The translations under genes were made by a program, and so were the position numbers. Below are positions 1 to 64,000 of a stretch of DNA of 64,000 nucleotides, piece after piece. Position 1 is the stretch's first letter. Each line of letters opens with the position of its first letter. A model generated the notes under the pieces. It did no database searches, had not been told where the DNA came from, and was given only the letters and a program-made list of their open reading frames with translations. The stretch covers positions 444,667 through 508,666 of the forward strand of contig OZ246402.1 of assembly GCA_965230975.1 (NCBI GenBank). Reading direction: 5' to 3'. This DNA comes from an uncultured Candidatus Saccharibacteria bacterium (GTDB lineage Bacteria > Patescibacteriota > Dojkabacteria > J137).

Positions 1-14
1 CTTAAAATTAAGCA

Positions 15-1451
15 GTGGTTGAATTTAATCATGTAACAAAAATTTACGACGGTAATATTATTTCTGTAGATGATGTTAGTTTTAAAATAGATAAAGGTGA
101 GTTTGTTTTTTTGATTGGTCCATCCGGTAGTGGTAAAACTACAATCATAAAAACATTAATTAGAGATGAACTCCCTACAGAAGGAAAGATTTTTTTTGAT
201 GATGTAGATATTACTAAGATTAACAGAAGAAAGGTCTATAAATTAAGACGAGAGATTGGTGTAATATTTCAAGATTTTAAATTAGTTCCAGATAAAACTG
301 CATTTGAAAATGTAGCTTTCGCAATGGAAGCTGCGGGTAAAACAACCAAAGAGATTAAAGAAACCGTACCTTATGTTTTAGATATTGTAGGGCTTGCTAA
401 TAGAATGGATTCTTTCCCAAGACAATTATCTGGTGGTGAGCAACAAAGAGTTGCTATTGCAAGGGCTATTGCAAATAACCCAAAAATATTAATTGCAGAT
501 GAACCAACTGGCAACTTAGACCCGGCAAGCGCTTGGGATATTGTTCAAGTTTTAACAAAAATTAATAATTGGGGCACAACAGTAATTATGTCTACTCATG
601 GCACAGATATTGTTAACTCTTTAAATAAAAGGGTTATTCAAATGGAAAAAGGTAAAATTATTAGAGATGACAATAAAGGCCAGTACGAAATGATCAGTGT
701 TTTTGAAAATGGTGTTTTAGAATCTGAGAAAACAGACAAATCTGAAAAGAAAGAGAAAAAGAAGTCTAAAAAAACATACCAGGTAAAATTAGAAGATCCA
801 CAAGAAGTTATTACCCAAATAGATGAAGAGGTTCAGCCAAAAGGTAGATTTTTTGGAATATTTAATAGATTTAAAAAGAAACATGAATCTAACGAGCCAA
901 TTACAGAGATTTTAGATAAACCAGCCACAGAGCTATATACAGAAATAGAGAATCCAGAAATTGAAAAGTTAAAAGACAAGTCAGAAGAAATTGAAACTAG
1001 TTTACCGCAAACATCTGAAGATTTGACAGTTAAAGAAATGCTAGAAACTACTCCAACTTTGCCAGAACAAACAGAGAATTCAAATGAGCAATTAGAAAGT
1101 AAAGATGAAAAAAAAGACAAATCTCACAAAAAGGAAGAACAGTCTGAAATAAAGCAATCTGTGATAAAAGAATCAAATCAATCTGAAGAATCAATTATCC
1201 CTTCAGATAAAGATTTAACTTGGTCAGATGAACAGGTTGAATCTTTTTTAGAAACTTCAAAATCTATAAAAGTAGATTCCCTAGATTTGCCAAAGGCTGT
1301 AATTAAAGATTTAAAAGCAGCAGGTTATAAAGAGGTTAAAAGCATTATTGAAGCGGGTCCAAACAAATTAGCACAAAGTTTATTAATTGACCCAGAAGAG
1401 ATAGTAATGGTATCTAAGGCAATTAAAGAATTGCTATCAAAATCAAAATAA
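15..1451 (+). CDS. ftsE: Cell-division ABC ATPase FtsE fused to a ~250-aa K/E/S-rich low-complexity C-terminal extension ending in a helix-hairpin-helix-like segment
   Basis: N-terminal 220 aa have Walker A GPSGSGKTT, the ABC signature LSGGEQQRVAIARA and Walker B ILIADEPTGNLD, and are followed by ftsX. Residues ~225-478 are low complexity with a C-terminal LDLPKAVIKDLKAAGYKEV...IDPEEI motif. The GTG start lies 15 nt from the window edge. Confidence 0.85.
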   Translation: MVEFNHVTKIYDGNIISVDDVSFKIDKGEFVFLIGPSGSGKTTIIKTLIRDELPTEGKIFFDDVDITKINRRKVYKLRREIGVIFQDFKLVPDKTAFENVAFAMEAAGKTTKEIKETVPYVLDIVGLANRMDSFPRQLSGGEQQRVAIARAIANNPKILIADEPTGNLDPASAWDIVQVLTKINNWGTTVIMSTHGTDIVNSLNKRVIQMEKGKIIRDDNKGQYEMISVFENGVLESEKTDKSEKKEKKKSKKTYQVKLEDPQEVITQIDEEVQPKGRFFGIFNRFKKKHESNEPITEILDKPATELYTEIENPEIEKLKDKSEEIETSLPQTSEDLTVKEMLETTPTLPEQTENSNEQLESKDEKKDKSHKKEEQSEIKQSVIKESNQSEESIIPSDKDLTWSDEQVESFLETSKSIKVDSLDLPKAVIKDLKAAGYKEVKSIIEAGPNKLAQSLLIDPEEIVMVSKAIKELLSKSK

Positions 1452-1482
1452 AGTTTTAATAATTAAAATTTAATTTAAGAAT

Positions 1483-2550
1483 ATGTTCACAAGAATTTTA
1501 AGTAACACTCGAAAACAAATTGCTAGAAGTGGCTGGGTAGGTTGGGCATCTGTAAGTGTAATGACTTTAGCATTCTTGGTCGCAATAATTTTTGGAGGGC
1601 TAGCTTATATTTCTAATTTGTATATTCAATTTATAGAAACAAAAAGCAATTTGCTTGTTTTTTTTGAAGAGGGAATGGATAGAGATATTATTGATAGACT
1701 AAGGGAAACCTGGAGGCAAAACCCTAGAGTTAAAGACATTGCATATACAACTGAAGAGCAAGCTTATATAGATTATAGCGATTATACATCTAGGGTTTTG
1801 CCCGAAACGTACGCTATTTTAAAAACTAAAGAAAATAAAGTTTTACCTTCAAGTTTAGATATTCAAATTTGGTCATTGGACGATATTGAAACTTTAAAAG
1901 CTGATATTCAAAAAGATATAGATAAAGAATTAGCTAATTTGAAAATCATTAAAAATGTAAGTAGTGAGCAACAAAGTACAGAAACCGTTTTACAAACAGA
2001 AGAATCAACTCCGGTTTCTTACGTTAAAGATGCATCAGAAGATGTAGTATATAAATATCAAACTGACCCTGCAAGGGCTCCAATAGATTTAAGGGTGGAT
2101 GATAAAAATTTAGATCAATTAAGAGAGGTGCTAACAGCACTTAGAGTTGCAGGGATTTTTGTAATAACTCTTTTGTTTATTGTAATATTCTTTTTCACAT
2201 TCATGACTGTAGAATTTAGGTTATACAATCAAATGGAAGAGATAGGCGTTATGCAATTAGTAGGTGGAAGCCTGTTCTTTATTAGGGCTCCTTATATTTT
2301 AGAAGGAGGATTTTATGGGATTGTTGGTTCCTTACTTGCCTCTACAATTATTGGTTCAATAATAATTGGAGTATTTGTTTTAGACCCAAATTCAGTTTTG
2401 GCAAAGTTCTTTTTTGAAAACTTTAGTAAATTGCCGTGGCCTTATATAACATCTTTAGGTTGGGTTGGTATAGTTGCCTTATTAGCTTTAATTGGTTTAC
2501 TGCTTGGTTGTGTTAGTAGTATGTTGTCTATAAAAAGATATATTAGATAA
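1483..2550 (+). CDS. ftsX: Cell-division permease FtsX
   Basis: Immediately downstream of ftsE. One N-terminal TM, a large extracytoplasmic domain and three C-terminal TM helices (FtsX topology). Confidence 0.8.
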   Translation: MFTRILSNTRKQIARSGWVGWASVSVMTLAFLVAIIFGGLAYISNLYIQFIETKSNLLVFFEEGMDRDIIDRLRETWRQNPRVKDIAYTTEEQAYIDYSDYTSRVLPETYAILKTKENKVLPSSLDIQIWSLDDIETLKADIQKDIDKELANLKIIKNVSSEQQSTETVLQTEESTPVSYVKDASEDVVYKYQTDPARAPIDLRVDDKNLDQLREVLTALRVAGIFVITLLFIVIFFFTFMTVEFRLYNQMEEIGVMQLVGGSLFFIRAPYILEGGFYGIVGSLLASTIIGSIIIGVFVLDPNSVLAKFFFENFSKLPWPYITSLGWVGIVALLALIGLLLGCVSSMLSIKRYIR

Positions 2551-2625
2551 TTTTAAAAACTAATATTGTTGACTTTGAATTAAAAATTAACTAATTTATA
2601 AGTAACAATTATTAAAAAAACTACA

Positions 2626-3024
2626 ATGAAAGATATTTATTTAGCAGTTAGAAATACAATATTGTTTTATTTTATAGCCTTACTGCTTGGATCTTCTATA
2701 GCAATGCCTCAAAGTTTTTCTGAAAAGTTTTTTGTGGGTTTGTTTTTTGGGATAGCAATCACTTTAATTCCTCATATACTTAAGTTTTTCAAATTACCTG
2801 TAAACACCGGCTCAGTTTTATTACTTTGTATTATTATAAGTTTTATATTTTTTGTAACAGCTTCTTACATGCTTTCTTTAATAGATTTTACAAGCAAATT
2901 ACCAGATTTGTTTACCTTTATGGGTTTAACGGCATCTGCAGATAATTTAATGAGTATAGTTTACGCAACAATTATTGCATCACTAGTTGTGGTTGGGTTT
3001 GATACCTTAGAAAAAAACGCGTAG
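2626..3024 (+). CDS. Small polytopic membrane protein, function unknown
   Basis: Four predicted hydrophobic helices. ORF only. Confidence 0.45.
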   Translation: MKDIYLAVRNTILFYFIALLLGSSIAMPQSFSEKFFVGLFFGIAITLIPHILKFFKLPVNTGSVLLLCIIISFIFFVTASYMLSLIDFTSKLPDLFTFMGLTASADNLMSIVYATIIASLVVVGFDTLEKNA

Positions 3025-3089
3025 CAATTAATTGTCTTTGTGGATCTTGTAACATCTGCTAAAATTAGATCATTTTAATAATATAAATT

Positions 3090-3329
3090 ATGGATATAGT
3101 ATCAATCTTAAAATACCTACTTATTGTAGTTGCAGTTCTGTTATCTGTAAGTGTTGCTTTGCAAAATAGATCAGGTGGGTTAGGTACTGTCTTTGGAGGT
3201 TTTAGTGGTGGTGAATTTTACAGATCAAAAAGAGGTTTAGAAGGACTTCTATACAATTCTACAATAGTACTTGGTATACTGTTAGCAGTAATATCTATTG
3301 CAATTGCTATAGCTGTATCAAATGCTTAA
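3090..3329 (+). CDS. secG: Preprotein translocase subunit SecG-like
   Basis: 79 aa with two TM helices flanking a Gly-rich loop (LQNRSGGLGTVFGGFSGGEF), matching the SecG pattern LQxGKGxGxGxxFGG. Confidence 0.6.
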   Translation: MDIVSILKYLLIVVAVLLSVSVALQNRSGGLGTVFGGFSGGEFYRSKRGLEGLLYNSTIVLGILLAVISIAIAIAVSNA

Positions 3330-5301
3330 CCCAATAATCCTAATAGAAAAACTACTGTATTTTATAAGAGATGCTTTTTGGAATTATCCAGACCTTATTC
3401 TAGAAGATTCTCCTACTAGAAGAAAGATAATTAGGTCTTATACTTTATCAATTCCATATTCGCACTTTGCATTATCTGCGTTTGTTTGTTTAATTTGCAT
3501 TGTTATCTTTTTTACTCCGTTTAGATTGCCGGTTTTTGGTTCTGTTCAAAATAAAATAATAGAAGGGGTTATTATGGGTAGTGATAATTTGAATAGACCT
3601 CAAAAGTTATCAAAAATAAATCCATTATTACCTACAAATATTCAATTAGAAAAGGATATTGTAGATTTAATTTATGAACCACTCATTAAATATGAATTTA
3701 TTCAAAAAGATGATGGTACTTACGCAACTCAAATTAGAGATCAGTTAGCTGAAAGAGTAACATTAATTCAGCAAGGTGCAGACTATCAATTTGACTTAAA
3801 GCAAGTAGTTAAGTGGCATGATGGTAGATCTTTTACAGCTGAAGATGTTATTGCAACATTTGATTTACTTTCGTCAATGCCAGAAACAAATGCTTATGTA
3901 AGAACATTAAAACAATTAAATTGGCAAAAGGTAGATGACTATACTGTAAGAATATGCACAAAGTCAGAAACCAGCGAGCTTGAAAATTGTGATAAAACAA
4001 AAAATAAAAGAAAAATATCTAATTTACTAGAGCTTATTAGTTTTAAGATAGTACCAAAACACAGAATTCAAGATATTACACAAGCGAATTTTGAGACTAG
4101 TCAGCCTCAAATTTATAGATCTCCAGTAGGCACGGGTAAATTTAAATATTTCAACTCAGATGACTATACAATTACACTTACAAGAAATCTAGATTATTAC
4201 GAAAGATCTTCTAAAGGCCAAATTAATACAATCATATTTAAATATTACAAAGCTTTAGAAGATGGAGTTAGGGCAATTCAAAATGGAGAGGTGCACACAT
4301 TATCTTCAAGTTCGATAGAGTATTTAAAACAGATGGAGGATTATAATAATATTAATATAAATTTAAGCCCTGTTTTATTTAATCAATATTGGTCTTTATA
4401 TTTTAATCTTGCAAAAAACCCGGACGGAAATCCAAAGGCCCAAAGCTTCTTAACAGATGTAAAAGTGCGACAAGCAATCTCTTCTGCTATAAATAGAGAA
4501 GAGATAATAAAAGCTGCACTACTAAGTGTAGGGGAGGAAGCTTTGGGCCCAATTAACAAAGAGTCTGATTTTTTTAGTGATTCGGCAAAATGGTATAGAT
4601 ATAATTTAGAAGTTGCCAAATCATTATTAGATGAGGCTGGGTGGACTTTGAAAAGTGGTTCTAAGTACAGAACTGATTCTACGGGTACAGAAATGTCTTT
4701 CTCTTTGTACTTTGTGAATTCTTTTGATAGAAGTGCAGTTGCTAGAGTAATTAAACAAAATTTAGAAAGTATTGGAATAAATGTAATTATAGATAGAAAA
4801 GAGCAACCAGGTCAGTCTACAGTAAATCCGGACGTAGATGGTTGGAGTCTTTCAGAGTTGAGTACCGAAATTCTAGCTCCAAAATCGTTTGATGTAATTT
4901 TGTATGGAATAAATACATTTATTGATCCAGATAGGTATGAGCTATTTCATAGTTCTCAATGCGATTTTCCTAAACTTAATTTCTCTTGTTATATAGGTAG
5001 TGCTATTACTGTAAAACCAAATCCAAATAGGCAATCTGCGAGTGATCCTTCTACAGTTACTCTTCCAAAGGTAGATGAACTTTTAGAGCGGGGTAGGGCT
5101 AGAGATCCACTATTAGAAAACGATAAGCGTTTGTTAGATTATAAAGAGATGCAAGATTTATTGGCAGAAGATGCGCCGGTAATTTTTTTGTATCACCCTA
5201 AATTTATATACTACTCAAATTCTTCAATTAAAAATATAAACCTGCAAAATGTTTCTAGCTTAGAAGAGAGATTTAGAAATATTGATGAGTGGAGTATTTA
5301 G
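3322..5301 (+). CDS. Family-5 solute-binding protein (OppA/DppA-like ABC substrate-binding protein) with an N-terminal membrane anchor
   Basis: Motifs VDLIYEPLIKY and KWHDGRSFTAEDVIATFD are typical of SBP_bac_5. N-terminal TM segment. The true start may be an internal Met (MGSDNL). Confidence 0.6.
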   Translation: MLNPIILIEKLLYFIRDAFWNYPDLILEDSPTRRKIIRSYTLSIPYSHFALSAFVCLICIVIFFTPFRLPVFGSVQNKIIEGVIMGSDNLNRPQKLSKINPLLPTNIQLEKDIVDLIYEPLIKYEFIQKDDGTYATQIRDQLAERVTLIQQGADYQFDLKQVVKWHDGRSFTAEDVIATFDLLSSMPETNAYVRTLKQLNWQKVDDYTVRICTKSETSELENCDKTKNKRKISNLLELISFKIVPKHRIQDITQANFETSQPQIYRSPVGTGKFKYFNSDDYTITLTRNLDYYERSSKGQINTIIFKYYKALEDGVRAIQNGEVHTLSSSSIEYLKQMEDYNNININLSPVLFNQYWSLYFNLAKNPDGNPKAQSFLTDVKVRQAISSAINREEIIKAALLSVGEEALGPINKESDFFSDSAKWYRYNLEVAKSLLDEAGWTLKSGSKYRTDSTGTEMSFSLYFVNSFDRSAVARVIKQNLESIGINVIIDRKEQPGQSTVNPDVDGWSLSELSTEILAPKSFDVILYGINTFIDPDRYELFHSSQCDFPKLNFSCYIGSAITVKPNPNRQSASDPSTVTLPKVDELLERGRARDPLLENDKRLLDYKEMQDLLAEDAPVIFLYHPKFIYYSNSSIKNINLQNVSSLEERFRNIDEWSI

Positions 5302-5972
5302 GCTTCTTGGTTTTTTCTATGAGCACTCCCTTTAATAACTAGAGGGTATTTAGAAATCCTCTTGTTAAATGCTGTAAAATTAAAATTAACTCTGTTTAAA
5401 CCATCTTTACTAATTTGCTCGGAAAATTCATCGTCCTTTAACTTTTCATTTATTGCATGGAAAAACCTTAGCAGTATTGTATCTAAATCGCGCATTAGGT
5501 TTGTATGTAAAAGTGCTTTTATATCAGGGTCATTTAGTATTTTCCCTATTTCCAAAAAATTGTTAAGTAAGTTTATTATCGGAAATAGTTGTTCAAAATA
5601 TTTAGGCGTAATTCCAGAAAAAAGAGTATTTTTAAAAAGATTTATAAACTCTTTAATTAATTCCTCTATGGTCTCAAGGTTTACTACATCGGGGGTTTTT
5701 AAGTGACTAAAATCAACTTGGCTAATTTCTTGGCACCCAAATGCGTTAAGGGTATAAATCATTTTTTCGTAAGGAACATGCTCAATGTCAATTTGGATAA
5801 TATTTCCTTTAGAAAGTAAGTACCCTGTTGTGCCCTTTATTCCAACAAATTCCCAGCTATGAATATTCCCTCCTTGGTCTGTGAATGTCGTTTTTTTATT
5901 CAACAACATTCTATAGGCATCGATCCTATCTTGAACGTTGGTGTAGTAAGAATCTTCTTGTAGCATATCCAT
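5298..5972 (-). CDS. Hypothetical protein
   Basis: 224-aa ORF with no recognisable motif. Confidence 0.5.
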   Translation of the reverse strand: MDMLQEDSYYTNVQDRIDAYRMLLNKKTTFTDQGGNIHSWEFVGIKGTTGYLLSKGNIIQIDIEHVPYEKMIYTLNAFGCQEISQVDFSHLKTPDVVNLETIEELIKEFINLFKNTLFSGITPKYFEQLFPIINLLNNFLEIGKILNDPDIKALLHTNLMRDLDTILLRFFHAINEKLKDDEFSEQISKDGLNRVNFNFTAFNKRISKYPLVIKGSAHRKNQEA

Positions 5973-6096
5973 TGTGTGATTTTAACTTACTAATCGCTAT
6001 GATTCAACCTGTACAATGCTTGTGCTCGTCGGTAATATGAAAGTTATTTCGGGTGCGTTTTTACATTTGTAGTGTATAATCCCTTCATTTATTAGT

Positions 6097-6681
6097 GTGT
6101 ATATGGTTGATATCCTTGAATCTCAAAATATTAAGCAAGGTTTAGATTATCCTAAGGTAATCTTTGAGAATGCTATGAATATTTCCAGGACTGGAAGTCA
6201 GTTAAGAATGTTACACCAGCTCTCAAAGGATGAGCGTTTGTTTGATTTATGTAGAAGGGTTTTTGACGTTTATTTTGATAATATCCAAGAATTTAGAAAT
6301 TTACGCTACGAAAGGCAGGTTGCAAGTATTGATTTTTTAAAATTAGAATTAGCAAAAGACTCTGATCCATCTTTATTTGAAAATTCCCAGCTTGCGTTTA
6401 CCGAAGATTGGTACTTTCTTATGGAGAAATATGAGGATTTGTTATACCAATCAGGTCTCAAAAAAGAGGACTTTGCTTATCTTCGTGAGTGTGGTTTTAT
6501 AACCTTAATAGGCACACCACGAGGCGTATTTGAAGCTTTATCTTTTATGTATTTAAGTACTATCTTCTATCATATTAGAGATTTTAAAAGGTTTAGTGTT
6601 TTATGTAGAAGTTATCTAGAGAATTTGCATTCACAAGATAGATATTTGGCTTTGAGCAACCAGTTTCCTATAGAAGAATAA
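6097..6681 (+). CDS. Hypothetical protein
   Basis: 194-aa ORF, divergent from the previous gene, with no recognisable motif. Confidence 0.5.
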   Translation: MYMVDILESQNIKQGLDYPKVIFENAMNISRTGSQLRMLHQLSKDERLFDLCRRVFDVYFDNIQEFRNLRYERQVASIDFLKLELAKDSDPSLFENSQLAFTEDWYFLMEKYEDLLYQSGLKKEDFAYLRECGFITLIGTPRGVFEALSFMYLSTIFYHIRDFKRFSVLCRSYLENLHSQDRYLALSNQFPIEE

Positions 6682-6781
6682 TCTCGATTATCTGTTTTTA
6701 AAATTTAACCACAACATCTTGTATATCTCTAAAAACTATACCCAATTTATGTAATTTTCATATTTTCTTTTGTATTTTCCC

Positions 6782-6810
6782 TTGACTATAAAAACATACA
6801 TCTTTATTAT
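6782..6810 (+). promoter_or_regulatory. Putative sigma70-type promoter of the mraZ operon (TTGACT-17 bp-TATTAT)
   Basis: -35 TTGACT at 6782-6787, 17-bp spacer, -10 TATTAT at 6805-6810, about 160 bp upstream of mraZ. Confidence 0.45.
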
Positions 6811-6835
6811 AGTGGTAGAAAGTGGTGATAAGTGG
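6811..6835 (+). promoter_or_regulatory. Three AGTGG direct repeats with 10-bp period; MraZ-box-like operator
   Basis: AGTGGtagaaAGTGGtgataAGTGG lies immediately downstream of the predicted -10. E. coli MraZ binds three GTGG-containing direct repeats with 10-bp periodicity near Pmra. Confidence 0.5.
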
Positions 6836-6972
6836 AAATTACTCAAGAAATGGTAGTATAATCAAATTAATAACTACTAAGTTGTTAAATAAAAGATTGC
6901 ACTTTTAACTGTTTTACTATTTTTCTTGATGAGTATTAATTATCTACTTACCCCTTATTCTAATTTACTAAT

Positions 6973-7398
6973 ATGTTAGTTGGTGAATATAGCACTCAAG
7001 TAGGTGAAAAGAATCGCGTAGCTATTCCTAAAAAGCTAAGAGATCAATTAAACGGACAAATAATCATAACCAGAGGTTATGAAAGATGTTTAATAATCGT
7101 AGATACCAAAAGGTGGGACGCCTTGATATCAGAAGTGAATTCAAGGCCTTTGCTATCTTTAAATGTAAGAGATACAAAAAGATACCTAATTGGTGGTGCC
7201 GTGGAGGTAGAATACGATTCTCAAGGTAGATTTGTATTACCCGAATCTCTAAAAGATTTTGGGAGCATAGAAGATAAAGTAGTTTTCTTAGGCGTAGGAG
7301 AATGGATTGAGCTTTGGAATGAAGATAGATGGAAAACAAAATTAGAAGATTTAAGTAAAAATGTTAGTGACATTGCAGAAAGGCTTGTACAAAAATGA
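6973..7398 (+). CDS. mraZ: Transcriptional regulator MraZ
   Basis: 141 aa with a duplicated MraZ fold. N-terminal GEKNRVAIPKKLRDQL matches the MraZ DxxxR signature. First gene of the dcw cluster. Confidence 0.85.
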   Translation: MLVGEYSTQVGEKNRVAIPKKLRDQLNGQIIITRGYERCLIIVDTKRWDALISEVNSRPLLSLNVRDTKRYLIGGAVEVEYDSQGRFVLPESLKDFGSIEDKVVFLGVGEWIELWNEDRWKTKLEDLSKNVSDIAERLVQK

Positions 7399-8309
7399 GA
7401 ATACACAAAAGCGTACTGAAACAAGAGGTGATAGATAATTTGCTCTTTAAAAAAGATGGTGTTTATGTAGACTGCACACTGGGTAGTGGTGGTCATTCCC
7501 TAGAAATACTAAATCGAATACAATCCGGTACTTTAATCTGTATAGACTCAGATGCGCAATCTATAAGTGACTTTGCAACAAAACTTAAAGAACTTGAATA
7601 TAAATTTGAGAATGGCATTTACCATAAATCAAATAACAAAGTAGTTTTGGTACAAAATAACTTTTCAAATTTAAACCAAATTTTAAGTGAACAAGGTTAT
7701 AACAAAGTAGATGCAATATTTGCAGATTTAGGGTGGTCTACGGATCAACTTAAAGGAATAGAAGGCCTTTCTTATGAAAATATAGAAGGGAATTTAGACA
7801 TGAGATTAAGTGATACCCTAGCTGTCAAAGCGAGCGATTTGTTAAATGGATTAGGTGCAAAGGCATTGAGCACTATGTTTCTTAAATATGCAGATATTTA
7901 CGGCAAAGATAATGCATTTTTAGTAGAAAGAATTTTAGCAGAAAGAAAAGTAAAACCGTTTAATAAAGTGAAAGACTTACTGCCAATTTTAGATAAAACA
8001 GCTCGTTCGGCCAACGCAAAAAGCTTTTATGCAAAAGTTTTTCAGGCATTAAGAATCGCAGTTAATAGCGAATATAAAAATCTTGAAGATCTTTTGAATG
8101 CAAGTTTGCAAAATCTAAATACGGGTGGTCGAATGTTAGTAATAACATTTCATTCTGGTGAATCTAGTATTGTAGAGGAATTTATTAAAAAAAATAACTT
8201 AGACTCACTATTTAAGAAAAATGGTGAAATTTATTTGGTGCCATCTGTAGAAGAACTAACAGAAAATTTAAGTGCACGAAGTGCAAAACTTTATGGTTTT
8301 ACAAAATGA
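7395..8309 (+). CDS. rsmH: 16S rRNA (cytosine1402-N4)-methyltransferase RsmH (MraW)
   Basis: GVYVDCTLGSGGHS SAM-binding motif. 4-bp overlap with mraZ. Confidence 0.9.
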   Translation: MRIHKSVLKQEVIDNLLFKKDGVYVDCTLGSGGHSLEILNRIQSGTLICIDSDAQSISDFATKLKELEYKFENGIYHKSNNKVVLVQNNFSNLNQILSEQGYNKVDAIFADLGWSTDQLKGIEGLSYENIEGNLDMRLSDTLAVKASDLLNGLGAKALSTMFLKYADIYGKDNAFLVERILAERKVKPFNKVKDLLPILDKTARSANAKSFYAKVFQALRIAVNSEYKNLEDLLNASLQNLNTGGRMLVITFHSGESSIVEEFIKKNNLDSLFKKNGEIYLVPSVEELTENLSARSAKLYGFTK

Positions 8310-8641
8310 ACAATAATAATTTTTTACAAAAACAAAATAGCATAAGCTTTAAAAGGCTTAACAGCAGATTACTCGCTTTAAATGCTATTTTAGTTCTAGC
8401 CTTTTTTGGGATGCAGGTATTTGTAACATCTTTTGTAGGTACAAAAACACAAGAAATTGATTTTACAAGAAATGCGAAAACAGAAATAAGGCAAGAAAAC
8501 AGTTTTCTAGAAGCAGAAATCGCAAAAGAAAAATCTGTCTCACAAGCACAAGATGTTATTACAAAATACAATCTTCAAGAAAAGGAGGTCAACTTTTTGC
8601 AAGAAGCTAACTTGCAAGGTGTTGCGTTAAAATATCCTTAA
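8306..8641 (+). CDS. ftsL: FtsL/DivIC-like cell-division protein (single TM plus coiled coil)
   Basis: 111 aa, one TM followed by a coiled coil. Sits between rsmH and ftsI with overlapping stops and starts. Confidence 0.5.
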   Translation: MNNNNFLQKQNSISFKRLNSRLLALNAILVLAFFGMQVFVTSFVGTKTQEIDFTRNAKTEIRQENSFLEAEIAKEKSVSQAQDVITKYNLQEKEVNFLQEANLQGVALKYP

Positions 8642-10434
8642 TGAAAAAGAAAAATTTAGAATCTACAATTTCTAAAAGAATAAAAGTTATTCACTTGTTT
8701 TTTACAATATTTGCAGTTGTTGCAATAGTTTTTGTTTTTAGATGGACAGTTGTTCAAGGTGCAAAATTTGATTTACTTGCAAAAAATAGATTTCAAAACC
8801 AAACATTAACCTCCATGAGAGGATCTATTTTTGCAAAAGATGGCACTACCCTAGCTTATACAGAACCCAGAGTTAGCATAAGTGTTTGGCTTAAAAACTT
8901 ATATGATTATGAACAATGGCATACACAAACAGTAGATGAGCTTGTGACAAAAGTAGCCCCTATAATTAGTTTAACGAAAGAAGAGATTTATAAAAAGTTT
9001 GATGATGCAAAAGCAAGTGTAAATGGTAGTGATAAGGTTACAGTAATTCTTGCTACAGACTTAAATTTAGAGCAGTGGAATCAAATTAAGTCATTAGACA
9101 GAGACAATGCTCCAACATACCCATTACTTGGAATTCAAAGCAAAGTTACTCCAAAAAGAATATACCCGGAAGGTAGACTAGCCTCACACTTGCTAGGACT
9201 AACAAATACATATAAAGAGGAATTAATTGGAGAGGCGGGGATTGAAAGAAGATTTAGCGATGTCTTAAAACCTGTAGATGGTTTAATTTCTCAAGAGACA
9301 GATGCGAGGGGGTTAACCATAACATCTACTTTATTACAAACAATAGAGCCAAAAAACGGTAGTGACGTTTACATAACTATAAATAAAAAATTACAAGCTG
9401 TTGTAGAAGAACAATTAAAGATTGGAGTAGAAAAATATGATGCAAAATCCGGAACAATAATAATTCAAGATCCAAAAACTGGCGAAGTTATGGCTTTGGC
9501 AAATTACCCTGACTATGACCCAAATACCCGTTCAGAGACAGACATAAATGCATACGGAAATTTGGCCATAACTTCGCCATACGAAACAGGTTCTATTGGT
9601 AAAATATTAACAATCGCTACAGCTATAGATAAAGAATTAATAACACCCGATACCATAATTATGCCCGAGGGTCACCAGGGTTGTGAAAAAATTCATAACG
9701 ATTTAAACCCAGTTTGTACTTGGGATAGAAAACCTCAGCCTCCAATGCCTGCTAGGGATTGCTTCCAAAAATCAGATAACCTTTGTTTTTATCATATGGC
9801 TACTTTAATAAATAGGAAAGATTTTTATGACCATTTGATTGATTTTGGAGTTGGTAGCGAGAGTGGTATAGACTTAAAAGAAGAATCAATTGGATATCTG
9901 AAATCGTATGATAGTTGGACGGTTGGAGATGTTTCTGCATTCTCTTATGGTCACGGTTATTTAGTAAATGCAGTTCAAGCTATTAATGAAACTTCTACTA
10001 TTGCAAATTACGGTGTAAGAATGCAACCTTTGATAGTAGATAAAATTGTAAGCGCCGAAGGAGAAATTACTGAGTATAACCCTATAGTAAAGTCTAGGGC
10101 TGTAACAAAAGAAACTGCTGAAACTGTTGTAGATATGATGAGATACAACTTTAGTAAAAGTATTCCAGAGTGGTACTATGGGTACATGAAAAACTACGAC
10201 ATTGGTGTTAAATCAGGAACAGCTTTAATAGCAAATTCAACAGGGTATTCTAATAATATTAACGCTACCTTTGTTGGTTTTGATGCTTCAGAAGAAAGAA
10301 GTTTTGTAATGCTTATTAGACTAGAAGATCCAAAAATCCCATCTTATGATAGATTGGCTTTCTATAATGTAAGACCTATGTGGTTAGATACATTTGGAGC
10401 AATTAGAGATATTATTGGTGTACCAACTAAATAA
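8641..10434 (+). CDS. ftsI: Penicillin-binding protein / peptidoglycan D,D-transpeptidase (FtsI/PBP2 class)
   Basis: N-terminal TM, dimerisation domain, and transpeptidase motifs SIGK (SxxK), SDN (SxN) and KSG (KTG-like). Confidence 0.85.
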   Translation: MKKKNLESTISKRIKVIHLFFTIFAVVAIVFVFRWTVVQGAKFDLLAKNRFQNQTLTSMRGSIFAKDGTTLAYTEPRVSISVWLKNLYDYEQWHTQTVDELVTKVAPIISLTKEEIYKKFDDAKASVNGSDKVTVILATDLNLEQWNQIKSLDRDNAPTYPLLGIQSKVTPKRIYPEGRLASHLLGLTNTYKEELIGEAGIERRFSDVLKPVDGLISQETDARGLTITSTLLQTIEPKNGSDVYITINKKLQAVVEEQLKIGVEKYDAKSGTIIIQDPKTGEVMALANYPDYDPNTRSETDINAYGNLAITSPYETGSIGKILTIATAIDKELITPDTIIMPEGHQGCEKIHNDLNPVCTWDRKPQPPMPARDCFQKSDNLCFYHMATLINRKDFYDHLIDFGVGSESGIDLKEESIGYLKSYDSWTVGDVSAFSYGHGYLVNAVQAINETSTIANYGVRMQPLIVDKIVSAEGEITEYNPIVKSRAVTKETAETVVDMMRYNFSKSIPEWYYGYMKNYDIGVKSGTALIANSTGYSNNINATFVGFDASEERSFVMLIRLEDPKIPSYDRLAFYNVRPMWLDTFGAIRDIIGVPTK

Positions 10435-10965
10435 TTATTTCCATAATATATTTTCCCAAGGGCTTTTGTAAAACAGTAAGTGAGATGAAATATATTCATC
10501 TAAAAGAGTTTAATTTAAAATTGATTTCATTTTAGCTTAAAGGCAGGGTCTAGGCTGGCAGTTGGTTGGACAATATCTTTTTCTAATTTAGTAATTAAGG
10601 TATACGCCTTAGGAGTGTACCAATTCAATAAACAGAAGCTTAAAATCTTTAACTGTATTGATTTTAAAAATCAAAGTATACCAAAGTCAAAGCACTTTGG
10701 TGTATACCTTAAATTTAATATCTAAATAGGATAGTAATAGGTCACCCAAAAATTAAAAATTTAAACTTCTAAGATTAATGAATGTGCTAAATTTACTAAA
10801 GACTTGCAACAGTTGAAATCATAAATAAAGTAAAATTAAGAAAAGTATAAATATAAAAAATATTATTGAAATATCAAAGTTAAGTCTTAACACTACTAAA
10901 TTATTAAAAATAGATGCTAAGTACCAGTCTTATAAAGTATAATAGACAGTCGTTATAATGAATTT

Positions 10966-11844
10966 ATGAACAAATATAAAATACTTTTATATTACAAATT
11001 TACACAAATTGAAGATCCTCAGGCTTTTAAAGAAAGACAAGTTAAATTTTGCCAAGAGCATAATATTAAAGGTCGAATTCTTATCTCAAAAGAAGGCTTA
11101 AATGGAACTTGTGCTGGGCTTGAAGAAGATATAAATCAATACATGCAACTTGTTGAATCTGAGCCAGGTTTTCAAGATATTGAATGGAAGATCTCATATG
11201 CTAATGAGCAAGTATTCCCTAGGTTAAGAGTAGTTGTAAGAGAAGAGGTTGTAACCTTTAAAACTAAGGTGGATATGTCTAAAACTGGTAAATATATAGA
11301 GCCAAAAGAACTAGCAAAGCTTTACGATACTAACCAAGATTTTGTAATTATTGATGGTAGAAATGAATATGAGGGAAGAGTTGGTAAATTTAAAAATGCA
11401 ATTGTGCCAGATATTAATAATTTTAGAGAATTCCCAGAATGGTTTGAAAAGAATAAAGATAAAATTGTTGGCAAAAAGGTTGTTACATATTGTACTGGTG
11501 GAATCAGGTGTGAAAAACTATCTGCATATTTAGTACAACAAGGTTTAGAAGATGTTAGTCAGCTTCATGGTGGCATTTTTAAATATGGCCAAGAAGCAGG
11601 AGGTAAGAATTTTGAAGGCCAGATGTATGTATTTGACAATAGAATCCTTGTTCCGGTAAATACAGTTAACCCGGAGATTATTAGCGAATGTGAACATTGC
11701 GGCAAAAAAGTTGCTAGATTTATAAATTGTTGCAATGCAGCTTGTAACAAGCAATTTATTTGTTGCGAAGAGTGCGAAAAGGAGTTTGAAGGTGGATGCT
11801 CAAAAGAGTGTCAGTCTAAGAGTAGGTATAAAATTAATAACTAA
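10966..11844 (+). CDS. trhO: tRNA uridine(34) hydroxylase TrhO (UPF0176/YceA rhodanese-like) with a Cys-rich C-terminal tail
   Basis: N-terminal YYKF...EGLNGT motif, rhodanese domain with the active-site loop CTGGIRCEK, and a tail CEHCGKK...CCNAACNKQFICCEECEKEFEGGCSKEC. Confidence 0.8.
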   Translation: MNKYKILLYYKFTQIEDPQAFKERQVKFCQEHNIKGRILISKEGLNGTCAGLEEDINQYMQLVESEPGFQDIEWKISYANEQVFPRLRVVVREEVVTFKTKVDMSKTGKYIEPKELAKLYDTNQDFVIIDGRNEYEGRVGKFKNAIVPDINNFREFPEWFEKNKDKIVGKKVVTYCTGGIRCEKLSAYLVQQGLEDVSQLHGGIFKYGQEAGGKNFEGQMYVFDNRILVPVNTVNPEIISECEHCGKKVARFINCCNAACNKQFICCEECEKEFEGGCSKECQSKSRYKINN

Positions 11845-11859
11845 GAATTTAGTATAAGA

Positions 11860-12621
11860 ATGGGTAATGATTTTATAGAAATTAGTTTGCCACAAAAGAT
11901 TAAACTTGATTATCAAATTTTAGGTGAGGGTAAACCCATACTATTTCTTCATGGAGGGGGTACTGATTATCGATTTTATACTCAATTTTTAAAAGTTCTT
12001 TCTGCAAAATATAAAGTTTACACATTTGCATACCCTGGATTTGGAAAATCTTCTAATATAAAAAGTTATACTCTTGAAAATTTTAATCAAATAATCAACG
12101 AATTTCTTAGTTTGAATGATTTAAGCGAGGTATATATAGTTGCGCATTCTATGGGTGCAGGTTTAGCAGTTAATTATTTGTCATCAAAAAATAAAGTAGC
12201 AAAGGTAGTTGGTTTGTGTTTAATTTCTCCATGGCTTTTTCCTGTAAATAAATCTCTAGTTAAAATGATTAAAGATTTAAGCATTCAAAATAATATAACT
12301 CTCAGGGAGGTACGAGAATCTAATCAAACTCAAAGTCTTGTCAGCTATCTTAAAAAGTTTATAAAAATAAAGTACACAATAAACTCACTAAAGCTTTTCT
12401 TATTAATAAAAAAAGAGGATATAAGACCATTCCTTTCTAAAATAAATATACCGGTACTTGGATTTTATGGAACAAGTGATATTGTTTTACCATCAGAAGA
12501 TCAAAAGAATGCATTAGCTGAAATCAAAGACTGCATGATTTTTAAATGTGATGGTGGTGGGCATCATTTAATTCATTTACAAAAAGATCTTATTCTCCAA
12601 GAGATCATAAAAATCTACTGA
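11860..12621 (+). CDS. Alpha/beta-fold hydrolase
   Basis: HGGG oxyanion motif (ILFLHGGGTD), the nucleophile elbow AHSMGAG, and a C-terminal GGHH. Confidence 0.7.
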   Translation: MGNDFIEISLPQKIKLDYQILGEGKPILFLHGGGTDYRFYTQFLKVLSAKYKVYTFAYPGFGKSSNIKSYTLENFNQIINEFLSLNDLSEVYIVAHSMGAGLAVNYLSSKNKVAKVVGLCLISPWLFPVNKSLVKMIKDLSIQNNITLREVRESNQTQSLVSYLKKFIKIKYTINSLKLFLLIKKEDIRPFLSKINIPVLGFYGTSDIVLPSEDQKNALAEIKDCMIFKCDGGGHHLIHLQKDLILQEIIKIY

Positions 12622-12662
12622 TTAATTTATATATACAGGTATACAAATGCTATATTGTATTT

Positions 12663-13010
12663 ATGAGTAACCTTATACGCGATTCTTGGAAATATTACAA
12701 ACTATGGATGAAGTCTGATACATTCTCTAAAGCATTAAACTCTAAAATCTTAGTTACAAGACTGGCATGGGATCATGTAGTTAGAGGCAATAAATCTTCA
12801 CCTAGATCTTTTAAAGATAAGGCTAGAAGGTTATTAATAATGAAAGAGTCAAGGTATGTTTTGATAAATGCTAAGGATTTTGTTAAGACATCAAAAGATG
12901 GGTATATTTACTATGAATTAAAAATGAAATTAAAAAAGCAAGATATAAAAGTTATTGTAAGAGAAGATCGTAAAGGTAGCAAAGTTCTTTACTCTTGGAT
13001 GAAAAAATAG
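12663..13010 (+). CDS. Small basic hypothetical protein
   Basis: 115-aa Lys/Arg-rich ORF with no recognised family. Confidence 0.45.
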   Translation: MSNLIRDSWKYYKLWMKSDTFSKALNSKILVTRLAWDHVVRGNKSSPRSFKDKARRLLIMKESRYVLINAKDFVKTSKDGYIYYELKMKLKKQDIKVIVREDRKGSKVLYSWMKK

Positions 13011-13139
13011 GTATAAAAAAAGTAGATTGCCTCGGGTTTGGGAATTCCTTAACCCCATTTCAGAGTAATAACTCTGCCAATCTACTTAAATAATTATCAC
13101 CTATATACTGAAAAGTGTCAATATATAGGTGATTCAACC

Positions 13140-13694
13140 TTAGAATTGTACTTTTACGTTTTCTCTCTCTTCTGCATTAACAACTTCAAAGAACTTTCTT
13201 GACGCAATGTTAAACATTCCAGCAATAACATTTACTGGGAAAGTTACAATTTTTGCGTTTAAATCTCTAACAGTACCGTTGTAATATCTTCTTGCACTTT
13301 CAAGGTCACCTTCAATTTGAGTTAATGAGTTTTGCAAGCTCATAAAGTTTTCGTTAGATTTTAATTCTGGGTAACTTTCTGCAACTGCAAATAATGTTTT
13401 TAAAGTACCTCTTAACTCTCCTTCCATTTTACCTAGTTGTTCTGGGTCTTGAGTGTTCATCATTCCACTTCTTAAAGCAGCAACCTTTTCAAAAACGCCA
13501 CTTTCCTGTTTTGCATAACCTTTAACTGTTTCAACTAGATTAGGAATTAAATCAAATCTCTTTTTTAATTGAACATCAATTCCGCTCCAAGCTTCGTCTA
13601 CTAATACATTTTGAGTTCTTAACCCGTTATAAATTGATATTACATAAACTACAATTACAGCAACAACACCTAACAATACAAGTAATATTTCCAT
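13140..13694 (-). CDS. lemA: LemA family protein
   Basis: N-terminal TM plus the conserved LemA core (NVLVDEAWSGIDVQLKKRFDLIPNLVETVKGYAKQE, NFMSLQNSLTQIEGDL). Confidence 0.85.
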   Translation of the reverse strand: MEILLVLLGVVAVIVVYVISIYNGLRTQNVLVDEAWSGIDVQLKKRFDLIPNLVETVKGYAKQESGVFEKVAALRSGMMNTQDPEQLGKMEGELRGTLKTLFAVAESYPELKSNENFMSLQNSLTQIEGDLESARRYYNGTVRDLNAKIVTFPVNVIAGMFNIASRKFFEVVNAEERENVKVQF

Positions 13695-13765
13695 AAGTAA
13701 TTTTTAAAAAATATATTTAAATTATATTTGAATATTAACCAATATACAATAATAGCAACAAACTA

Positions 13766-15013
13766 TTAATACTTAAACTTCTCTTCTTCTGGGTTGTCTT
13801 GATAAACAGTTACAACCTCAGCTTTTACAATACTTTCCTCTTCTTCTTTTAGCTTTTGATTTAAAGATTCCTCTTCTTGTACTTTCTTTTCATTTTTTCT
13901 TTTTAAGAAATTTACAATAGCAAATATTACAAATATTGCAATTAAGCCTATTGCAAATGTGCTTACATCATCTCTAATATTACTAAAGTAAATAGCGATA
14001 GAGCATAGTACCAGCATTATTGCGACCTCTATAATTAATACGGTTTTTCTAGAATATCCTGCACCAATAAGTCTATGGTGCAAATGGGAATTGTCTCCAA
14101 TTTGCAGTATTTCCCATGGTCTTTTTAATAATTGTGGGTTTGCTTTAATTCTCATGTACACCACAAAAAGTCCGTCTATAATAGGCATGCCTAATAAAAT
14201 TAAGGTAGCTGTCCACCTTGTGCCAGCTAAAATTGCAAAGATTGCAAGTAGGTACCCATTAATGTAGTCTCCAACTCCATAATAAATTTTTGCCGGATTA
14301 TAGTTGTAAGGGAACACACCTTGAATGGAACCTATGTGTATTGCAATAATTACTGCTAAGGGTATGTTTCCTGCAGCAATAACAAATAGAAGCATTGTTA
14401 AAGATGCTATAGTGCTAACCGATCCAGTAAGGCCATCTACACCTCCAACCCAGTTAATTACATTCATTAAACCTAAAATCCAAATTAAGGTAATCAAATC
14501 TGCTGGAAATATAAAATTATAGACATAACCTAAAATATCTATAGTTGCTGAAAATAAATTGAAAGATAAAGTATGTCCCAATAAATTAATTTCTGTAATA
14601 GATGTTCCGGTAAAAATTACAGCCAGAGCTGCTAAAGCTTGCCCTAGCAATTGAACTTTACCATCTAGTTCAAAAATATCGTCTAAAATCCCTACAATCA
14701 AAATAATAATCGCTCCTAAAATAACTCCTTTGGGTAAAAATGCTAGGTTACCTGTTACTAATAATCCAACAACTATGCCAATAAACATGGCTACCCCTCC
14801 AAGTCTAGGTACTGCAGTTTTGTTTCCAAGTCTGGTATTAACGCTTCTTTCAGTTTTTGATCGTAAACTTTGTGGCAAGTCTATTGCCCCAACTGCCCAA
14901 GCTAATCTACCTATTAATGGTGTTAGTAAGAAGGAAACTATAAATGCTATAAGTCCAGCTACTAATAAAGAAGTTAAATTTTGTATTAAGTACTGATTTT
15001 GAAAAATATCCAT
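13766..15013 (-). CDS. Glycosyltransferase family 4 polyprenyl-phosphate sugar-1-phosphate transferase (WecA/MraY family) with a K/E-rich C-terminal tail
   Basis: Polytopic membrane protein with the DD motif (ILDDIFELDG). The C-terminal ~50 aa is a charged low-complexity tail. Confidence 0.75.
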   Translation of the reverse strand: MDIFQNQYLIQNLTSLLVAGLIAFIVSFLLTPLIGRLAWAVGAIDLPQSLRSKTERSVNTRLGNKTAVPRLGGVAMFIGIVVGLLVTGNLAFLPKGVILGAIIILIVGILDDIFELDGKVQLLGQALAALAVIFTGTSITEINLLGHTLSFNLFSATIDILGYVYNFIFPADLITLIWILGLMNVINWVGGVDGLTGSVSTIASLTMLLFVIAAGNIPLAVIIAIHIGSIQGVFPYNYNPAKIYYGVGDYINGYLLAIFAILAGTRWTATLILLGMPIIDGLFVVYMRIKANPQLLKRPWEILQIGDNSHLHHRLIGAGYSRKTVLIIEVAIMLVLCSIAIYFSNIRDDVSTFAIGLIAIFVIFAIVNFLKRKNEKKVQEEESLNQKLKEEEESIVKAEVVTVYQDNPEEEKFKY

Positions 15014-15544
15014 TTAAACAATGATTGTGTAAAACTGGCCAATTCCAGCCAAAATTAAAATGTTCAAGAAAAAAAGAATCCAACACATTACAATGCTTAA
15101 TCTTGTATCGGTTTTTGCAATAAGCATAACAAATCTTAAAGTTATTAACTCTAAAATACCTGTCGCTACTCCAGAAATAAATATAAAGATTTTATCTGTA
15201 GGAATAAACTGTTTACTAATGCTATCGTAAAACAGTGGAATTGTAGGCCCAATAGCATTAAATTTTAAAAGACCTCCGATTATTAATATAGCTAGTATTG
15301 TAATTAATGAGATTATAGCTAGTGCTGGAGCAGGAGATTTCCAAAGTTGTGAAATTTCTAAAATCTCTTCTTGTCTTTTTAAATACATTTTAACTCCCGA
15401 AAGCGTCCCTTCAATTCTTTCACTTGTAGTTTCTACATCAAAAGATAGTTGATCTTTTAGATAAAGCTCTTGCTCTATATTATCTTCTGTCTCATTTTTT
15501 ACAAAATCCTCTTCAGTTGGATTTCTAAGTGTACTAGAATTCAT
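15014..15544 (-). CDS. Hypothetical membrane protein
   Basis: 176 aa with three or four TM helices. Start abuts the upstream gene's stop. Confidence 0.5.
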   Translation of the reverse strand: MNSSTLRNPTEEDFVKNETEDNIEQELYLKDQLSFDVETTSERIEGTLSGVKMYLKRQEEILEISQLWKSPAPALAIISLITILAILIIGGLLKFNAIGPTIPLFYDSISKQFIPTDKIFIFISGVATGILELITLRFVMLIAKTDTRLSIVMCWILFFLNILILAGIGQFYTIIV

Positions 15545-16049
15545 ATCAAAAATTTTATCATAATTATCCTGTAAGAAATACGCTAAAAGGAGTTATATTT
15601 AGACTTAAATTAAAAGTTGAATCATCTATACCTTCTAAATACACTTTAACTTCTTATATTAATTAAATAGTCTGTATTTACTTGATTTTTAGTCACTACA
15701 TAAACAGTGCTAAACCAAGCACTAAAACATAGCCTTTAATAGTTGATTTTAGCACTATAATGGCACTGTTTCTGTATTGTTTAGTTAGGTCTAGCTGAGA
15801 AAAACAAGTTAATTTTTCCAAAACAATTGTTTAGAAATTCAAAATTTGAATTCGATTTTAAATTTAATTATATTCGACTGAATCAAAAATTCTACAACTA
15901 TTAAAACTCCTAATATAATATGCTATAATTTACTTACATTTGAAGCTGTAAGCTTTTCTGTGTAATAACAGATTCGCGATTTCAGCTTTTTTTTGGCATT
16001 TACTGGCAACTATTAATTTAATGCCAATTTAATTTTTATTTAGAACAAT

Positions 16050-17180
16050 ATGTCACAATACGATATTTTGTCTGCAATTAGACAAATTGCTGTAGAACGA
16101 AAAGTAGACCCAGAAGATGTAATAAGGGTTTTAAGAGATGGTATTAAACAAATTTATATAAACGAAAAAGGCTTTGAAGATAAAGACGTTATTGAAGTTC
16201 AAGTAGACCCTGAAAAAAGTTTTATAGGTGTTTTTATTAAAAAAACTGTTGTAGAAAAAGTAGAAGATGATGAATTAGAAATTACTTTATCAGATGCAAA
16301 AAAGATTAATGCAAAAGCAAAATTAGGCGGAACTGTCTTGTTTGACATTACACCAGAAGGTGATTTTGGTAGAATCGCTGCTCAAGCTGCAAGACAAGTT
16401 ATTATGCAAGGTTTAAGAGAAGTAGAAAAAGAAGCTGTAATGAAACAGTTTCAAGATAAGGTCGGTTCTATTATTAGTGTTGTTGTTCAAAGAGTATTAC
16501 CAGATGGAGATGTTATTTGTGAAGTTAATAAAGCTAGAGCTGTAATGCCAAAGAATGAGAGAATTCCTTTTGAATTTTATAAATTAGGATCTTCAATTAA
16601 AGTTTTACTAAAAGCTTTAGAAGAAGACACAAGAGGCCGATTTATGCTTGTTTCTAGAGCAGATAACGATTTCTTAGAGGAATTATTCAAATTAGAAGTA
16701 CCAGAAATCGAATCAGGTTCTGTAGAAATTATGAGCATTGCAAGAGACCCTGGATCAAGATCTAAAGTTGCAGTAAGATCAAACTCTCAAGGAGTAGACC
16801 CAATTGGTGCTTGCGTTGGTCAAAAAGGGGTTAGAATTAACTCTATTTCTAACGAATTAAGAAGTGGTGAAAGAGAAGAGAAGATTGATATTATTTTGTG
16901 GGATGATAGCATTGAAAGATTCTTAATGAATTCTATTAGCCCTGCAGAAGCTATTAAAATTGATATTCAAGATAAAAAGAATAAAAGGGCTGTAATTACA
17001 GTTCCAGATGAAAAACTATCTTTAGCAATTGGTAGAGAAGGACAAAACACAAAACTTGCTAGCAGATTAACTGGTTGGGAATTAGATATTCAAGGAGAAA
17101 CTTTAAATAGAGGAGATGGTAGAGAATTAGCTAACGCAGATGAATCTACAGATGCTTTAGATACAGAAGCAACTGCATAA
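16050..17180 (+). CDS. nusA: Transcription termination/antitermination factor NusA
   Basis: NusA N-terminal domain, S1 domain (GDVICEVNKARAVMPKNERIP) and KH domains (ACVGQKGVRINSISNEL). Confidence 0.9.
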   Translation: MSQYDILSAIRQIAVERKVDPEDVIRVLRDGIKQIYINEKGFEDKDVIEVQVDPEKSFIGVFIKKTVVEKVEDDELEITLSDAKKINAKAKLGGTVLFDITPEGDFGRIAAQAARQVIMQGLREVEKEAVMKQFQDKVGSIISVVVQRVLPDGDVICEVNKARAVMPKNERIPFEFYKLGSSIKVLLKALEEDTRGRFMLVSRADNDFLEELFKLEVPEIESGSVEIMSIARDPGSRSKVAVRSNSQGVDPIGACVGQKGVRINSISNELRSGEREEKIDIILWDDSIERFLMNSISPAEAIKIDIQDKKNKRAVITVPDEKLSLAIGREGQNTKLASRLTGWELDIQGETLNRGDGRELANADESTDALDTEATA

Positions 17181-17197
17181 GTAGAAAATACTATTAC

Positions 17198-17228
17198 AAA
17201 GGCCCCCGATAAATCGGGGGCCTTTTCT
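17198..17228. terminator. Rho-independent terminator, bidirectional between nusA and the convergent gene
   Basis: GGCCCCCGA-TAAA-TCGGGGGCC perfect 9-bp GC stem followed by TTTTCT, with an A-run on the 5' side. Confidence 0.85.
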
Positions 17229-17253
17229 ATGTTTATACCTATGTCAGTTGTTT

Positions 17254-18081
17254 TTAGTTAACTGGAACAATGCTATTTAGCACAGCGTCTAGCGTATTTA
17301 GAGTCGTTTCGTCTGATATTGCAGGGTTTATTCTGAAATCATAAGGTGCAGATTGATTTGGATTATTAGAGTTGTTAATACTAAATTGAAATTGTGTTGT
17401 AGAAAGTATTTTCCTAGAAATTCCGCATCCTGCATTGAAGTACATTGGATTTGTACTCATGTTTACAAAAAGATTATTGCCTATTCTTCTAAATTCTTTG
17501 CCTGCAAATGAAATTTCAGTATAATCTTCAGATGAGTAATCTGTAACAACAGTTGCGTCCATCCCTACTTCTAATGTTTCGTTTTGTATATTTGTTATGT
17601 AACTAGCTTGTGTATCTGCAAATTGTGCTAATTCTGTGCATCCTCCACTTCCACCAATTCCATCTACTCCTTTAAAACTAAATATAACTGAATTGTTTTC
17701 ATTTAATATTTCATATCCGGTTAACCCTGTATATGTAATTGATGGATCGTTTACGGCATATTTCATTCCGGTTACGTCTGTGTATTCTACTAGGGACCAC
17801 TCTAAAGGTAGTATTGCATTAATATATTCTCCTTGATATTGAAAAGTAAGAGGTTCGTCTGTTTTATTGTTAACGTAGCTTACAGGTACGGAAATTTGAT
17901 CTTGGCTTGAGCTGTTATTCGAGAGTTTTATGTTGGAGTTACTTAGTATGTAAACTATTATTATCCCAATAATTAATAATACTACTGTAGATATTACTAC
18001 AGATACTATTAGTGCTGTTTTTTCTTGTTTTGGACCCTTTTGAACTTGAGGTTCTGTTTGTGTTGGCTCGACTGTATCCAT
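17254..18081 (-). CDS. Membrane-anchored extracytoplasmic hypothetical protein
   Basis: N-terminal TM helix, Ser/Asn-rich linker and a ~200-aa domain with no recognised motif. Confidence 0.5.
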   Translation of the reverse strand: MDTVEPTQTEPQVQKGPKQEKTALIVSVVISTVVLLIIGIIIVYILSNSNIKLSNNSSSQDQISVPVSYVNNKTDEPLTFQYQGEYINAILPLEWSLVEYTDVTGMKYAVNDPSITYTGLTGYEILNENNSVIFSFKGVDGIGGSGGCTELAQFADTQASYITNIQNETLEVGMDATVVTDYSSEDYTEISFAGKEFRRIGNNLFVNMSTNPMYFNAGCGISRKILSTTQFQFSINNSNNPNQSAPYDFRINPAISDETTLNTLDAVLNSIVPVN

Positions 18082-18146
18082 GTTTTTTTAATAACATATA
18101 TAAAAACAGTATAAGCTAAATTAAATCATAGTTACAGTGGTTATAT

Positions 18147-18175
18147 TTGTTATCAGCTTAGTGGTTTGGTATAAT
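18147..18175 (+). promoter_or_regulatory. Putative extended -10 promoter for tRNA-Glu (TTGTTA-17 bp-TGgTATAAT)
   Basis: -35 TTGTTA at 18147-18152, TG at 18167-18168, TATAAT at 18170-18175, about 45 bp upstream of the tRNA. Confidence 0.4.
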
Positions 18176-18220
18176 TCTGTGCTTCAATAAAGCGAGTAGA
18201 TTTATAAATGCTAAGTTACG

Positions 18221-18293
18221 TGGCCCTATCGTCTAACGGTTAGGACAGCAGATTCTCAATCTGTAAATCGGAGTTCGATTCTCCGTAGGGTCA
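18221..18293 (+). tRNA. tRNA-Glu (anticodon CUC)
   Basis: Cloverleaf by eye: acceptor TGGCCCT/AGGGTCA, D-arm CGTC...GGAC, anticodon stem GCAGA/TCTGT with loop TTCTCAA, T-arm CGGAG-TTCGATT-CTCCG. No encoded CCA. Confidence 0.8.
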
Positions 18294-18372
18294 TATTTTT
18301 AATAAAATAATTACTACATTGTGATTTTCTCCAAACCTAGAAATTATACCAATCCTAGACGCTCGACATCCA

Positions 18373-18386
18373 TCCTCGTAGGGTCA
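18373..18386 (+). repeat. Direct copy (12 of 14 nt) of the tRNA-Glu 3' acceptor end
   Basis: TCCTCGTAGGGTCA versus the tRNA 3' end TCTCCGTAGGGTCA. Confidence 0.6.
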
Positions 18387-18454
18387 AAAGTTAATTGATT
18401 AAAGAAAAAGTATTTGATAACATTGATTTTATTATTTATTAAATACCTGTATAT

Positions 18455-18766
18455 ATGGAACAACCTGGCTGGATACTAAATGAAAATGAAGATACAAAAT
18501 ATCTTCGAGAAAATAACTCTTCAAATGGTGACACTATGGAATCTCCATATGAAGGATTCCCTGATATTTACAGAACATTACCAGCAGTAAGAATGATATC
18601 TGCGATAGATCAAAAGCCTAAGTATTTTAAATTTCAAGATATTGTAATAGAGGTAACACATGCGGATGAAACTTTTAGTATTGTTAAAGGTGGTCCTAGA
18701 GATGATCTTGCCCCAATATTAGCAGAATTAGCAAATAGAAATGGTTTAAGATTAATAAAAAACTAG
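18455..18766 (+). CDS. Hypothetical protein inside the att-bounded segment
   Basis: 103-aa ORF. Confidence 0.4.
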   Translation: MEQPGWILNENEDTKYLRENNSSNGDTMESPYEGFPDIYRTLPAVRMISAIDQKPKYFKFQDIVIEVTHADETFSIVKGGPRDDLAPILAELANRNGLRLIKN

Positions 18767-18794
18767 ATCTCGAATAGTTTTCTAATGAAATTAA

Positions 18795-18820
18795 GGTTCG
18801 ATATCCTCCTCGTAGGGTCA
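18795..18820 (+). repeat. Direct copy of the tRNA-Glu T-loop plus acceptor 3' half
   Basis: GGTTCGATATCCTCCTCGTAGGGTCA versus the tRNA GAGTTCGATTCTCCGTAGGGTCA. Confidence 0.6.
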
Positions 18821-18896
18821 AATACAACATTCTAATCTTTCTTGACATAATTAGAATTTAAACATAATAATAACTTATATTATTTAATAAGATTTT

Positions 18897-19472
18897 ATGT
18901 CTTTTGATACTCACTTTGACGATTGGAAAAATCCAGAATTAAAAATCCAGGATGCCATAAGAAGCTTGGAGCATATGACTTTTAACGGAACGGTGCTATA
19001 TTTTTGGCAAATGGGCTTAACAGATATAGAGGTAATAGATTTGATAGTTAAAAGTGAGGACACTAAAAATGAAACGGAACTTACTGAACTTTTATCAGAT
19101 ATGAAGTTTGGCGATGAACACTATAAATCTACACTACTAACAGCATACTTTCATGTATTAATTAGAACTCTAAAAAAAGAAGGAAAAACAAATTTAATTC
19201 AAAAAATTAGATCTGCAATATTAGATTCCATTTCTTGGCAAAAAGGGTATATCGGTAGAGCTGAACAGGATACTTTGGTTAACACTGTAGCAAGTTTATT
19301 AAGTGGATTCAAAGACCCTATGTTTAGACAAAGACATTCTGCATTATATTCTAACTTATCTATTTTTCGTGCTGAGAGCCAGTTAGAGGCTTTTACTCAA
19401 TTGTTATTACGTTTAAACAAACAAGAAGTAGAGCAATTACAATTTGAAATTGAAACCAGATTAGAGTTATAG
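18897..19472 (+). CDS. Hypothetical protein
   Basis: 191-aa ORF with no motif. Confidence 0.5.
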   Translation: MSFDTHFDDWKNPELKIQDAIRSLEHMTFNGTVLYFWQMGLTDIEVIDLIVKSEDTKNETELTELLSDMKFGDEHYKSTLLTAYFHVLIRTLKKEGKTNLIQKIRSAILDSISWQKGYIGRAEQDTLVNTVASLLSGFKDPMFRQRHSALYSNLSIFRAESQLEAFTQLLLRLNKQEVEQLQFEIETRLEL

Positions 19473-19504
19473 AGTTAGGAAAAAATAGATGTGCCTATAT
19501 CTGT

Positions 19505-19954
19505 CTAGTGTTGTTTCGACTCCAAAATCTTTTTATTCAGTTTTGATAATCTATCCATTCTAGTTTCTATCTTTTTTGCATCTGTTATCCATCTTACATA
19601 CTCCTTTTTATGAGAATACGCCATTTTTTCAAATAACTCTTTGGCTTTAGGGTCCTTGTTCAATTCTGCTTGCATATCTTCAGGAACTTCTACCTCTCTG
19701 GGTTTATCATCATAAACAACTTCAATTTCCACCTCATCACCAACTTTTAGATTAGCCTTTTCCCTGTTTTCAATACTAACACCAACTGCAGATTTACCAT
19801 CGTAAGTAGTAATAGTATTTCTATAACTATAACCATTAATTGTCACAACAACAGGAACTCGCTTACCTTTATTAAATGATTCTACAACTTCATTTGGAAC
19901 CCAAAATCCTGCTGTATTACCACCACCAGTAAAAATTTTTGCTTTAAATTTCAT
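19505..19954 (-). CDS. DUF1905 / YdeI (OmpD-associated) family protein
   Basis: N-terminal DUF1905-like beta domain (GGGNTAGFWVPNEVVESF...TINGYSY) followed by a YdeI-like helical tail. Confidence 0.55.
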   Translation of the reverse strand: MKFKAKIFTGGGNTAGFWVPNEVVESFNKGKRVPVVVTINGYSYRNTITTYDGKSAVGVSIENREKANLKVGDEVEIEVVYDDKPREVEVPEDMQAELNKDPKAKELFEKMAYSHKKEYVRWITDAKKIETRMDRLSKLNKKILESKQH

Positions 19955-20040
19955 AAAGTTATTATACTAAAATAAAAATCAGAATCATTTAATTTTAAGT
20001 CGATTACAGGTCAATATTCAAAAAATGGTATAATTATGTC

Positions 20041-20340
20041 ATGAAAAGAAATAATTTATACACAATTAATTCAATAACAAATATAAGCATACCAATCCTT
20101 AAAAAATATAATGTAATAAGGGCTGGTATATTTGGTTCGTATGCTAAAGAATCAGCAAAAAAAAATAGCGACATAGATTTTTTGGTAGAAGTACCAAGAG
20201 GTACGGGGCTATTTAAATTTGCAGCATTAAGATCTGAGTTAAAAGAAGCATTGAATAAGGAAGTTGATCTAGTCTCGTATAATTCAATAAAACCTCAAAT
20301 TAGAGACGAAATTATATCAAGTGAACGAAAAATCTTATGA
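20041..20340 (+). CDS. mntA: Nucleotidyltransferase antitoxin MntA (minimal NTase)
   Basis: GIFGSYAKESAKKNSDIDFLVE is the GS...DxD polymerase-beta NTase motif. 4-bp overlap with the downstream HepT gene. Confidence 0.8.
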   Translation: MKRNNLYTINSITNISIPILKKYNVIRAGIFGSYAKESAKKNSDIDFLVEVPRGTGLFKFAALRSELKEALNKEVDLVSYNSIKPQIRDEIISSERKIL

Positions 20341-20669
20341 AGAGAGATTTAAATCTATATTTAAATGATATATTGGAATCGATTGATTTGATTCAGGCGA
20401 GAGTTAGTGGAATGTCAGAGGTAGAGTTTAGAAATGACGAGGAAAAATATGAATCTGTAGTATATAGATTCGCCATTATTGGTGAAGCGGTAAATAAAAT
20501 CCCCAAAGAATATTTAAAAAGATTCCCGAATATAAATTGGTCTGCAATCATATCAATGAGAAATATACTTATACACGAATATCATGAAGCGGATTTAGAT
20601 ATTGTTTGGGATACTATAAAAACTGATTTAACTGATCTGAAGATTGCAATCTCTTCAATGAAAATATAA
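20337..20669 (+). CDS. hepT: HepT (DUF86) HEPN-type RNase toxin
   Basis: Rx4HxY HEPN motif (RNILIHEY). Translationally coupled to mntA (ATGA overlap). Confidence 0.8.
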   Translation: MKRDLNLYLNDILESIDLIQARVSGMSEVEFRNDEEKYESVVYRFAIIGEAVNKIPKEYLKRFPNINWSAIISMRNILIHEYHEADLDIVWDTIKTDLTDLKIAISSMKI

Positions 20670-20670
20670 T

Positions 20671-22521
20671 CTATTCCGAAGCTTGTAGCCACTCCTCACT
20701 TTTCTCTTCTAATTCTTGATTAATCTCTCGTATTTGAAGTGCAATTTTACTCAGTTCTTCCATACTAATATTAATCGTGTTCAACTTTTCGGTTAATTCT
20801 TTCTTTTTTCTTTCTAACAGATTAATTCTCTTTAATAACTCGCGTTCTTTTTCAGAATCTTTAGTAGATTTAACTGGTTGATTAGCTTTTTGAGGTAAAT
20901 CATCTGACCCGGAAATAATACTGCCATCATTAGTATCATCTTCATCTTCCGCAACATCTCTATAGGTTGAATAATTCCCTGGAAAGTCTTTAATAACTGC
21001 ATTTCCTTTAAAGACGAATAGATGATCTACAATCTTATCCATAAAATATCTATCATGAGAAATGATAATCAAACAACCTTTAAACTCTTTTAAAAATTCC
21101 TCTAAAACATTCAAAGTCAAAATATCAAAGTCATTCGTTGGCTCATCCAAAATCAAAAAATTGGGATTCGCCATCAAAATCTTTAACAAGTTAAGCCTTT
21201 TCTTTTCACCACCACTTAATTTAGCAACTAAGTTTTGCTGAACAATTGGAGTAAACAAAAAACGTTCAAGCATTTTTGAAGCAGTAACTTCTGATCCATC
21301 AGAAAGCTTAATAAAGTTAGCAATTGCTTTTACAGAATCAATAACCTTTTCGTTATTATTAAATTCAAGCCCAGATTGAGAATAGTAACCAAAACTTACT
21401 GATTCTCCTTTAACAATTTTGCCAGAATCGGCTTGTTCTTTATCCATTATTAAGTTCAAGAATGTGGTTTTGCCAACACCATTCTTGCCAATAATTCCAA
21501 CTTTTTCACCTTTATTAAAACTATAAGTAAATTTATCTAAAATCTTTTTACTACTAAAAGACTTAGTTAAATTATGAATTTCTAAAATCTTTCCACCCAT
21601 ATATTTTGTTTGCACATCAAGTTTTACCTTTTCTGTTACATTTTTTTGTTTAACACTATTTTTTAATATGTTGTAATCTCTAACTCTTGCGTAACCCTTA
21701 CTTGTTCTACCTCTTGGTTGTTTTTTTACCCATTCAAGTTCTTTTTTTAACAAAGCGTTTGTTCTATCTATATTTGTATTTTCATTTTGCTCACGTTCTG
21801 CTTTCTTTTCTAGAAAATACGAATAGTTACCTTGATATGTAAAGACTTTGCCGTTAACCAATTCTATAATTTCGTTACAAACTCTTTCTAAAAAGTATCT
21901 GTCATGAGTAACCATTAAAAGGGTAATATCGTTTTCTTGCAAATATTCTTCAAGCCAATCAATCATTTCTAAGTCTAGATGGTTCGTAGGTTCATCCATT
22001 ACAAGAAGGTCTGGTGTGTCTATTAATATTTTTGCTAAGGCAACTCTTTTCTTTTGCCCTCCCGAAAATGTGGAGATTTTTTCGTTTAAGTTGTGCAGGT
22101 TTAAGTTTGTTAATACCTCTTTGATTCTTTCTTCGTATTCCCATGCGTTGGTGTTTGTCATTGCTTCAAAGGCTTCTTGCATTTTATCAGAGTCCTCGGG
22201 GGTTAATAGGCTTTGTTCGTATAGTTTTACGGCTTTGATTATTGGTGAATCACTAGAAAAAATCTCTTGATCTACTGTTTTGTTCAAATCAAGTTGTGGT
22301 TCTTGTTCTAAGAATGCTGTTTTTACCCCTTTTTGTTTTGTTATTCTGCCACTGTCGTATGTTTCTGTTCCGGCTAATATTTTTAGTAGGGTAGATTTAC
22401 CTGTTCCGTTTTGAGCGACTAGTGCAATTTTGTCACCTTTATCTACAGAAAAAGAGATATTATTTAAAATAACTCTATCGTTAAAGGTTTTTATTAGGTT
22501 TTCTACTAAAATGTAACTCAT
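20671..22521 (-). CDS. ABC-F family ATPase (tandem ABC domains, Uup/EttA-like translation factor) with a C-terminal coiled coil
   Basis: Two Walker A motifs (AQNGTGKST and GKNGVGKTT), two LSGG signatures, no TM domains, and a coiled-coil tail. Confidence 0.9.
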   Translation of the reverse strand: MSYILVENLIKTFNDRVILNNISFSVDKGDKIALVAQNGTGKSTLLKILAGTETYDSGRITKQKGVKTAFLEQEPQLDLNKTVDQEIFSSDSPIIKAVKLYEQSLLTPEDSDKMQEAFEAMTNTNAWEYEERIKEVLTNLNLHNLNEKISTFSGGQKKRVALAKILIDTPDLLVMDEPTNHLDLEMIDWLEEYLQENDITLLMVTHDRYFLERVCNEIIELVNGKVFTYQGNYSYFLEKKAEREQNENTNIDRTNALLKKELEWVKKQPRGRTSKGYARVRDYNILKNSVKQKNVTEKVKLDVQTKYMGGKILEIHNLTKSFSSKKILDKFTYSFNKGEKVGIIGKNGVGKTTFLNLIMDKEQADSGKIVKGESVSFGYYSQSGLEFNNNEKVIDSVKAIANFIKLSDGSEVTASKMLERFLFTPIVQQNLVAKLSGGEKKRLNLLKILMANPNFLILDEPTNDFDILTLNVLEEFLKEFKGCLIIISHDRYFMDKIVDHLFVFKGNAVIKDFPGNYSTYRDVAEDEDDTNDGSIISGSDDLPQKANQPVKSTKDSEKERELLKRINLLERKKKELTEKLNTINISMEELSKIALQIREINQELEEKSEEWLQASE

Positions 22522-22635
22522 AGCTTGATTGATTTATGTGCTGAGCATTTTAGCATTAAAGAAGCTTTATCGGGACTTTCGTCTAGCAACAAATAAGTCT
22601 TCAAATGTCAGTAGTTTTCTATGAAGGTGAACTAA

Positions 22636-23283
22636 CTATCCTGGACTATTTTCACAAAAATCTGAAGCTTTTAGGGTAGTGTTAAGTTCAATTTTTTGAA
22701 ACATTAAAAAACTTGTATGTTTATAGACAATTCCATGCATGATACTTGGGCTTTTAGGATCTACTGCCTCATTGACATAAACTGCCTTTAAGTTATCAAT
22801 AGTTTTGCCACAACCTTGGGTTATGTACATTGAGTCATACAGAAAAACACTTGCAAATATATCAGCAATAAATAGAATCGGTGTAATAAATATTATTAAA
22901 ATTATTAATTGAGATTTAGTACCTACTGTTTTCTGCCTAAAGTTATACTTAAATAAAAAAATAATTAGCATGAGAACTATTAACTGCACTGCTAAACCAA
23001 TTAAAAGATCTTTGTTATTAATAATAAAATAATAAGTTTGCCGAGTATCTACCCAATAACTTATTGCATAAATAGTAATAATACTTATAAAGTAAAGAAC
23101 CTTGTAAATTGGATTATTTATCTTTGAAAGAGAAATATAAATACATGGAATTAGTAATATTGTACTTATGAAATATCCTGCATATCCGAACAGGAGGATA
23201 ACCAGTACTGTTAAAGGAATAATTATTAATAATATGTCTGTCTTCACTTTGTAAAATTCTCTAATTGATTTGAATATGTTCAT
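22636..23283 (-). CDS. Hypothetical polytopic membrane protein
   Basis: 215 aa with five or six TM helices and a C-terminal soluble segment. Confidence 0.5.
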   Translation of the reverse strand: MNIFKSIREFYKVKTDILLIIIPLTVLVILLFGYAGYFISTILLIPCIYISLSKINNPIYKVLYFISIITIYAISYWVDTRQTYYFIINNKDLLIGLAVQLIVLMLIIFLFKYNFRQKTVGTKSQLIILIIFITPILFIADIFASVFLYDSMYITQGCGKTIDNLKAVYVNEAVDPKSPSIMHGIVYKHTSFLMFQKIELNTTLKASDFCENSPG

Positions 23284-23412
23284 ACCTATTATGTTTGTGA
23301 AGGTGTACGATAACTATATATTTTTAGAAAGTAAATTCATTCGATCCTGTGCTTGATGTTATTGAATTTACAATTTATTATGATCTAAATAAGTAATAAT
23401 TAAAGAATAAAT

Positions 23413-23973
23413 ATGAAAGCAATAATTCTTCATGGGGTAGGTGGTTATGCGGGTAAACATTGGATGCAATCTATTCACGATTTCTTAATATCCAAAAATA
23501 TAGAAGTGATTATGCCAACTTTACAAAATTCTGAAAATCCGGCTTATTCTGATTGGATGCCAGTTGTACAAAATATATTTCAAGGTCTTTCTGAAAATGA
23601 TTTAAAGGAACTAATTGTTATAGGCCATTCTATGGGAATACCCGCAGCATTAGAAGTTATTCAAAATCTTAAAGCTCCTATTAGGGGTTTGTTTTCAGCT
23701 GGAGGGTTTTATCAAGATTATGGTTCCCCAATTAATACAAAATTTATGAGTGCTTGCAATGTAGATATTCAAAAAGCTAAGTCAAATATAAAGAATGCAT
23801 ATGTTTTTTATGGAGATAATGATCCCTATGTGCCTCAAGCAGTACTTTCAAATCTTGCAAAAGGTTTAGGAGTAGATCCAATAATTATTCATAAAGGAGG
23901 TCATTTAAATACAGAAGCTGGATTTACTGTATTTAAAGAAATGGAAGTTTATCTTCAGAATTTATTAGATTGA
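23413..23973 (+). CDS. Alpha/beta serine hydrolase, YdeN/RBBP9-like
   Basis: Short (186 aa) hydrolase with the nucleophile elbow GHSMG and a C-terminal HKGGH. Confidence 0.6.
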   Translation: MKAIILHGVGGYAGKHWMQSIHDFLISKNIEVIMPTLQNSENPAYSDWMPVVQNIFQGLSENDLKELIVIGHSMGIPAALEVIQNLKAPIRGLFSAGGFYQDYGSPINTKFMSACNVDIQKAKSNIKNAYVFYGDNDPYVPQAVLSNLAKGLGVDPIIIHKGGHLNTEAGFTVFKEMEVYLQNLLD

Positions 23974-24034
23974 GTATCCAATTCATACTTAAGAATTCTG
24001 CTATAATTTCTTTTATAGATATTAATCCAATTTT

Positions 24035-25084
24035 ATGAAAGCTAAATCATTCGCAGCGCAATCTGCAACATCCCCTTTAAGTTATTACGAATTTGAAAGA
24101 AGAGAACCAACGGATTTTGATGTACAGGTTGAAATCAAGTACTCTGGAATTTGCCATAGTGACATTCATACGGCAAATGGTGATTGGGGAGAAGTAGAAT
24201 ACCCATGTATTCCAGGACACGAAATTATAGGTGTAGTAACAAGAGTTGGGAGTAAAGTAACACAATTTAAAGCTGGAGATAATGTAGGCGTAGGTGTAAT
24301 AGTTAATAGTTGTAACGAATGTGCAGCTTGCAAGTCTGATTATGAACAATATTGCGAAAACGGCCCTGTTTATACATACAGCTCGAAAGACCCAGTAGAT
24401 GGAACAGATACCAAAGGTGGATATTCTAACCTAATAGTAACTCCAGAAAAATTTGTAGTTCACATGCCAGAAAACTTAGATTTATCAAAAGCAGCGCCAT
24501 TACTTTGTGCAGGAATAACAATGTATTCTCCATTAAAGCATTGGCAAGCAGGACCAGGTAAAAGAGTTGGTATTATCGGTTTGGGCGGACTTGGCCACAT
24601 GGGTGTAAAGTATGCAAAAGCAATGGGATCTGAAGTTTGGGTAATAACATCATCACCAGAAAAAGCAGAAGATGCTAAATCCTTTGGTGCAGATGGAGTA
24701 ATTGTTTCATCAAACCCAGATGATTTATTAAAGTTTAAACGAAAGTTTGATTTATTAATAGATACAATTCCAGTAGAACATAATATAGATAAATATATTG
24801 AATTATTAAGCGTAAATGCGACAATTTGCTTGGTTGGTCCAATAAACCCTATGCCTGGCTATCATGGAGGAGATTTAATTAATGGTAGAAAAGCAATTGC
24901 AGGTAGTGGAATTGGTAGTATGAAAGAGGTTAGAGAGATGCTTGAATTTAGTGCAAAACACAATATTTTGCCAGAAGTACAATTTATTAAAATGGAAGAT
25001 GTAAACAAAGCTTGGGATACAATGAAGACAAGAGGAATATCTCATAGATTTGTAATAGATGTAGAGAATTCGTTTCAAAGTTAA
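24035..25084 (+). CDS. Zinc-dependent NAD(P) alcohol dehydrogenase (cinnamyl-alcohol/YahK type)
   Basis: GICHSDIHTANGDWG and GHEIIGVV zinc motifs, a structural-zinc Cys cluster (CNECAACKSDYEQYC), and the Rossmann motif GIIGLGGLGHMG. Confidence 0.9.
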   Translation: MKAKSFAAQSATSPLSYYEFERREPTDFDVQVEIKYSGICHSDIHTANGDWGEVEYPCIPGHEIIGVVTRVGSKVTQFKAGDNVGVGVIVNSCNECAACKSDYEQYCENGPVYTYSSKDPVDGTDTKGGYSNLIVTPEKFVVHMPENLDLSKAAPLLCAGITMYSPLKHWQAGPGKRVGIIGLGGLGHMGVKYAKAMGSEVWVITSSPEKAEDAKSFGADGVIVSSNPDDLLKFKRKFDLLIDTIPVEHNIDKYIELLSVNATICLVGPINPMPGYHGGDLINGRKAIAGSGIGSMKEVREMLEFSAKHNILPEVQFIKMEDVNKAWDTMKTRGISHRFVIDVENSFQS

Positions 25085-25112
25085 TAATCGCTCTGAAAAT
25101 TGATATAATTTT

Positions 25113-25370
25113 TTGTATTTATTATTACTCTATATGGAATTATATATATTAATTGTATTGTTGGTTTCGTTAGTAGCTCTAATTACAGGTTTAACTTATA
25201 AGCAAACAAAAGAATTAGGTGATTATTTAAAATCACAAGGAGCTGTTTCAGAAGATAGTGCAGTACAACTTTCAACCCAAATAAAGAATAAATATAGATT
25301 AGCTGTTCCAATATTCTCTGGTACAAAACTTAAAGTAACAAAAGATAAGAAGTATTGGGCTGCTAACTGA
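25113..25370 (+). CDS. Small hypothetical membrane protein
   Basis: 85-aa ORF with one TM. Confidence 0.35.
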   Translation: MYLLLLYMELYILIVLLVSLVALITGLTYKQTKELGDYLKSQGAVSEDSAVQLSTQIKNKYRLAVPIFSGTKLKVTKDKKYWAAN

Positions 25371-25457
25371 ATTAGATATGATGGATAAAATTTACAATTT
25401 TGCCAACTAAGTATACCCCTGCTAAACTTAAGGATTACTTTTTAATTTGCCAGCAAA

Positions 25458-25871
25458 ATGACAAATTTAAACCCTTACATTAACTTCAAGGACACAGCAA
25501 AACAAGCAATGGAATTCTACCAAACAGTATTAGGCGGAGAACTAGTAATGGATACCTTTAAAGAGGGTGGAATGTCTAATGACCCAGCAATAGATAACTT
25601 AATAATGCACGCTCAATTAAACACATCTAAAGGCTTTATTTTAATGGCATCTGACGCCCCTCCAGGCATGGATGCAAGTCTAAGAGGTGGTATGAGCATC
25701 TCTTTAAGTGGAGATGAATCAGAAGAATTAAAAGTATACTGGAACAAACTTTCAGAAGGCGCTAATATAACAGTTCCAATGGCTAAATCTCCATGGGGAG
25801 ATGAATTTGGAATGCTAACAGATAAATTTGGTGTAGATTGGTTAGTTAATATCTCTCCAAAAAAGGCATAA
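25458..25871 (+). CDS. VOC/glyoxalase-fold protein (PhnB-like)
   Basis: Matches PhnB-like family members (FKDTAKQAMEFYQTVLGGELV, MHAQL, WGDEFGMLTDKFGVDW). Confidence 0.7.
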   Translation: MTNLNPYINFKDTAKQAMEFYQTVLGGELVMDTFKEGGMSNDPAIDNLIMHAQLNTSKGFILMASDAPPGMDASLRGGMSISLSGDESEELKVYWNKLSEGANITVPMAKSPWGDEFGMLTDKFGVDWLVNISPKKA

Positions 25872-25900
25872 TTAAACTAATAATTATTATTTTATTAAGT

Positions 25901-26215
25901 ATGGTAATCGAGCCTGAAATAGAAACTTATCTGACAAGTTTTGATTATATTGAGGGTAAAAGACCAGATTCGTTAATAGGAAAGCCATTTGATAGTGATA
26001 CTTTTTTAGAAAAATTTTGGCAAGAATATGGTAACGGTATGGAAAAATCCATTGATATGAGACGATGGACAGCTAAGAACCTCTATACGGTTATTCAATA
26101 CTTTGCTGCATCAACAAATTCTAATATATCAGAATTGTTGCAACTGTTTTACGAAGTATTTCCAACAGAACGAGAGTCAATGGAATATTATATTCAATCT
26201 CAAGCAATAGCCTAA
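25901..26215 (+). CDS. Hypothetical protein
   Basis: 104-aa ORF. Confidence 0.4.
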   Translation: MVIEPEIETYLTSFDYIEGKRPDSLIGKPFDSDTFLEKFWQEYGNGMEKSIDMRRWTAKNLYTVIQYFAASTNSNISELLQLFYEVFPTERESMEYYIQSQAIA

Positions 26216-26241
26216 TACTTATATAAATTAATTTAAATACT

Positions 26242-26679
26242 ATGACTAATAAAACAGAAGGTGTATTTTCTGAAGATGAAAAAGCTGCAATGCGAGAAAG
26301 ATCAAAAGAACTAGCTCTTCAAGCAAAGATGGCAAAAAATAAAGAAGCAGGTGAAAAGGCTATATTAGAAGCGATAGAAAAAATGCCAGAACCAGATAAA
26401 TCTATGGCAATGCAAGTTCATAATATTGTTAAAGCAACTGCTCCAGATTTATGGCCAAAAACATGGTATGGGATGCCTGCATATGCAACCAAAGAAGGTA
26501 AAGTAGTTTGTTTTTTTCAAGTTGCAAGCAAATTTAAATACAGATATTCAACATTAGGCTTTCAAGAAGATGCTCATTTAGATGATGGAAATATGTGGCC
26601 TGCATCTTTTGCTTTAATAAAAATAACAGATGCAGAAAAATCAAAGATAATTGAATTGGTTAAAAAAGCAATTGCTTAA
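26242..26679 (+). CDS. DUF1801 (YdhG-like) domain protein
   Basis: WYGMPAY...GKVVCFF pattern characteristic of DUF1801. Confidence 0.55.
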   Translation: MTNKTEGVFSEDEKAAMRERSKELALQAKMAKNKEAGEKAILEAIEKMPEPDKSMAMQVHNIVKATAPDLWPKTWYGMPAYATKEGKVVCFFQVASKFKYRYSTLGFQEDAHLDDGNMWPASFALIKITDAEKSKIIELVKKAIA

Positions 26680-26980
26680 TATGGAAATTCAACTGGGCCA
26701 AATATATTGTTTAAAAACAGAAAGTGAGATTGCCCATCCTCATATTGTTGTGGATGTTAAAGAATCTATAGCTACCGTACTTGGGATAACAACAAATATG
26801 AAGAAGTTAAGTATGCCGGGGATTTTCGTACTTGAAGCAGGGGAGGGTGGTTTAGAAAAACAAAGCATTGTAGAAACCTACAAAAGTTTTGTTGTAAAAC
26901 AATCTGATTTAACAGAATATATAGGTAAAATTGATCTAGAAAAGCTAAACTCGATAATTAATTCTAAAATTGCCCAATAA
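26651..26980 (+). CDS. Hypothetical protein
   Basis: 109-aa ORF overlapping the previous stop. Confidence 0.4.
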   Translation: MNWLKKQLLNMEIQLGQIYCLKTESEIAHPHIVVDVKESIATVLGITTNMKKLSMPGIFVLEAGEGGLEKQSIVETYKSFVVKQSDLTEYIGKIDLEKLNSIINSKIAQ

Positions 26981-26988
26981 TCTTGTTT

Positions 26989-29451
26989 TTAAATAAACAT
27001 ATTAATGTTTGCACTGTCTGCTTCTCCTAAATAACTTGCAACACCACCAAGTTCTACACCATCTATAAATTCTTCGGCTTTTATTCCCATTACATCCATA
27101 GACATTGTACAAGCTACTAGTCTTACTCTATTTTTTTGAGCATCACTCATAATCTCCTCTATACTTTTAACATTCTTTTTCTTCATTATATATTTAATCA
27201 TTAATGGACCCATTCCAAACATTTGCATTTTAGAAAGACCTAATCTTGATGCACCTCGTGGCATCATCATTCCAAACATTTTTTCTATTAAATTCTTTTT
27301 CACTTTTGCACCTTCCGGTTTTCTTAAAATATTAAGCCCCCAGAATGTAAAGAACATTACAACTTCTTTACCAAAAGCTGCTGCGCCATTAGCAATAATA
27401 AAAGACGCAATTGCTTTATCTAAATCACCATCAAATACAATCATTGTAAGTTTATTATCTCCAAAATGTTTAACTCTCATACCTTCGGCTTGATTCTCCA
27501 TTTTTTGGATAACTACAAAGTATTGGCTCCCTTCTTGGTACTTTTTAAGTAGAGTATTTCCTGTTCTTTCGCACCACTTTTCTATATCAATATGAAAGGC
27601 AGGGTCTGTAGCTACTACTTTTAGTATTTGACCATCTTGCAAGTTCTTCATTGCTTCGTAAATCATTTGTAATGGGCCTGGGCATTGTAAACCACTTGCA
27701 TCTATAAATTGATTTTCGTTCATATTTTGATTGTTTAAAGTTACATTTAGTTCTTTTGAAATACCTGTATCTTCTGCTTCAACTTTAGATTTTGAAGGTA
27801 CAAAAACATTACTGTATGTTTTGTAACCACCATCAAGGTTTAAAACTTTAAATCCGTGTTGAGACAAAAATCGGGAAATCACATAACCTCTTAAACCAAC
27901 CTGACAGTAAACTACCAAGGTCTTCTCTTTATCAATTTTAAAAGTGTTATTTAAAATTTCTTCCCTTAAGTTGCTTAAGGGGTTATTAATAGCTCCTTTT
28001 ATACTACCTAATTCAAATTCTCCAGGTTCTCTAACATCTATAATTTGGTATTTGTTTGCATCTAGCTTTTCAATTTCATTCCATTGAATTGTTTTTACAT
28101 CATTATCAATAATGCTTTGTGCAGTGTAACCAAGCATATTTACAGGGTCTTTTGCAGAGGAATACATAGGTGCATACGCAAGTTCTAAATCTTGTAAATC
28201 TTTTACTTTCAAATGACCTTTAATTGCTGATGCTATAACATCAATTCGCTTATCTACTCCATCTCTGCCAACTCCTTGAGCACCAAAAATCTTGCCTTCA
28301 TTATTAAAAGTTAGTTTTAAAGATATTGCACTTGACCCTGGATAATAACCCGCATGCGAACCAGGGTGAATGTGTACTTGTAAATATTCTTTGTTTAATT
28401 TTTGTAATCTTTTCTCGTTAACGCCTGTAACTGCAACTGTTAAATCAAAGACCTTAACAATTGCTGTACCCAATGTGCCTTTATATTTTTCTTTTTTACC
28501 ACAAATATTATCGGCAACCATTCTGCCTTGTCTGTTTGCAGGCCATGCTAATGGAACTTGAGTTGGTTCACCTAAAATATAATCGTTAACTTGAATCGCA
28601 TCACCAATTGCATAAATATCTTTAACTGATGTTTCTAAATATTCATTTACAATAATTCCACCTTTTTCATTTAGCTTTAAGCCCGCATCTAAAGCAAGTT
28701 TACTTTCTGGTTTTACACCAATTGCTAAAATTGTAATATCAGAATTAAGTTTTTTGCCACTTTGTAACTCAACATATTTACCATTTTCTAGAAAAGATTT
28801 AACACCATCTTCTAAAACTAAGTTAATACCTTTTTCGATTAAATGATTATGAACTATGCATGCCATTTCATAATCTAATGGTGATAACACCTGATTGCCC
28901 ATTTCCATAATGTTTACTTTCAAACCTAAGTTGTGTAAATTTTCTGCCATTTCTACACCTATAAATCCACCACCAATAATTACTGCTTCTTTTAACTGGT
29001 TTTTTGTTACATGCTCTTTAATTCTATCTGTGTCTTTAAGGTTTCTCAAAGTAAATACATTATTTGCTGTTTCAAGACCAGAAATGGGTGGTTTTATTGG
29101 TTCTGCACCAGGTGACAAAATTAGATAATCATAACTCTCGGAATAAATCTTATTATTAGAAATATCTTTAATTTCAACCTTTTTTTCTTTGGTGTTAATC
29201 TTAGTTACTTCGCTTAATGTCCTGACATCCAAGTTATATCTTTTTTTTAAACCTTCTGGTGTTTGAACTAAAAGGCTTTCTCGTTTTGAAATTACATCTC
29301 CAATGTAGTAGGGGAGTCCACAATTTGCAAAAGAGACGTGTTCACCTTTTTCAAACATGATAATTTCAAGCTCTTCATCTAAACGTCTCAAACGGGCGGC
29401 CGCAGTTGCACCTCCGGCAACACCTCCGACTATTAAAACCTTCTTTTTCAT
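26989..29451 (-). CDS. Multidomain sulfur-trafficking oxidoreductase: CoA-disulfide reductase-like FAD/NAD(P) oxidoreductase fused to rhodanese, TusA-like and DsrE/DsrF-like domains
   Basis: N-terminal GGVAGGATAA FAD motif and redox Cys (SFANCGLPYY), second Rossmann motif GGGFIGVE, a rhodanese domain (IDVREPGEFELGSIKGAINNP...YCQVGLRG), a TusA CPxP motif (LQCPGPL), and a C-terminal DsrE-like domain. Confidence 0.85.
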   Translation of the reverse strand: MKKKVLIVGGVAGGATAAARLRRLDEELEIIMFEKGEHVSFANCGLPYYIGDVISKRESLLVQTPEGLKKRYNLDVRTLSEVTKINTKEKKVEIKDISNNKIYSESYDYLILSPGAEPIKPPISGLETANNVFTLRNLKDTDRIKEHVTKNQLKEAVIIGGGFIGVEMAENLHNLGLKVNIMEMGNQVLSPLDYEMACIVHNHLIEKGINLVLEDGVKSFLENGKYVELQSGKKLNSDITILAIGVKPESKLALDAGLKLNEKGGIIVNEYLETSVKDIYAIGDAIQVNDYILGEPTQVPLAWPANRQGRMVADNICGKKEKYKGTLGTAIVKVFDLTVAVTGVNEKRLQKLNKEYLQVHIHPGSHAGYYPGSSAISLKLTFNNEGKIFGAQGVGRDGVDKRIDVIASAIKGHLKVKDLQDLELAYAPMYSSAKDPVNMLGYTAQSIIDNDVKTIQWNEIEKLDANKYQIIDVREPGEFELGSIKGAINNPLSNLREEILNNTFKIDKEKTLVVYCQVGLRGYVISRFLSQHGFKVLNLDGGYKTYSNVFVPSKSKVEAEDTGISKELNVTLNNQNMNENQFIDASGLQCPGPLQMIYEAMKNLQDGQILKVVATDPAFHIDIEKWCERTGNTLLKKYQEGSQYFVVIQKMENQAEGMRVKHFGDNKLTMIVFDGDLDKAIASFIIANGAAAFGKEVVMFFTFWGLNILRKPEGAKVKKNLIEKMFGMMMPRGASRLGLSKMQMFGMGPLMIKYIMKKKNVKSIEEIMSDAQKNRVRLVACTMSMDVMGIKAEEFIDGVELGGVASYLGEADSANINMFI

Positions 29452-29460
29452 ATTAAAAAT

Positions 29461-29775
29461 TTAAGATGTAGTGTGATAGCCTTTAGAAATCCATTCGTTC
29501 ATTCCACCAACTACGTTTGTTGCATCTATGCCCTTAGTTTTTAATAATACTTGTGCCACACTGCTGCGGCCGCCCGATGCACAAATTACGTAAGTAGGTT
29601 TATTTGGATTTATTGAATTACTATTAAATAATAGTTCATTTATGTCAAGATTTACAACTTTATCGTTATTAATGTGACCCATATTCCACTCATCTTTACT
29701 TCTAACATCTAAAACTTGAATGTCTGAATTATTATCTAAAAGCTCTTTTAAATCTTTAACATTAACGTTCTTCAT
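29461..29775 (-). CDS. Single-domain rhodanese (sulfurtransferase)
   Basis: VLDVRSKDEW...VICASGGRS active-site Cys loop. Confidence 0.85.
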   Translation of the reverse strand: MKNVNVKDLKELLDNNSDIQVLDVRSKDEWNMGHINNDKVVNLDINELLFNSNSINPNKPTYVICASGGRSSVAQVLLKTKGIDATNVVGGMNEWISKGYHTTS

Positions 29776-30038
29776 ATATTATTTCCTTCTAAAAATTTAA
29801 GTAGTTCTTTTGCTATTTTTATTGTAGATATGTTTCTGACTTTGTAAATTTGCTCTCTGCCACTTTTTTTACTTTCTATTAATCCAGCATCTTTGAGTTT
29901 TTTTAAGTGTTGAGATACAGCAGATTGAGATAAATCGCATTTATCTATTAATTGAGTTACATTCTTTTCAGATTCAGAAAGACATAGTAAGAGTTTTAAC
30001 CTTGTTGTATTTGAAAGCGCTTCAAGTGTTTTTTGCAT
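29772..30038 (-). CDS. ArsR/SmtB-family transcriptional regulator (persulfide or metal sensor type)
   Basis: wHTH (LSQSAVSQHLKKLKDAGLI). 4-bp overlap with the rhodanese gene. Cys pair in the N-terminal helix (LLLCLSE). Confidence 0.9.
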   Translation of the reverse strand: MQKTLEALSNTTRLKLLLCLSESEKNVTQLIDKCDLSQSAVSQHLKKLKDAGLIESKKSGREQIYKVRNISTIKIAKELLKFLEGNNI

Positions 30039-30045
30039 GTAGATA

Positions 30046-30063
30046 TATTAGCAGTTGCTAATA
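30046..30063. promoter_or_regulatory. Perfect 8-2-8 palindrome TATTAGCA-GT-TGCTAATA; probable ArsR-family operator
   Basis: Lies 8 bp upstream of the arsR start codon, on the opposite strand. Confidence 0.5.
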
Positions 30064-30088
30064 CAAACTTGCAAGATAATTTGTAAAG

Positions 30089-30712
30089 TTATTTTACAAT
30101 GGGTTGTCTTAAAATGGTTCTAAGTTTTTCAGGTGCTGTTTTTCTTGGATCACCTAAATATATTTCATGATGTTTTCCTTTCAATTTATAACCTTGAGAT
30201 GTCGCAAAGTCGTGCATTTTAATAATATTGCTATGTTCTTCTGAATAAGGTCCAATATGCATTAATTGTACAGCCAAACCTTCGTTATATTCTTCAAGTT
30301 TTAATAAATCTAAAGAAGTATTAGGTTTTTTCTTTCTAGCACTCTCTAGTGCTAGATTAAAGACTTCTAAAGTTACAAATTCTGGTTGCATAATCATCAT
30401 CTTCCACTGCCAATTATCTTTATTTTCAAGAACAAAGTCAGAGTTGTTTTCCATCCACCACAAACCTTCTAAAGGACCTACTTTGTATTCAAAAAAATTT
30501 GAAATAGAAACTCCTTTTTTTGGCATAAATTTTATTGTGTAAGAAACGGAATATAAAGCTTCTACTGCCTTTTTATATTCTTCAGATGTATTTGGGTTGC
30601 CTTTGCCATCAATTGTTAGAAATTTGAAAATAGGTACGTTTATTATTGATGGTTCTGAACTTGAAGGTGCATATAAATCTTTATGCTCTTTAATAAAATC
30701 AACTTGAGACAT
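30089..30712 (-). CDS. GyrI-like small-molecule-binding domain protein
   Basis: Duplicated GyrI-like halves. Limited motif support. Confidence 0.5.
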   Translation of the reverse strand: MSQVDFIKEHKDLYAPSSSEPSIINVPIFKFLTIDGKGNPNTSEEYKKAVEALYSVSYTIKFMPKKGVSISNFFEYKVGPLEGLWWMENNSDFVLENKDNWQWKMMIMQPEFVTLEVFNLALESARKKKPNTSLDLLKLEEYNEGLAVQLMHIGPYSEEHSNIIKMHDFATSQGYKLKGKHHEIYLGDPRKTAPEKLRTILRQPIVK

Positions 30713-30764
30713 ATGTTTAGATATAAAAATAATAATCTAATTCTACACCTAAACTTCAATTTAA

Positions 30765-32159
30765 CTATGAATTTGCGGATAATTCAGCATATCTATTTGA
30801 AAGTAGCTTATAGTATTTCCCCCTCCATGCAATAAGTGTTGCTATAAGTCCAATTACGCCAGCAATGGTGAATACAAGTGCTATTCCTCTCCCGTCCCCT
30901 GTTCCAAACCACGAACCAATAAGATTAGCTCCATTACCACCATCTCTCATAAAAGGAATAAATATTAGCTGAGTGATTGGTCCAATAGCAAATGCCATTA
31001 AAGGTGAAGCCGCTTGTTCAATACTTTGAGAAAACCCAAAAACTCTACCTAATCTATCTTGAGGCACTACTTTTTGAATAATTGTATGCTCAGATGCTTC
31101 AATGAAGGGCACTATAGTTAAATAAACAAAAGCGCCAATTGCAAAAAGAATAATAGATGGTTGAAGTGTAAATATAGCACTCACAAACCAAATAACTGAG
31201 TTTGCAAGAAATAGAGTTTTTACAGGATTTTTACCTAAGCCTCTTGTTGCAATTAATGTACCACCAACCATAAAGGCTAAACTCAAAAATCCCCAAAGCA
31301 AACCCCAAACCCTAACATCTACCAAAGATAATCCGTAAGCGTCCATTAAAGACATAAAAACCCCTCCCAAAAAGTTATTAAAAGTTGTAAAAAATATTAA
31401 AGGAAAAAGTCCAGGTGTTTGTTTAATTATTTTAATTGTACCTTTAATATCTAGACTTTTTAAATTTGCATCAGTTGAATTTGCCTCTGGTTCAGAATTG
31501 TTATTTTGTTCTTTAACAGGTTCGGGTAGTTTTAAAAATTGTAGGTGTAAAATTGTTCCCAAAGTTATAATTATTGGTATTAATAATGCCCAAAACATTC
31601 CGTTAATTGAAACTAGAAAGCCACTAATAACTGATACAACTAAAAAAGCAATACCTGAAGATGTTCCTACTAACCCGTTAGCTTTATCTAATTTATCTTT
31701 AGGGACTAGCATTGGAACTATTGTTGGAATAGCAATACCTCTTAAATTACCTGCCAAAACTCCAAATAATATTAAAATTATAAAGACCCAAAAGATTGGG
31801 TTGTTAATGTTTTTAAAAGATTCTGCAGGAGCTAAAACATAAATAATAAATCCAAGTATAAAAATAACTAAAGATATGCAACTTGAAATAATCATTATTA
31901 ATTTTTTGTTGTATTTATCTACCAATCCACCAAACCAAATACTAGTAAATGCAACAGTTATTAAATAAACTCCGGACATAACAGACGTAGCGATAACGGA
32001 ATTTGTTTGCAAATATGCAAAGAAGGTTAGGGCAAACCAAACGGTCATGTTTGCTAGAGCACCAATAACATTGTTAATAAGTAGCTGATAAAAATTACGC
32101 ATAGTTTTTTGTTTAAGAAAATATAAATATAATTTACGTATACCATTGGTAGCAAGCAA
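30765..32159 (-). CDS. MFS transporter
   Basis: About 12 TM helices with a central cytoplasmic loop. Confidence 0.8.
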   Translation of the reverse strand: MLATNGIRKLYLYFLKQKTMRNFYQLLINNVIGALANMTVWFALTFFAYLQTNSVIATSVMSGVYLITVAFTSIWFGGLVDKYNKKLIMIISSCISLVIFILGFIIYVLAPAESFKNINNPIFWVFIILILFGVLAGNLRGIAIPTIVPMLVPKDKLDKANGLVGTSSGIAFLVVSVISGFLVSINGMFWALLIPIIITLGTILHLQFLKLPEPVKEQNNNSEPEANSTDANLKSLDIKGTIKIIKQTPGLFPLIFFTTFNNFLGGVFMSLMDAYGLSLVDVRVWGLLWGFLSLAFMVGGTLIATRGLGKNPVKTLFLANSVIWFVSAIFTLQPSIILFAIGAFVYLTIVPFIEASEHTIIQKVVPQDRLGRVFGFSQSIEQAASPLMAFAIGPITQLIFIPFMRDGGNGANLIGSWFGTGDGRGIALVFTIAGVIGLIATLIAWRGKYYKLLSNRYAELSANS

Positions 32160-32320
32160 AACTAGATTTTATAGTAAGTTTTAAACTATTACTATGCTTT
32201 ACAAATAATTTACATATCTAAAAATGATATTTTTCTAGGGAAATTAAACAAAATGAGAGGGGCCAAAGACTTTGTCTTTGGCCCCTTGGTGTACGTTTTC
32301 AAATATTTAAGCGCTTTAAT

Positions 32321-33400
32321 TTAACCTTCAAGTTGATCTGCTTGACCCGCCGCTTTTAAAATTCCATTAATAACCCCTGGGTTTGCATCTAAAACAATAT
32401 ATTCCAAATACTTCTTGTATATCTTTTGCATAAATGCGATATATTCAGGTGAGGTTGAATCTTCTAATACTAAACCAATAAGATCTGAAATTTCTAAAAG
32501 TAAGTTAAAAGAAAGAGTAGAGGGTAAATTAGATTTACTTACATTTGTCAAAAGATCAGTAATTTCATTGTCGATTCTTTCAAGTCCAGACAAACCATAA
32601 GTTCTATAAATTTCACCAGCATTTATTAAGCTTGCCCAAATTAATTGAAAATCTTCTGTGAATTGACTACTGCAATCTATAAAGCTTAATTTACCATTAT
32701 AAATAGTAAATTCTGAGTTATCGCTATCCTCTGGACTACCTTTCAGGTTTCTCCAGTTTTTATGCACTTCAAGTAAAAATGCAGTAACTTGAGAATATTC
32801 TTTTGATTGTAAAATTCTTAATAATTCTTTAATTCTACTGGCATTTTTTACTTCAAATATCTGCCCTCTTAAATTTGCTAATAACCAAACTTGGTTAAAA
32901 TTAAGAGAATTACTGTTTATGTCAGCTGCACTAATTCCACAATGCCTCATAACTAGTTGTGCATTCTTTGCCCAAGCAGTATTAGAATTTAAACCATTAG
33001 TAGCAATATCTCTAAACCACGGCTCAAATAAATCATTTGGTAATTGATGTAAATAAGACACGTCTATTTTTATAAGTTCTGAAGTTAAGTCATCTTGCAA
33101 AACTTTAATAAACTCCTCTTTGGTAAGTGTATCTAAATGACTTGCAACATACAGAACAGTTTTAAATGGCATTATCCAAGGGTGCCCTAGCATCTCACCT
33201 TTAAACCCTAATTCTGCGCCAACTTTTTGACGTTGAGGATAAGGTACTGATGGTACTGTTGCATTTAATTTACTTATAAGCCATGTATTATGTCCTTCTG
33301 CAGGTAATGCAAGGTCAATCTTTTTTTTACCCGCTTCTTCTTGCATACTTACAATCATCCTGTTATAAGAATCTATCTCTTTGTATCCTGTTGTATTCAT
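32321..33400 (-). CDS. Hypothetical protein
   Basis: 359-aa soluble ORF with no motif, divergent from the wHTH regulator. Confidence 0.5.
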   Translation of the reverse strand: MNTTGYKEIDSYNRMIVSMQEEAGKKKIDLALPAEGHNTWLISKLNATVPSVPYPQRQKVGAELGFKGEMLGHPWIMPFKTVLYVASHLDTLTKEEFIKVLQDDLTSELIKIDVSYLHQLPNDLFEPWFRDIATNGLNSNTAWAKNAQLVMRHCGISAADINSNSLNFNQVWLLANLRGQIFEVKNASRIKELLRILQSKEYSQVTAFLLEVHKNWRNLKGSPEDSDNSEFTIYNGKLSFIDCSSQFTEDFQLIWASLINAGEIYRTYGLSGLERIDNEITDLLTNVSKSNLPSTLSFNLLLEISDLIGLVLEDSTSPEYIAFMQKIYKKYLEYIVLDANPGVINGILKAAGQADQLEG

Positions 33401-33462
33401 ATAATATATTAAAAATTAATACTTGGATTATCTATCAGTATAGCTTTTGAAGATTGACAAAC

Positions 33463-33492
33463 AATGTCTAAATTGTGTTGAATTTAGACATT
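33463..33492. promoter_or_regulatory. Perfect 12-bp inverted repeat AATGTCTAAATT-gtgttg-AATTTAGACATT next to a TTGACA hexamer; probable operator in a divergent promoter region
   Basis: TTGACA at 33454-33459 immediately precedes the palindrome. Located between the divergent genes 32321-33400 and 33554-34684. Confidence 0.4.
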
Positions 33493-33553
33493 TAAGGCTA
33501 ATTTACAATAAAAAATGGTAAAATGCTGAAAATCATTCTACAAAAGGCTTAAA

Positions 33554-34684
33554 TTGCAAATGAATATTTTAAAAGAAGAAGTTATAAATTTATTGTACCA
33601 GGGAATCAGCCCTTTGGTAATTGGCTTTCAAGATGATGGTTTATATTACCTATTTGATAAACTTTTACAAGGTAGACCAAAATCAACAGGTTACGACCCA
33701 ACAACTACTTTTGTCCACATTACTTTAAACTATCTTTCAAACATCAATGTTAACTCTATAGAAAATGAAATTAACAAAGAGCTTTTAGAAGATAATTTTG
33801 AGGGAGATAATATTCCTGAAACCTTATTAAATGTAGATTTTGTAACATGTGTTGTAGATGACTTAGCATCATGTGAAAATGTTCCTTTGGCAATAGAGTC
33901 TTGTGATAATTTAATTAAAAGGTATAGAAACAGAGTTCGATTTGTTTACATAGCAGAAGACCCGCTTATTATAGAAAAAAATCTTCATAAAATATCTGCT
34001 CACTCCTCGTTTTTTGAAGCAGAATTGTATCAAAGAATTGGTGTCAGTTGGGATATTGAAAACTTAAAATCAATAATGCTTAACGATTATAAAGTTTCTT
34101 TAAACGAATCTGAAATTCAAGAAATTACTAAACTTAGTAACAATCATTTTGGAACTTTTAAAAGACTATATAAAGATAAATCTTTAAATCTGATTACGGC
34201 CAATAGATACATCTCTTTATTAGCAGAAACTTTCAAACCGGAAGAACTAAATGCTTTAAAAAAGTTACAAAAGAACTTGCCATTAGAAGATACAGAGCAA
34301 AATATAATAAGTGCCTTTACAAAGGTTAACTTGGTACAAAGCAATAAAATAACTATTCCATTGTTAAACGATTACATTCAGGGCAACGTTGTTGTCAATA
34401 AAATCCAGCTACAAGAACAAAGATTGGTAGGGTTAGATTTAAATCTACTAACACAAACAGAAAGAAGCTTAATTCAAGAAATGTTAACAACAGAAGAACC
34501 TGTTTCTAAAGAAAGAGTTGGTGAAATTATTTGGAAAGACAAAGTTAATGATAAGTTTTCCATTTGGGCCGTAGATCAAAGAATTGCTAGATTAAGAAGA
34601 AAACTTATGGATTTAAGTTTTGATATTGATATTCAATCAATTTATGGAAAAGGTTTTAAAATTGTTAAAATACCAAAATTATGA
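33554..34684 (+). CDS. Transcriptional regulator with a C-terminal OmpR/PhoB-type winged-helix DNA-binding domain and a non-receiver N-terminal domain
   Basis: C-terminal TERSLIQEM...VDQRIARLRRKL...IQSIYGKGFKI matches the trans_reg_C pattern. N-terminal ~270 aa are unassigned. Confidence 0.55.
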   Translation: MQMNILKEEVINLLYQGISPLVIGFQDDGLYYLFDKLLQGRPKSTGYDPTTTFVHITLNYLSNINVNSIENEINKELLEDNFEGDNIPETLLNVDFVTCVVDDLASCENVPLAIESCDNLIKRYRNRVRFVYIAEDPLIIEKNLHKISAHSSFFEAELYQRIGVSWDIENLKSIMLNDYKVSLNESEIQEITKLSNNHFGTFKRLYKDKSLNLITANRYISLLAETFKPEELNALKKLQKNLPLEDTEQNIISAFTKVNLVQSNKITIPLLNDYIQGNVVVNKIQLQEQRLVGLDLNLLTQTERSLIQEMLTTEEPVSKERVGEIIWKDKVNDKFSIWAVDQRIARLRRKLMDLSFDIDIQSIYGKGFKIVKIPKL

Positions 34685-35121
34685 ATAATTATGTAGATTA
34701 CAAACAAGAAATTAAAGTTGCGGTTGATTCAGTTTGCATTGCAACTGTTAACAACGAAAATTTTGTACTAATGATTAAAAGGGTTTACCCACCTTTCAAA
34801 GATAGTTGGGCTTTGCCAGGTGGTTTTTTGTTAAACACAGAGGAGTTAGAAGAGGGGGTATTAAGAGAATTAAATGAAGAGACTAATCTAGATACAAGTG
34901 ATTTAAATCCAATAAAAATTGATGTGTTTGGTAAAGTTGGCAGAGACCCAAGAAGGCGAATAATCTCAGTTGCTTATTTAATTAAATTAAAAGAGTTAAA
35001 AGATATTTCATTATCTAACGAAACAACTGAAGTTAAATGGGTGCCTTTAAAAGAAATTGAAAATTATCCATTGGCTTTTGATCATAAAGAGATCTTACAA
35101 AAAGCGTTAGAAATTTTATAA
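34681..35121 (+). CDS. NUDIX hydrolase
   Basis: Nudix box GGFLLNTEELEEGVLRELNEETNL. 4-bp overlap with the upstream regulator gene. Confidence 0.85.
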   Translation: MNNYVDYKQEIKVAVDSVCIATVNNENFVLMIKRVYPPFKDSWALPGGFLLNTEELEEGVLRELNEETNLDTSDLNPIKIDVFGKVGRDPRRRIISVAYLIKLKELKDISLSNETTEVKWVPLKEIENYPLAFDHKEILQKALEIL

Positions 35122-35162
35122 AACCCATTCTTTAAGCAAATTCTCAGATAAACTTTCTGGAA

Positions 35163-35193
35163 TTTACACTTTATTTACACTTCCTTTACGGCA
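35163..35193 (+). promoter_or_regulatory. Three direct repeats TTTACACTT / TTTACACTT / TTTACGGCA at 11-bp period; probable OmpR-family response-regulator binding site (autoregulation)
   Basis: Lies 45-75 bp upstream of the response-regulator start. Confidence 0.45.
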
Positions 35194-35237
35194 TTTAACA
35201 AAAAAAAGTTAAAATATAACCATATTTAAAATAATCT

Positions 35238-35924
35238 ATGATTCCAAAAATAATAGTGATAGAAGATGATGCCGATCTTCTTCAATACCTTCAAGATACA
35301 TTAAAAAACAAGGGGGAATATGATGTAACTGGCTTTCAATCAGGAACGGAGGCAATAACATACTTTAAAAAAAATAGACCAAATTTGGTAACGCTGGACC
35401 TTAACCTTATAGACGTAAGGGGCGAAACAGTTTTAAAAGCTATAAGAGAAATGTATTCTGATTTACCCGTAATTATCCTTACAGGGGAACAGGCCCCTGA
35501 AACGCTAGTCGCAAACTTTAATTTAGGGGCAGATGATTATGTTGTAAAGCCTTTTAACGCAGATGAGCTTTTAGCTAGAATCTCTGCAAGGTTAAGGTCC
35601 AGTCAAAACGGAATTGCAAGCAATGTTTTAACTGCAAAAAACATATCTTTAAATCTTGAGACCTTTGACCTTCAAAAGAATGAAAACAAAATCCCATTGA
35701 CCGGAAAAGAATTTGAATTACTTAAGTATTTGCTTATTAACAAAAATAGAGTATGTACAAGAGAAAAAATCCTATTTTCTGTATGGGGTTATAACTCTGA
35801 AGTAGATACAAGGGTTGTAGATGTGTTTGTAGGTAAACTTAGAAAAAAACTTAAAGAAATAAATGAGAGAGAAGATTATATTATTGAATCTGTTTGGGGC
35901 TATGGTTATAAAATCGAAGATTAG
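35238..35924 (+). CDS. OmpR-family response regulator
   Basis: Receiver domain (DD at 10-11, D54 in LVTLDLNL, K in VKPF) plus a C-terminal wHTH (EFELLKYLL, VWGYGYKI). Confidence 0.9.
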   Translation: MIPKIIVIEDDADLLQYLQDTLKNKGEYDVTGFQSGTEAITYFKKNRPNLVTLDLNLIDVRGETVLKAIREMYSDLPVIILTGEQAPETLVANFNLGADDYVVKPFNADELLARISARLRSSQNGIASNVLTAKNISLNLETFDLQKNENKIPLTGKEFELLKYLLINKNRVCTREKILFSVWGYNSEVDTRVVDVFVGKLRKKLKEINEREDYIIESVWGYGYKIED

Positions 35925-36072
35925 TTGTAAAGTCTAATTCAGTAAATTAATACTACAAAGGCTTATTACTTAAAATTTAATATAGAGTATAATTAGAAAC
36001 CCTCTATTTTTTAAAACTTGTTTCATTAGAAAGAGTTTATTAAAACAATCGATACAAGTTTTTGTAAGCTTA

Positions 36073-37857
36073 TTGCGATCTTTTATAAGTCCTTTTCTTA
36101 CAACAATTATTTTTGTAATTTCAAGATCGCTAATCCCTTTACCAGAAAATACAAGTATTTATTTAGGGTTAACACTTTTAATATTTCTGCATTCCTGGTT
36201 TGGGGGTTTTTATTCTGGAGTATTAGCTACTGTTCTTACAGTATTTGCTACAAACTTTTTCTTTTCAAGCAATTTAACTAATATTTCCGGTGTTTCATTG
36301 TCGTGGGTCTTAACAACATTAGTTTTTATAGCACAATCGATAGTACTATCTTTTTTAACCTCATTATTTGCTAAAAGAATTAAAAGAGAGATCTTTTTTA
36401 AAAAAAACCTGGAGTATAAAGAGTCAATGTTAAAAAACATTATAGATTCTGTTTATGGATTTATAGTTGTGACAGATGAGAAAGGAAACATTATTGAAAG
36501 TAATAACTCATATTTACAATTTCAAAAATATAGTGATACCTTACTGGGCTTGAGTATTTTTGATACATACCCATGGAAAAATAATATCAGATTAGGAAGC
36601 GATCTTAGAGAGTGGTTTGACTATGCAACTATTTATGGAGAGTTTAAATCAGATCAAGAATTTAGATTTGGGTCGCAAAAGAAATATTATCACATTAACA
36701 TAGCAACCATCATCTCAGATTATAAGGGTAAATCAAGAAAGTTATACATACTATCTGGTATAGATATAACCGATAGAAAGGTTTATGAGCAAGAGCTATT
36801 AGTTGCAAAAGAAAGTTATAGAAAATTAGTTGATTCGAATGTAGTAGGTATGACAATAGAAGATTCGAATGGAGTTGTCTTAGAGGCAAACGATGCTTTT
36901 TTAAAGCTTGTAGGATACACTTTAGCCGATTTTACAAAGAATAAGATTACTAGAAGGTCAATTACACCAACGGATTACTATAGACATATTGAGCAAGCTA
37001 ATAATTCACTAAAACAAAAAGGTTTTTCTACTCCTTTTCAAAAGGAGTACATAAAATCAAATGGAGAAAGAGTACCTGTACTAGTGTCTAGTGTGTTAAT
37101 TGATGAAAAAAACATGAAGTCATTAAGTCTCACAGTAGACTTAACTGCACAACAAAAGGTAATGAATTTAAAAGATGAGTTTATAGGAGTAATTACTCAC
37201 GAACTAAAAACTCCTTTAATGACTTTACAAGGTTACGTAGATATTTTATCTAAAAATTTAGAAACATCTGACCCTAAAGATTTAAAAAAATTTATTGATA
37301 TTATTGGAAGGCAAACTGAAAGGTTAAATAAATTAGTTTTTGATTTAATTGATTTTATAAAATTATCCAAAGACAAGTTAGTTTTAAATATTGAAAATTT
37401 TGATATTGTAGAGTTTTCTAAAAGAATTGCTGATGAAATAGATTTGCTTAATACCACTCATAAAATAACTTTAAAGTCTGAAAGCACATCATTATTTGTT
37501 TCTGCGGACCCTTATAGAGTTGAACAGGTTATTACAAATCTTTTAACAAATGCTATAAAATTTTCCCCACAAGATAAAGAGATAATCGTAATTATAGAAG
37601 ATCTTGAAAAGAAGGTGAAAATTTCTGTAACAGATTTTGGAGTAGGTATTTCTAAAGAAGATATGCCGCTTGTCTTTAATAAATTCTTTCAATCAAAATC
37701 GCAACCTTTACCAAGACAATTAAATAAAAGTATGGGTCTTGGCTTGTATATATCATCTGAAATAATAAAAAAACATAAAGGTAAAATAGGTGTCACAAGT
37801 GAACTAACTAAAGGTACAACTTTTTACTTCACGCTTCCTAAATCTGCACATCAATAA
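36073..37857 (+). CDS. Sensor histidine kinase with membrane anchor and PAS domains
   Basis: N-terminal TM helices, two PAS-like regions, the H-box ITHELKTPL, and the HATPase N, D/G1 and G2 boxes. Confidence 0.9.
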   Translation: MRSFISPFLTTIIFVISRSLIPLPENTSIYLGLTLLIFLHSWFGGFYSGVLATVLTVFATNFFFSSNLTNISGVSLSWVLTTLVFIAQSIVLSFLTSLFAKRIKREIFFKKNLEYKESMLKNIIDSVYGFIVVTDEKGNIIESNNSYLQFQKYSDTLLGLSIFDTYPWKNNIRLGSDLREWFDYATIYGEFKSDQEFRFGSQKKYYHINIATIISDYKGKSRKLYILSGIDITDRKVYEQELLVAKESYRKLVDSNVVGMTIEDSNGVVLEANDAFLKLVGYTLADFTKNKITRRSITPTDYYRHIEQANNSLKQKGFSTPFQKEYIKSNGERVPVLVSSVLIDEKNMKSLSLTVDLTAQQKVMNLKDEFIGVITHELKTPLMTLQGYVDILSKNLETSDPKDLKKFIDIIGRQTERLNKLVFDLIDFIKLSKDKLVLNIENFDIVEFSKRIADEIDLLNTTHKITLKSESTSLFVSADPYRVEQVITNLLTNAIKFSPQDKEIIVIIEDLEKKVKISVTDFGVGISKEDMPLVFNKFFQSKSQPLPRQLNKSMGLGLYISSEIIKKHKGKIGVTSELTKGTTFYFTLPKSAHQ

Positions 37858-37953
37858 AAACAACTAAATCATTAATGCTTTACCCATTATTTACAGTTAG
37901 TTAATTAAACTTTTTATTAATAAAGGTATTCTAACTCTAGTTAAGAAAAAGTT

Positions 37954-38235
37954 ATGCAAATGTCTTTGCAAGATATAAACTTAGTACTTTCAATAATTTT
38001 GCAATTAATACTAATAGTAGGGTTATTTGTTTTATTTGCTTCTTTAATTAGTTTTATTAATAAACTTAATAAAACTGTTAAGTCTGTTAGTAATGCTAGT
38101 AAGCAAGCTACTACATTTTTGGAATCTAAATCATTAAAACAGGATTATATGGATTATTTTAAGAATTCTATTAAGTATTTTGCAGGTAAATCTATATTAA
38201 ACATGATTTATAAGTATAAAGATAAGTACGTATAA
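37954..38235 (+). CDS. Small hypothetical membrane protein
   Basis: 93 aa with one TM. Confidence 0.4.
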   Translation: MQMSLQDINLVLSIILQLILIVGLFVLFASLISFINKLNKTVKSVSNASKQATTFLESKSLKQDYMDYFKNSIKYFAGKSILNMIYKYKDKYV

Positions 38236-38279
38236 AAATTATAGTTCTGATAGTTATTAATTATTTTTTAATATTTTTT

Positions 38280-38561
38280 ATGAGAGATAACAATTCAAAT
38301 AGCGTAGGTGGTTTATTTATGGGATTTGTTGTTGGTTTAGTAGTCGGTGCTTTATTTGGATCTTCAGATGAATATAAAGGCAAGTTTAAAGAGGCAAAAA
38401 ATAGAGTTTCTTCAATTGCATCAGATCTTGCAAGAAATACAGAGGATGTTGCAGATAAAGTAGCATCAAAAGTAGAGGAGTTTAAAGATGATGCAGAAGA
38501 GAAGAAGGATGAGGCGAAAAGTAGAATTAGTAATAAAGTTAATGAAGTAACTCAAAAGTAA
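38280..38561 (+). CDS. YtxH-like small protein (membrane anchor plus charged helix)
   Basis: N-terminal hydrophobic segment (GLFMGFVVGLVVGALFG) then a K/E-rich helix. Confidence 0.45.
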   Translation: MRDNNSNSVGGLFMGFVVGLVVGALFGSSDEYKGKFKEAKNRVSSIASDLARNTEDVADKVASKVEEFKDDAEEKKDEAKSRISNKVNEVTQK

Positions 38562-38570
38562 TAGTAAATT

Positions 38571-38601
38571 TCTAGAGGGAAGCATTAATCTTCCCTCTAG
38601 A
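38571..38601 (+). terminator. Perfect 12-bp stem-loop directly after the stop codon; lacks a clear U-tract
   Basis: TCTAGAGGGAAG-cattaat-CTTCCCTCTAGA. Confidence 0.4.
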
Positions 38602-38803
38602 AGTAAATAAGATTATCTTCTACTTGATTCATCTCTCTTTTCATTGTCTGGTTCTCTTTCGACTTATCTTGGTTGTTTATTACTAGCTTTTTTCTTTCTG
38701 AATTTTCATTTCCTGCCATATTGGTTACCTACTTTCTTTATGGTTAAAGCTTTCTAAAATAGAGATATTAAGATGGAATTGTAAAAATAATAGCAAAATT
38801 ATG

Positions 38804-38832
38804 TTTATCACCTGTGCAGTAGGTGATATAAT
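38804..38832 (+). promoter_or_regulatory. Putative extended -10 promoter for tRNA-Gln (TTATCA-16 bp-TGaTATAAT)
   Basis: TG at 38824-38825, TATAAT at 38827-38832. A 6-bp inverted repeat TCACCT/AGGTGA sits in the spacer. Confidence 0.35.
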
Positions 38833-38871
38833 CTGCATGCAATTCTTGTCAAGGTAAATGCTATTTTACAT

Positions 38872-38942
38872 TGCGGGTTCGTCTAATGGTAGGACAGCGG
38901 CCTTTGGAGCCGCTGATTGGGGTTCGAGTCCCTGACCCGCAA
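38872..38942 (+). tRNA. tRNA-Gln (anticodon UUG)
   Basis: Acceptor TGCGGGT/ACCCGCA, anticodon stem GCGGC/GCCGC with loop CTTTGGA, T-arm TGGGG-TTCGAGT-CCCTG, discriminator A. No encoded CCA. Confidence 0.8.
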
Positions 38943-38943
38943 A

Positions 38944-39801
38944 TTATATTTCCCAGTCTCTATAAGTTAGATCTTCCCTGTAAATATCGTTACCATTCTT
39001 TAATGAACTGATCCTAGTTTGAAGTCTTTGACTAGTAATGGGTAGGTTATTTAGATAGTCTATTGAATAACCGTAACTTTCCACTAACTGAATAAATGCA
39101 ATACCCCAATCAGGGCTACCAATAATTTTTTTTATGCATAAATAGTCGTATACTGTTTGGCTCAGAAGATTTTCAAGATTTCGCAGATTCCCAAAAAAGT
39201 TGAAAAAGTTTGAGATATTTCCGAAATCAGGGTCGAAATCTATAAAATGAATCTGCACACTATCAGTTATGTCAAGTTGATCAAGTTTCATATCACACAA
39301 ACTATCAGTTATGACAAGTTGATCAAGTTTCATATCACACAAACATGGAATATTTAGGTGAAATGAGTTTAAAAAATAATCAAACAATGAGAGGTACAAC
39401 GCTTCAAGTGTTTTAGTTAAGCAATCGAGTTGTGATTGAGCTTCTATCTTTTTTAAACCAGTGGAGTTATTAACTAAATTAATCAAATTGCTTAGTTTTT
39501 CTAAAATCCCAGATCCCTCAATTTTTTCAGATAAATAAGTTAGATCACCTTCGTTATCAACAAAGTATGTTTTGGGTAGCTCTAGACCAGTATAATAATG
39601 AAACCGCTTTAATATCGATTCGTGAAGTTCACGTAATCGATACGCTTCTTCTTCACTTCCAAACAGCAATTTATTTCGTAAAACCCAGATCTTAGAGTCG
39701 TTATCTTGCATCAAAGTCAGCCCATTAGATTCGTCAAATTCCCACTGTTCTTGGGTATTCTTTAGCTGTTTTAATTTGTCTAATTCAATATCTATAATCA
39801 T
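38944..39801 (-). CDS. Hypothetical protein with protein-kinase-like motifs and an in-frame 14-aa tandem duplication
   Basis: CDMKLDQLVITDSL / CDMKLDQLDITDSV tandem repeat resembling a kinase catalytic loop (D-x-K-x-x-N/Q), followed by IDFD. The gene's 3' end abuts tRNA-Gln. Confidence 0.5.
   Translation of the reverse strand: MIIDIELDKLKQLKNTQEQWEFDESNGLTLMQDNDSKIWVLRNKLLFGSEEEAYRLRELHESILKRFHYYTGLELPKTYFVDNEGDLTYLSEKIEGSGILEKLSNLINLVNNSTGLKKIEAQSQLDCLTKTLEALYLSLFDYFLNSFHLNIPCLCDMKLDQLVITDSLCDMKLDQLDITDSVQIHFIDFDPDFGNISNFFNFFGNLRNLENLLSQTVYDYLCIKKIIGSPDWGIAFIQLVESYGYSIDYLNNLPITSQRLQTRISSLKNGNDIYREDLTYRDWEI
39260..39343. repeat. Two tandem copies of a 42-bp unit inside the CDS (one mismatch)
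   Basis: ctatcagttatgTcaagttgatcaagtttcatatcacacaaa repeated with a single T to A change. Confidence 0.9.
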
Positions 39802-39978
39802 GCGTGGATTTTAGCATAGTAGTTTAGTCCATACACCTACTGGTACCAATTTCGTAGCATTTGAATCACTTTTAGTATCAAAACTTAACATTCTGGTACC
39901 ACAAGGTAAGGGTGTCGTTTTGTAGTCCTCTATCTATCTCAAGTTAACTCTTAATTAAACAACAGATACCTTAAAAAA

Positions 39979-40872
39979 ATGCATCATTCACTAAACAAAT
40001 TTACCCAAGTTTTAAGATATAATTACCTTATGAACCTTTTAGATATTCCAGATAAAAACCTTAAAACAACACTACTTGGTGGACAGGCTTTTAATTGGGA
40101 TCTAATAGGAGATTCTTTTTATGGTTTCTTTAAAGATTTTGTAATTAAAATCTCAATTATAGATGGAAAGTATTATTGGCAAACATTCCCAGAACCCAAC
40201 AGGTTAGATTTAATAGAAGAGTATTTTGATTTAAATACAGATTATTTTGGTCTTAAAAGTCTTATTAATAAAGATGTTCATATTGTTAATGCTTTGAATC
40301 ATGTGCAAGATGTTAGAATCTTAAATCAAGATTTTGAGCAAACTTTACTTTCTTTTATTTTAACTTCTCATAAAAACATTAAGGCAGTTAGAAAACTTGT
40401 TAGAGACTTATCTAAATATTTTGGAAATTCAATTAAAGTTGATGGTATTACTTTTTATACATTCCCATCTGCTGTAAAAATTTCAAATTCTTCTGAGCAA
40501 AAATTAAGGGAGTTGGGGGCAGGTTTTAGATCTAGATATTTATTAGAAGCTTCTTTAAAGTTAACTTCAGAGTTGCCTAAGTTTCAAGATCTGTCAGAAA
40601 ATGAGATTAGAGCTTTTTTAACTTCGTTTAAAGGGGTAGGTGATAAAATTGCAGATTGCGTTATGGTGTTTTCTTTAAAACAACGTGGTGTGACCCCTTT
40701 AGATATTTGGGCAAAACGTGTTTTGGTAGATTTGTATGGTGTAGATTCAAAAATGAATTACGAAAGAATGAGAGGTTGGTATAAAGATTATTTTGGGGAT
40801 TATACTGCTTTTGCAGGTCAGTACTTGTTTGAATATTATAGAGAGACTTATTCTTCTAGCGTTAAAAATTAA
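39979..40872 (+). CDS. 8-oxoguanine DNA glycosylase / HhH-GPD family N-glycosylase-lyase (Ogg-like)
   Basis: HhH-GPD motif LTSFKGVGDKIADCVMVF with the catalytic Lys and Asp. Confidence 0.75.
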   Translation: MHHSLNKFTQVLRYNYLMNLLDIPDKNLKTTLLGGQAFNWDLIGDSFYGFFKDFVIKISIIDGKYYWQTFPEPNRLDLIEEYFDLNTDYFGLKSLINKDVHIVNALNHVQDVRILNQDFEQTLLSFILTSHKNIKAVRKLVRDLSKYFGNSIKVDGITFYTFPSAVKISNSSEQKLRELGAGFRSRYLLEASLKLTSELPKFQDLSENEIRAFLTSFKGVGDKIADCVMVFSLKQRGVTPLDIWAKRVLVDLYGVDSKMNYERMRGWYKDYFGDYTAFAGQYLFEYYRETYSSSVKN

Positions 40873-41032
40873 AAGTAGTGAATATATTTATAAGAGCACA
40901 AAACTTTTTAGTTTAGCATATTTTTTTATTTCTCCAAAAATTGAAATTTTTTCTAATAAAAACAGTCTATAGGGTGTTACCAATTTTTAAGAACGAGTTA
41001 AAATACTGGCATTACTTCAGCATAATAATTTT

Positions 41033-41383
41033 ATGAGTGATAATTCCCGAAATATGGGCGTACCCTCAACTTTACGTGAACACTTTACACCAGAAATGGA
41101 TTGCATAGTTCCTATGGCAAATTGTACTTTTGATTCTATTTCCGGTTTACCACTAACTTTGGGTAATTTAAAGGTGCACCAAGATGAGTGGGGTAATTTA
41201 ATGGTATTTAAAGATAATAACTGGCATTTAATCTCTGTACTTACACCTGGAATTTCATATATTATTAGTGATTCAGTAGTAAATTTCTATGAATTAGGAA
41301 GACTTGGCAACCCTGAGATTTATCAATGTAATTTTGTACCAGACGAAGTTAAGGCAAAAAGAAAACCACAATCTGAAGCATAA
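41033..41383 (+). CDS. Hypothetical protein
   Basis: 116-aa ORF. Confidence 0.4.
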   Translation: MSDNSRNMGVPSTLREHFTPEMDCIVPMANCTFDSISGLPLTLGNLKVHQDEWGNLMVFKDNNWHLISVLTPGISYIISDSVVNFYELGRLGNPEIYQCNFVPDEVKAKRKPQSEA

Positions 41384-41409
41384 TTACATTTATTACGTTA
41401 ATATTTTAT

Positions 41410-41712
41410 ATGAAGAATAGATTTAAAGACAGAACTCGTCTTGCAACTGCCGATGAAGAAGAATATGTTGAACAACCAGTCAAACACATTTCGAATAAGA
41501 AAAAACTTAGAAATTTAGGATTAGGCGGAATTTGGTCAGCGATACGAGCAGAAGATGGCAATATATGGGTAAACTACTATGGAGAACCTTGTATTGTTGA
41601 ACAAAATCCTGTTTACATGATAACTCCACTCGGACAGCCACCAGTGCCTATAGAAATCCATTTCACGCTAGTTGATGATGAACCGTGGGGATTTGGACCT
41701 ATAGAACTCTAA
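41410..41712 (+). CDS. Hypothetical protein
   Basis: 100-aa ORF. Confidence 0.4.
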   Translation: MKNRFKDRTRLATADEEEYVEQPVKHISNKKKLRNLGLGGIWSAIRAEDGNIWVNYYGEPCIVEQNPVYMITPLGQPPVPIEIHFTLVDDEPWGFGPIEL

Positions 41713-42386
41713 TCACAAATTTTGCCGTTCTCAAACTTTATTTTTCTTGTGGCAATCTCTTGAATTCTTTGATCGTGGCTAACAATTACAACACTTTTAC
41801 CCTGTTCAAAAGCAATCTCTTTTAATAAATTCATAACCTCTTCACCATTTCCCGAATCTAAATTAGCTGTAGGTTCATCTGCAAGAATAATTTCTGGGTT
41901 GTTAATCAATGCCCTGGCAATAGCAACTCTTTGTTTCTCTCCTCCACTTAAATTCTTTGGTAAATGATTAATTCTTTTATCAAGTTTTAATCTTTTTAAA
42001 ATAGACCTTGCTTCTTGTTCTGCGTCAGCTTTGGAAATACCTTTAATAAGTAAAGGTGTAATTACATTCTCTAAAACATTTAAAGATGAAAACAAATTGA
42101 AAGATTGAAAAATAAAGCCAACATTGTTTAATCTGTAATAAGTAAGTTGGTTCTCACTTAGCTTTGCAATATTCTTTCCCTCAAAATCTATAGTCCCAAA
42201 TGAAGGTCTTAATAAGCCACCCAACATACTAATTAAGGTTGTTTTACCACTGCCAGATGGGCCAATAATCAACAAAATTTCTTCTTTGTAAACTTCCAAA
42301 GATACATTATCAACTGCTTTAACCAAGGTATGCCCTTTCCCAAAAGTCTTTTTTAAATTTTTTGCAGTTAATACAGTTTGCTTCAT
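41709..42386 (-). CDS. ABC transporter ATP-binding protein (MacB/LolD-type)
   Basis: Walker A GPSGSGKTT, signature LSGGEKQRVAIARA, Walker B ILADEPTANLD. Confidence 0.9.
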   Translation of the reverse strand: MKQTVLTAKNLKKTFGKGHTLVKAVDNVSLEVYKEEILLIIGPSGSGKTTLISMLGGLLRPSFGTIDFEGKNIAKLSENQLTYYRLNNVGFIFQSFNLFSSLNVLENVITPLLIKGISKADAEQEARSILKRLKLDKRINHLPKNLSGGEKQRVAIARALINNPEIILADEPTANLDSGNGEEVMNLLKEIAFEQGKSVVIVSHDQRIQEIATRKIKFENGKICD

Positions 42387-42388
42387 AT

Positions 42389-43498
42389 TTAAGATTTAAA
42401 AACCACAGCTGGGTCAATGTTTGCAATCCGTTTTGCAGGAATCAAAACACTTAATGCGCTCATAAATAAAGATGTCGCAATAATGAATATTAAAATATTT
42501 GCATCAATTTTTACTTCTAGAAACGGAATGGATATTTTCAAAATCTCTCTGACAATAAAAGAACATAGTATCCCAAAGAAAATTCCAAATGCAGAAAACA
42601 TAAGGGATTGTTGCAGTAGCAATTTGTAAAACTTAAAGTTATTCATTCCAATAGCTTTTAAAACTCCAAATTCTGTTTGTTTATCTAGTGTTGCGGTATA
42701 GATTGTTAATCCAATAATTGCTGTGCCAACTAAAAATCCAATAACTACAATTGCCATAACAATTGGTAAAAAGGTTTCTTCTAAAACATTTAAATTTAAA
42801 TTAATAAATTCTGATTTTTTAATTACATTTATGTTAGAACTTAGTTTTTCAATCTCAGCCATAGCAACATCCACATCTGATTTATCACTTATACTAATAA
42901 ATAGATAGTTTGTAATATTAGGAACTTTAATTAACTCTTTGCCTTTAGATTTAGTGATAAACCCGTAGTAAGCATTAATAAAACTAGATCTTTCGATAGT
43001 TCCGGCTATAGTAAAGTCTGTATCGTAAATTTGGATAGTATCATTTAGTTTTAGATTATTCTTTTTTAAAAAATCTTCTCCAAGAATTATTTGGTTATCT
43101 GTAATTTTTAAGGTTCCACTAACTAAATCCCATGGCTTTCCAATTTGAGAATCGTCCTCGTAAGTTGTTAGTGTTAGTACACTTCTAACTCCATGCTTTT
43201 CAAAAGAGGCTTTAATTTGAATAATGCCGGCAACCTCTTCTACACCTTTTATATTTTTTATCTTCTCTTGGATATTATCTTGAATTATTGATGTTCCAAT
43301 GAACATATCTTTAACACCTTCTTGGGTTACAACCAAATCTGCAGGTGTTTTTTGTACATATCTTACAAATTGGTCTGACATACCAAAGTAAATCCCAAGC
43401 AATGTGACCATTAGCATTATGGAAAAAGAAACACCAGCTATGCTAATTACAAATTTTAACTTCTCTTGAAAAAGGTTCTTTCTTGCAAGCAAAAACAT
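42389..43498 (-). CDS. ABC transporter permease, FtsX/MacB-like (four TM with large periplasmic domain)
   Basis: One TM, ~200-aa periplasmic domain, three C-terminal TM. Cotranscribed with the ATPase. Confidence 0.85.
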   Translation of the reverse strand: MFLLARKNLFQEKLKFVISIAGVSFSIMLMVTLLGIYFGMSDQFVRYVQKTPADLVVTQEGVKDMFIGTSIIQDNIQEKIKNIKGVEEVAGIIQIKASFEKHGVRSVLTLTTYEDDSQIGKPWDLVSGTLKITDNQIILGEDFLKKNNLKLNDTIQIYDTDFTIAGTIERSSFINAYYGFITKSKGKELIKVPNITNYLFISISDKSDVDVAMAEIEKLSSNINVIKKSEFINLNLNVLEETFLPIVMAIVVIGFLVGTAIIGLTIYTATLDKQTEFGVLKAIGMNNFKFYKLLLQQSLMFSAFGIFFGILCSFIVREILKISIPFLEVKIDANILIFIIATSLFMSALSVLIPAKRIANIDPAVVFKS

Positions 43499-43573
43499 AT
43501 TTTTAAGTTGAATATCTTATTCTCCTATATTTCTAAAAGGGTAGCAATTAAAAATTTAGCCTAGAATAGATAC

Positions 43574-43602
43574 AAAAAGGGCCGACTTTCGTCGGCCCTT
43601 TT
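43574..43602. terminator. Rho-independent terminator (bidirectional), functional for the minus-strand gene 43617-44558
   Basis: AAAAA-GGGCCGAC-TTTC-GTCGGCCC-TTTT. Confidence 0.8.
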
Positions 43603-43616
43603 AAATGAAAATTCCT

Positions 43617-44558
43617 TTATTTTGATTCTGCTTTAGTTGAAATATAACTTAGGCTTGAATCAGATTCTATAATATCTCTAAATACTAATCCGCTAAATCT
43701 TGGGTAAAAGAAAAAGCTGTAATATGTTGAAATAACTGTAGAAACATAATTTACAACAAACATTGCAAATGTAAACAATATAGGGCTTACTAAAGAGAAG
43801 ACTCCAGCTATTGCACCTCCAACACCACCAAGTATTCCAACAACAAATCCAGTAGCAATACTTACCAAAAGTAATCCTAACAATTCTGGTTTATGTCTCA
43901 TAGCTAAATCCCAATTGTCTTTTAATTTAAATGCCTCTGAGAATGTATTTGTTGCAACCAATCTTAATAAGCCTGGCGTAACAATAAAGTATGAAAGAAC
44001 TGCTAGAACAGCAAGAATTGCCAAGAAAAGAATCCCAAAAAAGCAAACAAGTAATAAATAAATGCCATTAAGATTATTTAGGCTAGATAGCCCGTTTGTA
44101 GAAAACGCACCTCCGCTTAAAAGCATTATTGCAATAAGAAATACGCCTGCTATTAATGCAACAATAGTACCAATAACCAAACCGTAAATTGTAGATGCTA
44201 GTAAATATTTTAAAGATCTTTTTAATTTGTCTGCAAAATTGGCACCCCAAAGAGTTGTAGTTGCTCTTTTTTGAATTCCAGACTGAGTAGATTCATAGGT
44301 ATGCCAGCTACCAACAATAAGTGTTGGAATGACAAGTAAGCATACTATACAAGAGACTATTGCACTAAATAATGCTGTAGCAGAGTTTGTATTGTAAGAA
44401 CTTCGTAAATATCCATTGCTGTTAAAGCTTAATGTAGAGTTATCTGTAAATATTGATGGTAACGAGATTAAAAGTGTAAGAGCAAATGGTAATAGCATTT
44501 TAAGTGCCCAGTTCTTTTCTTTAAACAAAAATGTTAAAGAATCTTTTATTTTATCCAT
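43617..44558 (-). CDS. Hypothetical polytopic membrane protein
   Basis: 313 aa with about 6-7 TM helices. Confidence 0.5.
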   Translation of the reverse strand: MDKIKDSLTFLFKEKNWALKMLLPFALTLLISLPSIFTDNSTLSFNSNGYLRSSYNTNSATALFSAIVSCIVCLLVIPTLIVGSWHTYESTQSGIQKRATTTLWGANFADKLKRSLKYLLASTIYGLVIGTIVALIAGVFLIAIMLLSGGAFSTNGLSSLNNLNGIYLLLVCFFGILFLAILAVLAVLSYFIVTPGLLRLVATNTFSEAFKLKDNWDLAMRHKPELLGLLLVSIATGFVVGILGGVGGAIAGVFSLVSPILFTFAMFVVNYVSTVISTYYSFFFYPRFSGLVFRDIIESDSSLSYISTKAESK

Positions 44559-44640
44559 AAAGAAATATAAAATTTAAATATAAGTAAGTATATCACCAAT
44601 GGTTATAGCTTTCGAGAAAAATTTTAGTGAAGTTTTAGTC

Positions 44641-45051
44641 TTATAAAAAGTTAGTAATAGTAGAGAGTTCTAGCTTTTTATTTTTAAGATAATCGGAATA
44701 TCCAATAAGTTGACCAGGTCTAAACTGATCTTTGAGATTGTTTATTTGAGATTTATCCATCCAGTGAATACTTTGTATCTCGTCTGTAGGCATAAATTGA
44801 TCTTCTTTAATATATTTTGCTTTTATTCCAATTCCTAAAGCTCCAGGTATTAAGTAAAACCCTATAATATATTCGACTTCAATTTGGGCATTGGTTTCTT
44901 CTAAGACTTCTCTAATAGAAGCACTTTCGATGCTTTCGTTATTCATAACATGACCACCAGGAAAGCTATATTGTCCGCTTGACTCTTTCACTACAAGAAA
45001 TTTATTATCCTTTTCTACAATAACTCCAACCCCAACAAATATTTGATCCAT
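44641..45051 (-). CDS. NUDIX hydrolase
   Basis: Nudix box GGHVMNNESIESASIREVLEETN. Confidence 0.8.
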   Translation of the reverse strand: MDQIFVGVGVIVEKDNKFLVVKESSGQYSFPGGHVMNNESIESASIREVLEETNAQIEVEYIIGFYLIPGALGIGIKAKYIKEDQFMPTDEIQSIHWMDKSQINNLKDQFRPGQLIGYSDYLKNKKLELSTITNFL

Positions 45052-45052
45052 G

Positions 45053-46123
45053 TTATAAATCCCTTTTAATCATATAATCTGCAATGCCTTCTAAAAAAGC
45101 TCTGCCTTCTGGTTTCCAGTGAATGTGGTTTGTTGCAAGGCAACTTTCTGCAGATTTTACATAATTTAATGCTTTTTCTTTGCAGTAATCTAATGCCCCG
45201 CATTCTCTGATTATTTTTCTTGCCTCTTCTAGCTCTGTTTTTGTTATGTTTGGATTTCCTAGCAATTCTAAAAACCTCTTTTTAGTTTTGCCATGAGTCA
45301 TTTTGATAGTTCTTACAGTTAGTAAGTTTTGCTTACCTTCTTTTAAATCTGAATCCTCTGGTTTGCCTAGTTTTTCAGCATCACCAAACATTCCTAAAAT
45401 ATCGTCCTGTATTTGATACGCTATTCCAGCAGGTATTGCATATTCAGAAAGGGCTTTTAAGTCTTTTTCACTAGCACCTGCTAAAATTGCTCCAACGTAA
45501 AGTGGATTTTCGTAAGTGTACTTGGCTGTTTTTAATAAATTAATTTGAATTGCTTCGTATTCAGTAACTGTATCTTTTACCTCTGCTAAAACATCTAAAG
45601 CTTCTCCATAACCTGTGTATGCTAATCCTAAATTGAATTCACTCATAGCTTTAACAATTCTATCTGAATCCAAGCCGGAGTGGAGTAGTATATTTTCGGC
45701 AATATGGTTTAAAATTATACCTGCGCAAATTGCCATAGATTCCCCAAAGTGTCTACTATCTTTCTTTTTAAAGTGTTTAGCGTGGTAGTCCTGATAAATC
45801 TTGTGCACAGTTTCTTTTTTGTGTCTAATGTCATCTTGGTCAATAATATCATCCATAATCAGTATATAGATGTGTATTAGTTCTACAAATGCAGATGCTT
45901 TTAAAATTTTATCTTTTTCTGTCCCACCAAACATTAAGTAGCTATAGTAGGTAAGTGCTCCCCTAAGTCTTTTCCCGCCATGGGCTAGTGGAATAATATT
46001 TTGTACCATCTCTTTAATGAAGGGGGAGACATGTTTGGAGTGCTTAAACTCGTACTGTAGGTTTTCTTCAACAATTTTGTCTATTATTGGCGCCAATTCT
46101 GCTAAAGCTTTTTTTGCTTCCAT
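45053..46123 (-). CDS. Short-chain (E)-polyprenyl diphosphate synthase (FPP/GGPP synthase type)
   Basis: First aspartate-rich motif LIMDDIIDQDD, second IQDDILG. An aromatic Tyr 5 residues before the first motif suggests a short-chain C15-C20 product. Confidence 0.85.
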   Translation of the reverse strand: MEAKKALAELAPIIDKIVEENLQYEFKHSKHVSPFIKEMVQNIIPLAHGGKRLRGALTYYSYLMFGGTEKDKILKASAFVELIHIYILIMDDIIDQDDIRHKKETVHKIYQDYHAKHFKKKDSRHFGESMAICAGIILNHIAENILLHSGLDSDRIVKAMSEFNLGLAYTGYGEALDVLAEVKDTVTEYEAIQINLLKTAKYTYENPLYVGAILAGASEKDLKALSEYAIPAGIAYQIQDDILGMFGDAEKLGKPEDSDLKEGKQNLLTVRTIKMTHGKTKKRFLELLGNPNITKTELEEARKIIRECGALDYCKEKALNYVKSAESCLATNHIHWKPEGRAFLEGIADYMIKRDL

Positions 46124-46284
46124 ATTGACTTGCTGCTATCAATATACATTCAGTTGTTAAATAAAATAATTTACCAAATATAATTGACAACACGACTGTC
46201 GTAAATTTTAACATTTGCGAATGCATAAGTCTAGCGGTTTTATCCGCTTTTTAAATATCATTTAGTCTGTCAAGCCTGACAAGA

Positions 46285-46551
46285 TTAAATTTGCCATTTT
46301 ACAATCAAGGTGTAGTTTTTTAGGTAGTTATCTAGTTCGGTGTTTGCACAATAAAATCTAAATGGCAGAGCATTTGTAGGGTATTTTTTTATTGTGTAAT
46401 AATCCAGTTTGATTTGTTGAGTAATATTTTGTGAAATTAAATTTTCAGGTGCTTTTTTAATTATCCAATTTAAATACTGGTTAATATTGCTATATGTTTT
46501 GCCTTTTCTGTAGTCTTTGAGTTGATTTTGGTTTGTATAGTATATGTACAT
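46285..46551 (-). CDS. Hypothetical small protein (doubtful)
   Basis: 88-aa Tyr/Asn-rich ORF in a 580-bp spacer. Confidence 0.25.
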   Translation of the reverse strand: MYIYYTNQNQLKDYRKGKTYSNINQYLNWIIKKAPENLISQNITQQIKLDYYTIKKYPTNALPFRFYCANTELDNYLKNYTLIVKWQI

Positions 46552-46632
46552 TTCGTTTTGTTTAAATATGGTTTGATTTTAAAAAATGAAGAGTTTTTTG
46601 TCTTTGTATTCAAAAACAATGTGTTTTACGCC

Positions 46633-46659
46633 TAAATTTGCGTTATGGCACAATGTGAC
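46633..46659 (+). promoter_or_regulatory. Recurrent motif TAAATTTGCGTTatgGCACAATG upstream of the APH-like gene
   Basis: 21 of 27 nt identical to the site at 47621-47647. ATTTGCG cores are also present at 46214-46220 and 48484-48490. Confidence 0.4.
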
Positions 46660-46702
46660 TTCTTTTTAATTTTGATACAATTCGTAATTAATATTAAAAC
46701 CA

Positions 46703-47623
46703 ATGTGCAATCTTGAATTTCAGATACATTTAATTACGCATTTAGAATCTTTGCTTGGGCAAAGTATTGTTGATAGTTCAACTCCACCTCAAGGTATGGG
46801 TAGTCACGTCTTTTTTGTAAAGACTGAGACTGGTAAGGAGTATGCAGTCAAGTACGGTGTAGATGCTGGTAAAGATGTTCCTGCTTTAAAGCTTATAAAA
46901 GATAAAGATTTAAAAATCCCGGTACCAAACTTAATTGCTTATTTTGAGTTTGATTCTGTGCCAGTTGTTATTCTGGAAAAGATCGATTTCCCATTATTAG
47001 AAAAGGTTCCTGTAGAAAGGTTATCTGAATATATTCCGTCAATGGTTAATTGCTTAAGAAGTTTGCATGAATTGAAGAGTCCAAAGCCTGGGCGAGTTGC
47101 AGAACAGAATTTTAGTATAAGCTGGAAGTCAATGATTAAATCAATTTTTGATGGTTCTCAATTTGATTGGAAAGAAGTTTCAGAAAGGAGTGGAGTAGAT
47201 GGAATCTTAATATTAAAGTCAGTAGAAAATATCTTAGCCAAGATTGAAAGTATTAATTTGCCAGATAATAATTTTTCACTTTTGCATACAGATTTTAATC
47301 AAAGAAATTTATTTGTAGATTTAAGTAGTAATAAAATAACCGGGGTGATTGATTGGGAAGATGCAATGTATGGAGACCCGATTTTTGATTTTGCCAGAGT
47401 TAGAATGTTTATTTGGCATTTTGGTTTATCTGAAAATGTTGTGAAAGATTATTATGATTTAATGGATTACACTTCTGATGAAAGGGCTAGGGAGGATTTT
47501 TATTGGTTGGTTAGGGTTATTCAATATTTAGCATGGTATTCAGAAGATTTAAACGAGTTTTCAATTTCACGAATTAAACTTCATCAAGAGTTTTTAAGAG
47601 ATTATAATTGGGATAACTTTTAA
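46703..47623 (+). CDS. Aminoglycoside-phosphotransferase-fold small-molecule kinase (APH/choline-kinase-like)
   Basis: Catalytic loop LLHTDFNQRNLFVD (HxDxxxxN) and the metal-binding motif VIDWEDAMYGDPIFD. Confidence 0.7.
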   Translation: MCNLEFQIHLITHLESLLGQSIVDSSTPPQGMGSHVFFVKTETGKEYAVKYGVDAGKDVPALKLIKDKDLKIPVPNLIAYFEFDSVPVVILEKIDFPLLEKVPVERLSEYIPSMVNCLRSLHELKSPKPGRVAEQNFSISWKSMIKSIFDGSQFDWKEVSERSGVDGILILKSVENILAKIESINLPDNNFSLLHTDFNQRNLFVDLSSNKITGVIDWEDAMYGDPIFDFARVRMFIWHFGLSENVVKDYYDLMDYTSDERAREDFYWLVRVIQYLAWYSEDLNEFSISRIKLHQEFLRDYNWDNF

Positions 47624-47647
47624 ATTTGCGTTGCGACACAATGCAAG
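47621..47647 (+). promoter_or_regulatory. Second copy of the TAAATTTGCGTTgcgACACAATG motif upstream of the XRE-GAF regulator gene
   Basis: See the site at 46633-46659. Confidence 0.4.
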
Positions 47648-47718
47648 TCCTTGTATTTCTTGCTAATATCTTCAAGTCATATTTGTCAACAACTGTTGGA
47701 ATAAGTTAAAATCCTTAA

Positions 47719-48480
47719 TTGAAAATTTGTATGGATAATTCAAAAACCACATTGGGTCAAAAGATTCGAAAGTATAGGTTGCGATCTGGCAAGAGTCAGC
47801 TTGAGCTGGAACTTGAAACGGGTCTATCTACTGGGACTATTAGTAGAATTGAGAATGATAGTATTAATCCAACTAAAGAGACACTGGGTAAATTAATAGA
47901 GGTTTTGAATCTAAGTGGTATTGAGTCTGCAAACCTATTTGATATTGAGTTACCAGCTGTACCAAGATTAATTTCCCTAACTAATGATATTAATAATGCA
48001 ACAGATTTAAAGAAAATACTTCAAATTTCTGTGGATGAAATCGCTAAAGATTTAAACTTACATGGTGCACTGATAGCTTTAAAAGATGGGGACTTGTTAA
48101 AAGCAATGACTGTTACAAATTCATGGTTTGCTATATTAATGACTAATTTAATAGGTAAATCTGTGAATGAACTGTGTTTAGTTATAAGTAATACTCCTCA
48201 AAATTTGTTTGTTAAAGCAATGGAAACACATAAGTCATATACCAGTAATGATCTTTATGACTTTAGTGCTGGTACATTTCCTAAATCTTTGACTCCCATT
48301 GTGCAAAAAGCTACTAAACACGGTTCTGGTATTGTTTTCCCATTGCTAGACGGCGATGTATCTATCGGTGGTATTATGTTTACAAAAAGTTATTTTGATA
48401 ATTTTGATTATGAATTTGAAATATTAGAGGCATTTGCAGAAGCTGTTTCTAAAGCAATTGTTAAAGTAAGGAGTTTGTGA
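47719..48480 (+). CDS. XRE-family HTH transcriptional regulator with a C-terminal GAF-like sensor domain
   Basis: HTH_XRE (LGQKIRKYRLRSGKSQLELELETGLSTGTISRIEN) plus a ~150-aa GAF-like C-terminus. Confidence 0.75.
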   Translation: MKICMDNSKTTLGQKIRKYRLRSGKSQLELELETGLSTGTISRIENDSINPTKETLGKLIEVLNLSGIESANLFDIELPAVPRLISLTNDINNATDLKKILQISVDEIAKDLNLHGALIALKDGDLLKAMTVTNSWFAILMTNLIGKSVNELCLVISNTPQNLFVKAMETHKSYTSNDLYDFSAGTFPKSLTPIVQKATKHGSGIVFPLLDGDVSIGGIMFTKSYFDNFDYEFEILEAFAEAVSKAIVKVRSL

Positions 48481-48687
48481 GTAATTTGCGAGAAATATAC
48501 ATAAGAATTAGGGCATCAATTGCTAAATCAAAAAATTGCTGAGATACTTATACAAAGATTTGTATAGCTTAAAACTTAATTTATTAGACTTAAGGAATAA
48601 TGGTAATAAAATTTATACTAAACCAATTATAATCTTAAACATAGAATAACTCTTATATATTACTTATTTAATATAACTATTTCTGAT

Positions 48688-49794
48688 TTGAGTTTTGAAA
48701 GTTTAATAAATTTATCAATTGAACTTTCAAAGAAGTACTCAATGCCAATACAAAAAGCCGACTTAGATGCTATGGTAGTTAGTGACTGGAAATTTCTATT
48801 AAAAAGTTTCCCCAGATTCATTACTTTCTATCTAGAAATGAACAAAAATCTTAAAGACTTATCTATAGACAGTAATAGAAATGAATATCTATTTGGATGG
48901 ATGTTTTATGCAACTAAGGCAACATCTTTATTTTCAATTCAATACCATAAAGAATTATTTGAAATAGATGGTGTTAAAGTAAATATAGCGGAGGCAAGTA
49001 GTTATGTTAAATCGATAAGTTTAATATTAGATATTTTAGTAGATGATATTGGTGATAAGTATCAGGGAATTAATTCAATCCTAATTTTAGATTGCATAAA
49101 AAATATAATAAAACAGCAATCTCAAAAAAACATTCAAGTTTTAAATGCTAAAGAAGTGTCATATATTAATTTTTTTGAGAAAGTTTATAATTATTTACTA
49201 AGTTTAATTAGTTTCAATAACGACAAAGACTTGATTTTGATACTTACTCAATCTTATCTAGATTTAATCGATGCTTGCAAATTAAGTCATCAAATAAATT
49301 ATTCGATCAATAACAACGATTACGCTCAAGCCAAGAAATATTCAGATAGAGCATTTAAAACAAAATCTTTAGATAATAAAATGCATGTAAAAATAAATAC
49401 TGTAATAGATTTATTTTTTGTAAAGAAAACTTTTACCCTAGATAAAGATATTTCCAGATTTTCGAAAGTTGCATTTTATCTTCAGAGGGTTTCAAGACTA
49501 TCAAATGATTTAAGCACTTGGGAAAGAGAAGTCTGGTCAAATGATTTTACAAGTACAATAGCAAGATTATTAATTTTCAAATATGGAGTTAGAAATTTTT
49601 CTCAAGAGATTGATGAAAAATTGTACTTGAAAGTTAAAGAGGATTTTTCTAAAACATACAAAACTAACCTTAAAAATTTGATAAACTTAAAAAGTACTTT
49701 TTATAAAGAATATCCTTGGTTTAATTTTGATGAGTTAATTGAACGTTATATAGCAGGCTTAGTCTTACATATCCAAGCAATAGGTAAAATATAG
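48688..49794 (+). CDS. Class I terpene synthase-like protein (terpenoid cyclase fold) - candidate
   Basis: DDxxD at 119-123 (LVDDIGD). NSE/DTE triad at 273-281 (NDLSTWERE, fits (N/D)Dxx(S/T)xxxE). RY pair at 353-354 (ERYIAG). Spacings of 154 aa and 80 aa match those in bacterial sesquiterpene and diterpene synthases. Size of 368 aa. Polyprenyl diphosphate synthase lies 2.5 kb upstream. Confidence 0.6.
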   Translation: MSFESLINLSIELSKKYSMPIQKADLDAMVVSDWKFLLKSFPRFITFYLEMNKNLKDLSIDSNRNEYLFGWMFYATKATSLFSIQYHKELFEIDGVKVNIAEASSYVKSISLILDILVDDIGDKYQGINSILILDCIKNIIKQQSQKNIQVLNAKEVSYINFFEKVYNYLLSLISFNNDKDLILILTQSYLDLIDACKLSHQINYSINNNDYAQAKKYSDRAFKTKSLDNKMHVKINTVIDLFFVKKTFTLDKDISRFSKVAFYLQRVSRLSNDLSTWEREVWSNDFTSTIARLLIFKYGVRNFSQEIDEKLYLKVKEDFSKTYKTNLKNLINLKSTFYKEYPWFNFDELIERYIAGLVLHIQAIGKI

Positions 49795-49796
49795 AT

Positions 49797-51863
49797 ATGT
49801 TTATACAAAATATAATTCAAAAAATAATGTATCCGAATTCTCACACGGATTACTTCAAGGTAAGAGCCACTAATCCCTCCGGTTACCAAACCTCTCGAGA
49901 GAAAAGATATCAAACAATACAAAATATTACCAAGCTGTTAGTTGCAACTTTAGAGTTTGAAGTTATATCGCAAAGAGTTGTGGACATTATGGTTGAGCAG
50001 ATGGATTACTTGGGAGGTATATTATTCATCCCAGATAAGAATACTCAAAAACTTATTCCATGGACTACATCTGATTCGCCTGTAGTTAATCAAATATTGA
50101 AGATTCTCCCCAAAAAATTAAGAGAATATAATCAAAGCTATGAAGATGTGAGTACCAATAATCTAGTAGCTAAGACCTTCATAGAGAAAAAAGTATATCA
50201 GTCAAGTTATTATCCTGAGTTTATTTCCCCAGCAGTGCCTGAGTCTCAAGCTAAACTTATACAAAAACTTACAGGTACTAAGGAAAGTATTTCCTATCCT
50301 ATTATTTATAAAGATACAGTTTTGGGGGTGGCTCTATTTGTATCGAATAAGGAAACTTTATCGGAAGAAGAGAAGGAAATGTTGCAGACATTTACAGAGT
50401 TAGTAGGAGTCACTTTAAACACTGCAAAGCTATTTGAAGAGATTAATAATCAAATCTTTCAGTTAACAAAAAAAAACGAAGACTTATCTTCTTTATACAA
50501 CCTGACTGCTAATGTATCTCGTTCTTTGGACCCTTTTAAAGTAGCTCAAGCTGCAGTTAATTCCATTCCTCAAGATAAGATGCTGGTTGGGTCAGTGCTA
50601 ACCAGATATTACCCGGACAAAAACTACGTAGCACCATTAGTAACAAGTGAAAACCAACTATCTTACGCAGTAAGAAAATTAATTGGTGACTTTACACAAT
50701 ACGGACTAAAACTAGATGACCCAGAAGCACAAGTAAACCTGGTTGTAAGAGTCGTAAAAACAGAAACACCAATGTTTACAAACAACATATCTGAATTCTT
50801 TGTACCCGCACTAGGATCTCAATTCTTAGACCCAATAGCAAAAATCATAAACATAAAATGCGTAGCAACATACCCATTAATAATACGTGGAAGAACAATC
50901 GGAGCACTATCATTCATGATAAAAGAAAAAAACGCAGAAGAGATAGATGCAAACGAAAAACAATTACTACAAACATACACAAACCAAATCGCAATCGCAT
51001 TAGAAAATGCTAATCTATTTGCACAATCACAAGAAATACAAGCCAAACTAGAAAAAACACTAAAAGAACTAGAGGCAGCAAGAAAACACGAAAGAGACAT
51101 GATAGACATAATGGGTCACGAACTAAGAACCCCAATGTCTATAGTCAGAAACGCACTAATAATGATGGATACACAAATCAAAGCTAACCCTGCAGACCTA
51201 ATGGACAAAATAAAAAGATATGTGGATATAGGGGTAGAATCTGCTAGACGAGAAGTATCTTTAATAGAAACATTATTATCTGCAACAAAAACAGATGGTA
51301 AAGGATTTCAACTATTACTTGAAAAAGTAGATTTAAACGACATAATAAACAACTCCCTAATAGCATTTAAAAGAGAGGCAGAAAGAAAAGGTTTGACACT
51401 AACATTCGAACCACCGCAAACACCAGTGCTTGTTTATGCAGATAAAACTAGAATTCAGGAAATAGCAGACAACTTTATTAATAACGCAATTAAATACACC
51501 ATGAGGGGTAACATAAATATAAAAGTTTGGGACCAAGAAGGATATGGTTATGTATCAGTTAAAGATAGCGGAATTGGAATATCTGAAGAGGATCTAAAAA
51601 AATTAGGACAAAAATTCTTTAGAGCAAGACAATATATAGATGATGTAGATCCAAATACTTTATCACCAGAAAAACTAGAAGTTGTAAGACCAGGTGGAAC
51701 CGGATTGGGATTATTCGTGACATTTAACTTAATAAAAATAATGGATGGAAAGTTAGATGTTCAAAGTAAAGTTAAAGAAGGTAGTACTTTCACTTTTGCA
51801 ATGCCAATATTTTCTGGTCAGCAAACTAAGCAAATTGAACGAAAAGTTGAACCATCAGAGTAG
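49797..51863 (+). CDS. Cytoplasmic sensor histidine kinase with tandem GAF domains
   Basis: Two GAF-like regions, a coiled coil, the H-box MGHELRTPM, HATPase N, G1 (VKDSGIGI) and G2 (GGTGLGL). Start codon 3 nt after the upstream stop. Confidence 0.85.
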   Translation: MFIQNIIQKIMYPNSHTDYFKVRATNPSGYQTSREKRYQTIQNITKLLVATLEFEVISQRVVDIMVEQMDYLGGILFIPDKNTQKLIPWTTSDSPVVNQILKILPKKLREYNQSYEDVSTNNLVAKTFIEKKVYQSSYYPEFISPAVPESQAKLIQKLTGTKESISYPIIYKDTVLGVALFVSNKETLSEEEKEMLQTFTELVGVTLNTAKLFEEINNQIFQLTKKNEDLSSLYNLTANVSRSLDPFKVAQAAVNSIPQDKMLVGSVLTRYYPDKNYVAPLVTSENQLSYAVRKLIGDFTQYGLKLDDPEAQVNLVVRVVKTETPMFTNNISEFFVPALGSQFLDPIAKIINIKCVATYPLIIRGRTIGALSFMIKEKNAEEIDANEKQLLQTYTNQIAIALENANLFAQSQEIQAKLEKTLKELEAARKHERDMIDIMGHELRTPMSIVRNALIMMDTQIKANPADLMDKIKRYVDIGVESARREVSLIETLLSATKTDGKGFQLLLEKVDLNDIINNSLIAFKREAERKGLTLTFEPPQTPVLVYADKTRIQEIADNFINNAIKYTMRGNINIKVWDQEGYGYVSVKDSGIGISEEDLKKLGQKFFRARQYIDDVDPNTLSPEKLEVVRPGGTGLGLFVTFNLIKIMDGKLDVQSKVKEGSTFTFAMPIFSGQQTKQIERKVEPSE

Positions 51864-52158
51864 TATAAATGTTGCCCGCCAAGGTTTTGAATTTAACTCA
51901 TGACTAATTGGTATATATCAATTCTACCGGCACCATATAAATCTCTATTTATAATTCCGTTGTTAATTTTACCTGAAATTGATATGATCTATGTAGATCT
52001 TTTTAAACAGTTTCAGTAAGTCATTACAAAGTCAGATAATGGTTTTGTAGTGTGTACGCGAACCGATCCGAGATTGTTTAAAAAAACTCAAGGGCCCTGA
52101 GCTAAGATCTAAAAGGTAAGTTTAAATGTACTTTCTTTTTAAAAGAACTCTTCTTTGC

Positions 52159-52179
52159 AAGCTCAAAAGAGCTTTTTTT
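52159..52179 (+). terminator. Terminator-like hairpin AAGCTC-AAAA-GAGCTT followed by a T-tract, in the middle of a 510-bp spacer
   Basis: 6-bp stem plus TTTTTTT, 295 bp downstream of the histidine kinase stop. Confidence 0.4.
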
Positions 52180-52376
52180 ATACTAAAATTATGCTATCAT
52201 TTACCCGTGATTAAACACTTCATTTTCACAAATTCAGATAATGATTCTGCGCAAGCAGAATAAAACCCATACCCCACAACTTAATTGCGCTAGAAACTAA
52301 TAAAAAGTGATATTTTTTATCTAAAATTAAGTATAATCAACATATTCACTATAAAAACACTTATTATTTAAAACTT

Positions 52377-53687
52377 ATGGAACGTACACTAATAAAACAA
52401 ACACCAGAAATGGTAGGTACAACAGTAAAACTACAAGGTTGGGCAGAAACAGTTAGAGACATGGGAAAGCTTACATTTATAGACCTAAGAGATAGAACCG
52501 GCAAAATACAGATAGTTGGCTATCAATTAATGAAAGATGTAACAACAGAATCTGTAATTGAGATTGTAGGAGAAGTAAAAAAAAGACCAGAGAAAATGAT
52601 AAACCCAGACATGATTACCGGAACAGTAGAAATTGACGTAAAAGAATACAAAATCTTAAGTAAATCAGAACCTTTGCCAATACCAGTAATTATAGAACAA
52701 GGCACAAACGAAACAGAATCTGAAAAAAGAATGGACTACAGATGGATAGACTTAAGAAAAGAAAAGAACAACTTAATCTTTAAAGTTTGGACAACATTTG
52801 AAAACGCTGCAAGAGAATACTTTATTCAAAACGAGTACATGCAAATGCACTCTCCAAAATTAATTGGAGCCCCGAGCGAAAGCGGAGCAGAAGTATTTGA
52901 AGTTAAATACTTTGAAGGTAAAGCTTATTTAGCTCAATCTCCACAGTTTTACAAACAAATGGCAATGGCGGCAGGTTACGAGAAAGTATTTGAATTTGGT
53001 CCAGTTTTTAGAGCGGAAAACTCTTACACAATAAGACATGCAACGGAGTTCACAGGAATGGACCTAGAGATCTCTTACATTGAATCATATAAAGATGTAA
53101 TGGCAGAAGAAGAAAAATTAATTGCACACATTATTACAAGAATAAAAGAAAAACATGGGGAAGAAATAAAAAAGATTTTGGGAGTAGAAATTGTAGTTCC
53201 AACAATCCCCTTCCCTAAAATGACAATTGCAGAAGCAAAAGTTATTTTGGGCAAATTAGGATTACCAAGTGAAAAAGAAGGAGACTTGTCATCGGAAGAA
53301 GAAAAAGCTTTAGGTAAATATGCATTAGAGGAACTTGGTCACGAATTTATATTTTTAACAGAATATCCACAAGAGTTTAGAGCGTTTTACCACATGAGAT
53401 CTGAAGATGGTAAGTTTTCACAAAGTGCAGACTTGATTCATAAAGGCTTAGAAATTACTACATTGGCTCAAAGGGAACATAGATATGAAGTTTTAAAAGC
53501 ACAGGCATTAGAAAGGGGAATTTCACAAGAATCAATTCAATTCTACTTAGATTTCTTTAGATATGGTTGTCCTCCACATGGTGGATTAGGTTTTGGCCCT
53601 GCCAGATTTATTATGAAGTTGTTAGATCAACCAAGTATTAGAGAAACAACATATTTGTTTAGAAACCCTAAGAGATTAAATCCGTAA
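52377..53687 (+). CDS. aspS: Aspartyl-tRNA synthetase, archaeal/eukaryal type (class IIb, no GAD insertion)
   Basis: N-terminal OB fold. Motif 2 (FRAENSYTIRHATEF) and motif 3 (GGLGFGPARF) present. C-terminal ...NPKRLNP. 436 aa. Confidence 0.85.
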   Translation: MERTLIKQTPEMVGTTVKLQGWAETVRDMGKLTFIDLRDRTGKIQIVGYQLMKDVTTESVIEIVGEVKKRPEKMINPDMITGTVEIDVKEYKILSKSEPLPIPVIIEQGTNETESEKRMDYRWIDLRKEKNNLIFKVWTTFENAAREYFIQNEYMQMHSPKLIGAPSESGAEVFEVKYFEGKAYLAQSPQFYKQMAMAAGYEKVFEFGPVFRAENSYTIRHATEFTGMDLEISYIESYKDVMAEEEKLIAHIITRIKEKHGEEIKKILGVEIVVPTIPFPKMTIAEAKVILGKLGLPSEKEGDLSSEEEKALGKYALEELGHEFIFLTEYPQEFRAFYHMRSEDGKFSQSADLIHKGLEITTLAQREHRYEVLKAQALERGISQESIQFYLDFFRYGCPPHGGLGFGPARFIMKLLDQPSIRETTYLFRNPKRLNP

Positions 53688-53724
53688 CTCATTACGCCCT
53701 AAGAAATTAGGGCGTTTTAATAAT

Positions 53725-54660
53725 ATGAAATCTATTAAAGTCTTTTACCCAGTTGGGATAGAAAATATTTGGCATCATAATGCTGATAATACAAACAGGT
53801 ATAGATTAGATGGTATTGAAAAATTAGTTAGATTAAAAAGTCGAATAGATAAAGACCGGAAATTTAAATTAATAAATGTCTCGAATGTAGATATTGAAAC
53901 ATTAAAAAGTATTCATAGTATAGACTACATTGAGTCTTTAAAGACCGGTTCTCCTTTAAACCTTGCACAAACATCTGGTTTGATTTGGCAAGAATCACTA
54001 GCACAAGCATTTGCTAATTGTGCAAAATCTGTAACTCTGGCTTGTAAAGATGCTCTATTAAATAGAGCTTCTGTAGCCTTATCAAGCGGAGGTCATCATG
54101 CAATTAAATCGAGAGGATACGGTTTGAATCCAATTAGTGAAGTCGCTATTGCTATCGAGAATCTTCATAAAGAAAATCCAGACCTTAAAATAGTGGTTCT
54201 AGATTTAGATATTCATGCAGGGAACGGTTTTCAAAACTTATTACAGAACAAGAAAAATATCATAGTATATGATCTTTGGAGTAAAAGCATTTCTGAATGG
54301 GATATCCCTTTATATGCAACAAATATAAAATCATATAAAGTAGACACACTTGATGAGTATAAAATTTGTCTTGAGAATACTTTAAATGAGATTAAAGATT
54401 TGAACCCCGATTTGGTTATATATCACAGCGGAGCAGATGTAGTACAGACGGATAGATTAGGTGGAATTAGCGGGTTTACTAAAGATGATTTTGAGCAAAG
54501 GGAATTAAAAGTGATTTCAACGATTCTACATTTAGAAATACCAATAGCTGTAGTATTGGGTGGTGGTTATGTTAAGTATACAGATGCTAATCAGGTTGAA
54601 TCTTTAAGGGAAAAGTTAGTAGATTTGCATTACTATACTTTTAAGTTATTAACTGAATGA
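53725..54660 (+). CDS. Histone-deacetylase-family (arginase/deacetylase fold) amidohydrolase
   Basis: GGHHA motif (SSGGHHAIKS) and metal-binding DLDIHAGNG (variant of DxDxHHGDG). Confidence 0.7.
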   Translation: MKSIKVFYPVGIENIWHHNADNTNRYRLDGIEKLVRLKSRIDKDRKFKLINVSNVDIETLKSIHSIDYIESLKTGSPLNLAQTSGLIWQESLAQAFANCAKSVTLACKDALLNRASVALSSGGHHAIKSRGYGLNPISEVAIAIENLHKENPDLKIVVLDLDIHAGNGFQNLLQNKKNIIVYDLWSKSISEWDIPLYATNIKSYKVDTLDEYKICLENTLNEIKDLNPDLVIYHSGADVVQTDRLGGISGFTKDDFEQRELKVISTILHLEIPIAVVLGGGYVKYTDANQVESLREKLVDLHYYTFKLLTE

Positions 54661-55133
54661 GCCAATTAATCGTAGATAAAATTGTTAATTTGTTAGATTC
54701 ATTTGGGGTTCCCTACGAACTTCAGGATCACGAACCAACGCCTACAAGTGAAGATTCTGCTAAAGTTCGTGGCACGCCTATGGAGCAAGGTAGAAAGGCT
54801 ATGATCTTAAAAGGTAGAAAATCTGGCAAACGTATAATGATTGTTATTCAATCTAGTGAAAGAATTGATATGAAGAAGGTTAAGGCGTATTTTCAAGAAG
54901 ACTTTGAATTTGAAAAACCTGAAATAATATTACAAGATTTTGGGATAGAAATTGGCGGAATACCACCATTAGGAAATGTTTTAGGATTAGAAACATATTT
55001 TGACAAGCAAAATTTAAAGGAAAAAACAGCAGCTTTTAATTGCGGTCTTAAGACAAAATCGATTATCATGTCTGTAGAGGATTTAATTAAAGTTGTTAAA
55101 CCAACTATTGTAGATTTTAAAAAAGATTTATGA
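54657..55133 (+). CDS. YbaK/ProX-type aminoacyl-tRNA trans-editing deacylase
   Basis: About 160 aa with the YbaK-like core (KAMILKG...GGIPPLG). 4-bp overlap with the upstream gene. Confidence 0.6.
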   Translation: MSQLIVDKIVNLLDSFGVPYELQDHEPTPTSEDSAKVRGTPMEQGRKAMILKGRKSGKRIMIVIQSSERIDMKKVKAYFQEDFEFEKPEIILQDFGIEIGGIPPLGNVLGLETYFDKQNLKEKTAAFNCGLKTKSIIMSVEDLIKVVKPTIVDFKKDL

Positions 55134-55399
55134 CAGAAGAACACCAAGCAGCTAATAAATTTGCTTATGTAGATGCAAAATCTAGAAGAAGGATATTTGT
55201 AGATAACTTAGTTGGTGGAATTGCGTGGGGTGTAGGTAGTATTATTGGCGCAACTATTATTATCGGAGCTTTCGGGTTATTAGTAAGTAGATCTAGATAT
55301 ATTCCTTTGGTTGGTGATGTTGTTCAAGTAATTTTAGAAGAGATTCAACAAGGTAGAAACATAGACCTGTTTATTGAGGGAGAGACTACAAATAATTAG
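55130..55399 (+). CDS. Small hypothetical membrane protein
   Basis: 89 aa with one or two TM. Confidence 0.35.
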   Translation: MTEEHQAANKFAYVDAKSRRRIFVDNLVGGIAWGVGSIIGATIIIGAFGLLVSRSRYIPLVGDVVQVILEEIQQGRNIDLFIEGETTNN

Positions 55400-56025
55400 T
55401 TATGTGATCCAAGTATAGACTGCACTTTATTAAAGAAATCCTCTAGATCTGATTCAATTTGCATTTGATCTTTACCTTCTCTTTTTTCTGGCCAAAATTC
55501 AGTTGTGTCAAAAACTAAAATCCATGGATCTTGATCAATAATAAAGAAATCTAGGTCAATTAAGTTTGGCTTGATTTTTGCTAATAAATGCTTAATCCTA
55601 TCCATAAATAAAGCTCTGTTAGCAATTATTCCTTGCAAAACATTAATTGGCAAAGTTCTCAATTCAGAACCTCTTAGAATTAACTTATATTGATTTAATG
55701 CGTTATGTATAAAGGGCTGTATATTTGCGTATTCAATTTCATTTAGGTATTCTAACTCAAAATATATAGTTGTTAATATAAAGTTAGTTCCTTCAAAAAT
55801 TTGAGATACAAGTTGATGTTCTCTTTGGTGCTTTTCAAAAGTCAATTTTGTTAATAATTGATTATTTGCAGCCTTTCTTTTTAATATTTTAACTAAATAT
55901 CTTATACCATCTTTTTCGATAAGAAATGTGTTGTAGCATTTCCCTTCTAGCGGTGGTGTGTATGGATTCAGAAGGCCAGGAACTTCAGACACTGTGTTAC
56001 CTAAAAGTGGAGTTAATTGAATCAT
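55396..56025 (-). CDS. Hypothetical protein
   Basis: 209-aa ORF. Confidence 0.45.
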   Translation of the reverse strand: MIQLTPLLGNTVSEVPGLLNPYTPPLEGKCYNTFLIEKDGIRYLVKILKRKAANNQLLTKLTFEKHQREHQLVSQIFEGTNFILTTIYFELEYLNEIEYANIQPFIHNALNQYKLILRGSELRTLPINVLQGIIANRALFMDRIKHLLAKIKPNLIDLDFFIIDQDPWILVFDTTEFWPEKREGKDQMQIESDLEDFFNKVQSILGSHN

Positions 56026-56234
56026 TTTCGGAGTATATCACTCAGTACTTTTCTTTGACAAATCTCAACGTAAAAGATTGATATTTAGTGATTTATTCTA
56101 ATATTGCTGATATAATCTAAACAAATGTTCACAAAATTAAATAATAACAATAATAATTACTAACTCACTCGGAGTTTATTGTTATATATAAACTCCCAAA
56201 AGGGAGTTTTTGTTTATTTGGTGGATATTAATAA

Positions 56235-56306
56235 TGAGTAGTAGCTTAATGGTAAAGCCGACCGCTGTTAACGGTAAGACTCTAGGTTCGAGTCCTAGCT
56301 ACTCAG
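56235..56306 (+). tRNA. tRNA-Asn (anticodon GUU)
   Basis: Acceptor TGAGTAG/CTACTCA, anticodon loop CTGTTAA (same as canonical bacterial tRNA-Asn), T-arm CTAGG-TTCGAGT-CCTAG, discriminator G. Confidence 0.75.
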
Positions 56307-56333
56307 TAATTTAACAAGCTGTTAACGGGGCGA

Positions 56334-56358
56334 AAAGCAAGCTACTACTTGCTTTTTG
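56334..56358 (+). terminator. Terminator-like hairpin AAAGCAAG-ctacta-CTTGCTTT plus T-run immediately after tRNA-Asn
   Basis: 8-bp stem followed by TTTTT. Confidence 0.5.
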
Positions 56359-56381
56359 AGGTTCGAGTCCTACCGTCTCAG
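56359..56381 (+). repeat. Partial duplicate of the tRNA-Asn 3' half (T-arm plus acceptor strand)
   Basis: AGGTTCGAGTCCTAccgtCTCAG versus the tRNA AGGTTCGAGTCCTAgctaCTCAG. A copy of the anticodon-loop segment GCTGTTAACGG also lies at 56317-56327. Confidence 0.55.
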
Positions 56382-56407
56382 TATTTAAAATAAAATAAAT
56401 AACATCT

Positions 56408-57730
56408 ATGACAAACTTACTACCAGAATCAGACAAAACATATATTTCCCAATTCAAAGATAAAGTTGGGCAAGAAGTTAGCGTAAACGGATGGATGTAC
56501 AACAAGCGATCGTCCGGGAAGATCGCATTCTTACAAATAAGAGATGGAAGCGGATTTGTACAAGCAATAGTCGAACAAGCAAAGGTATCAGAATCGATCT
56601 GGAAAGCTGCAGAAGACGCAACAATAGAATCATCGGTCGTTATTACCGGAACAGTATCAAAACACCCAAAACAAGAAGGAGTGTTTGAACTACAAACAAC
56701 AAACTTTGAAATAGTAAACCTAGCACCAGAATTCCCAATCGGCAAAAAAGAACATGGTCCAGAATTCTTATTTGAAAATAGAGACCTATACTTAAGAAGC
56801 AAAACCCCATGGGCAGTATTAAGAATTAGAGACCAAGTATTTAGAAGCATTACAGACTTCTTTTACCAAGAAGGCTTTATTAGATTTGACACACCAGTAT
56901 TACAGCCAACATCTTGCGAAGATACAACACAACTATTTGGCTTAAAATACTACGAAGACATGATGTATTTAACTCAATCTGGACAACTATATTCAGAAGC
57001 GGGAATAATGTCTTTTGGAAAAGTTTATGACTTTGGACCAGTATTTAGAGCAGAGAAGAGCAAAACAAGAAATCACCTTTCAGAATTTTGGATGATGGAT
57101 GCAGAAATGGCATTCTACGACCAATCTATGAACGAAGACTTACAAGAGAGAATGGTAAAAAAGATTTTGAAAGACGCATTAGAAAATTGTGCACAAGAAT
57201 TAAAAATTTTAGAAAGAGACACAACTGTAATGCAAGACATAGTAAGCAAACCATTTATAAGAATGAAACATTACGAAGCAAAAAAGCTATTAGAAGAGAA
57301 GGGATTTACAGTAGATTACAACGATGACATGACAACAGAAGAAGAAATTGAAATTGGGAACATTTATAAAGTCCCAGTATTTATTGAAGACTATCCATTT
57401 GCAGTAAAGTCTTTTTATATGAAGAAATACACAGATGAAAGAGGAATTGAAAGAGCCAGAAATGCAGACTTGATAGCACCTGAAGAAGCAAGAGAAATTA
57501 TTGGTGGGTCTCAAAGAGAAGATGACTACGAAAAATTATTAGCAGAACTAATTGCTAGAAACTATCCAAAAGAAGAGTACGATTGGTATTTAAATGTTAG
57601 AAAATACGGATCTGTACCACATGCAGGATTTGGAATAGGATTAGAAAGAACTGTAAGATGGATTAGTGGAGTACATCACATTAGAGAAACAATACCATTC
57701 CCAAGAACAACAGTTTTAAGTAGACCATAA
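56408..57730 (+). CDS. asnS: Asparaginyl-tRNA synthetase
   Basis: AsnRS-specific IIGGSQRE motif. Motif 2 FRAEKSKTRNHLSEF. C-terminal IRETIPFPRT. Confidence 0.9.
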   Translation: MTNLLPESDKTYISQFKDKVGQEVSVNGWMYNKRSSGKIAFLQIRDGSGFVQAIVEQAKVSESIWKAAEDATIESSVVITGTVSKHPKQEGVFELQTTNFEIVNLAPEFPIGKKEHGPEFLFENRDLYLRSKTPWAVLRIRDQVFRSITDFFYQEGFIRFDTPVLQPTSCEDTTQLFGLKYYEDMMYLTQSGQLYSEAGIMSFGKVYDFGPVFRAEKSKTRNHLSEFWMMDAEMAFYDQSMNEDLQERMVKKILKDALENCAQELKILERDTTVMQDIVSKPFIRMKHYEAKKLLEEKGFTVDYNDDMTTEEEIEIGNIYKVPVFIEDYPFAVKSFYMKKYTDERGIERARNADLIAPEEAREIIGGSQREDDYEKLLAELIARNYPKEEYDWYLNVRKYGSVPHAGFGIGLERTVRWISGVHHIRETIPFPRTTVLSRP

Positions 57731-57754
57731 AGCTTTTAAAACAAGTAACTTCAA

Positions 57755-57793
57755 ACAGGGGTAGGCTTCGCCTACCCCCTGTTTTTCTTTTTT
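57755..57793 (+). terminator. Strong rho-independent terminator after asnS
   Basis: CAGGGGTAGGC-TTC-GCCTACCCCCTG followed by TTTTTCTTTTTT. Confidence 0.85.
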
Positions 57794-57833
57794 ATTTTGC
57801 ATATAGCTTATAGAAATTTTCATTTTAGAAATA

Positions 57834-58268
57834 TTGGGTGAATATGTTAAATTAATTCGTTGTAAGTTATTAAACATGAATTCAGAACCTACAGAATCAT
57901 ATACTTTGCCAGAGTCTAATCTTTTCCCGTTTTTTACAAATCAACTATATACAATAAGAGATTTTCTTTATTCACAGACAAAAAGTGCTAATGCTAAAAT
58001 TTCATTGCAAGATTTAACCTCAGCATTAAATTTCGCCAATATTTACTGGGAAGAGTTTACAAACACAGTTTTCCCTAGTGAGATTAATCCTAATTTCCCC
58101 AGTGCAACTGATGCTGTAAAACTATCAGAAATTATTAATCATTTATTAGAAAATTTTACAGATCAGGATTCAAATGTACATAAATTATTAGTTAGTTTAA
58201 AGGATAAAATAAATAGTAGGTATACTTTTGAACATCCAATGATTTTACGTGAGGTACAAGAAATCTGA
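57834..58268 (+). CDS. Hypothetical protein
   Basis: 144-aa ORF. Confidence 0.45.
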   Translation: MGEYVKLIRCKLLNMNSEPTESYTLPESNLFPFFTNQLYTIRDFLYSQTKSANAKISLQDLTSALNFANIYWEEFTNTVFPSEINPNFPSATDAVKLSEIINHLLENFTDQDSNVHKLLVSLKDKINSRYTFEHPMILREVQEI

Positions 58269-58282
58269 AGACTCCTAAGAAA

Positions 58283-58789
58283 TTGGGAGTTTTTTTTAAT
58301 TATTATTTAATATTTATGTCAGATGCTCAAAATCAAAGATTAGATCAGGTTACTAAGAGATTTGTTGACTCTACTAATCTTTCTGTAAGAATTAGAGGAA
58401 TAGCATTTCGAATTGATAATTCGAGTAATTTAAAACTATATCAAGCAATGCATATATTAAGTGATAGTATTTATTTGATTCCTCATGCTAATGTTTTAAC
58501 ATCTAAAATCCAACCTGTATTAGACTTTTTTGCAGTAAGAGAAGGTCCTGATGAGGATAATGAAGGTTTTAAAGAATATTTAAATTTAAGTGAGGACCTT
58601 AGATCAGAATTAGTTGATATATTATCTGAGTGCGAAGCCATACTTCAACCATTCAAGAGTGATAGTCCAGAAGACATGTTGGCTTGGGTGAAAATAAAGG
58701 CACTAATCAATTATTTAGACCCAACTTCGCTTAATTATGCAATTTACCAAAGACAAGAAAAACTCTTAGGTAATACAGTTGAAGGTTAA
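58283..58789 (+). CDS. Hypothetical protein
   Basis: 168-aa ORF. The true start may be the internal Met (MSDAQN). Confidence 0.45.
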   Translation: MGVFFNYYLIFMSDAQNQRLDQVTKRFVDSTNLSVRIRGIAFRIDNSSNLKLYQAMHILSDSIYLIPHANVLTSKIQPVLDFFAVREGPDEDNEGFKEYLNLSEDLRSELVDILSECEAILQPFKSDSPEDMLAWVKIKALINYLDPTSLNYAIYQRQEKLLGNTVEG

Positions 58790-58810
58790 GTTATTTTTTA
58801 ATTATTAAAC

Positions 58811-59239
58811 ATGGATACCTACCCCATTGTTAATTTGCCAAATCCTTTTGATGAGCCAGCGACAAATAATCATTTAAGGCATTTATATTTATATAATTTA
58901 GTTACTACTGCAGAGTCTTTAATTGAGTATAGGGTGGAAAGAGACCCGAATTTAGCACTTAGAATCTTTGATGAGTTATCTGTAAACTTAAATAATTTAT
59001 TAGGAATGTCGAATTACCTAACTATTTTTGAGCCAGATTTGATACCTAGATACAGGGATTTACTAACTCAACTTTCAGAATTTTTGCAAAATGAAATAAA
59101 TAAACAAGACCAAGTTATTCACGATGCTATTGCTCAAAGAGAAAAATTTCAACATGTATTGACCGGCACTCGAAACTTAGTTGATACTATGGATTCACAA
59201 TTTAACTTAGGTGTTCAAGAAACGGCTCCAGAAGCTTAG
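58811..59239 (+). CDS. Hypothetical protein
   Basis: 142-aa ORF. Confidence 0.45.
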   Translation: MDTYPIVNLPNPFDEPATNNHLRHLYLYNLVTTAESLIEYRVERDPNLALRIFDELSVNLNNLLGMSNYLTIFEPDLIPRYRDLLTQLSEFLQNEINKQDQVIHDAIAQREKFQHVLTGTRNLVDTMDSQFNLGVQETAPEA

Positions 59240-59269
59240 TTAATTAGACTTTTAGGATACATCTGACAT

Positions 59270-59300
59270 TAAAAAACTCCCGGTTGCCCGGGAGTTTAAA
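59270..59300. terminator. Bidirectional rho-independent terminator between the hypothetical trio and dnaK
   Basis: AAAAAA-ACTCCCGG-TTGC-CCGGGAGT-TTAAAA. The T6 run on the minus strand serves dnaK. Confidence 0.75.
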
Positions 59301-59329
59301 ATCAATTGTTAAAATTGAATGTCTAAAAC

Positions 59330-61261
59330 TTACACAACTTCACCTTCTTCTGGTTCGTTTTTCTTTTCTTCAGTTGATTCTGTAGTGTTGCTAGAATCTT
59401 CTGAAGCTGTACCGGCACTTTCAGTACCAGCTGCAGGTTGTTGTTGCTCGTAAACCTTTGACCCTGCTTCTTGAAGTTTGTTCATTAATTCGTCAGATTC
59501 TTTTTTAACTTCCTCTGCATTAAAGTCTTCAACTTTAATTAAAGCTTCAACTTTTTCAATTTGAGCTTTAATGCCAGATTTCATATCTTCTGGAATTTTA
59601 TCTGCTGTATCTTTATCTTCTATTAATTTAGTAGCTTGGTAAACTAAAGTTTCAGCTTCGTTTTTTGTTTTAAGCTTAGACAAAATTTCGTCATCCTTGC
59701 TTCTATTTTCTTCTGCCTCTTTAACTCTTCTATCAATCTCTTCCTGGTCTAGGTTTGTAGAAGCAGTTATAGTAATTTGCTGCTCTTTGCCTGTACCTAA
59801 ATCTTTGGCTTTAACATTCAAAATACCATTTGCATCTAATTTAAATGTAATGGCAAACCTTGGAACGCTTCTTGGTGCAGGAGCAATTCCATCTAACCTA
59901 AATGTGCCAAGTAGTTTGTTATCTTTAGCTAAAGGTCTCTCTCCTTGTAAAACTTTTACATCAATTGCAGGTTGATTATCTACTGCTGTAGTAAAGTTTT
60001 CTTCGGTTTTTTCTGTAGGTATAGTTGTATTTCTTGGAATCAAGATATGCATTTCACCTGCATTTACCTCTAAACCTAAAGATAATGGAGTAACGTCTAA
60101 TAATGTAATGTCTTGAACGTTGCTATCTCCAGCCAAAACAGCTGCTTGTAAAGATGCTCCAACTGCAACAACTTCGTCTGGGTTAACAGATAAATTTGGT
60201 TTTTTGCCAAAGTATTCTTCTACTTTTCTTAAAACTAAAGGCATTCTTGTCATACCACCAACCATAATTACTTCATGAATATCAGATTTTGAAAGCCCGG
60301 CATCTTTAATAGCTTTATCAACAGAATTGAAAGTTCTTTCTACCAAAGACATAACCATCTTTTCAAGATCGGCTCTGGTTAAAGTCATTCTGAAATGTTT
60401 TGGTCCTTTTGCGTCTGCTGTAATGTATGGCAAATTTACATCTGTACTTTCAGAACTTGAAAGTGTGATTTTTGCTTTTTCTGCAGCTTCTTTAAGTCTT
60501 TGTAATGCAGCTGGGTCTTCTTTTAAGTCAATACCTTGCTCTTGTTTAAATACAGTTACAAAGTGGTCAATTAAAACTTGGTCAAAGTCGTCTCCACCAA
60601 GGTGGGTATCACCAGATGTAGATCTTACTTCGTAAACATTATCTCCAATGTCTAAAACAGATACATCAAATGTTCCTCCACCAAGGTCGTAAACGATAAT
60701 TGTTTCATCTTGTTTTTTATCTAGACCGTAAGCAATAGCAGCTGCTGTAGGTTCGTTAATAATTCTTTGAACATTAAACCCTGCAATTTTACCTGCGTTT
60801 TTTGTTGCTTGTCTTTGAGAATCATCAAAGTAAGCTGGTACTGTAATTACTGCGTCTGTAATTTTTTCTCCTAAATATGCCTCTGCATCTGCTTTGATTT
60901 TTGCTAAAACTTTTGCGGATATAACTTCAGGTGATACCCATTCTTCTCCAAATTGGATTTCAACTCCACCTTTGTCAGATTTTCTTAAGTTAAATGGTAA
61001 AAGTTTTATATCTTTTTGAACTTCTGCATCGTCAAACCTTCTACCAATAAGCCTTTTGATGGAGTAGAATGTTTGTTCAGGGTTTGTTACCATTTGATTT
61101 TTTGCAGTTATTCCAACAATTTCTGATTTGTTGTCTAATGCTACAACAGAAGGGATTAATCTTGACCCCTCTTTGCTTGTTATTACTTCAGGTTTTCCTG
61201 CTTGTACAAAGGCTACAACTGAGTTTGTAGTTCCTAAGTCTATTCCGACTGCTTTTGCCAT
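59330..61261 (-). CDS. dnaK: Molecular chaperone DnaK (Hsp70)
   Basis: IDLGTTNS, DLGGGTFD and VIMVGGMTRMP signatures. Full length 643 aa with a C-terminal acidic tail. Confidence 0.95.
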   Translation of the reverse strand: MAKAVGIDLGTTNSVVAFVQAGKPEVITSKEGSRLIPSVVALDNKSEIVGITAKNQMVTNPEQTFYSIKRLIGRRFDDAEVQKDIKLLPFNLRKSDKGGVEIQFGEEWVSPEVISAKVLAKIKADAEAYLGEKITDAVITVPAYFDDSQRQATKNAGKIAGFNVQRIINEPTAAAIAYGLDKKQDETIIVYDLGGGTFDVSVLDIGDNVYEVRSTSGDTHLGGDDFDQVLIDHFVTVFKQEQGIDLKEDPAALQRLKEAAEKAKITLSSSESTDVNLPYITADAKGPKHFRMTLTRADLEKMVMSLVERTFNSVDKAIKDAGLSKSDIHEVIMVGGMTRMPLVLRKVEEYFGKKPNLSVNPDEVVAVGASLQAAVLAGDSNVQDITLLDVTPLSLGLEVNAGEMHILIPRNTTIPTEKTEENFTTAVDNQPAIDVKVLQGERPLAKDNKLLGTFRLDGIAPAPRSVPRFAITFKLDANGILNVKAKDLGTGKEQQITITASTNLDQEEIDRRVKEAEENRSKDDEILSKLKTKNEAETLVYQATKLIEDKDTADKIPEDMKSGIKAQIEKVEALIKVEDFNAEEVKKESDELMNKLQEAGSKVYEQQQPAAGTESAGTASEDSSNTTESTEEKKNEPEEGEVV

Positions 61262-61362
61262 AAATTTACTAGTAATAATTATTAATTTTAAAGTTGTAAG
61301 TTAAATAGATTTTTTATGTTAATTTACAACTATGATTGTTTAAATCTAGCTAATCTAAGAAA

Positions 61363-61389
61363 TTAGCAGTCTAATTCTATAACTGCTAA
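61363..61389. promoter_or_regulatory. CIRCE-like inverted repeat TTAGCAGTC-N9-AACTGCTAA upstream of dnaK (HrcA operator candidate)
   Basis: 8 of 9 arm complementarity. Consensus CIRCE is TTAGCACTC-N9-GAGTGCTAA. Lies about 100 bp upstream of the dnaK start. Confidence 0.5.
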
Positions 61390-61487
61390 CGTGTTGGTGT
61401 CAAGCCCAACACTTAAAAATATTAAGGTTTTATAAAATGCTATAATCCCTGCACAATATAAGTTTTAGATAATATTACTTTTGATTT

Positions 61488-62066
61488 ATGAAATTAAATA
61501 AGTATTGTTCTGAAGATAGATTAAAAAATATTATTGCAAGATCAATTATATTAGAATCATTAGATCCAAAGCTGGTTAACTCTATTAAAGAATACCGTAC
61601 GGGTCTTATAGATTTTGAGACTTTTTTAGACAAAATTAGATATCACTATTACATTCTTAAGTCAAAAATCAACATCCCCTTTTATAACAAATCAGAGACT
61701 GACTTAGAGCCATATACGTTGTTGATTTACATAATAAGTGAATATTTAGATAGGCAATCTTTTAGAAAATTATTAGAGATAGATACTAATCTTTCGGCAC
61801 TAACTCAATTAGAATTAACAGAGCAATGTTTTGAAATATTTAGATTGCTAGTAAATACATATTTAACAGGTTCTTTTGTAACTGCTGAACAATTAAGTAC
61901 ATATTTTGGTTGTACACCTTCTAATGTTTACCACTTTTTAAGGCACATTAAAGAACAATTAGATTTAAATGGGTCAAATTTAAGATTGTATTTGGTTAGG
62001 GGAAAGGGTTACTCTTTAATTGACTTAAATAGTACAAAAAATGAGTTGCTTGATTTAGAAAACTAA
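61488..62066 (+). CDS. Hypothetical protein with a C-terminal HTH-like segment
   Basis: 192 aa. The C-terminus VTAEQLSTYFGCTPSNVYHFLRHIKEQ resembles an HTH. Opposite strand, inserted between grpE and dnaK. Confidence 0.45.
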   Translation: MKLNKYCSEDRLKNIIARSIILESLDPKLVNSIKEYRTGLIDFETFLDKIRYHYYILKSKINIPFYNKSETDLEPYTLLIYIISEYLDRQSFRKLLEIDTNLSALTQLELTEQCFEIFRLLVNTYLTGSFVTAEQLSTYFGCTPSNVYHFLRHIKEQLDLNGSNLRLYLVRGKGYSLIDLNSTKNELLDLEN

Positions 62067-62094
62067 TATGCTATTAGATTTAAAACTCTAATAA

Positions 62095-62976
62095 TTACTT
62101 TCCAACAACAACTTTGGCTGCTTTTAAAACATGTTCTTTGTTTGAGTATTTATAAGCACTGCTAATTACAGCAATTACTTTTCCTTTTTGAGATTCATCT
62201 TGAACAGCTACTACAGATACTGCCTCCATTTTTTCTTTGTCAAAAACATCTCCTATTTTAACTTCAACTTTCTCTATTCCATTTCTTTTAGCAGAATCAA
62301 CCAATTTATCTTGCGCACTTGTCATTGCAGACTTTGCATGTTCTAAACTTAGGTTTTCATCTTGTAGTGCTAATTCAATATCATCGTGAATTTCTAAAAT
62401 ATCTTTAATTAAAGACATATTGGACATTGCACCCCAGTTGGATTTTTCGTTTTCAATTCTTCTTTGATAATTTTGAAAATCGGCCATTAAGCTAATTCTT
62501 TTTTGTTTTTCTAAATCTAGATCTGCCTTAAGTTTAGAAAGTTCATCTGGTTGTGTTTCAGTTTCTTTTTGAGGTTTAAAATAGAATTCAGATTCAAAAA
62601 TGTCAGAGATCATAATATTCCCATTTTCTAACTTTACCTCTAAAAGCTTCCACCCTTCGCCTTCTATTAGTTTGGCATTAGGATATGCTTTTTTAGCTTC
62701 TTCAAAATTATTAGTTTGTACAGAAACGTATTTCTGTTCACCAGGTTTAACTAGCCTAGCAAATTTAATATCTGCAACTGGCTCTTTAAACTTAACTAAA
62801 ATGCCGTGTTCATCTTCTACATGTTTTTCGGCGATCTTTAAAATATCTTCTGCAACCTGATCATATTCCTTTGAATCTGCTACAGAAATTCCAACAGAAT
62901 CAATGGAGTAGTCTTTAATTTGAATTTGCTCTAGCAACGCCAAAGCTATTTTTATTTCTTGATGTATGTTCTTCAT
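62095..62976 (-). CDS. grpE: Nucleotide exchange factor GrpE with a ~140-aa N-terminal extension
   Basis: GrpE coiled coil (KQKRISLMADFQNYQRRIENEK) and C-terminal beta domain (GDVFDKEKMEAV...VISSAYKY...VLKAAKVVVGK). The first ~140 aa are unassigned. Confidence 0.75.
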   Translation of the reverse strand: MKNIHQEIKIALALLEQIQIKDYSIDSVGISVADSKEYDQVAEDILKIAEKHVEDEHGILVKFKEPVADIKFARLVKPGEQKYVSVQTNNFEEAKKAYPNAKLIEGEGWKLLEVKLENGNIMISDIFESEFYFKPQKETETQPDELSKLKADLDLEKQKRISLMADFQNYQRRIENEKSNWGAMSNMSLIKDILEIHDDIELALQDENLSLEHAKSAMTSAQDKLVDSAKRNGIEKVEVKIGDVFDKEKMEAVSVVAVQDESQKGKVIAVISSAYKYSNKEHVLKAAKVVVGK

Positions 62977-62986
62977 ATTAAAAAAT

Positions 62987-63718
62987 TTACCAGTTTTGAA
63001 CTAAATATTTCATGGTTTGTGAAAGATATTTAATAGCTGCAAGTACTTGATTATATCTCATTCTATTAGGACCAATTACTGCAATATACCCTCGCTTTTT
63101 ATCATGAAGTCTTATTTCTGTAAATACGACTGTAAAGTCTTTGTAACCGTCAAAGTCAGTTTCCTCTCCAAACAAAATTGAAAGTTCGTCTTCCGCTTTA
63201 CCATCATTCATGATTTCTGAAAGAGAGTAGTAATCTTCTAAAACCTCAAGCATTTTTTGAAGGTTTGAGGAATTTCTGAATTCGGGAATTTCTACCATGT
63301 GAGATAAACCTGCATAAAATATCTCTCCGTCTACTAACGCAATTGCGGGGTTGTTAGCTAGTGTGGAAAGAAACCCTATGGTTTTTCTTAAAAGCTGGTA
63401 TTTATCATATTTGATTTTTGCCAACTCGCTTTTTATAGATTCTTGAGTAATAACATCAATATCTTCTATACCTTTCTCTTGCAAATCTTGCAAAAAGTAT
63501 TTCCAGCCTTTTAATGTTGGAACTCTACCACCACTTGAATTTCTATTTAATAAATATCCGCTAGATACAAGCTCTGCCATTTCGTTTCTGATTGTTGCAG
63601 GGCTTACTTTAAATCCGTACTTGCTTTGCAAATTTAAAGACCCTACAGCTTCTGCGGTATCAATAAATTCGTTTATTATTGTTAGTAAAAGTAGCCTTTG
63701 TCTTTCAGAAATATCCAT
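62987..63718 (-). CDS. hrcA: Heat-inducible transcription repressor HrcA (short form)
   Basis: N-terminal wHTH (RQRLLLLTIINEFIDTAEAVGS...VSPATIRNEMAELVSSGYL). 243 aa, shorter than the typical ~340. Directly upstream of grpE. Confidence 0.8.
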   Translation of the reverse strand: MDISERQRLLLLTIINEFIDTAEAVGSLNLQSKYGFKVSPATIRNEMAELVSSGYLLNRNSSGGRVPTLKGWKYFLQDLQEKGIEDIDVITQESIKSELAKIKYDKYQLLRKTIGFLSTLANNPAIALVDGEIFYAGLSHMVEIPEFRNSSNLQKMLEVLEDYYSLSEIMNDGKAEDELSILFGEETDFDGYKDFTVVFTEIRLHDKKRGYIAVIGPNRMRYNQVLAAIKYLSQTMKYLVQNW

Positions 63719-64000
63719 CTTGTTATTTTTAAAACTTAAAGAAGTTTATCATAATTTAGCATGTCTTGTTAAGAAGTGATAAATTTAAAGTAGAGAAGTG
63801 ATACAAAATATTTACATTTTAAAATATTTTAAAATGCTAAAATTACTTAAGAGTGAAGATGAAAGTTAATGAGTTTTCTTTGTAATTGACATGCAGTATT
63901 GAATAATTTTCTATTTTGCAAAAAAATTACAATTTATTAAAACTCATTTAAATAAATTGTTATATTCTAATAATGGTTATACAGTACGAAACCGATTTTG

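Follow-up and report, generated by a model that had tools for sequence, protein, structure and literature searches.

A gene for a terpene-synthase-like protein (hereafter TSL) lies directly upstream of a sensor histidine kinase gene in the 64,000-nucleotide stretch of DNA analyzed here (the window), and its family, the adjacency to the kinase and the isoprenoid genes that recur nearby together suggest an undescribed, terpenoid-linked signalling module. The enzyme fold is one already known, whereas the TSL subfamily is new, as is the conserved signalling context in which it sits. On balance, we lean toward a reading in which TSL is a divergent class I synthase whose terpenoid product, or whose prenyl diphosphate pool, is read by the sensors co-expressed with it.

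The window derives from a small, AT-rich genome, and all five reading frames that an earlier, sequence-only reading had assigned to this locus were recovered at the same positions (Table 1). Public gene calls start TSL either at an ATG at 48742, which yields 350 amino acids, or at the upstream TTG; the longer form is favored because residues 2-18 align with a homologue (P0003). No transmembrane segment is predicted in TSL, the downstream kinase or the XRE-GAF regulator.

Table 1. Genes and motifs of the TSL locus, with window coordinates
Feature	Coordinates	Strand	Basis or remark
Small Nudix hydrolase	44641..45051	-	Pfam NUDIX, E 1.4e-11; 1 nt downstream of the prenyl synthase
Short-chain trans-isoprenyl diphosphate synthase (FPP/GGPP type)	45053..46123	-	Pfam polyprenyl_synt, 164.7 bits, E 3e-48
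APH-fold kinase	46703..47623	+	Pfam APH, E 1.8e-19
XRE-type HTH regulator with C-terminal GAF-like domain	47719..48480	+	Pfam HTH_3, E 1.2e-12
TSL, terpene-synthase-like protein, 368 aa	48688..49794	+	TTG start at 48688
DDxxD motif of TSL, DDIGD (D119, D120, I, G, D123)	49042..49056	+	C-terminal end of helix 100-124
NSE/DTE-type triad of TSL, N273-T277-E281 in NDLSTWERE	49504..49530	+	C-terminal end of helix 254-283
RY pair of TSL, R353-Y354	49744..49749	+	Last helix of TSL
Cytoplasmic GAF-GAF-HisKA-HATPase sensor histidine kinase	49797..51863	+	Pfam two GAF, HisKA, HATPase_c

The three class I hallmarks previously proposed for the 368-residue protein are all present: a DDxxD motif at residues 119-123, on a helix placed by the DSSP string of the AF2 model, an NSE/DTE-type triad at 273-281 and an RY pair at 353-354, 80 residues past N273. 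Among 200,000 composition-preserving shuffles of TSL, a DDxx[DE] motif together with an ordered NSE pattern 120-180 residues apart arose at a frequency of 9.5e-5, and when an RY pair 60-100 residues later was also required, no shuffle qualified (0 of 200,000); the motif set is thus not a chance product of composition. Alignment of 35 family members, which share 15-45% identity, shows that D119, D120, D123, T277 and E281 are invariant throughout and that residue 273 is Asn in 32 sequences and Asp in three, while an Asp at the second position of the triad is confined to the window's clade. Conservation of the hallmarks therefore holds for the DDxxD motif and the triad but not for the RY pair, which is kept in just three of the 35 members (the window protein, P0003 and P0005); most of the others carry a C-terminal HLxSRGxK instead. 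Five further residues, R64, K108, M232, D241 and D286, are invariant across the family. Four of these (R64, K108, M232 and D286) have, we presume, no counterpart among the class I terpene synthase hallmark motifs, and the polar residues R64, K108, D241 and D286 would not ordinarily be expected in a cyclase pocket and may point to a different chemistry.

The AF2 model of TSL (pLDDT 89.3, pTM 0.90) is all-alpha, and its top Foldseek matches are all class I terpene synthases; at the level of the predicted structure, TSL is thus shown to have the class I all-alpha terpene synthase fold, as the sequence-only reading would have it. Sequence similarity to characterized synthases is marginal. TSL is 6-13% identical to known bacterial class I synthases, scores 16.8 bits against Pfam Terpene_synth_C (cut-off 26.3), and is joined by six of 20 relatives in giving sub-threshold Pfam terpene-synthase matches. 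Only the family consensus exceeds a Pfam cut-off, that of Terpene_syn_C_2 (30.6 bits against 23.7), over a match spanning DDxxD to NSE; of the single members checked (the window protein and 20 relatives), none reaches a Pfam terpene-synthase threshold. The only PDB sequence match of the family profile is the diterpene synthase Sat1646 (E 0.055), in which the N..S..D triad in RLSNDLASYERD aligns residue-for-residue with the TSL triad, as does an Arg three residues before it. Inspection of the AF2 model revealed a helix break at 226-233 where the conserved residues are N-M-H...N-G..D rather than Arg, and the family shows no obvious canonical helix-G Arg sensor within this conserved NMH...D segment. 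An assignment of TSL as a trans-isoprenyl diphosphate synthase, which calls for two DDxxD motifs (FARM and SARM) together with a polyprenyl_synt HMM match, was rejected, as TSL does not display this combination.

Members of the TSL family are widespread in metagenome-assembled genomes (MAGs) labelled as candidate-phyla-radiation lineages, so that the earlier remark that a terpene synthase falls outside the expected repertoire of such a genome has to be qualified: the family is not peculiar to one genome. Every member is annotated as a hypothetical protein or carries no name, indicating that standard HMM-based mining misses the family.

The kinase that follows TSL retains its characteristic boxes (HELRTP at 441, with H441 as the H-box histidine, NFINNAIKY at 559, DSGIG at 590 and GTGLG at 634), and its ATG lies 2 nt beyond the TSL stop codon rather than the 3 nt first reported. 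The tight coupling itself is corroborated well beyond the window. A histidine kinase gene directly follows TSL on the same strand in 13 of 14 informative low-GC loci, among them MAGs labelled Wirthbacteria, Saccharibacteria, Nealsonbacteria and CPR2, and two incomplete low-GC loci outside this count retain a kinase N-terminus after TSL; the gap between the two genes is -4 to +29 nt in almost every low-GC locus examined. The pairing recurs in unrelated diderm bacteria, both in two Verrucomicrobia MAGs (L021, L028) and related metagenome contigs (L035, L039, L069) and in loci where TSL is fused to another domain (L083, L085, L087), and it is kept where all other flanking genes differ. The sensor part of the kinase varies among clades, comprising GAF-GAF, 7TM, HAMP, PAS-GAF or a giant Ser/Thr-kinase-AAA-TPR-GAF arrangement. 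Given this diversity, one ligand for all of the sensor domains is not the simplest reading, and the pairing of TSL with 7TM, HAMP or PAS kinases in related loci weakens the proposal that its product is the ligand of the GAF domains. No response regulator lies beside the kinase in the window, where the only receiver-domain reading frame (35238-35924) adjoins another kinase; response regulators do follow the TSL-linked kinase in L010 and L085.

Upstream of TSL, the XRE-type regulator has a full-length GAF_2 match just short of threshold (26.7 against 28.6 bits, E 7.3e-6). Five of six homologues also have GAF_2 hits, and the GAF-like domain of the regulator resembles GAF1 of the kinase (E 1e-7), such that the GAF domains of the two proteins are, by sequence comparison, paralogous. 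The regulator is 42% identical to the gene upstream of TSL in L004, has three paralogues in L007, and immediately precedes TSL in the three closest relatives, upholding the previously noted association of an XRE-GAF gene with TSL as a trait specific to the window's clade. The APH-fold kinase has an intact catalytic loop (HTDFNQRN at residue 195); a homologue was found in no related TSL locus examined, and the gene probably stands outside the conserved module. The suggestion that all five genes are conserved as a unit consequently fails, both for want of the APH gene in every relative examined and since L007, the closest long contig, contains no prenyl synthase within 8 kb of TSL.

Among NCBIfam models, the prenyl synthase best fits those of GGPP synthase and IdsA type, without reaching any of their equivalog cut-offs. 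It carries a FARM (DDIID at 91, with Tyr at position -5) and a SARM (DDILG at 240), from which we take its product, by the chain-length rule, to be short-chain. It had been described as lying 2.5 kb upstream of the synthase-like gene; the distance is accurate (2.56 kb to the TSL start), but the gene is on the opposite strand and divergent. Its proximity to TSL is nonetheless recurrent, with a short-chain prenyl synthase found no more than 2.5 kb away in nine related loci (L001, L008, L010, L011, L018, L020, L024, L029 and L061). Other isoprenoid genes also appear near TSL: an IPP isomerase in the CPR2 locus L029 and an HMG-CoA reductase adjoining TSL in L014. DXS is represented as well, by a complete gene that overlaps the one for PilZ-TSL in L084, and P0012 and P0014 are fusions of TSL with a DXS-like Transketolase_C domain. 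NCBIfam models do not identify the Nudix hydrolase of the window as an IPP isomerase, in contrast to the Nudix gene at the same position in L029, and whether the window's Nudix gene belongs to the module is uncertain. Phosphohydrolases of several kinds recur near the prenyl synthase (Nudix in the window, HD in L008, HAD in L011). The window also contains genes for a PBP and for a polyprenyl-phosphate glycosyltransferase (Glycos_transf_4), and the prenyl synthase may have no more than a housekeeping role, making FPP for the lipid carrier of peptidoglycan synthesis.

Beyond the low-GC loci, the largest TSL clade is Verrucomicrobia-like and of high GC; its constant neighbor is a TonB-dependent receptor, with a kinase adjacent in a minority of loci. 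A PilZ domain is fused to the TSL domain in four of 20 representatives. All four fused-form loci have a FadL/TodX gene beside TSL, and the fused domain, whether joined to PilZ or to a DXS-like domain, is flanked by FadL-type channels and by kinases with or without a response regulator. A GAF-GGDEF gene also occurs among the neighbors of TSL, and in L011 TSL lies near the core genes dnaA/dnaN and rpmH-rnpA-yidC.

These observations bear on several alternatives. It is conceivable, if unlikely, that TSL makes no ligand and instead serves as a metabolite-binding partner that contacts the kinase directly, as PII does NtrB, either reporting prenyl diphosphate occupancy or, conversely, being activated and inactivated by the kinase. 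Kinase sensor domains that vary around a constant enzyme partner and kinase core would suit such a role, as would gaps of -4 to +29 nt, which suggest translational coupling and near-stoichiometric synthesis; the PilZ fusions would make the enzyme a recipient rather than a source of the c-di-GMP signal in other lineages, and the kinase of the window has no adjacent response regulator. However, the catalytic metal ligands are strictly invariant as a complete set, which exceeds the needs of a binding-only role, and in the window's clade the same operon encodes a second, DNA-binding GAF sensor that acts independently of the kinase, for which a shared small-molecule ligand is the easier explanation. 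We regard as distinctly unlikely a scheme in which TSL makes a membrane or envelope component, or a free prenol, and the kinase regulates envelope homeostasis only, with no dedicated signal molecule involved. This scheme draws on the broad retention of the family in small-genome lineages with few dispensable genes, on the core genes near TSL in L011, on the recurring phosphohydrolases, and on the probable need for a prenyl synthase in any case to make the peptidoglycan carrier lipid, given the PBP and glycosyltransferase in the window. It leaves unexplained the PilZ fusions, the GAF-GGDEF, FadL/TodX and TonB-receptor neighbors, the triplication of the GAF regulator in L007, and the survival of the kinase pairing where the other flanking genes all differ.

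That TSL does not act on prenyl diphosphates at all, its fold having been reused for another diphosphate or an unrelated substrate, or having become an inactive scaffold with relic motifs, seems to us very improbable. The marginal similarity (a PDB profile match at E 0.055 and a Pfam score of 16.8 bits), the absence of RY and the usual effector residues from most members, and the presence of R64, K108, M232 and D286, which we take to be foreign to the hallmark motifs, could all be read in this way. Set against them are metal ligands that remain invariant over 35 sequences at 15-45% identity, a motif set that arises by chance at a frequency below 1e-4, and the recurrence of prenyl synthase, IPP isomerase, HMG-CoA reductase and DXS beside or fused to the TSL domain.

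In the reading we prefer, that of a divergent synthase coupled to sensors, TSL would bind FPP or GGPP supplied by the neighboring prenyl synthase and ionize the diphosphate, releasing a small hydrophobic terpenoid. This terpenoid, or the prenyl diphosphate pool, would then be read by the co-expressed sensors, which in the window's clade would be the cytoplasmic GAF-GAF kinase and the one-component XRE-GAF regulator, such that synthase and sensors might together serve autoregulation or signalling between cells as a single module. Among diderm relatives, the PilZ domain would add a c-di-GMP-binding input to a TSL domain encoded between a FadL/TodX channel for hydrophobic compounds and a kinase, an arrangement that fits a hydrophobic signal crossing the outer membrane. 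A bolder version, possible though doubtful, holds that TSL and the downstream kinase are a synthase-receptor pair for a terpenoid autoinducer. The pair would extend from the candidate phyla radiation, where the kinase is of GAF or 7TM type and, in the window, XRE-GAF regulators are added, to diderms, where c-di-GMP would gate synthesis through PilZ and a FadL-type channel would pass the hydrophobic signal across the outer membrane. Were this so, it would represent a previously unrecognized class of bacterial chemical signalling and could mediate communication between small-genome episymbionts and their host or partner cells. More generally, very small genomes have kept a divergent family of synthase-like proteins that carries no annotation. 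Through its coupling to kinases across phyla and its fusion to a c-di-GMP receptor elsewhere, this family would form a direct link between terpenoid chemistry and signal transduction. As a clonable pair of enzyme and sensor, the two genes also provide a tangible way to ask what uncultivated bacteria with small genomes perceive or give off.

Bacterial terpene synthases are known mostly for volatile or specialized metabolites in large-genome organisms, and to our knowledge almost none of their products has a dedicated receptor. Like the bacterial class I synthases with which we compared it (Terpene_syn_C_2 enzymes such as isopimaradiene synthase Sat1646, 7e4n/7e4o, biformene synthase LrdC, 6oh6, selinadiene synthase, 4okm, and epi-isozizaene synthase, 3kb9), TSL has one helix that ends in a DDxxD motif, another that ends in an N..S/T..E triad, and a prenyl synthase nearby. 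Unlike them, the family lacks RY in 32 of 35 members, has the extra invariant residues R64, K108, M232 and D286, and has a histidine kinase rather than tailoring enzymes as its constant neighbor. Structure-model mining of actinomycetes has uncovered non-canonical class I terpene synthases, classes IB-IF, that escape ordinary sequence searches yet have a predicted class I fold, with Sat1646 as the structural reference; many are hypothetical proteins encoded at most a few genes away from an E-isoprenyl diphosphate synthase, and they lack the canonical motifs, class ID using D(N/D), ND and RXXKD (Abe et al., 2024; PMC11234867). No linkage to signalling genes was reported for them (PMC11234867). 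Compared with these classes by description, the TSL family retains DDxxD and NSE.

A parallel in gene organization is the cyanobacterial 2-methylisoborneol operon, in which two cyclic-nucleotide-binding (Crp-Fnr type) regulator genes flank a terpene cyclase (PMC3072421). In each locus, a cyclase or cyclase-like gene shares a strand and a putative operon with regulators that are paralogous to one another and bind, or would bind, small molecules. The regulators differ, being cNMP-binding transcription factors in the one case and a GAF kinase and XRE-GAF protein in the other, and the 2-methylisoborneol cyclase is canonical and characterized, with a regulator pairing not known to extend across phyla. 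Quorum-sensing systems such as LuxI/LuxR and LuxM/LuxN likewise pair the genes for a signal synthase and its receptor, in their case for acyl-homoserine lactones. The adjacency of enzyme and sensor across lineages that marks such pairs is seen for TSL in low-GC loci, in several Verrucomicrobia-like loci and in the fused forms. At the level of the genes, then, TSL resembles these systems in that a possible maker of a small molecule is encoded beside a sensor kinase or one-component regulator; it differs from them in the fold of the enzyme and in its presumed product, a terpenoid rather than an acyl-homoserine lactone.

Within the class I terpene synthase superfamily, the 368-aa terpene-synthase-like protein of this locus belongs to a distant branch that carries no annotation. 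Its DDxxD motif, NSE triad and RY pair lie at residues 119-123, 273-281 and 353-354, exactly where the sequence-only reading had put them; in 200,000 shuffles, an ordered DDxx[DE] and NSE at plausible spacing arose at a frequency of 9.5e-5, and the same pair followed by RY not at all (0 occurrences). Searches with the single sequence returned little: Pfam Terpene_synth_C scored 16.8 bits, under its cut-off of 26.3, NCBIfam models gave no match, a PDB sequence search gave no significant match, and word-indexed homologue searches (NCBI and Logan contigs) recovered only the protein itself, a profile query adding one relative. The family emerged only when 1.84 billion representatives were searched exhaustively with HMMER, which yielded 20 relatives at 24-33% identity. 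All family members that carry a source name are labelled 'hypothetical protein', and genome and metagenome scans using the alignment of the closest subfamily gave no matches.

Alignment of 35 family sequences shows that D119, D120, D123, T277 and E281 are invariant, as are R64, K108, M232, R270 and D286, with position 273 occupied by N in 32 sequences and by D in three. Conservation in the family holds for the DDxxD and the triad but not for the RY pair, which, besides the window protein, only two of the three closest relatives have; most other members end in HLxSRGxK. In Pfam, the single protein fell short of Terpene_synth_C, and the family consensus reached 30.6 bits against Terpene_syn_C_2 (cut-off 23.7; profile positions 7-187 of 199). 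The sole PDB sequence match of the family profile is the bacterial diterpene synthase Sat1646, whose triad aligns residue for residue. Taken by itself, the single sequence argues weakly for a terpene synthase identity.

The predicted structure argues for it strongly. An AlphaFold2 model built from an alignment of 11 relatives is all-helical (pLDDT 89.3, pTM 0.90), and a Foldseek search agrees with a terpene synthase fold. Helix 100-124 of the model has the DDxxD at its C-terminus, and helix 254-283 ends with the triad, an arrangement shared with class I enzymes. On the strength of the shuffle test and this fold, a chance origin of the motifs was rejected. The family retains the metal-binding machinery and diverges in other signature residues.

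All five open reading frames described earlier are present in the region (see table). Its label as candidate phyla radiation draws on three things: 31% GC, the 1.19-Mb contig, and the names given to MAGs with related modules. The prenyl synthase carries DDIID with Tyr at -5, plus DDILG; the APH protein has the catalytic loop HxDxxxxN; and the H, N, G1 and G2 boxes of the 688-aa kinase are all intact. No membrane segments are predicted in any plus-strand protein of the locus. The enzyme's stop codon is separated from the kinase ATG by 2 nt, rather than the 3 nt previously reported. For the XRE-GAF regulator, a single-sequence structure model reached a pLDDT of only 36; Pfam and resemblance to GAF1 of the kinase underlie its GAF assignment. 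A promoter and terminator scan was uninformative (48 promoter-like sites versus 38.5 expected), and an inverted-repeat scan of the intergenic regions found no convincing operator. A 14-nt inverted repeat (TTTGAAAGTTTAAT / ATTGAACTTTCAAA; 93% complementary, 10-nt spacer) falls between the candidate TTG (48688) and ATG (48742) starts of the synthase-like gene and might serve as an operator or form a hairpin in the mRNA; the same stretch also aligns with homologues as protein. The prenyl synthase and APH genes diverge from a 580-bp intergenic region that contains an 88-aa ORF, possibly spurious, which public records call as a gene and which has no family match.

Features of the window and of related loci (numbered L), with positions on each sequence
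Sequence	Feature	Position	Strand	Remarks
Window	820-aa fusion	26989-29451	-	pyridine-nucleotide disulphide oxidoreductase, rhodanese, TusA and DsrE-like domains
Window	OmpR/PhoB-type response regulator	35238-35924		sole receiver domain of the window
Window	DUF4118-PAS-HisKA-HATPase kinase	36073-37857		forms a conventional two-component pair (35238-37857) with the preceding regulator
Window	DUF4013 membrane protein and ABC pair	41709-44558	-	
Window	MacB/FtsX-type ATPase	41709-42386	-	
Window	MacB/FtsX-type permease	42389-43498	-	
Window	Nudix hydrolase, 136 aa	44641-45051	-	starts 1 nt past prenyl synthase
Window	polyprenyl synthase, 356 aa	45053-46123	-	Pfam polyprenyl_synt, E 3e-48
Window	88-aa ORF	46285-46551	-	
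Window	APH-fold kinase, 306 aa	46703-47623	+	Pfam
Window	XRE-type HTH protein, 253 aa	47719-48480	+	GAF_2 match full-length but sub-threshold
Window	terpene-synthase-like protein, 368 aa	48688-49794	+	
Window	inverted repeat	48694-48731		
Window	GAF-GAF-HisKA-HATPase kinase, 688 aa	49797-51863	+	Pfam
Window	tRNA synthetase block	52377-57730		
L007	segment syntenic with that block	13120-16762		
L010	YjbQ/UPF0047	1040-1483		
L017	YjbQ/UPF0047	7097-7519		
L018	YjbQ/UPF0047	5364-5807		
L048	TonB-dependent receptor locus	2523-4763		
L083	FadL/TodX channel	1371-2720		
L084	FadL/TodX channel	761-2065		
L085	FadL/TodX channel	4544-5761		
L087	FadL/TodX channel	2088-3407		

Elsewhere in the window, the 820-aa fusion has a sulfur-transfer/CoA-disulfide-reductase-like architecture. 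The DUF4013 and ABC transporter genes lie on the same strand as, and downstream of, the prenyl synthase-Nudix pair, and were not seen in related loci. Downstream of the kinase, the tRNA synthetase block includes a pair of paralogous class II synthetases of Asp/Asn type, a YbaK-like editing domain, DUF5665, tRNA-Asn and a histone-deacetylase-family protein; the deacetylase-family gene excepted, it is syntenic with L007, the closest long relative.

A scan of species-representative genomes gave 16 loci carrying family members, to which metagenomes added 53, and we built a neighbour-joining tree of the family with its gene context. Three homologues are closest to the window protein. Around two of them, P0003 (L004) and P0004 (L005/L006), on short contigs, an XRE-GAF gene lies upstream (42% identity); downstream, the N-terminal part of a kinase gene (60% identity) overlaps the enzyme stop codon. 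The 71-kb contig L007, which carries the third, P0005, shares downstream synteny with the window (AspRS, YbaK-like, DUF5665 and a second class II synthetase) and encodes the enzyme, a GAF kinase of 691 aa and three paralogous XRE(-GAF) proteins; prenyl synthase, APH and Nudix genes are all absent from the 8 kb upstream. Among more distant relatives, L008 comprises a divergent prenyl synthase, the enzyme and a GAF kinase; L010 a prenyl synthase, YjbQ, an IPP isomerase (IDI) fragment, the enzyme, a 7TM kinase and a response regulator; and L011 a divergent prenyl synthase, HAD, the enzyme and a kinase. In the species-representative genomes, a kinase lies directly 3' of the enzyme in all the MAGs labelled Wirthbacteria, Saccharibacteria, Nealsonbacteria (three) and CPR2. 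The CPR2 locus (L029) comprises a kinase, prenyl synthase, IPP isomerase, enzyme and kinase, and HMG-CoA reductase adjoins the enzyme divergently in a groundwater 'Deltaproteobacteria' MAG.

A same-strand kinase adjoins the enzyme in 13 of the 14 non-redundant low-GC loci with enough downstream DNA, and a prenyl synthase lies within 2.5 kb in nine low-GC loci, both counts being phylogenetically non-independent. Gaps between the enzyme and kinase gene calls run from -4 to +29 nt, and the pair is kept even where every other flanking gene differs. The five genes are not one conserved cluster, since only the enzyme-kinase pair is general; the APH kinase, missing from all related loci, drops out of the proposed terpenoid-linked module. 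The sequence-only interpretation is partly borne out and becomes more specific: conservation extends to the enzyme and the kinase, often with a prenyl synthase nearby, and with the XRE-GAF regulator restricted to the window's clade. The window Nudix protein was rejected as an IPP isomerase, having no IDI match; the L029 Nudix has one. YjbQ/UPF0047 ('secondary thiamine-phosphate synthase') is a recurrent neighbour of the enzyme gene, encoded in L018 (a Saccharibacteria MAG), its close relative L010 and L017 (a Verrucomicrobia locus).

Within a large high-GC clade that includes several Verrucomicrobia MAGs, a divergent TonB-dependent receptor always lies upstream (25 loci: L017, L019, L021, L022 and 21 from metagenomes) and no more than about five of the 25 have an adjoining kinase; the receptor is a separate conserved partnership of the synthase-like gene. 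Diderm bacteria also carry forms fused to PilZ or to a DXS-like Transketolase_C domain, and every fused form examined adjoins a gene for an outer-membrane channel of the FadL/TodX family, which serves hydrophobic compounds. In L083 the channel gene is followed by the Transketolase_C fusion, a 1694-aa Ser/Thr-kinase-AAA-TPR-GAF-histidine kinase and two response regulators, a layout repeated in L087 with a 34%-identical giant kinase; in L085 by the PilZ fusion, a HAMP kinase (3 nt gap) and a response regulator; and in L084 by GAF-GGDEF, a full DXS overlapping the PilZ fusion, and an FAD monooxygenase. The survey thus reveals two general associations of the enzyme, one with isoprenoid supply and the other with signal transduction.

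Our analysis establishes the fold, the conserved Mg2+/diphosphate ligands, the tight and widespread kinase pairing, and recurrent isoprenoid-biosynthesis neighbours or fusions. We lean modestly toward a composite reading in which the enzyme would take FPP or GGPP from the adjoining prenyl synthase and give off a hydrophobic terpenoid, and the kinase and XRE-GAF regulator would respond to that terpenoid or to the precursor pool; the FadL/TodX channels and PilZ input of diderm forms would be consistent with a regulated hydrophobic signal crossing the membrane. The constancy of the enzyme partner while kinase sensor domains vary among clades favors the main rival, in which the enzyme would sense a metabolite as an accessory subunit of the kinase or would itself be under kinase control; we consider this unlikely overall. 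Slightly less probable again is a housekeeping lipid role with co-regulation only: the window's organism makes peptidoglycan and so requires FPP regardless, but the signalling fusions would be left unexplained. The family is putatively catalytic, and a non-terpenoid or inactive role strikes us as very unlikely.

In the literature covered, which is incomplete, we found no account of a module pairing a terpene synthase with a kinase, nor of this family, so that an earlier description may exist. The family resembles bacterial class I terpene synthases in its fold and two motifs, but its identity to them is 6-13%, most members have lost RY, further polar residues are invariant, and its partner is a kinase. 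It escapes sequence mining, as do the structure-mined 'non-canonical' class I synthases (PMC11234867), but it keeps DDxxD and NSE, which they do not. The nearest genomic precedent is the cyanobacterial 2-methylisoborneol operon, which is flanked by two cyclic-nucleotide-binding regulators (PMC3072421).

Follow-up and report, generated by a model that had tools for sequence, protein, structure and literature searches.

The locus lies within 64,000 nt of sequence from a CPR bacterium, referred to here as the window. It comprises a polyprenyl synthase gene on the minus strand, a conserved 88-aa ORF, an APH-family kinase gene, an XRE-GAF regulator gene, a terpene-synthase-like gene and the gene of an adjacent histidine kinase with GAF domains (Table 1). 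The 88-aa ORF has no match in Pfam or NCBIfam. The regulator belongs to the Pfam HTH_3 family (PF01381) through residues 16–66 (48.1 bits; gathering cut-off 23), and its sequence matches in the PDB are to HipB-type HTH domains only. With Pfam GAF_2 the protein scores 26.7 bits, slightly under the cut-off of 28.6. In its AlphaFold model (pLDDT 89), Foldseek retrieves the GAF structures 3ci6, 3oov and 5w10 with TMt values of 0.69–0.78 and a probability of 1.00, and as modelled the C-terminal ~180 residues are a GAF fold.

Table 1. Features of the locus with their positions in the window.
Feature	Position	Strand	Remarks
Reader's site 1	46213–46219	+	ATTTGCG inside the spacer of the polyprenyl synthase minus-strand promoter
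Conserved 88-aa ORF	46285–46551	−	3′ of O_L; called in L001–L005, L008 and L010
O_L	46604–46619	−	TTGTATTCAAAAACAA, one mismatch; weaker third copy facing the divergent 88-aa ORF
O_R (site 2)	46634–46655	+	AAAT-TTGCGTTATGGCACAA-TG; dyad 46638–46653; 5′ of the APH-like kinase gene
Kinase promoter, extended −10	46673–46681	+	TGA TACAAT (TGATACAAT), consensus match only; 21 nt before the kinase ATG
APH-family kinase gene	46703–47623	+	3′ of O_R; Pfam APH 70.9 bits
XRE-GAF operator (site 3)	47622–47643	+	AAAT-TTGCGTTGCGACACAA-TG; dyad 47626–47641
Operator-linked XRE-GAF promoter, extended −10	47661–47669	+	TGC TAATAT (TGCTAATAT), consensus match only
Second promoter-like block	47683–47712	+	TTGTCA-N18-TAAAAT; canonical; between the operator-linked promoter and the XRE-GAF start codon
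XRE-GAF regulator gene	47731–48480	+	249 aa; N-terminal HTH_3, C-terminal GAF fold; candidate operator binder
Reader's site 4	48484–48490	+	lone half-site TTGCGA without a properly spaced partner

A first-pass annotation had noted the heptamer ATTTGCG upstream of four genes of this locus and had read it as the core of a shared operator or alternative promoter element that defines a small regulon. The heptamer is indeed present in intergenic sequence on the plus strand at all four sites, at 46636–46642 and 47624–47630 for sites 2 and 3 and as listed in Table 1 for sites 1 and 4, site 1 having originally been placed at 46214–46220. The functional unit appears to be instead a 16-bp dyad of the form TTGYRT-N4-AYRCAA that keeps a constant distance to a −10 hexamer. 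Both site 2 and site 3 have this form, as 16-bp palindromes whose symmetry is directly visible, and both are flanked by AAAT and TG. The 21 of 27 identical nucleotides previously reported between them were confirmed by direct count, and their extended pattern TAAATTTGCGTTnnGnCACAATG, with 20 specified positions, is found twice against an expectation of 0.01 by chance. The dyad of site 3 starts 3 nt past the kinase stop codon. O_L, which was absent from the original four sites, is located upstream of O_R with a spacing of 34 bp, the two forming a tandem pair. As far as the sequence can tell, sites 2 and 3 are thus supported as a shared cis-regulatory element at promoters of the terpene-gene locus.

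Apart from the window, the dyad was found in L005, L007, L009, L010 and L012, and its two halves change symmetrically. O_R is identical in L010; its counterpart in L005, TTGCGTCGCAACGCAA, is a perfect half-site dyad (TTGCGT/ACGCAA). The L009 counterpart of site 3, TTGTGTTGCAACACAA, is a perfect 16-bp palindrome (TTGTGT/ACACAA), further orthologues of this site being present in L012 and L010, and the half-sites in L007 are TTGTAT/ATACAA. The tandem arrangement recurs in L005, where dyads at 1557 and 1591 keep the 34-bp spacing, with the −10 at offset +1. No convincing dyad was recognised in L006 and L008, both syntenic with the window. Direct comparison shows that the dyad is retained in orthologous promoters although the flanks diverge, as would be expected of a binding site for a dimer.

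At sites 2 and 3 the TG flank is followed, after 17 nt, by an extended −10 element (TGnTAnnAT), the hexamer of which begins 22 nt past the dyad; the TGn extension is frequent. By sequence consensus alone these elements agree with σ70-type extended −10 promoters (TGnTAnnnT) at a plausible distance from the gene, with predicted transcription starts at ~46688 for the kinase and ~47676 for XRE-GAF. Since the gap to the predicted −10 is 22 nt, and assuming a start 7 nt past the hexamer, the centre of the dyad should fall at about −42 to −42.5, the usual place of a −35 element. On the minus strand, O_L has a TAAAAT hexamer (46581–46576) at the canonical offset, directed toward the 88-aa ORF. The invariant columns of alignment A1 read AAA.TTG..T...CAATG-17-TG.TA..A. 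The same spacing is observed among perfect palindromes that are free of forcing by the search pattern (n = 23), with TAnnnT at 22 nt in 11 and at 21 nt in 4, against a background of ~1–4 per offset. In 30 of 39 sites the −10 is present in one orientation only, and most ORFs 3′ of the motif matches start within 60 nt of the end of the pattern. The second promoter-like block of the regulator gene is conserved in L005, L009 and L012, its spacer partly included.

We consider it likely that sites 2 and 3 together with O_L are operators of a dimeric XRE-family (HTH_3) factor, most likely the adjacent XRE-GAF protein, and that this factor probably activates transcription. Under its control would be the minus-strand 88-aa ORF, the APH-like kinase gene and the regulator's own gene; if they share a transcript with the XRE-GAF gene, the genes of the terpene-synthase-like protein and of the GAF histidine kinase may belong here too. 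The GAF domain of the regulator is proposed to bind a small ligand, and the ligand-bound dimer could then touch RNA polymerase from −42 in a class II-type activation. The XRE-GAF gene would be subject to positive autoregulation via its own dyad, and the canonical promoter at 47683–47712 might supply the basal level of the regulator.

The sign of this regulation could also be the opposite. Small XRE proteins characterised so far are mostly repressors, and an XRE-family factor bound to the same operators might be a Cro/cI-like autorepressor that occludes the −35 region, with which the dyad overlaps, until the GAF ligand relieves repression. Many of the target promoters carry an extended −10 and could fire without an activator. 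We nevertheless find repression somewhat unlikely. The distance between the dyad and the −10 is fixed within 1 bp across lineages, which speaks for an activator touching RNA polymerase, given that repressor sites usually vary in position. Moreover, the target promoters are without any −35-like hexamer, CAATGn occupying that position, and the second canonical promoter of the XRE-GAF genes lies downstream, beyond the reach of a repressor bound to the dyad.

The motif is not a peculiarity of this region. When 185,579 species genomes were scanned with the pattern, 33 matches were obtained, nearly all of them in MAGs of CPR bacteria (labels Saccharibacteria, Dojkabacteria or Doudnabacteria); the set is biased by a pattern that imposed both flanks and the −10. 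The matches converge on AAATTTGTATTGCAATACAATG, which is found 5′ of unrelated genes, among them those for NUDIX, ribonucleotide reductase (RNR), M48 peptidase, SIS, four-helix-bundle and surface proteins, and one 1.1-Mb Saccharibacteria MAG contains at least eight strict matches. The motif class is hence not confined to the terpene-gene locus, its consensus form recurring at many unrelated genes of several lineages within the CPR; in the window's own genome the motif search covered the 64 kb. The window sites would accordingly represent a local variant of a motif found across several CPR lineages that seems to travel with one uncharacterised XRE-type family.

The association with this family is observed in both directions. 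Six loci retrieved by the DNA pattern only (L015, L024, L026, L027, L028 and L031) hold homologues of the window's HTH (E values from 1e-17 to 1e-101), often directly beside the motif, and motif-anchored loci are enriched for such homologues. Conversely, a perfect dyad is present 5′ of XRE genes in 16 of 61 non-redundant upstream regions of XRE arrays but in none of 58 coding control windows, and 11 of these 16 are independent of the loci that defined the motif; about 70% of the XRE arrays have no good dyad within 260 nt upstream. In a full HMMER scan the family comprises 524 representatives at E ≤ 1e-30. The candidate cognate regulators have the HTH alone or fused to a GAF or other sensor domain, often as 2–5 tandem paralogues. 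The first-pass suggestion that XRE-GAF is the candidate binder is thereby strengthened from the side of the motif as well as from that of the protein. Where the operator has CG at half-site positions 4–5, the recognition helix begins with 'GT(I/L)SRIE' in 4 of 6 cases, compared with 0 of 10 for TA/TG-type operators, in a table made by eye from phylogenetically non-independent cases; a specificity link between these positions and the recognition helix is possible.

The consensus motif also occurs at unrelated genes in genomes with XRE homologues that lack the GAF domain, or with none seen within 8 kb. Because the motif is also present in genomes without a nearby XRE-GAF, the binder may be another paralogue or a regulator common to the lineage. 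In the extreme case, the dyads would be bound by a different, CPR-wide global regulator and the kinase and XRE-GAF genes would be two members of a large regulon, which would fit the functionally unrelated genes preceded by AAATTTGTATTGCAATACAATG and the multiple matches in the 1.1-Mb MAG. We judge this improbable, as the XRE HTH family is the sole factor recurring beside the motif, in both directions of the search, and in the window's clade the XRE-linked sites consistently show one symmetric variant (position 5 of the half-site is G and the mirror position C) that is suggestive of a paralogue-specific operator. Nor did a LexA or CRP homologue turn up in any motif locus. The motif resembles the LexA (SOS) box CTGTAT-N4-ATACAG, but a LexA homologue is absent from the motif loci and the window and the genes 3′ of the motif are not SOS-like except for RNR and NUDIX; tblastn with E. 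coli CRP matches nothing in the motif loci.

It is very doubtful that all four ATTTGCG copies are functional and that the polyprenyl synthase and terpene-synthase-like genes join one regulon through half-sites at 46213 and 48484 bound by the same factor. Four same-strand intergenic copies within 2.3 kb were not reproduced in any of 200 Markov simulations, and TAATTTGCG is shared by site 4 and the 5′ flank of the true operators. The real window, however, holds 44 other heptamers (three or more G/C) that cluster to the same degree, and for this reason the cluster by itself is weak evidence; across the window ATTTGCG is not over-represented (8 found versus 4.96 expected, a count of 8 being reached by 14 of 100 shuffles). 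Sites 1 and 4 have only the heptamer in common, with no second half-site at the N4 spacing, and the CATAAG that was said to end both is present but out of register, 4 nt versus 9 nt past the GCG. Site 1, the presumed operator of the polyprenyl synthase gene, is explained by the minus-strand promoter of this gene, TAGACT(46233–46228)-17-TGt TAAAAT(46210–46205). In L005 the −35 and extended −10 of this promoter are conserved while ATTTGCG reads ATTTTTC, the GCG being lost. Site 4, assigned to the terpene-synthase-like gene, is a single half-site with no orthologous counterpart, the XRE-GAF gene in related loci abutting the next gene so that there is no orthologous intergenic region for comparison. 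To judge from the sequence, both look like chance occurrences outside the system. Of the four-site regulon, sites 2 and 3 therefore stand and sites 1 and 4 do not, and the linkage of the locus through the motif holds for the 88-aa ORF, kinase and XRE-GAF genes but not for the polyprenyl synthase and terpene-synthase-like genes.

We attach hardly any credence to the palindromes acting as RNA, either as an intrinsic terminator past the kinase gene (47624–47648) or as a leader hairpin: a terminator scan flags this segment, at site 3 alone, for 10 pairs followed by CCTTGTATTT (minimum free energy −9.8 kcal/mol), but five orthologous sites fold no better than shuffles (z = 0.40, −1.53, 0.17, −1.35 and 0.12), the upstream gene in L005 and L009 is on the opposite strand, leaving nothing to terminate, the element would lie upstream of the predicted start and thus not be transcribed from its own promoter, and it has no Rfam match (at the gathering score, the covariance models of Rfam 15 return three tRNAs only in the whole window). 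Several other identities were also set aside. A Bacteroidetes-type −7 box (TAnnTTTG), brought to mind by TAAATTTG in sites 2 and 3, shows no enrichment and no tie to gene starts, with 133 occurrences in the window versus 114 expected, dispersed over coding sequence. NrdR and parS boxes were ruled out by sequence and orientation. The copies do not behave as a mobile element or MITE, their flanks differing except at the promoters of paralogous four-helix-bundle genes in one MAG.

Returning to the XRE-GAF protein as a probable activator, the gene content of the locus invites a wider, rather unlikely scenario of a terpenoid-based signalling module. In it, a diffusible terpenoid produced by the polyprenyl synthase and the terpene cyclase would be sensed by the GAF domains of both the XRE-GAF activator and the neighbouring histidine kinase, and the activator would then turn on the promoters with a dyad at −42, including its own. 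The window and L010 stem from strains that are 96–98% identical elsewhere and differ completely in one cassette, which spans the GAF domain of the regulator, the gene of the cyclase and the first GAF domain of the histidine kinase. It ends on or close to domain borders, in the kinase precisely at the GAF1/GAF2 junction and in the regulator near residue 54. Such complete divergence of a GAF-cyclase-GAF cassette suggests strain-specific signals and has a parallel in the pherotype cassettes known from peptide quorum sensing. If this scenario were true, several CPR lineages could rely on the XRE family and its dyad as their main one-component regulatory system.

To our knowledge, there is hardly any information on how CPR/Patescibacteria control transcription, recognisable regulators being very few in these bacteria. 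Literature searches on the 16-mer, on Patescibacteria regulatory motifs, on XRE with Saccharibacteria and on Patescibacteria terpene synthase with GAF found nothing relevant, and a CPR-wide regulator-operator pair of this type is apparently undescribed so far. The present data offer a testable cis-element (AAAT-TTGTATTGCAATACAA-TG, 22 nt 5′ of the −10 hexamer), a candidate cognate regulator family for CPR (the XRE HTH, alone or fused to a sensor domain) and a set of target genes in the sampled Saccharibacteria, Dojkabacteria and Doudnabacteria MAGs. In the window itself they suggest a circuit that senses a ligand and is built around prenyl and terpene enzymes.

Pairs of an XRE regulator and a palindromic operator are an ordinary, already known kind of system, and the usefulness of the present case rests on its lineage, its breadth and its strict promoter geometry. 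PrpR/RamB-type XRE regulators of Actinobacteria join an XRE HTH to a GAF-like ligand-binding domain; they differ in size and lineage, their operators are unrelated, and PDB and NCBIfam sequence searches with XRE-GAF gave no above-threshold match to them. The RNPP/Rgg/PlcR regulators, compared by domain content, are likewise proteins of ~250–290 aa with an HTH_3 at the N-terminus and a ligand-binding domain at the C-terminus. They share a 16-bp palindromic box just 5′ of the −10 (TATGNAN4TNCATA for PlcR), autoregulation, here proposed, and tandem paralogues beside signal-making genes. In contrast to these, XRE-GAF has a GAF sensor instead of TPR, the candidate signal genes are prenyl/terpene enzymes, and no small peptide gene was identified.

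Class II sites of CRP/FNR are similar in geometry, with a 16-bp dyad of 5-N6-5 form (TTGTA-N6-TACAA here versus TGTGA-N6-TCACA) centred near −41.5/−42.5 in place of a −35 element, the position here being that relative to the predicted start. In both cases a one-component protein combines a sensor domain with an HTH, and many unrelated genes are targets in a genome. However, where CRP/FNR have a C-terminal winged helix and a cNMP-binding β-barrel, the protein here has an XRE-type HTH at its N-terminus and a GAF sensor, and there is no sequence homology. The regulators cI of lambda and phage 434, whose dimers bind a dyad and which at OR2-PRM activate from −42 by contacting the polymerase, share with the present system the HTH_3 domain, a dyad of 14–17 bp, tandem operators and an operator at about −42 of the regulator's own promoter, here by prediction, as well as the autoregulation and RNA polymerase contact proposed here. 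They differ in that the C-terminus of XRE-GAF is a GAF sensor instead of a cI-type oligomerisation or cleavage domain, and in that the genes concerned here are chromosomal and outside a prophage, with an unrelated operator sequence and without the divergent lytic promoter logic of the phages.

The four plus-strand ATTTGCG heptamers that were taken as a shared operator of the prenyl/terpene locus (sites 1 to 4) are all present and intergenic, although site 1 had been placed one nucleotide off. The heptamer is not enriched across the window (8 copies, 4.96 expected). None of 200 Markov simulations reproduced the local cluster of four, but since the real window contains 44 further heptamers, similar in G+C content, that are clustered as tightly, the clustering alone is weak evidence. 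Sites 2 and 3 match over a longer stretch, TAAATTTGCGTTnnGnCACAATG, far more than chance allows (2 seen, 0.01 expected). As an operator, the proposal in the first-pass annotation holds for these two sites and is not supported for sites 1 and 4; one further site had been overlooked. The gene labels proved correct; the terpene-synthase-like assignment is weak and has the support of synteny.

Features of the prenyl/terpene locus and its surroundings, in window coordinates
Feature	Position	Strand	Remark
ATTTGCG, site 1	46213-46219	+	intergenic
ATTTGCG, site 2	46636-46642	+	intergenic
ATTTGCG, site 3	47624-47630	+	intergenic
ATTTGCG, site 4	48484-48490	+	intergenic
Site 2 dyad	46638-46653		TTGCGT-TATG-GCACAA
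Site 3 dyad	47626-47641		TTGCGT-TGCG-ACACAA
Third dyad	46604-46619		TTGTATTCAAAAACAA, one mismatch; 34 bp upstream of site 2
TAAAAT facing the 88-aa ORF	46581-46576	-	
Extended -10, kinase promoter	46673-46681		TGATACAAT, sequence match
Extended -10, XRE-GAF promoter	47661-47669		TGCTAATAT, sequence match
Second promoter-like block	47683-47712		TTGTCA-N18-TAAAAT
Shifted palindrome	47631-47646		TTGCGACACAATGCAA
Everted half-sites	48550-48565		ATACAAAGATTTGTAT
Polyprenyl synthase promoter	46233-46228, 46210-46205	-	TAGACT, 17 nt, TGt, TAAAAT
Polyprenyl synthase	45053-46123	-	
Conserved 88-aa ORF	46551-46285	-	
APH-family kinase	46703-47623	+	
HTH_3 plus GAF (XRE-GAF) regulator	47731-48480	+	
Terpene-synthase-like gene			weak assignment, synteny-supported
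GAF-GAF histidine kinase	49797-51863	+	

Sites 2 and 3 belong to imperfect 16-bp palindromes, both with AAAT directly 5′ and TG directly 3′, followed after 17 nt by an extended -10 element. Neither promoter has a -35-like hexamer at the position of the dyad centre, which would lie at about -42.5 for a transcription start 7 nt beyond the -10 hexamer. The third dyad, read on the minus strand, has TAAAAT at the same offset, facing the conserved 88-aa ORF. The region between this ORF and the kinase gene therefore contains two back-to-back operator-promoter units. Apart from these three, the 64-kb window has no good dyad.

Two further elements accompany the site 3 operator. A second palindrome overlaps it with a 5-bp shift, as also seen in L009, L021, L028 and L051-L056 (loci from other genomes or metagenomes); many consensus sites have it as TTGCAATACAATGCAA, and where CAATGCAA recurs, two dyads interleave with an offset of half a helical turn. 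The TTGTCA-N18-TAAAAT block, downstream of the operator promoter and ahead of the XRE-GAF start codon, has an unusually conserved spacer, TGTTGGAATAAGT. It is common to L005, L009 and L012, where the proteins are only 38-59% identical, and may serve as a basal promoter, as a leader element or as a further binding site.

We regard sites 1 and 4 as chance resemblances, site 4 being possibly a weak half-site. Site 1 has no second half-site and falls inside the spacer of the polyprenyl synthase promoter. In L005, where the synthase is 90% identical, both blocks of this promoter are kept, with ATTTGCG changed to ATTTTTC and CATAAG to GTTAAG. Site 4 reads TTGCGA without a partner half-site at N4 spacing, and its intergenic region has no equivalent in related loci that would allow a comparison. 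The sequence found 60 nt downstream of site 4, ATACAAAGATTTGTAT, carries two consensus-type half-sites (ATACAA, TTGTAT) whose order is everted, not inverted. The 88-aa ORF and the polyprenyl synthase gene, both on the minus strand, are separated by a gap in which 46233-46248 and 46268-46281 are occupied by a plus-strand terminator-like hairpin (AGCGGTTTTATCCGCT, then TTTTTAAAT) with no plus-strand gene upstream, and by a conserved inverted repeat, TGTCA-AGCC-TGACA, retained in part in L005.

Tracing homologues of the regulator led to orthologous contigs with shared synteny, the order being polyprenyl synthase (-), small ORF (-), one to four XRE-GAF paralogues (+), terpene/prenyl enzyme (+) and GAF kinase (+). 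The dyad is retained upstream of the first regulator gene and its flanks diverge. L005 has TTGCGTCGCAACGCAA, likewise with a second dyad 34 bp upstream, L009 the perfect palindrome TTGTGTTGCAACACAA, and L010 and L012 the same dyads as the window; in L007, TTGTATTGTAATACAA precedes the gene heading the regulator operon. The dyad halves change symmetrically across loci (C..G, T..A), and the columns AAA.TTG..T...CAATG-17-TG.TA..A are invariant in the promoter alignment. A function at the DNA level is favoured because the RNA of five orthologous sites folds no better than shuffled sequence (z = 0.40 to -1.53) and because L005 and L009 lack a same-strand upstream gene, leaving nothing to terminate.

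The near-identical contig L010 shares 96-98% DNA identity with window 45053-47892 and 92.8% with 50462-51088, whereas 47892-50462 is unrelated to its counterpart (compared with L010 5417-9622). The variable block covers the GAF domain of the regulator (from about residue 54; 28% identity), the terpene-synthase-like gene, replaced in L010 by a squalene-cyclase/prenyltransferase-like gene, and GAF1 of the histidine kinase (21%, versus 98% for GAF2). It looks like a swapped sensor-plus-synthase cassette with ends at or near domain boundaries. L010 also lacks a block of about 2.6 kb (window 41013-43610) that includes FtsX/MacB-type ABC transporter genes (41709-43498).

The motif is not confined to this locus. 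Scanning one genome for each of 185,579 species with AAAYTTGYRT-N5-YRCAATG-N17-TGNTA gave 33 matches, a set biased by the -10 element forced in the pattern, against about nine expected by our own estimate under uniform base composition. Nearly all are in metagenome-assembled genomes (MAGs) of the candidate phyla radiation (CPR) labelled Saccharibacteria, Dojkabacteria or Doudnabacteria; the genome of the window is missing among them and was therefore evidently outside the scanned collection. By the 68% identity of one protein, the window probably has a Dojkabacteria-like origin. Despite the degenerate pattern, the matches approach a common form, AAATTTGTATTGCAATACAATG, with a perfectly palindromic core. 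A single Saccharibacteria MAG holds eight strict matches on three contigs. The genes downstream of the motif are mutually unrelated and include NUDIX hydrolases, class II ribonucleotide reductase, an M48 peptidase, a SIS-domain protein, a PLP decarboxylase, and four-helix-bundle, coiled-coil and surface proteins. When spacing was assessed on perfect palindromes outside the forced pattern (n = 23, all fetched loci), TAnnnT started exactly 22 nt after the dyad in 11 and 21 nt after it in 4, other offsets accounting for about 1-4 each. The hexamer has a single orientation at 30 of 39 sites in the CPR match loci.

In the Saccharibacteria MAG CAZSKK01 (L017, L025 with two copies, L041, L045), several genes, including those for 23S-rRNA-IVP four-helix-bundle proteins and a NUDIX hydrolase, stand behind an almost identical operator-promoter cassette of ~50 nt, ...CAATGcggcc(a/c)aaagtaatttTGGTAGACTTAC. 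Short contigs from MAGs labelled Nitrospirae and Neomarinimicrobiota (L016, L018, L028) carry the CPR consensus motif with near-identical flanks, L028 additionally encoding a CPR-type XRE-GAF protein; either mis-binning of CPR contigs or a shared mobile segment probably explains this.

Neither LexA nor CRP has a homologue in any of the loci. When loci retrieved by the DNA motif alone were searched with an HMM for the family of the window's regulator, homologous HTH domains emerged (E 1e-17 to 1e-101), usually adjoining the motif: complete XRE-GAF proteins in L024 and L028, three tandem paralogues with a motif copy in front in L026, two tandem paralogues and one HTH-only gene with a motif beside each in L031, and HTH-only genes in L015 and L027. 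The reverse test, from protein to motif, used 79 metagenome loci; perfect TTGYRY-N4-RYRCAA dyads occurred in 16 of 61 non-redundant XRE upstream regions and in none of 58 coding control windows. Eleven of the 16 are independent of the motif-defining loci, and the dyads precede the start codon by 60-230 nt, mostly 60-160 nt. Family members hardly vary in the recognition-helix region, G-S/T-I/L-S-R-I-E. In a tally made by eye on phylogenetically non-independent cases, CG at half-site positions 4-5 tended to be paired with 'GT' (not 'GS') ahead of SRIE, in 4 of 6 cases versus 0 of 10 for TA/TG-type operators.

The C-terminal domain of the regulator has a GAF fold (model pLDDT 89; TMt up to 0.78 against solved GAF domains), and no curated family spans the protein in full. 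A full HMMER scan returned 524 representatives at E <= 1e-30, with more than 100 full-length proteins of ~250 aa among the best matches; the XRE-GAF family proper is smaller than 524 because multi-GAF and giant proteins match through their GAF domains only. Family members, about 255-280 aa long, often stand in tandem, two to five paralogues per array (L074 2583-6787, L080 1571-5220, L007, L008, L009, L026), with nearly identical HTH and divergent C-terminal domains. In the histidine kinase, both GAF domains fit the GAF profile of the regulator family (E 8e-49), and kinase and regulator thus contain related sensor modules.

The dyad is conserved, keeps a fixed spacing to a -10 hexamer without a -35, and is associated in both directions with a family of XRE HTH domains; the regulator has an HTH-GAF architecture. 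We propose that a dimer of XRE-GAF occupies the three dyads and, once bound, would regulate the 88-aa ORF, the kinase and the regulator gene itself, with a GAF ligand as the signal. Given binding, activation seems the somewhat likelier outcome, since the spacing is constant within 1 bp across lineages, the target promoters lack a -35 and the regulator genes retain a second canonical promoter. That XRE-GAF instead represses from the dyad is a live alternative. With activation, the TTGTCA-N18-TAAAAT promoter would provide basal regulator protein.

Neither the motif nor the regulator family turned up in the searchable literature, though an earlier description may exist. The value of the finding lies in a testable regulator-operator pair that spans several CPR lineages. 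True membership is only in the broad XRE/HTH_3 and GAF superfamilies, and in its mode of action the system would resemble lambda cI at OR2/PRM, CRP and FNR at class II sites, and the PlcR/Rgg regulators.
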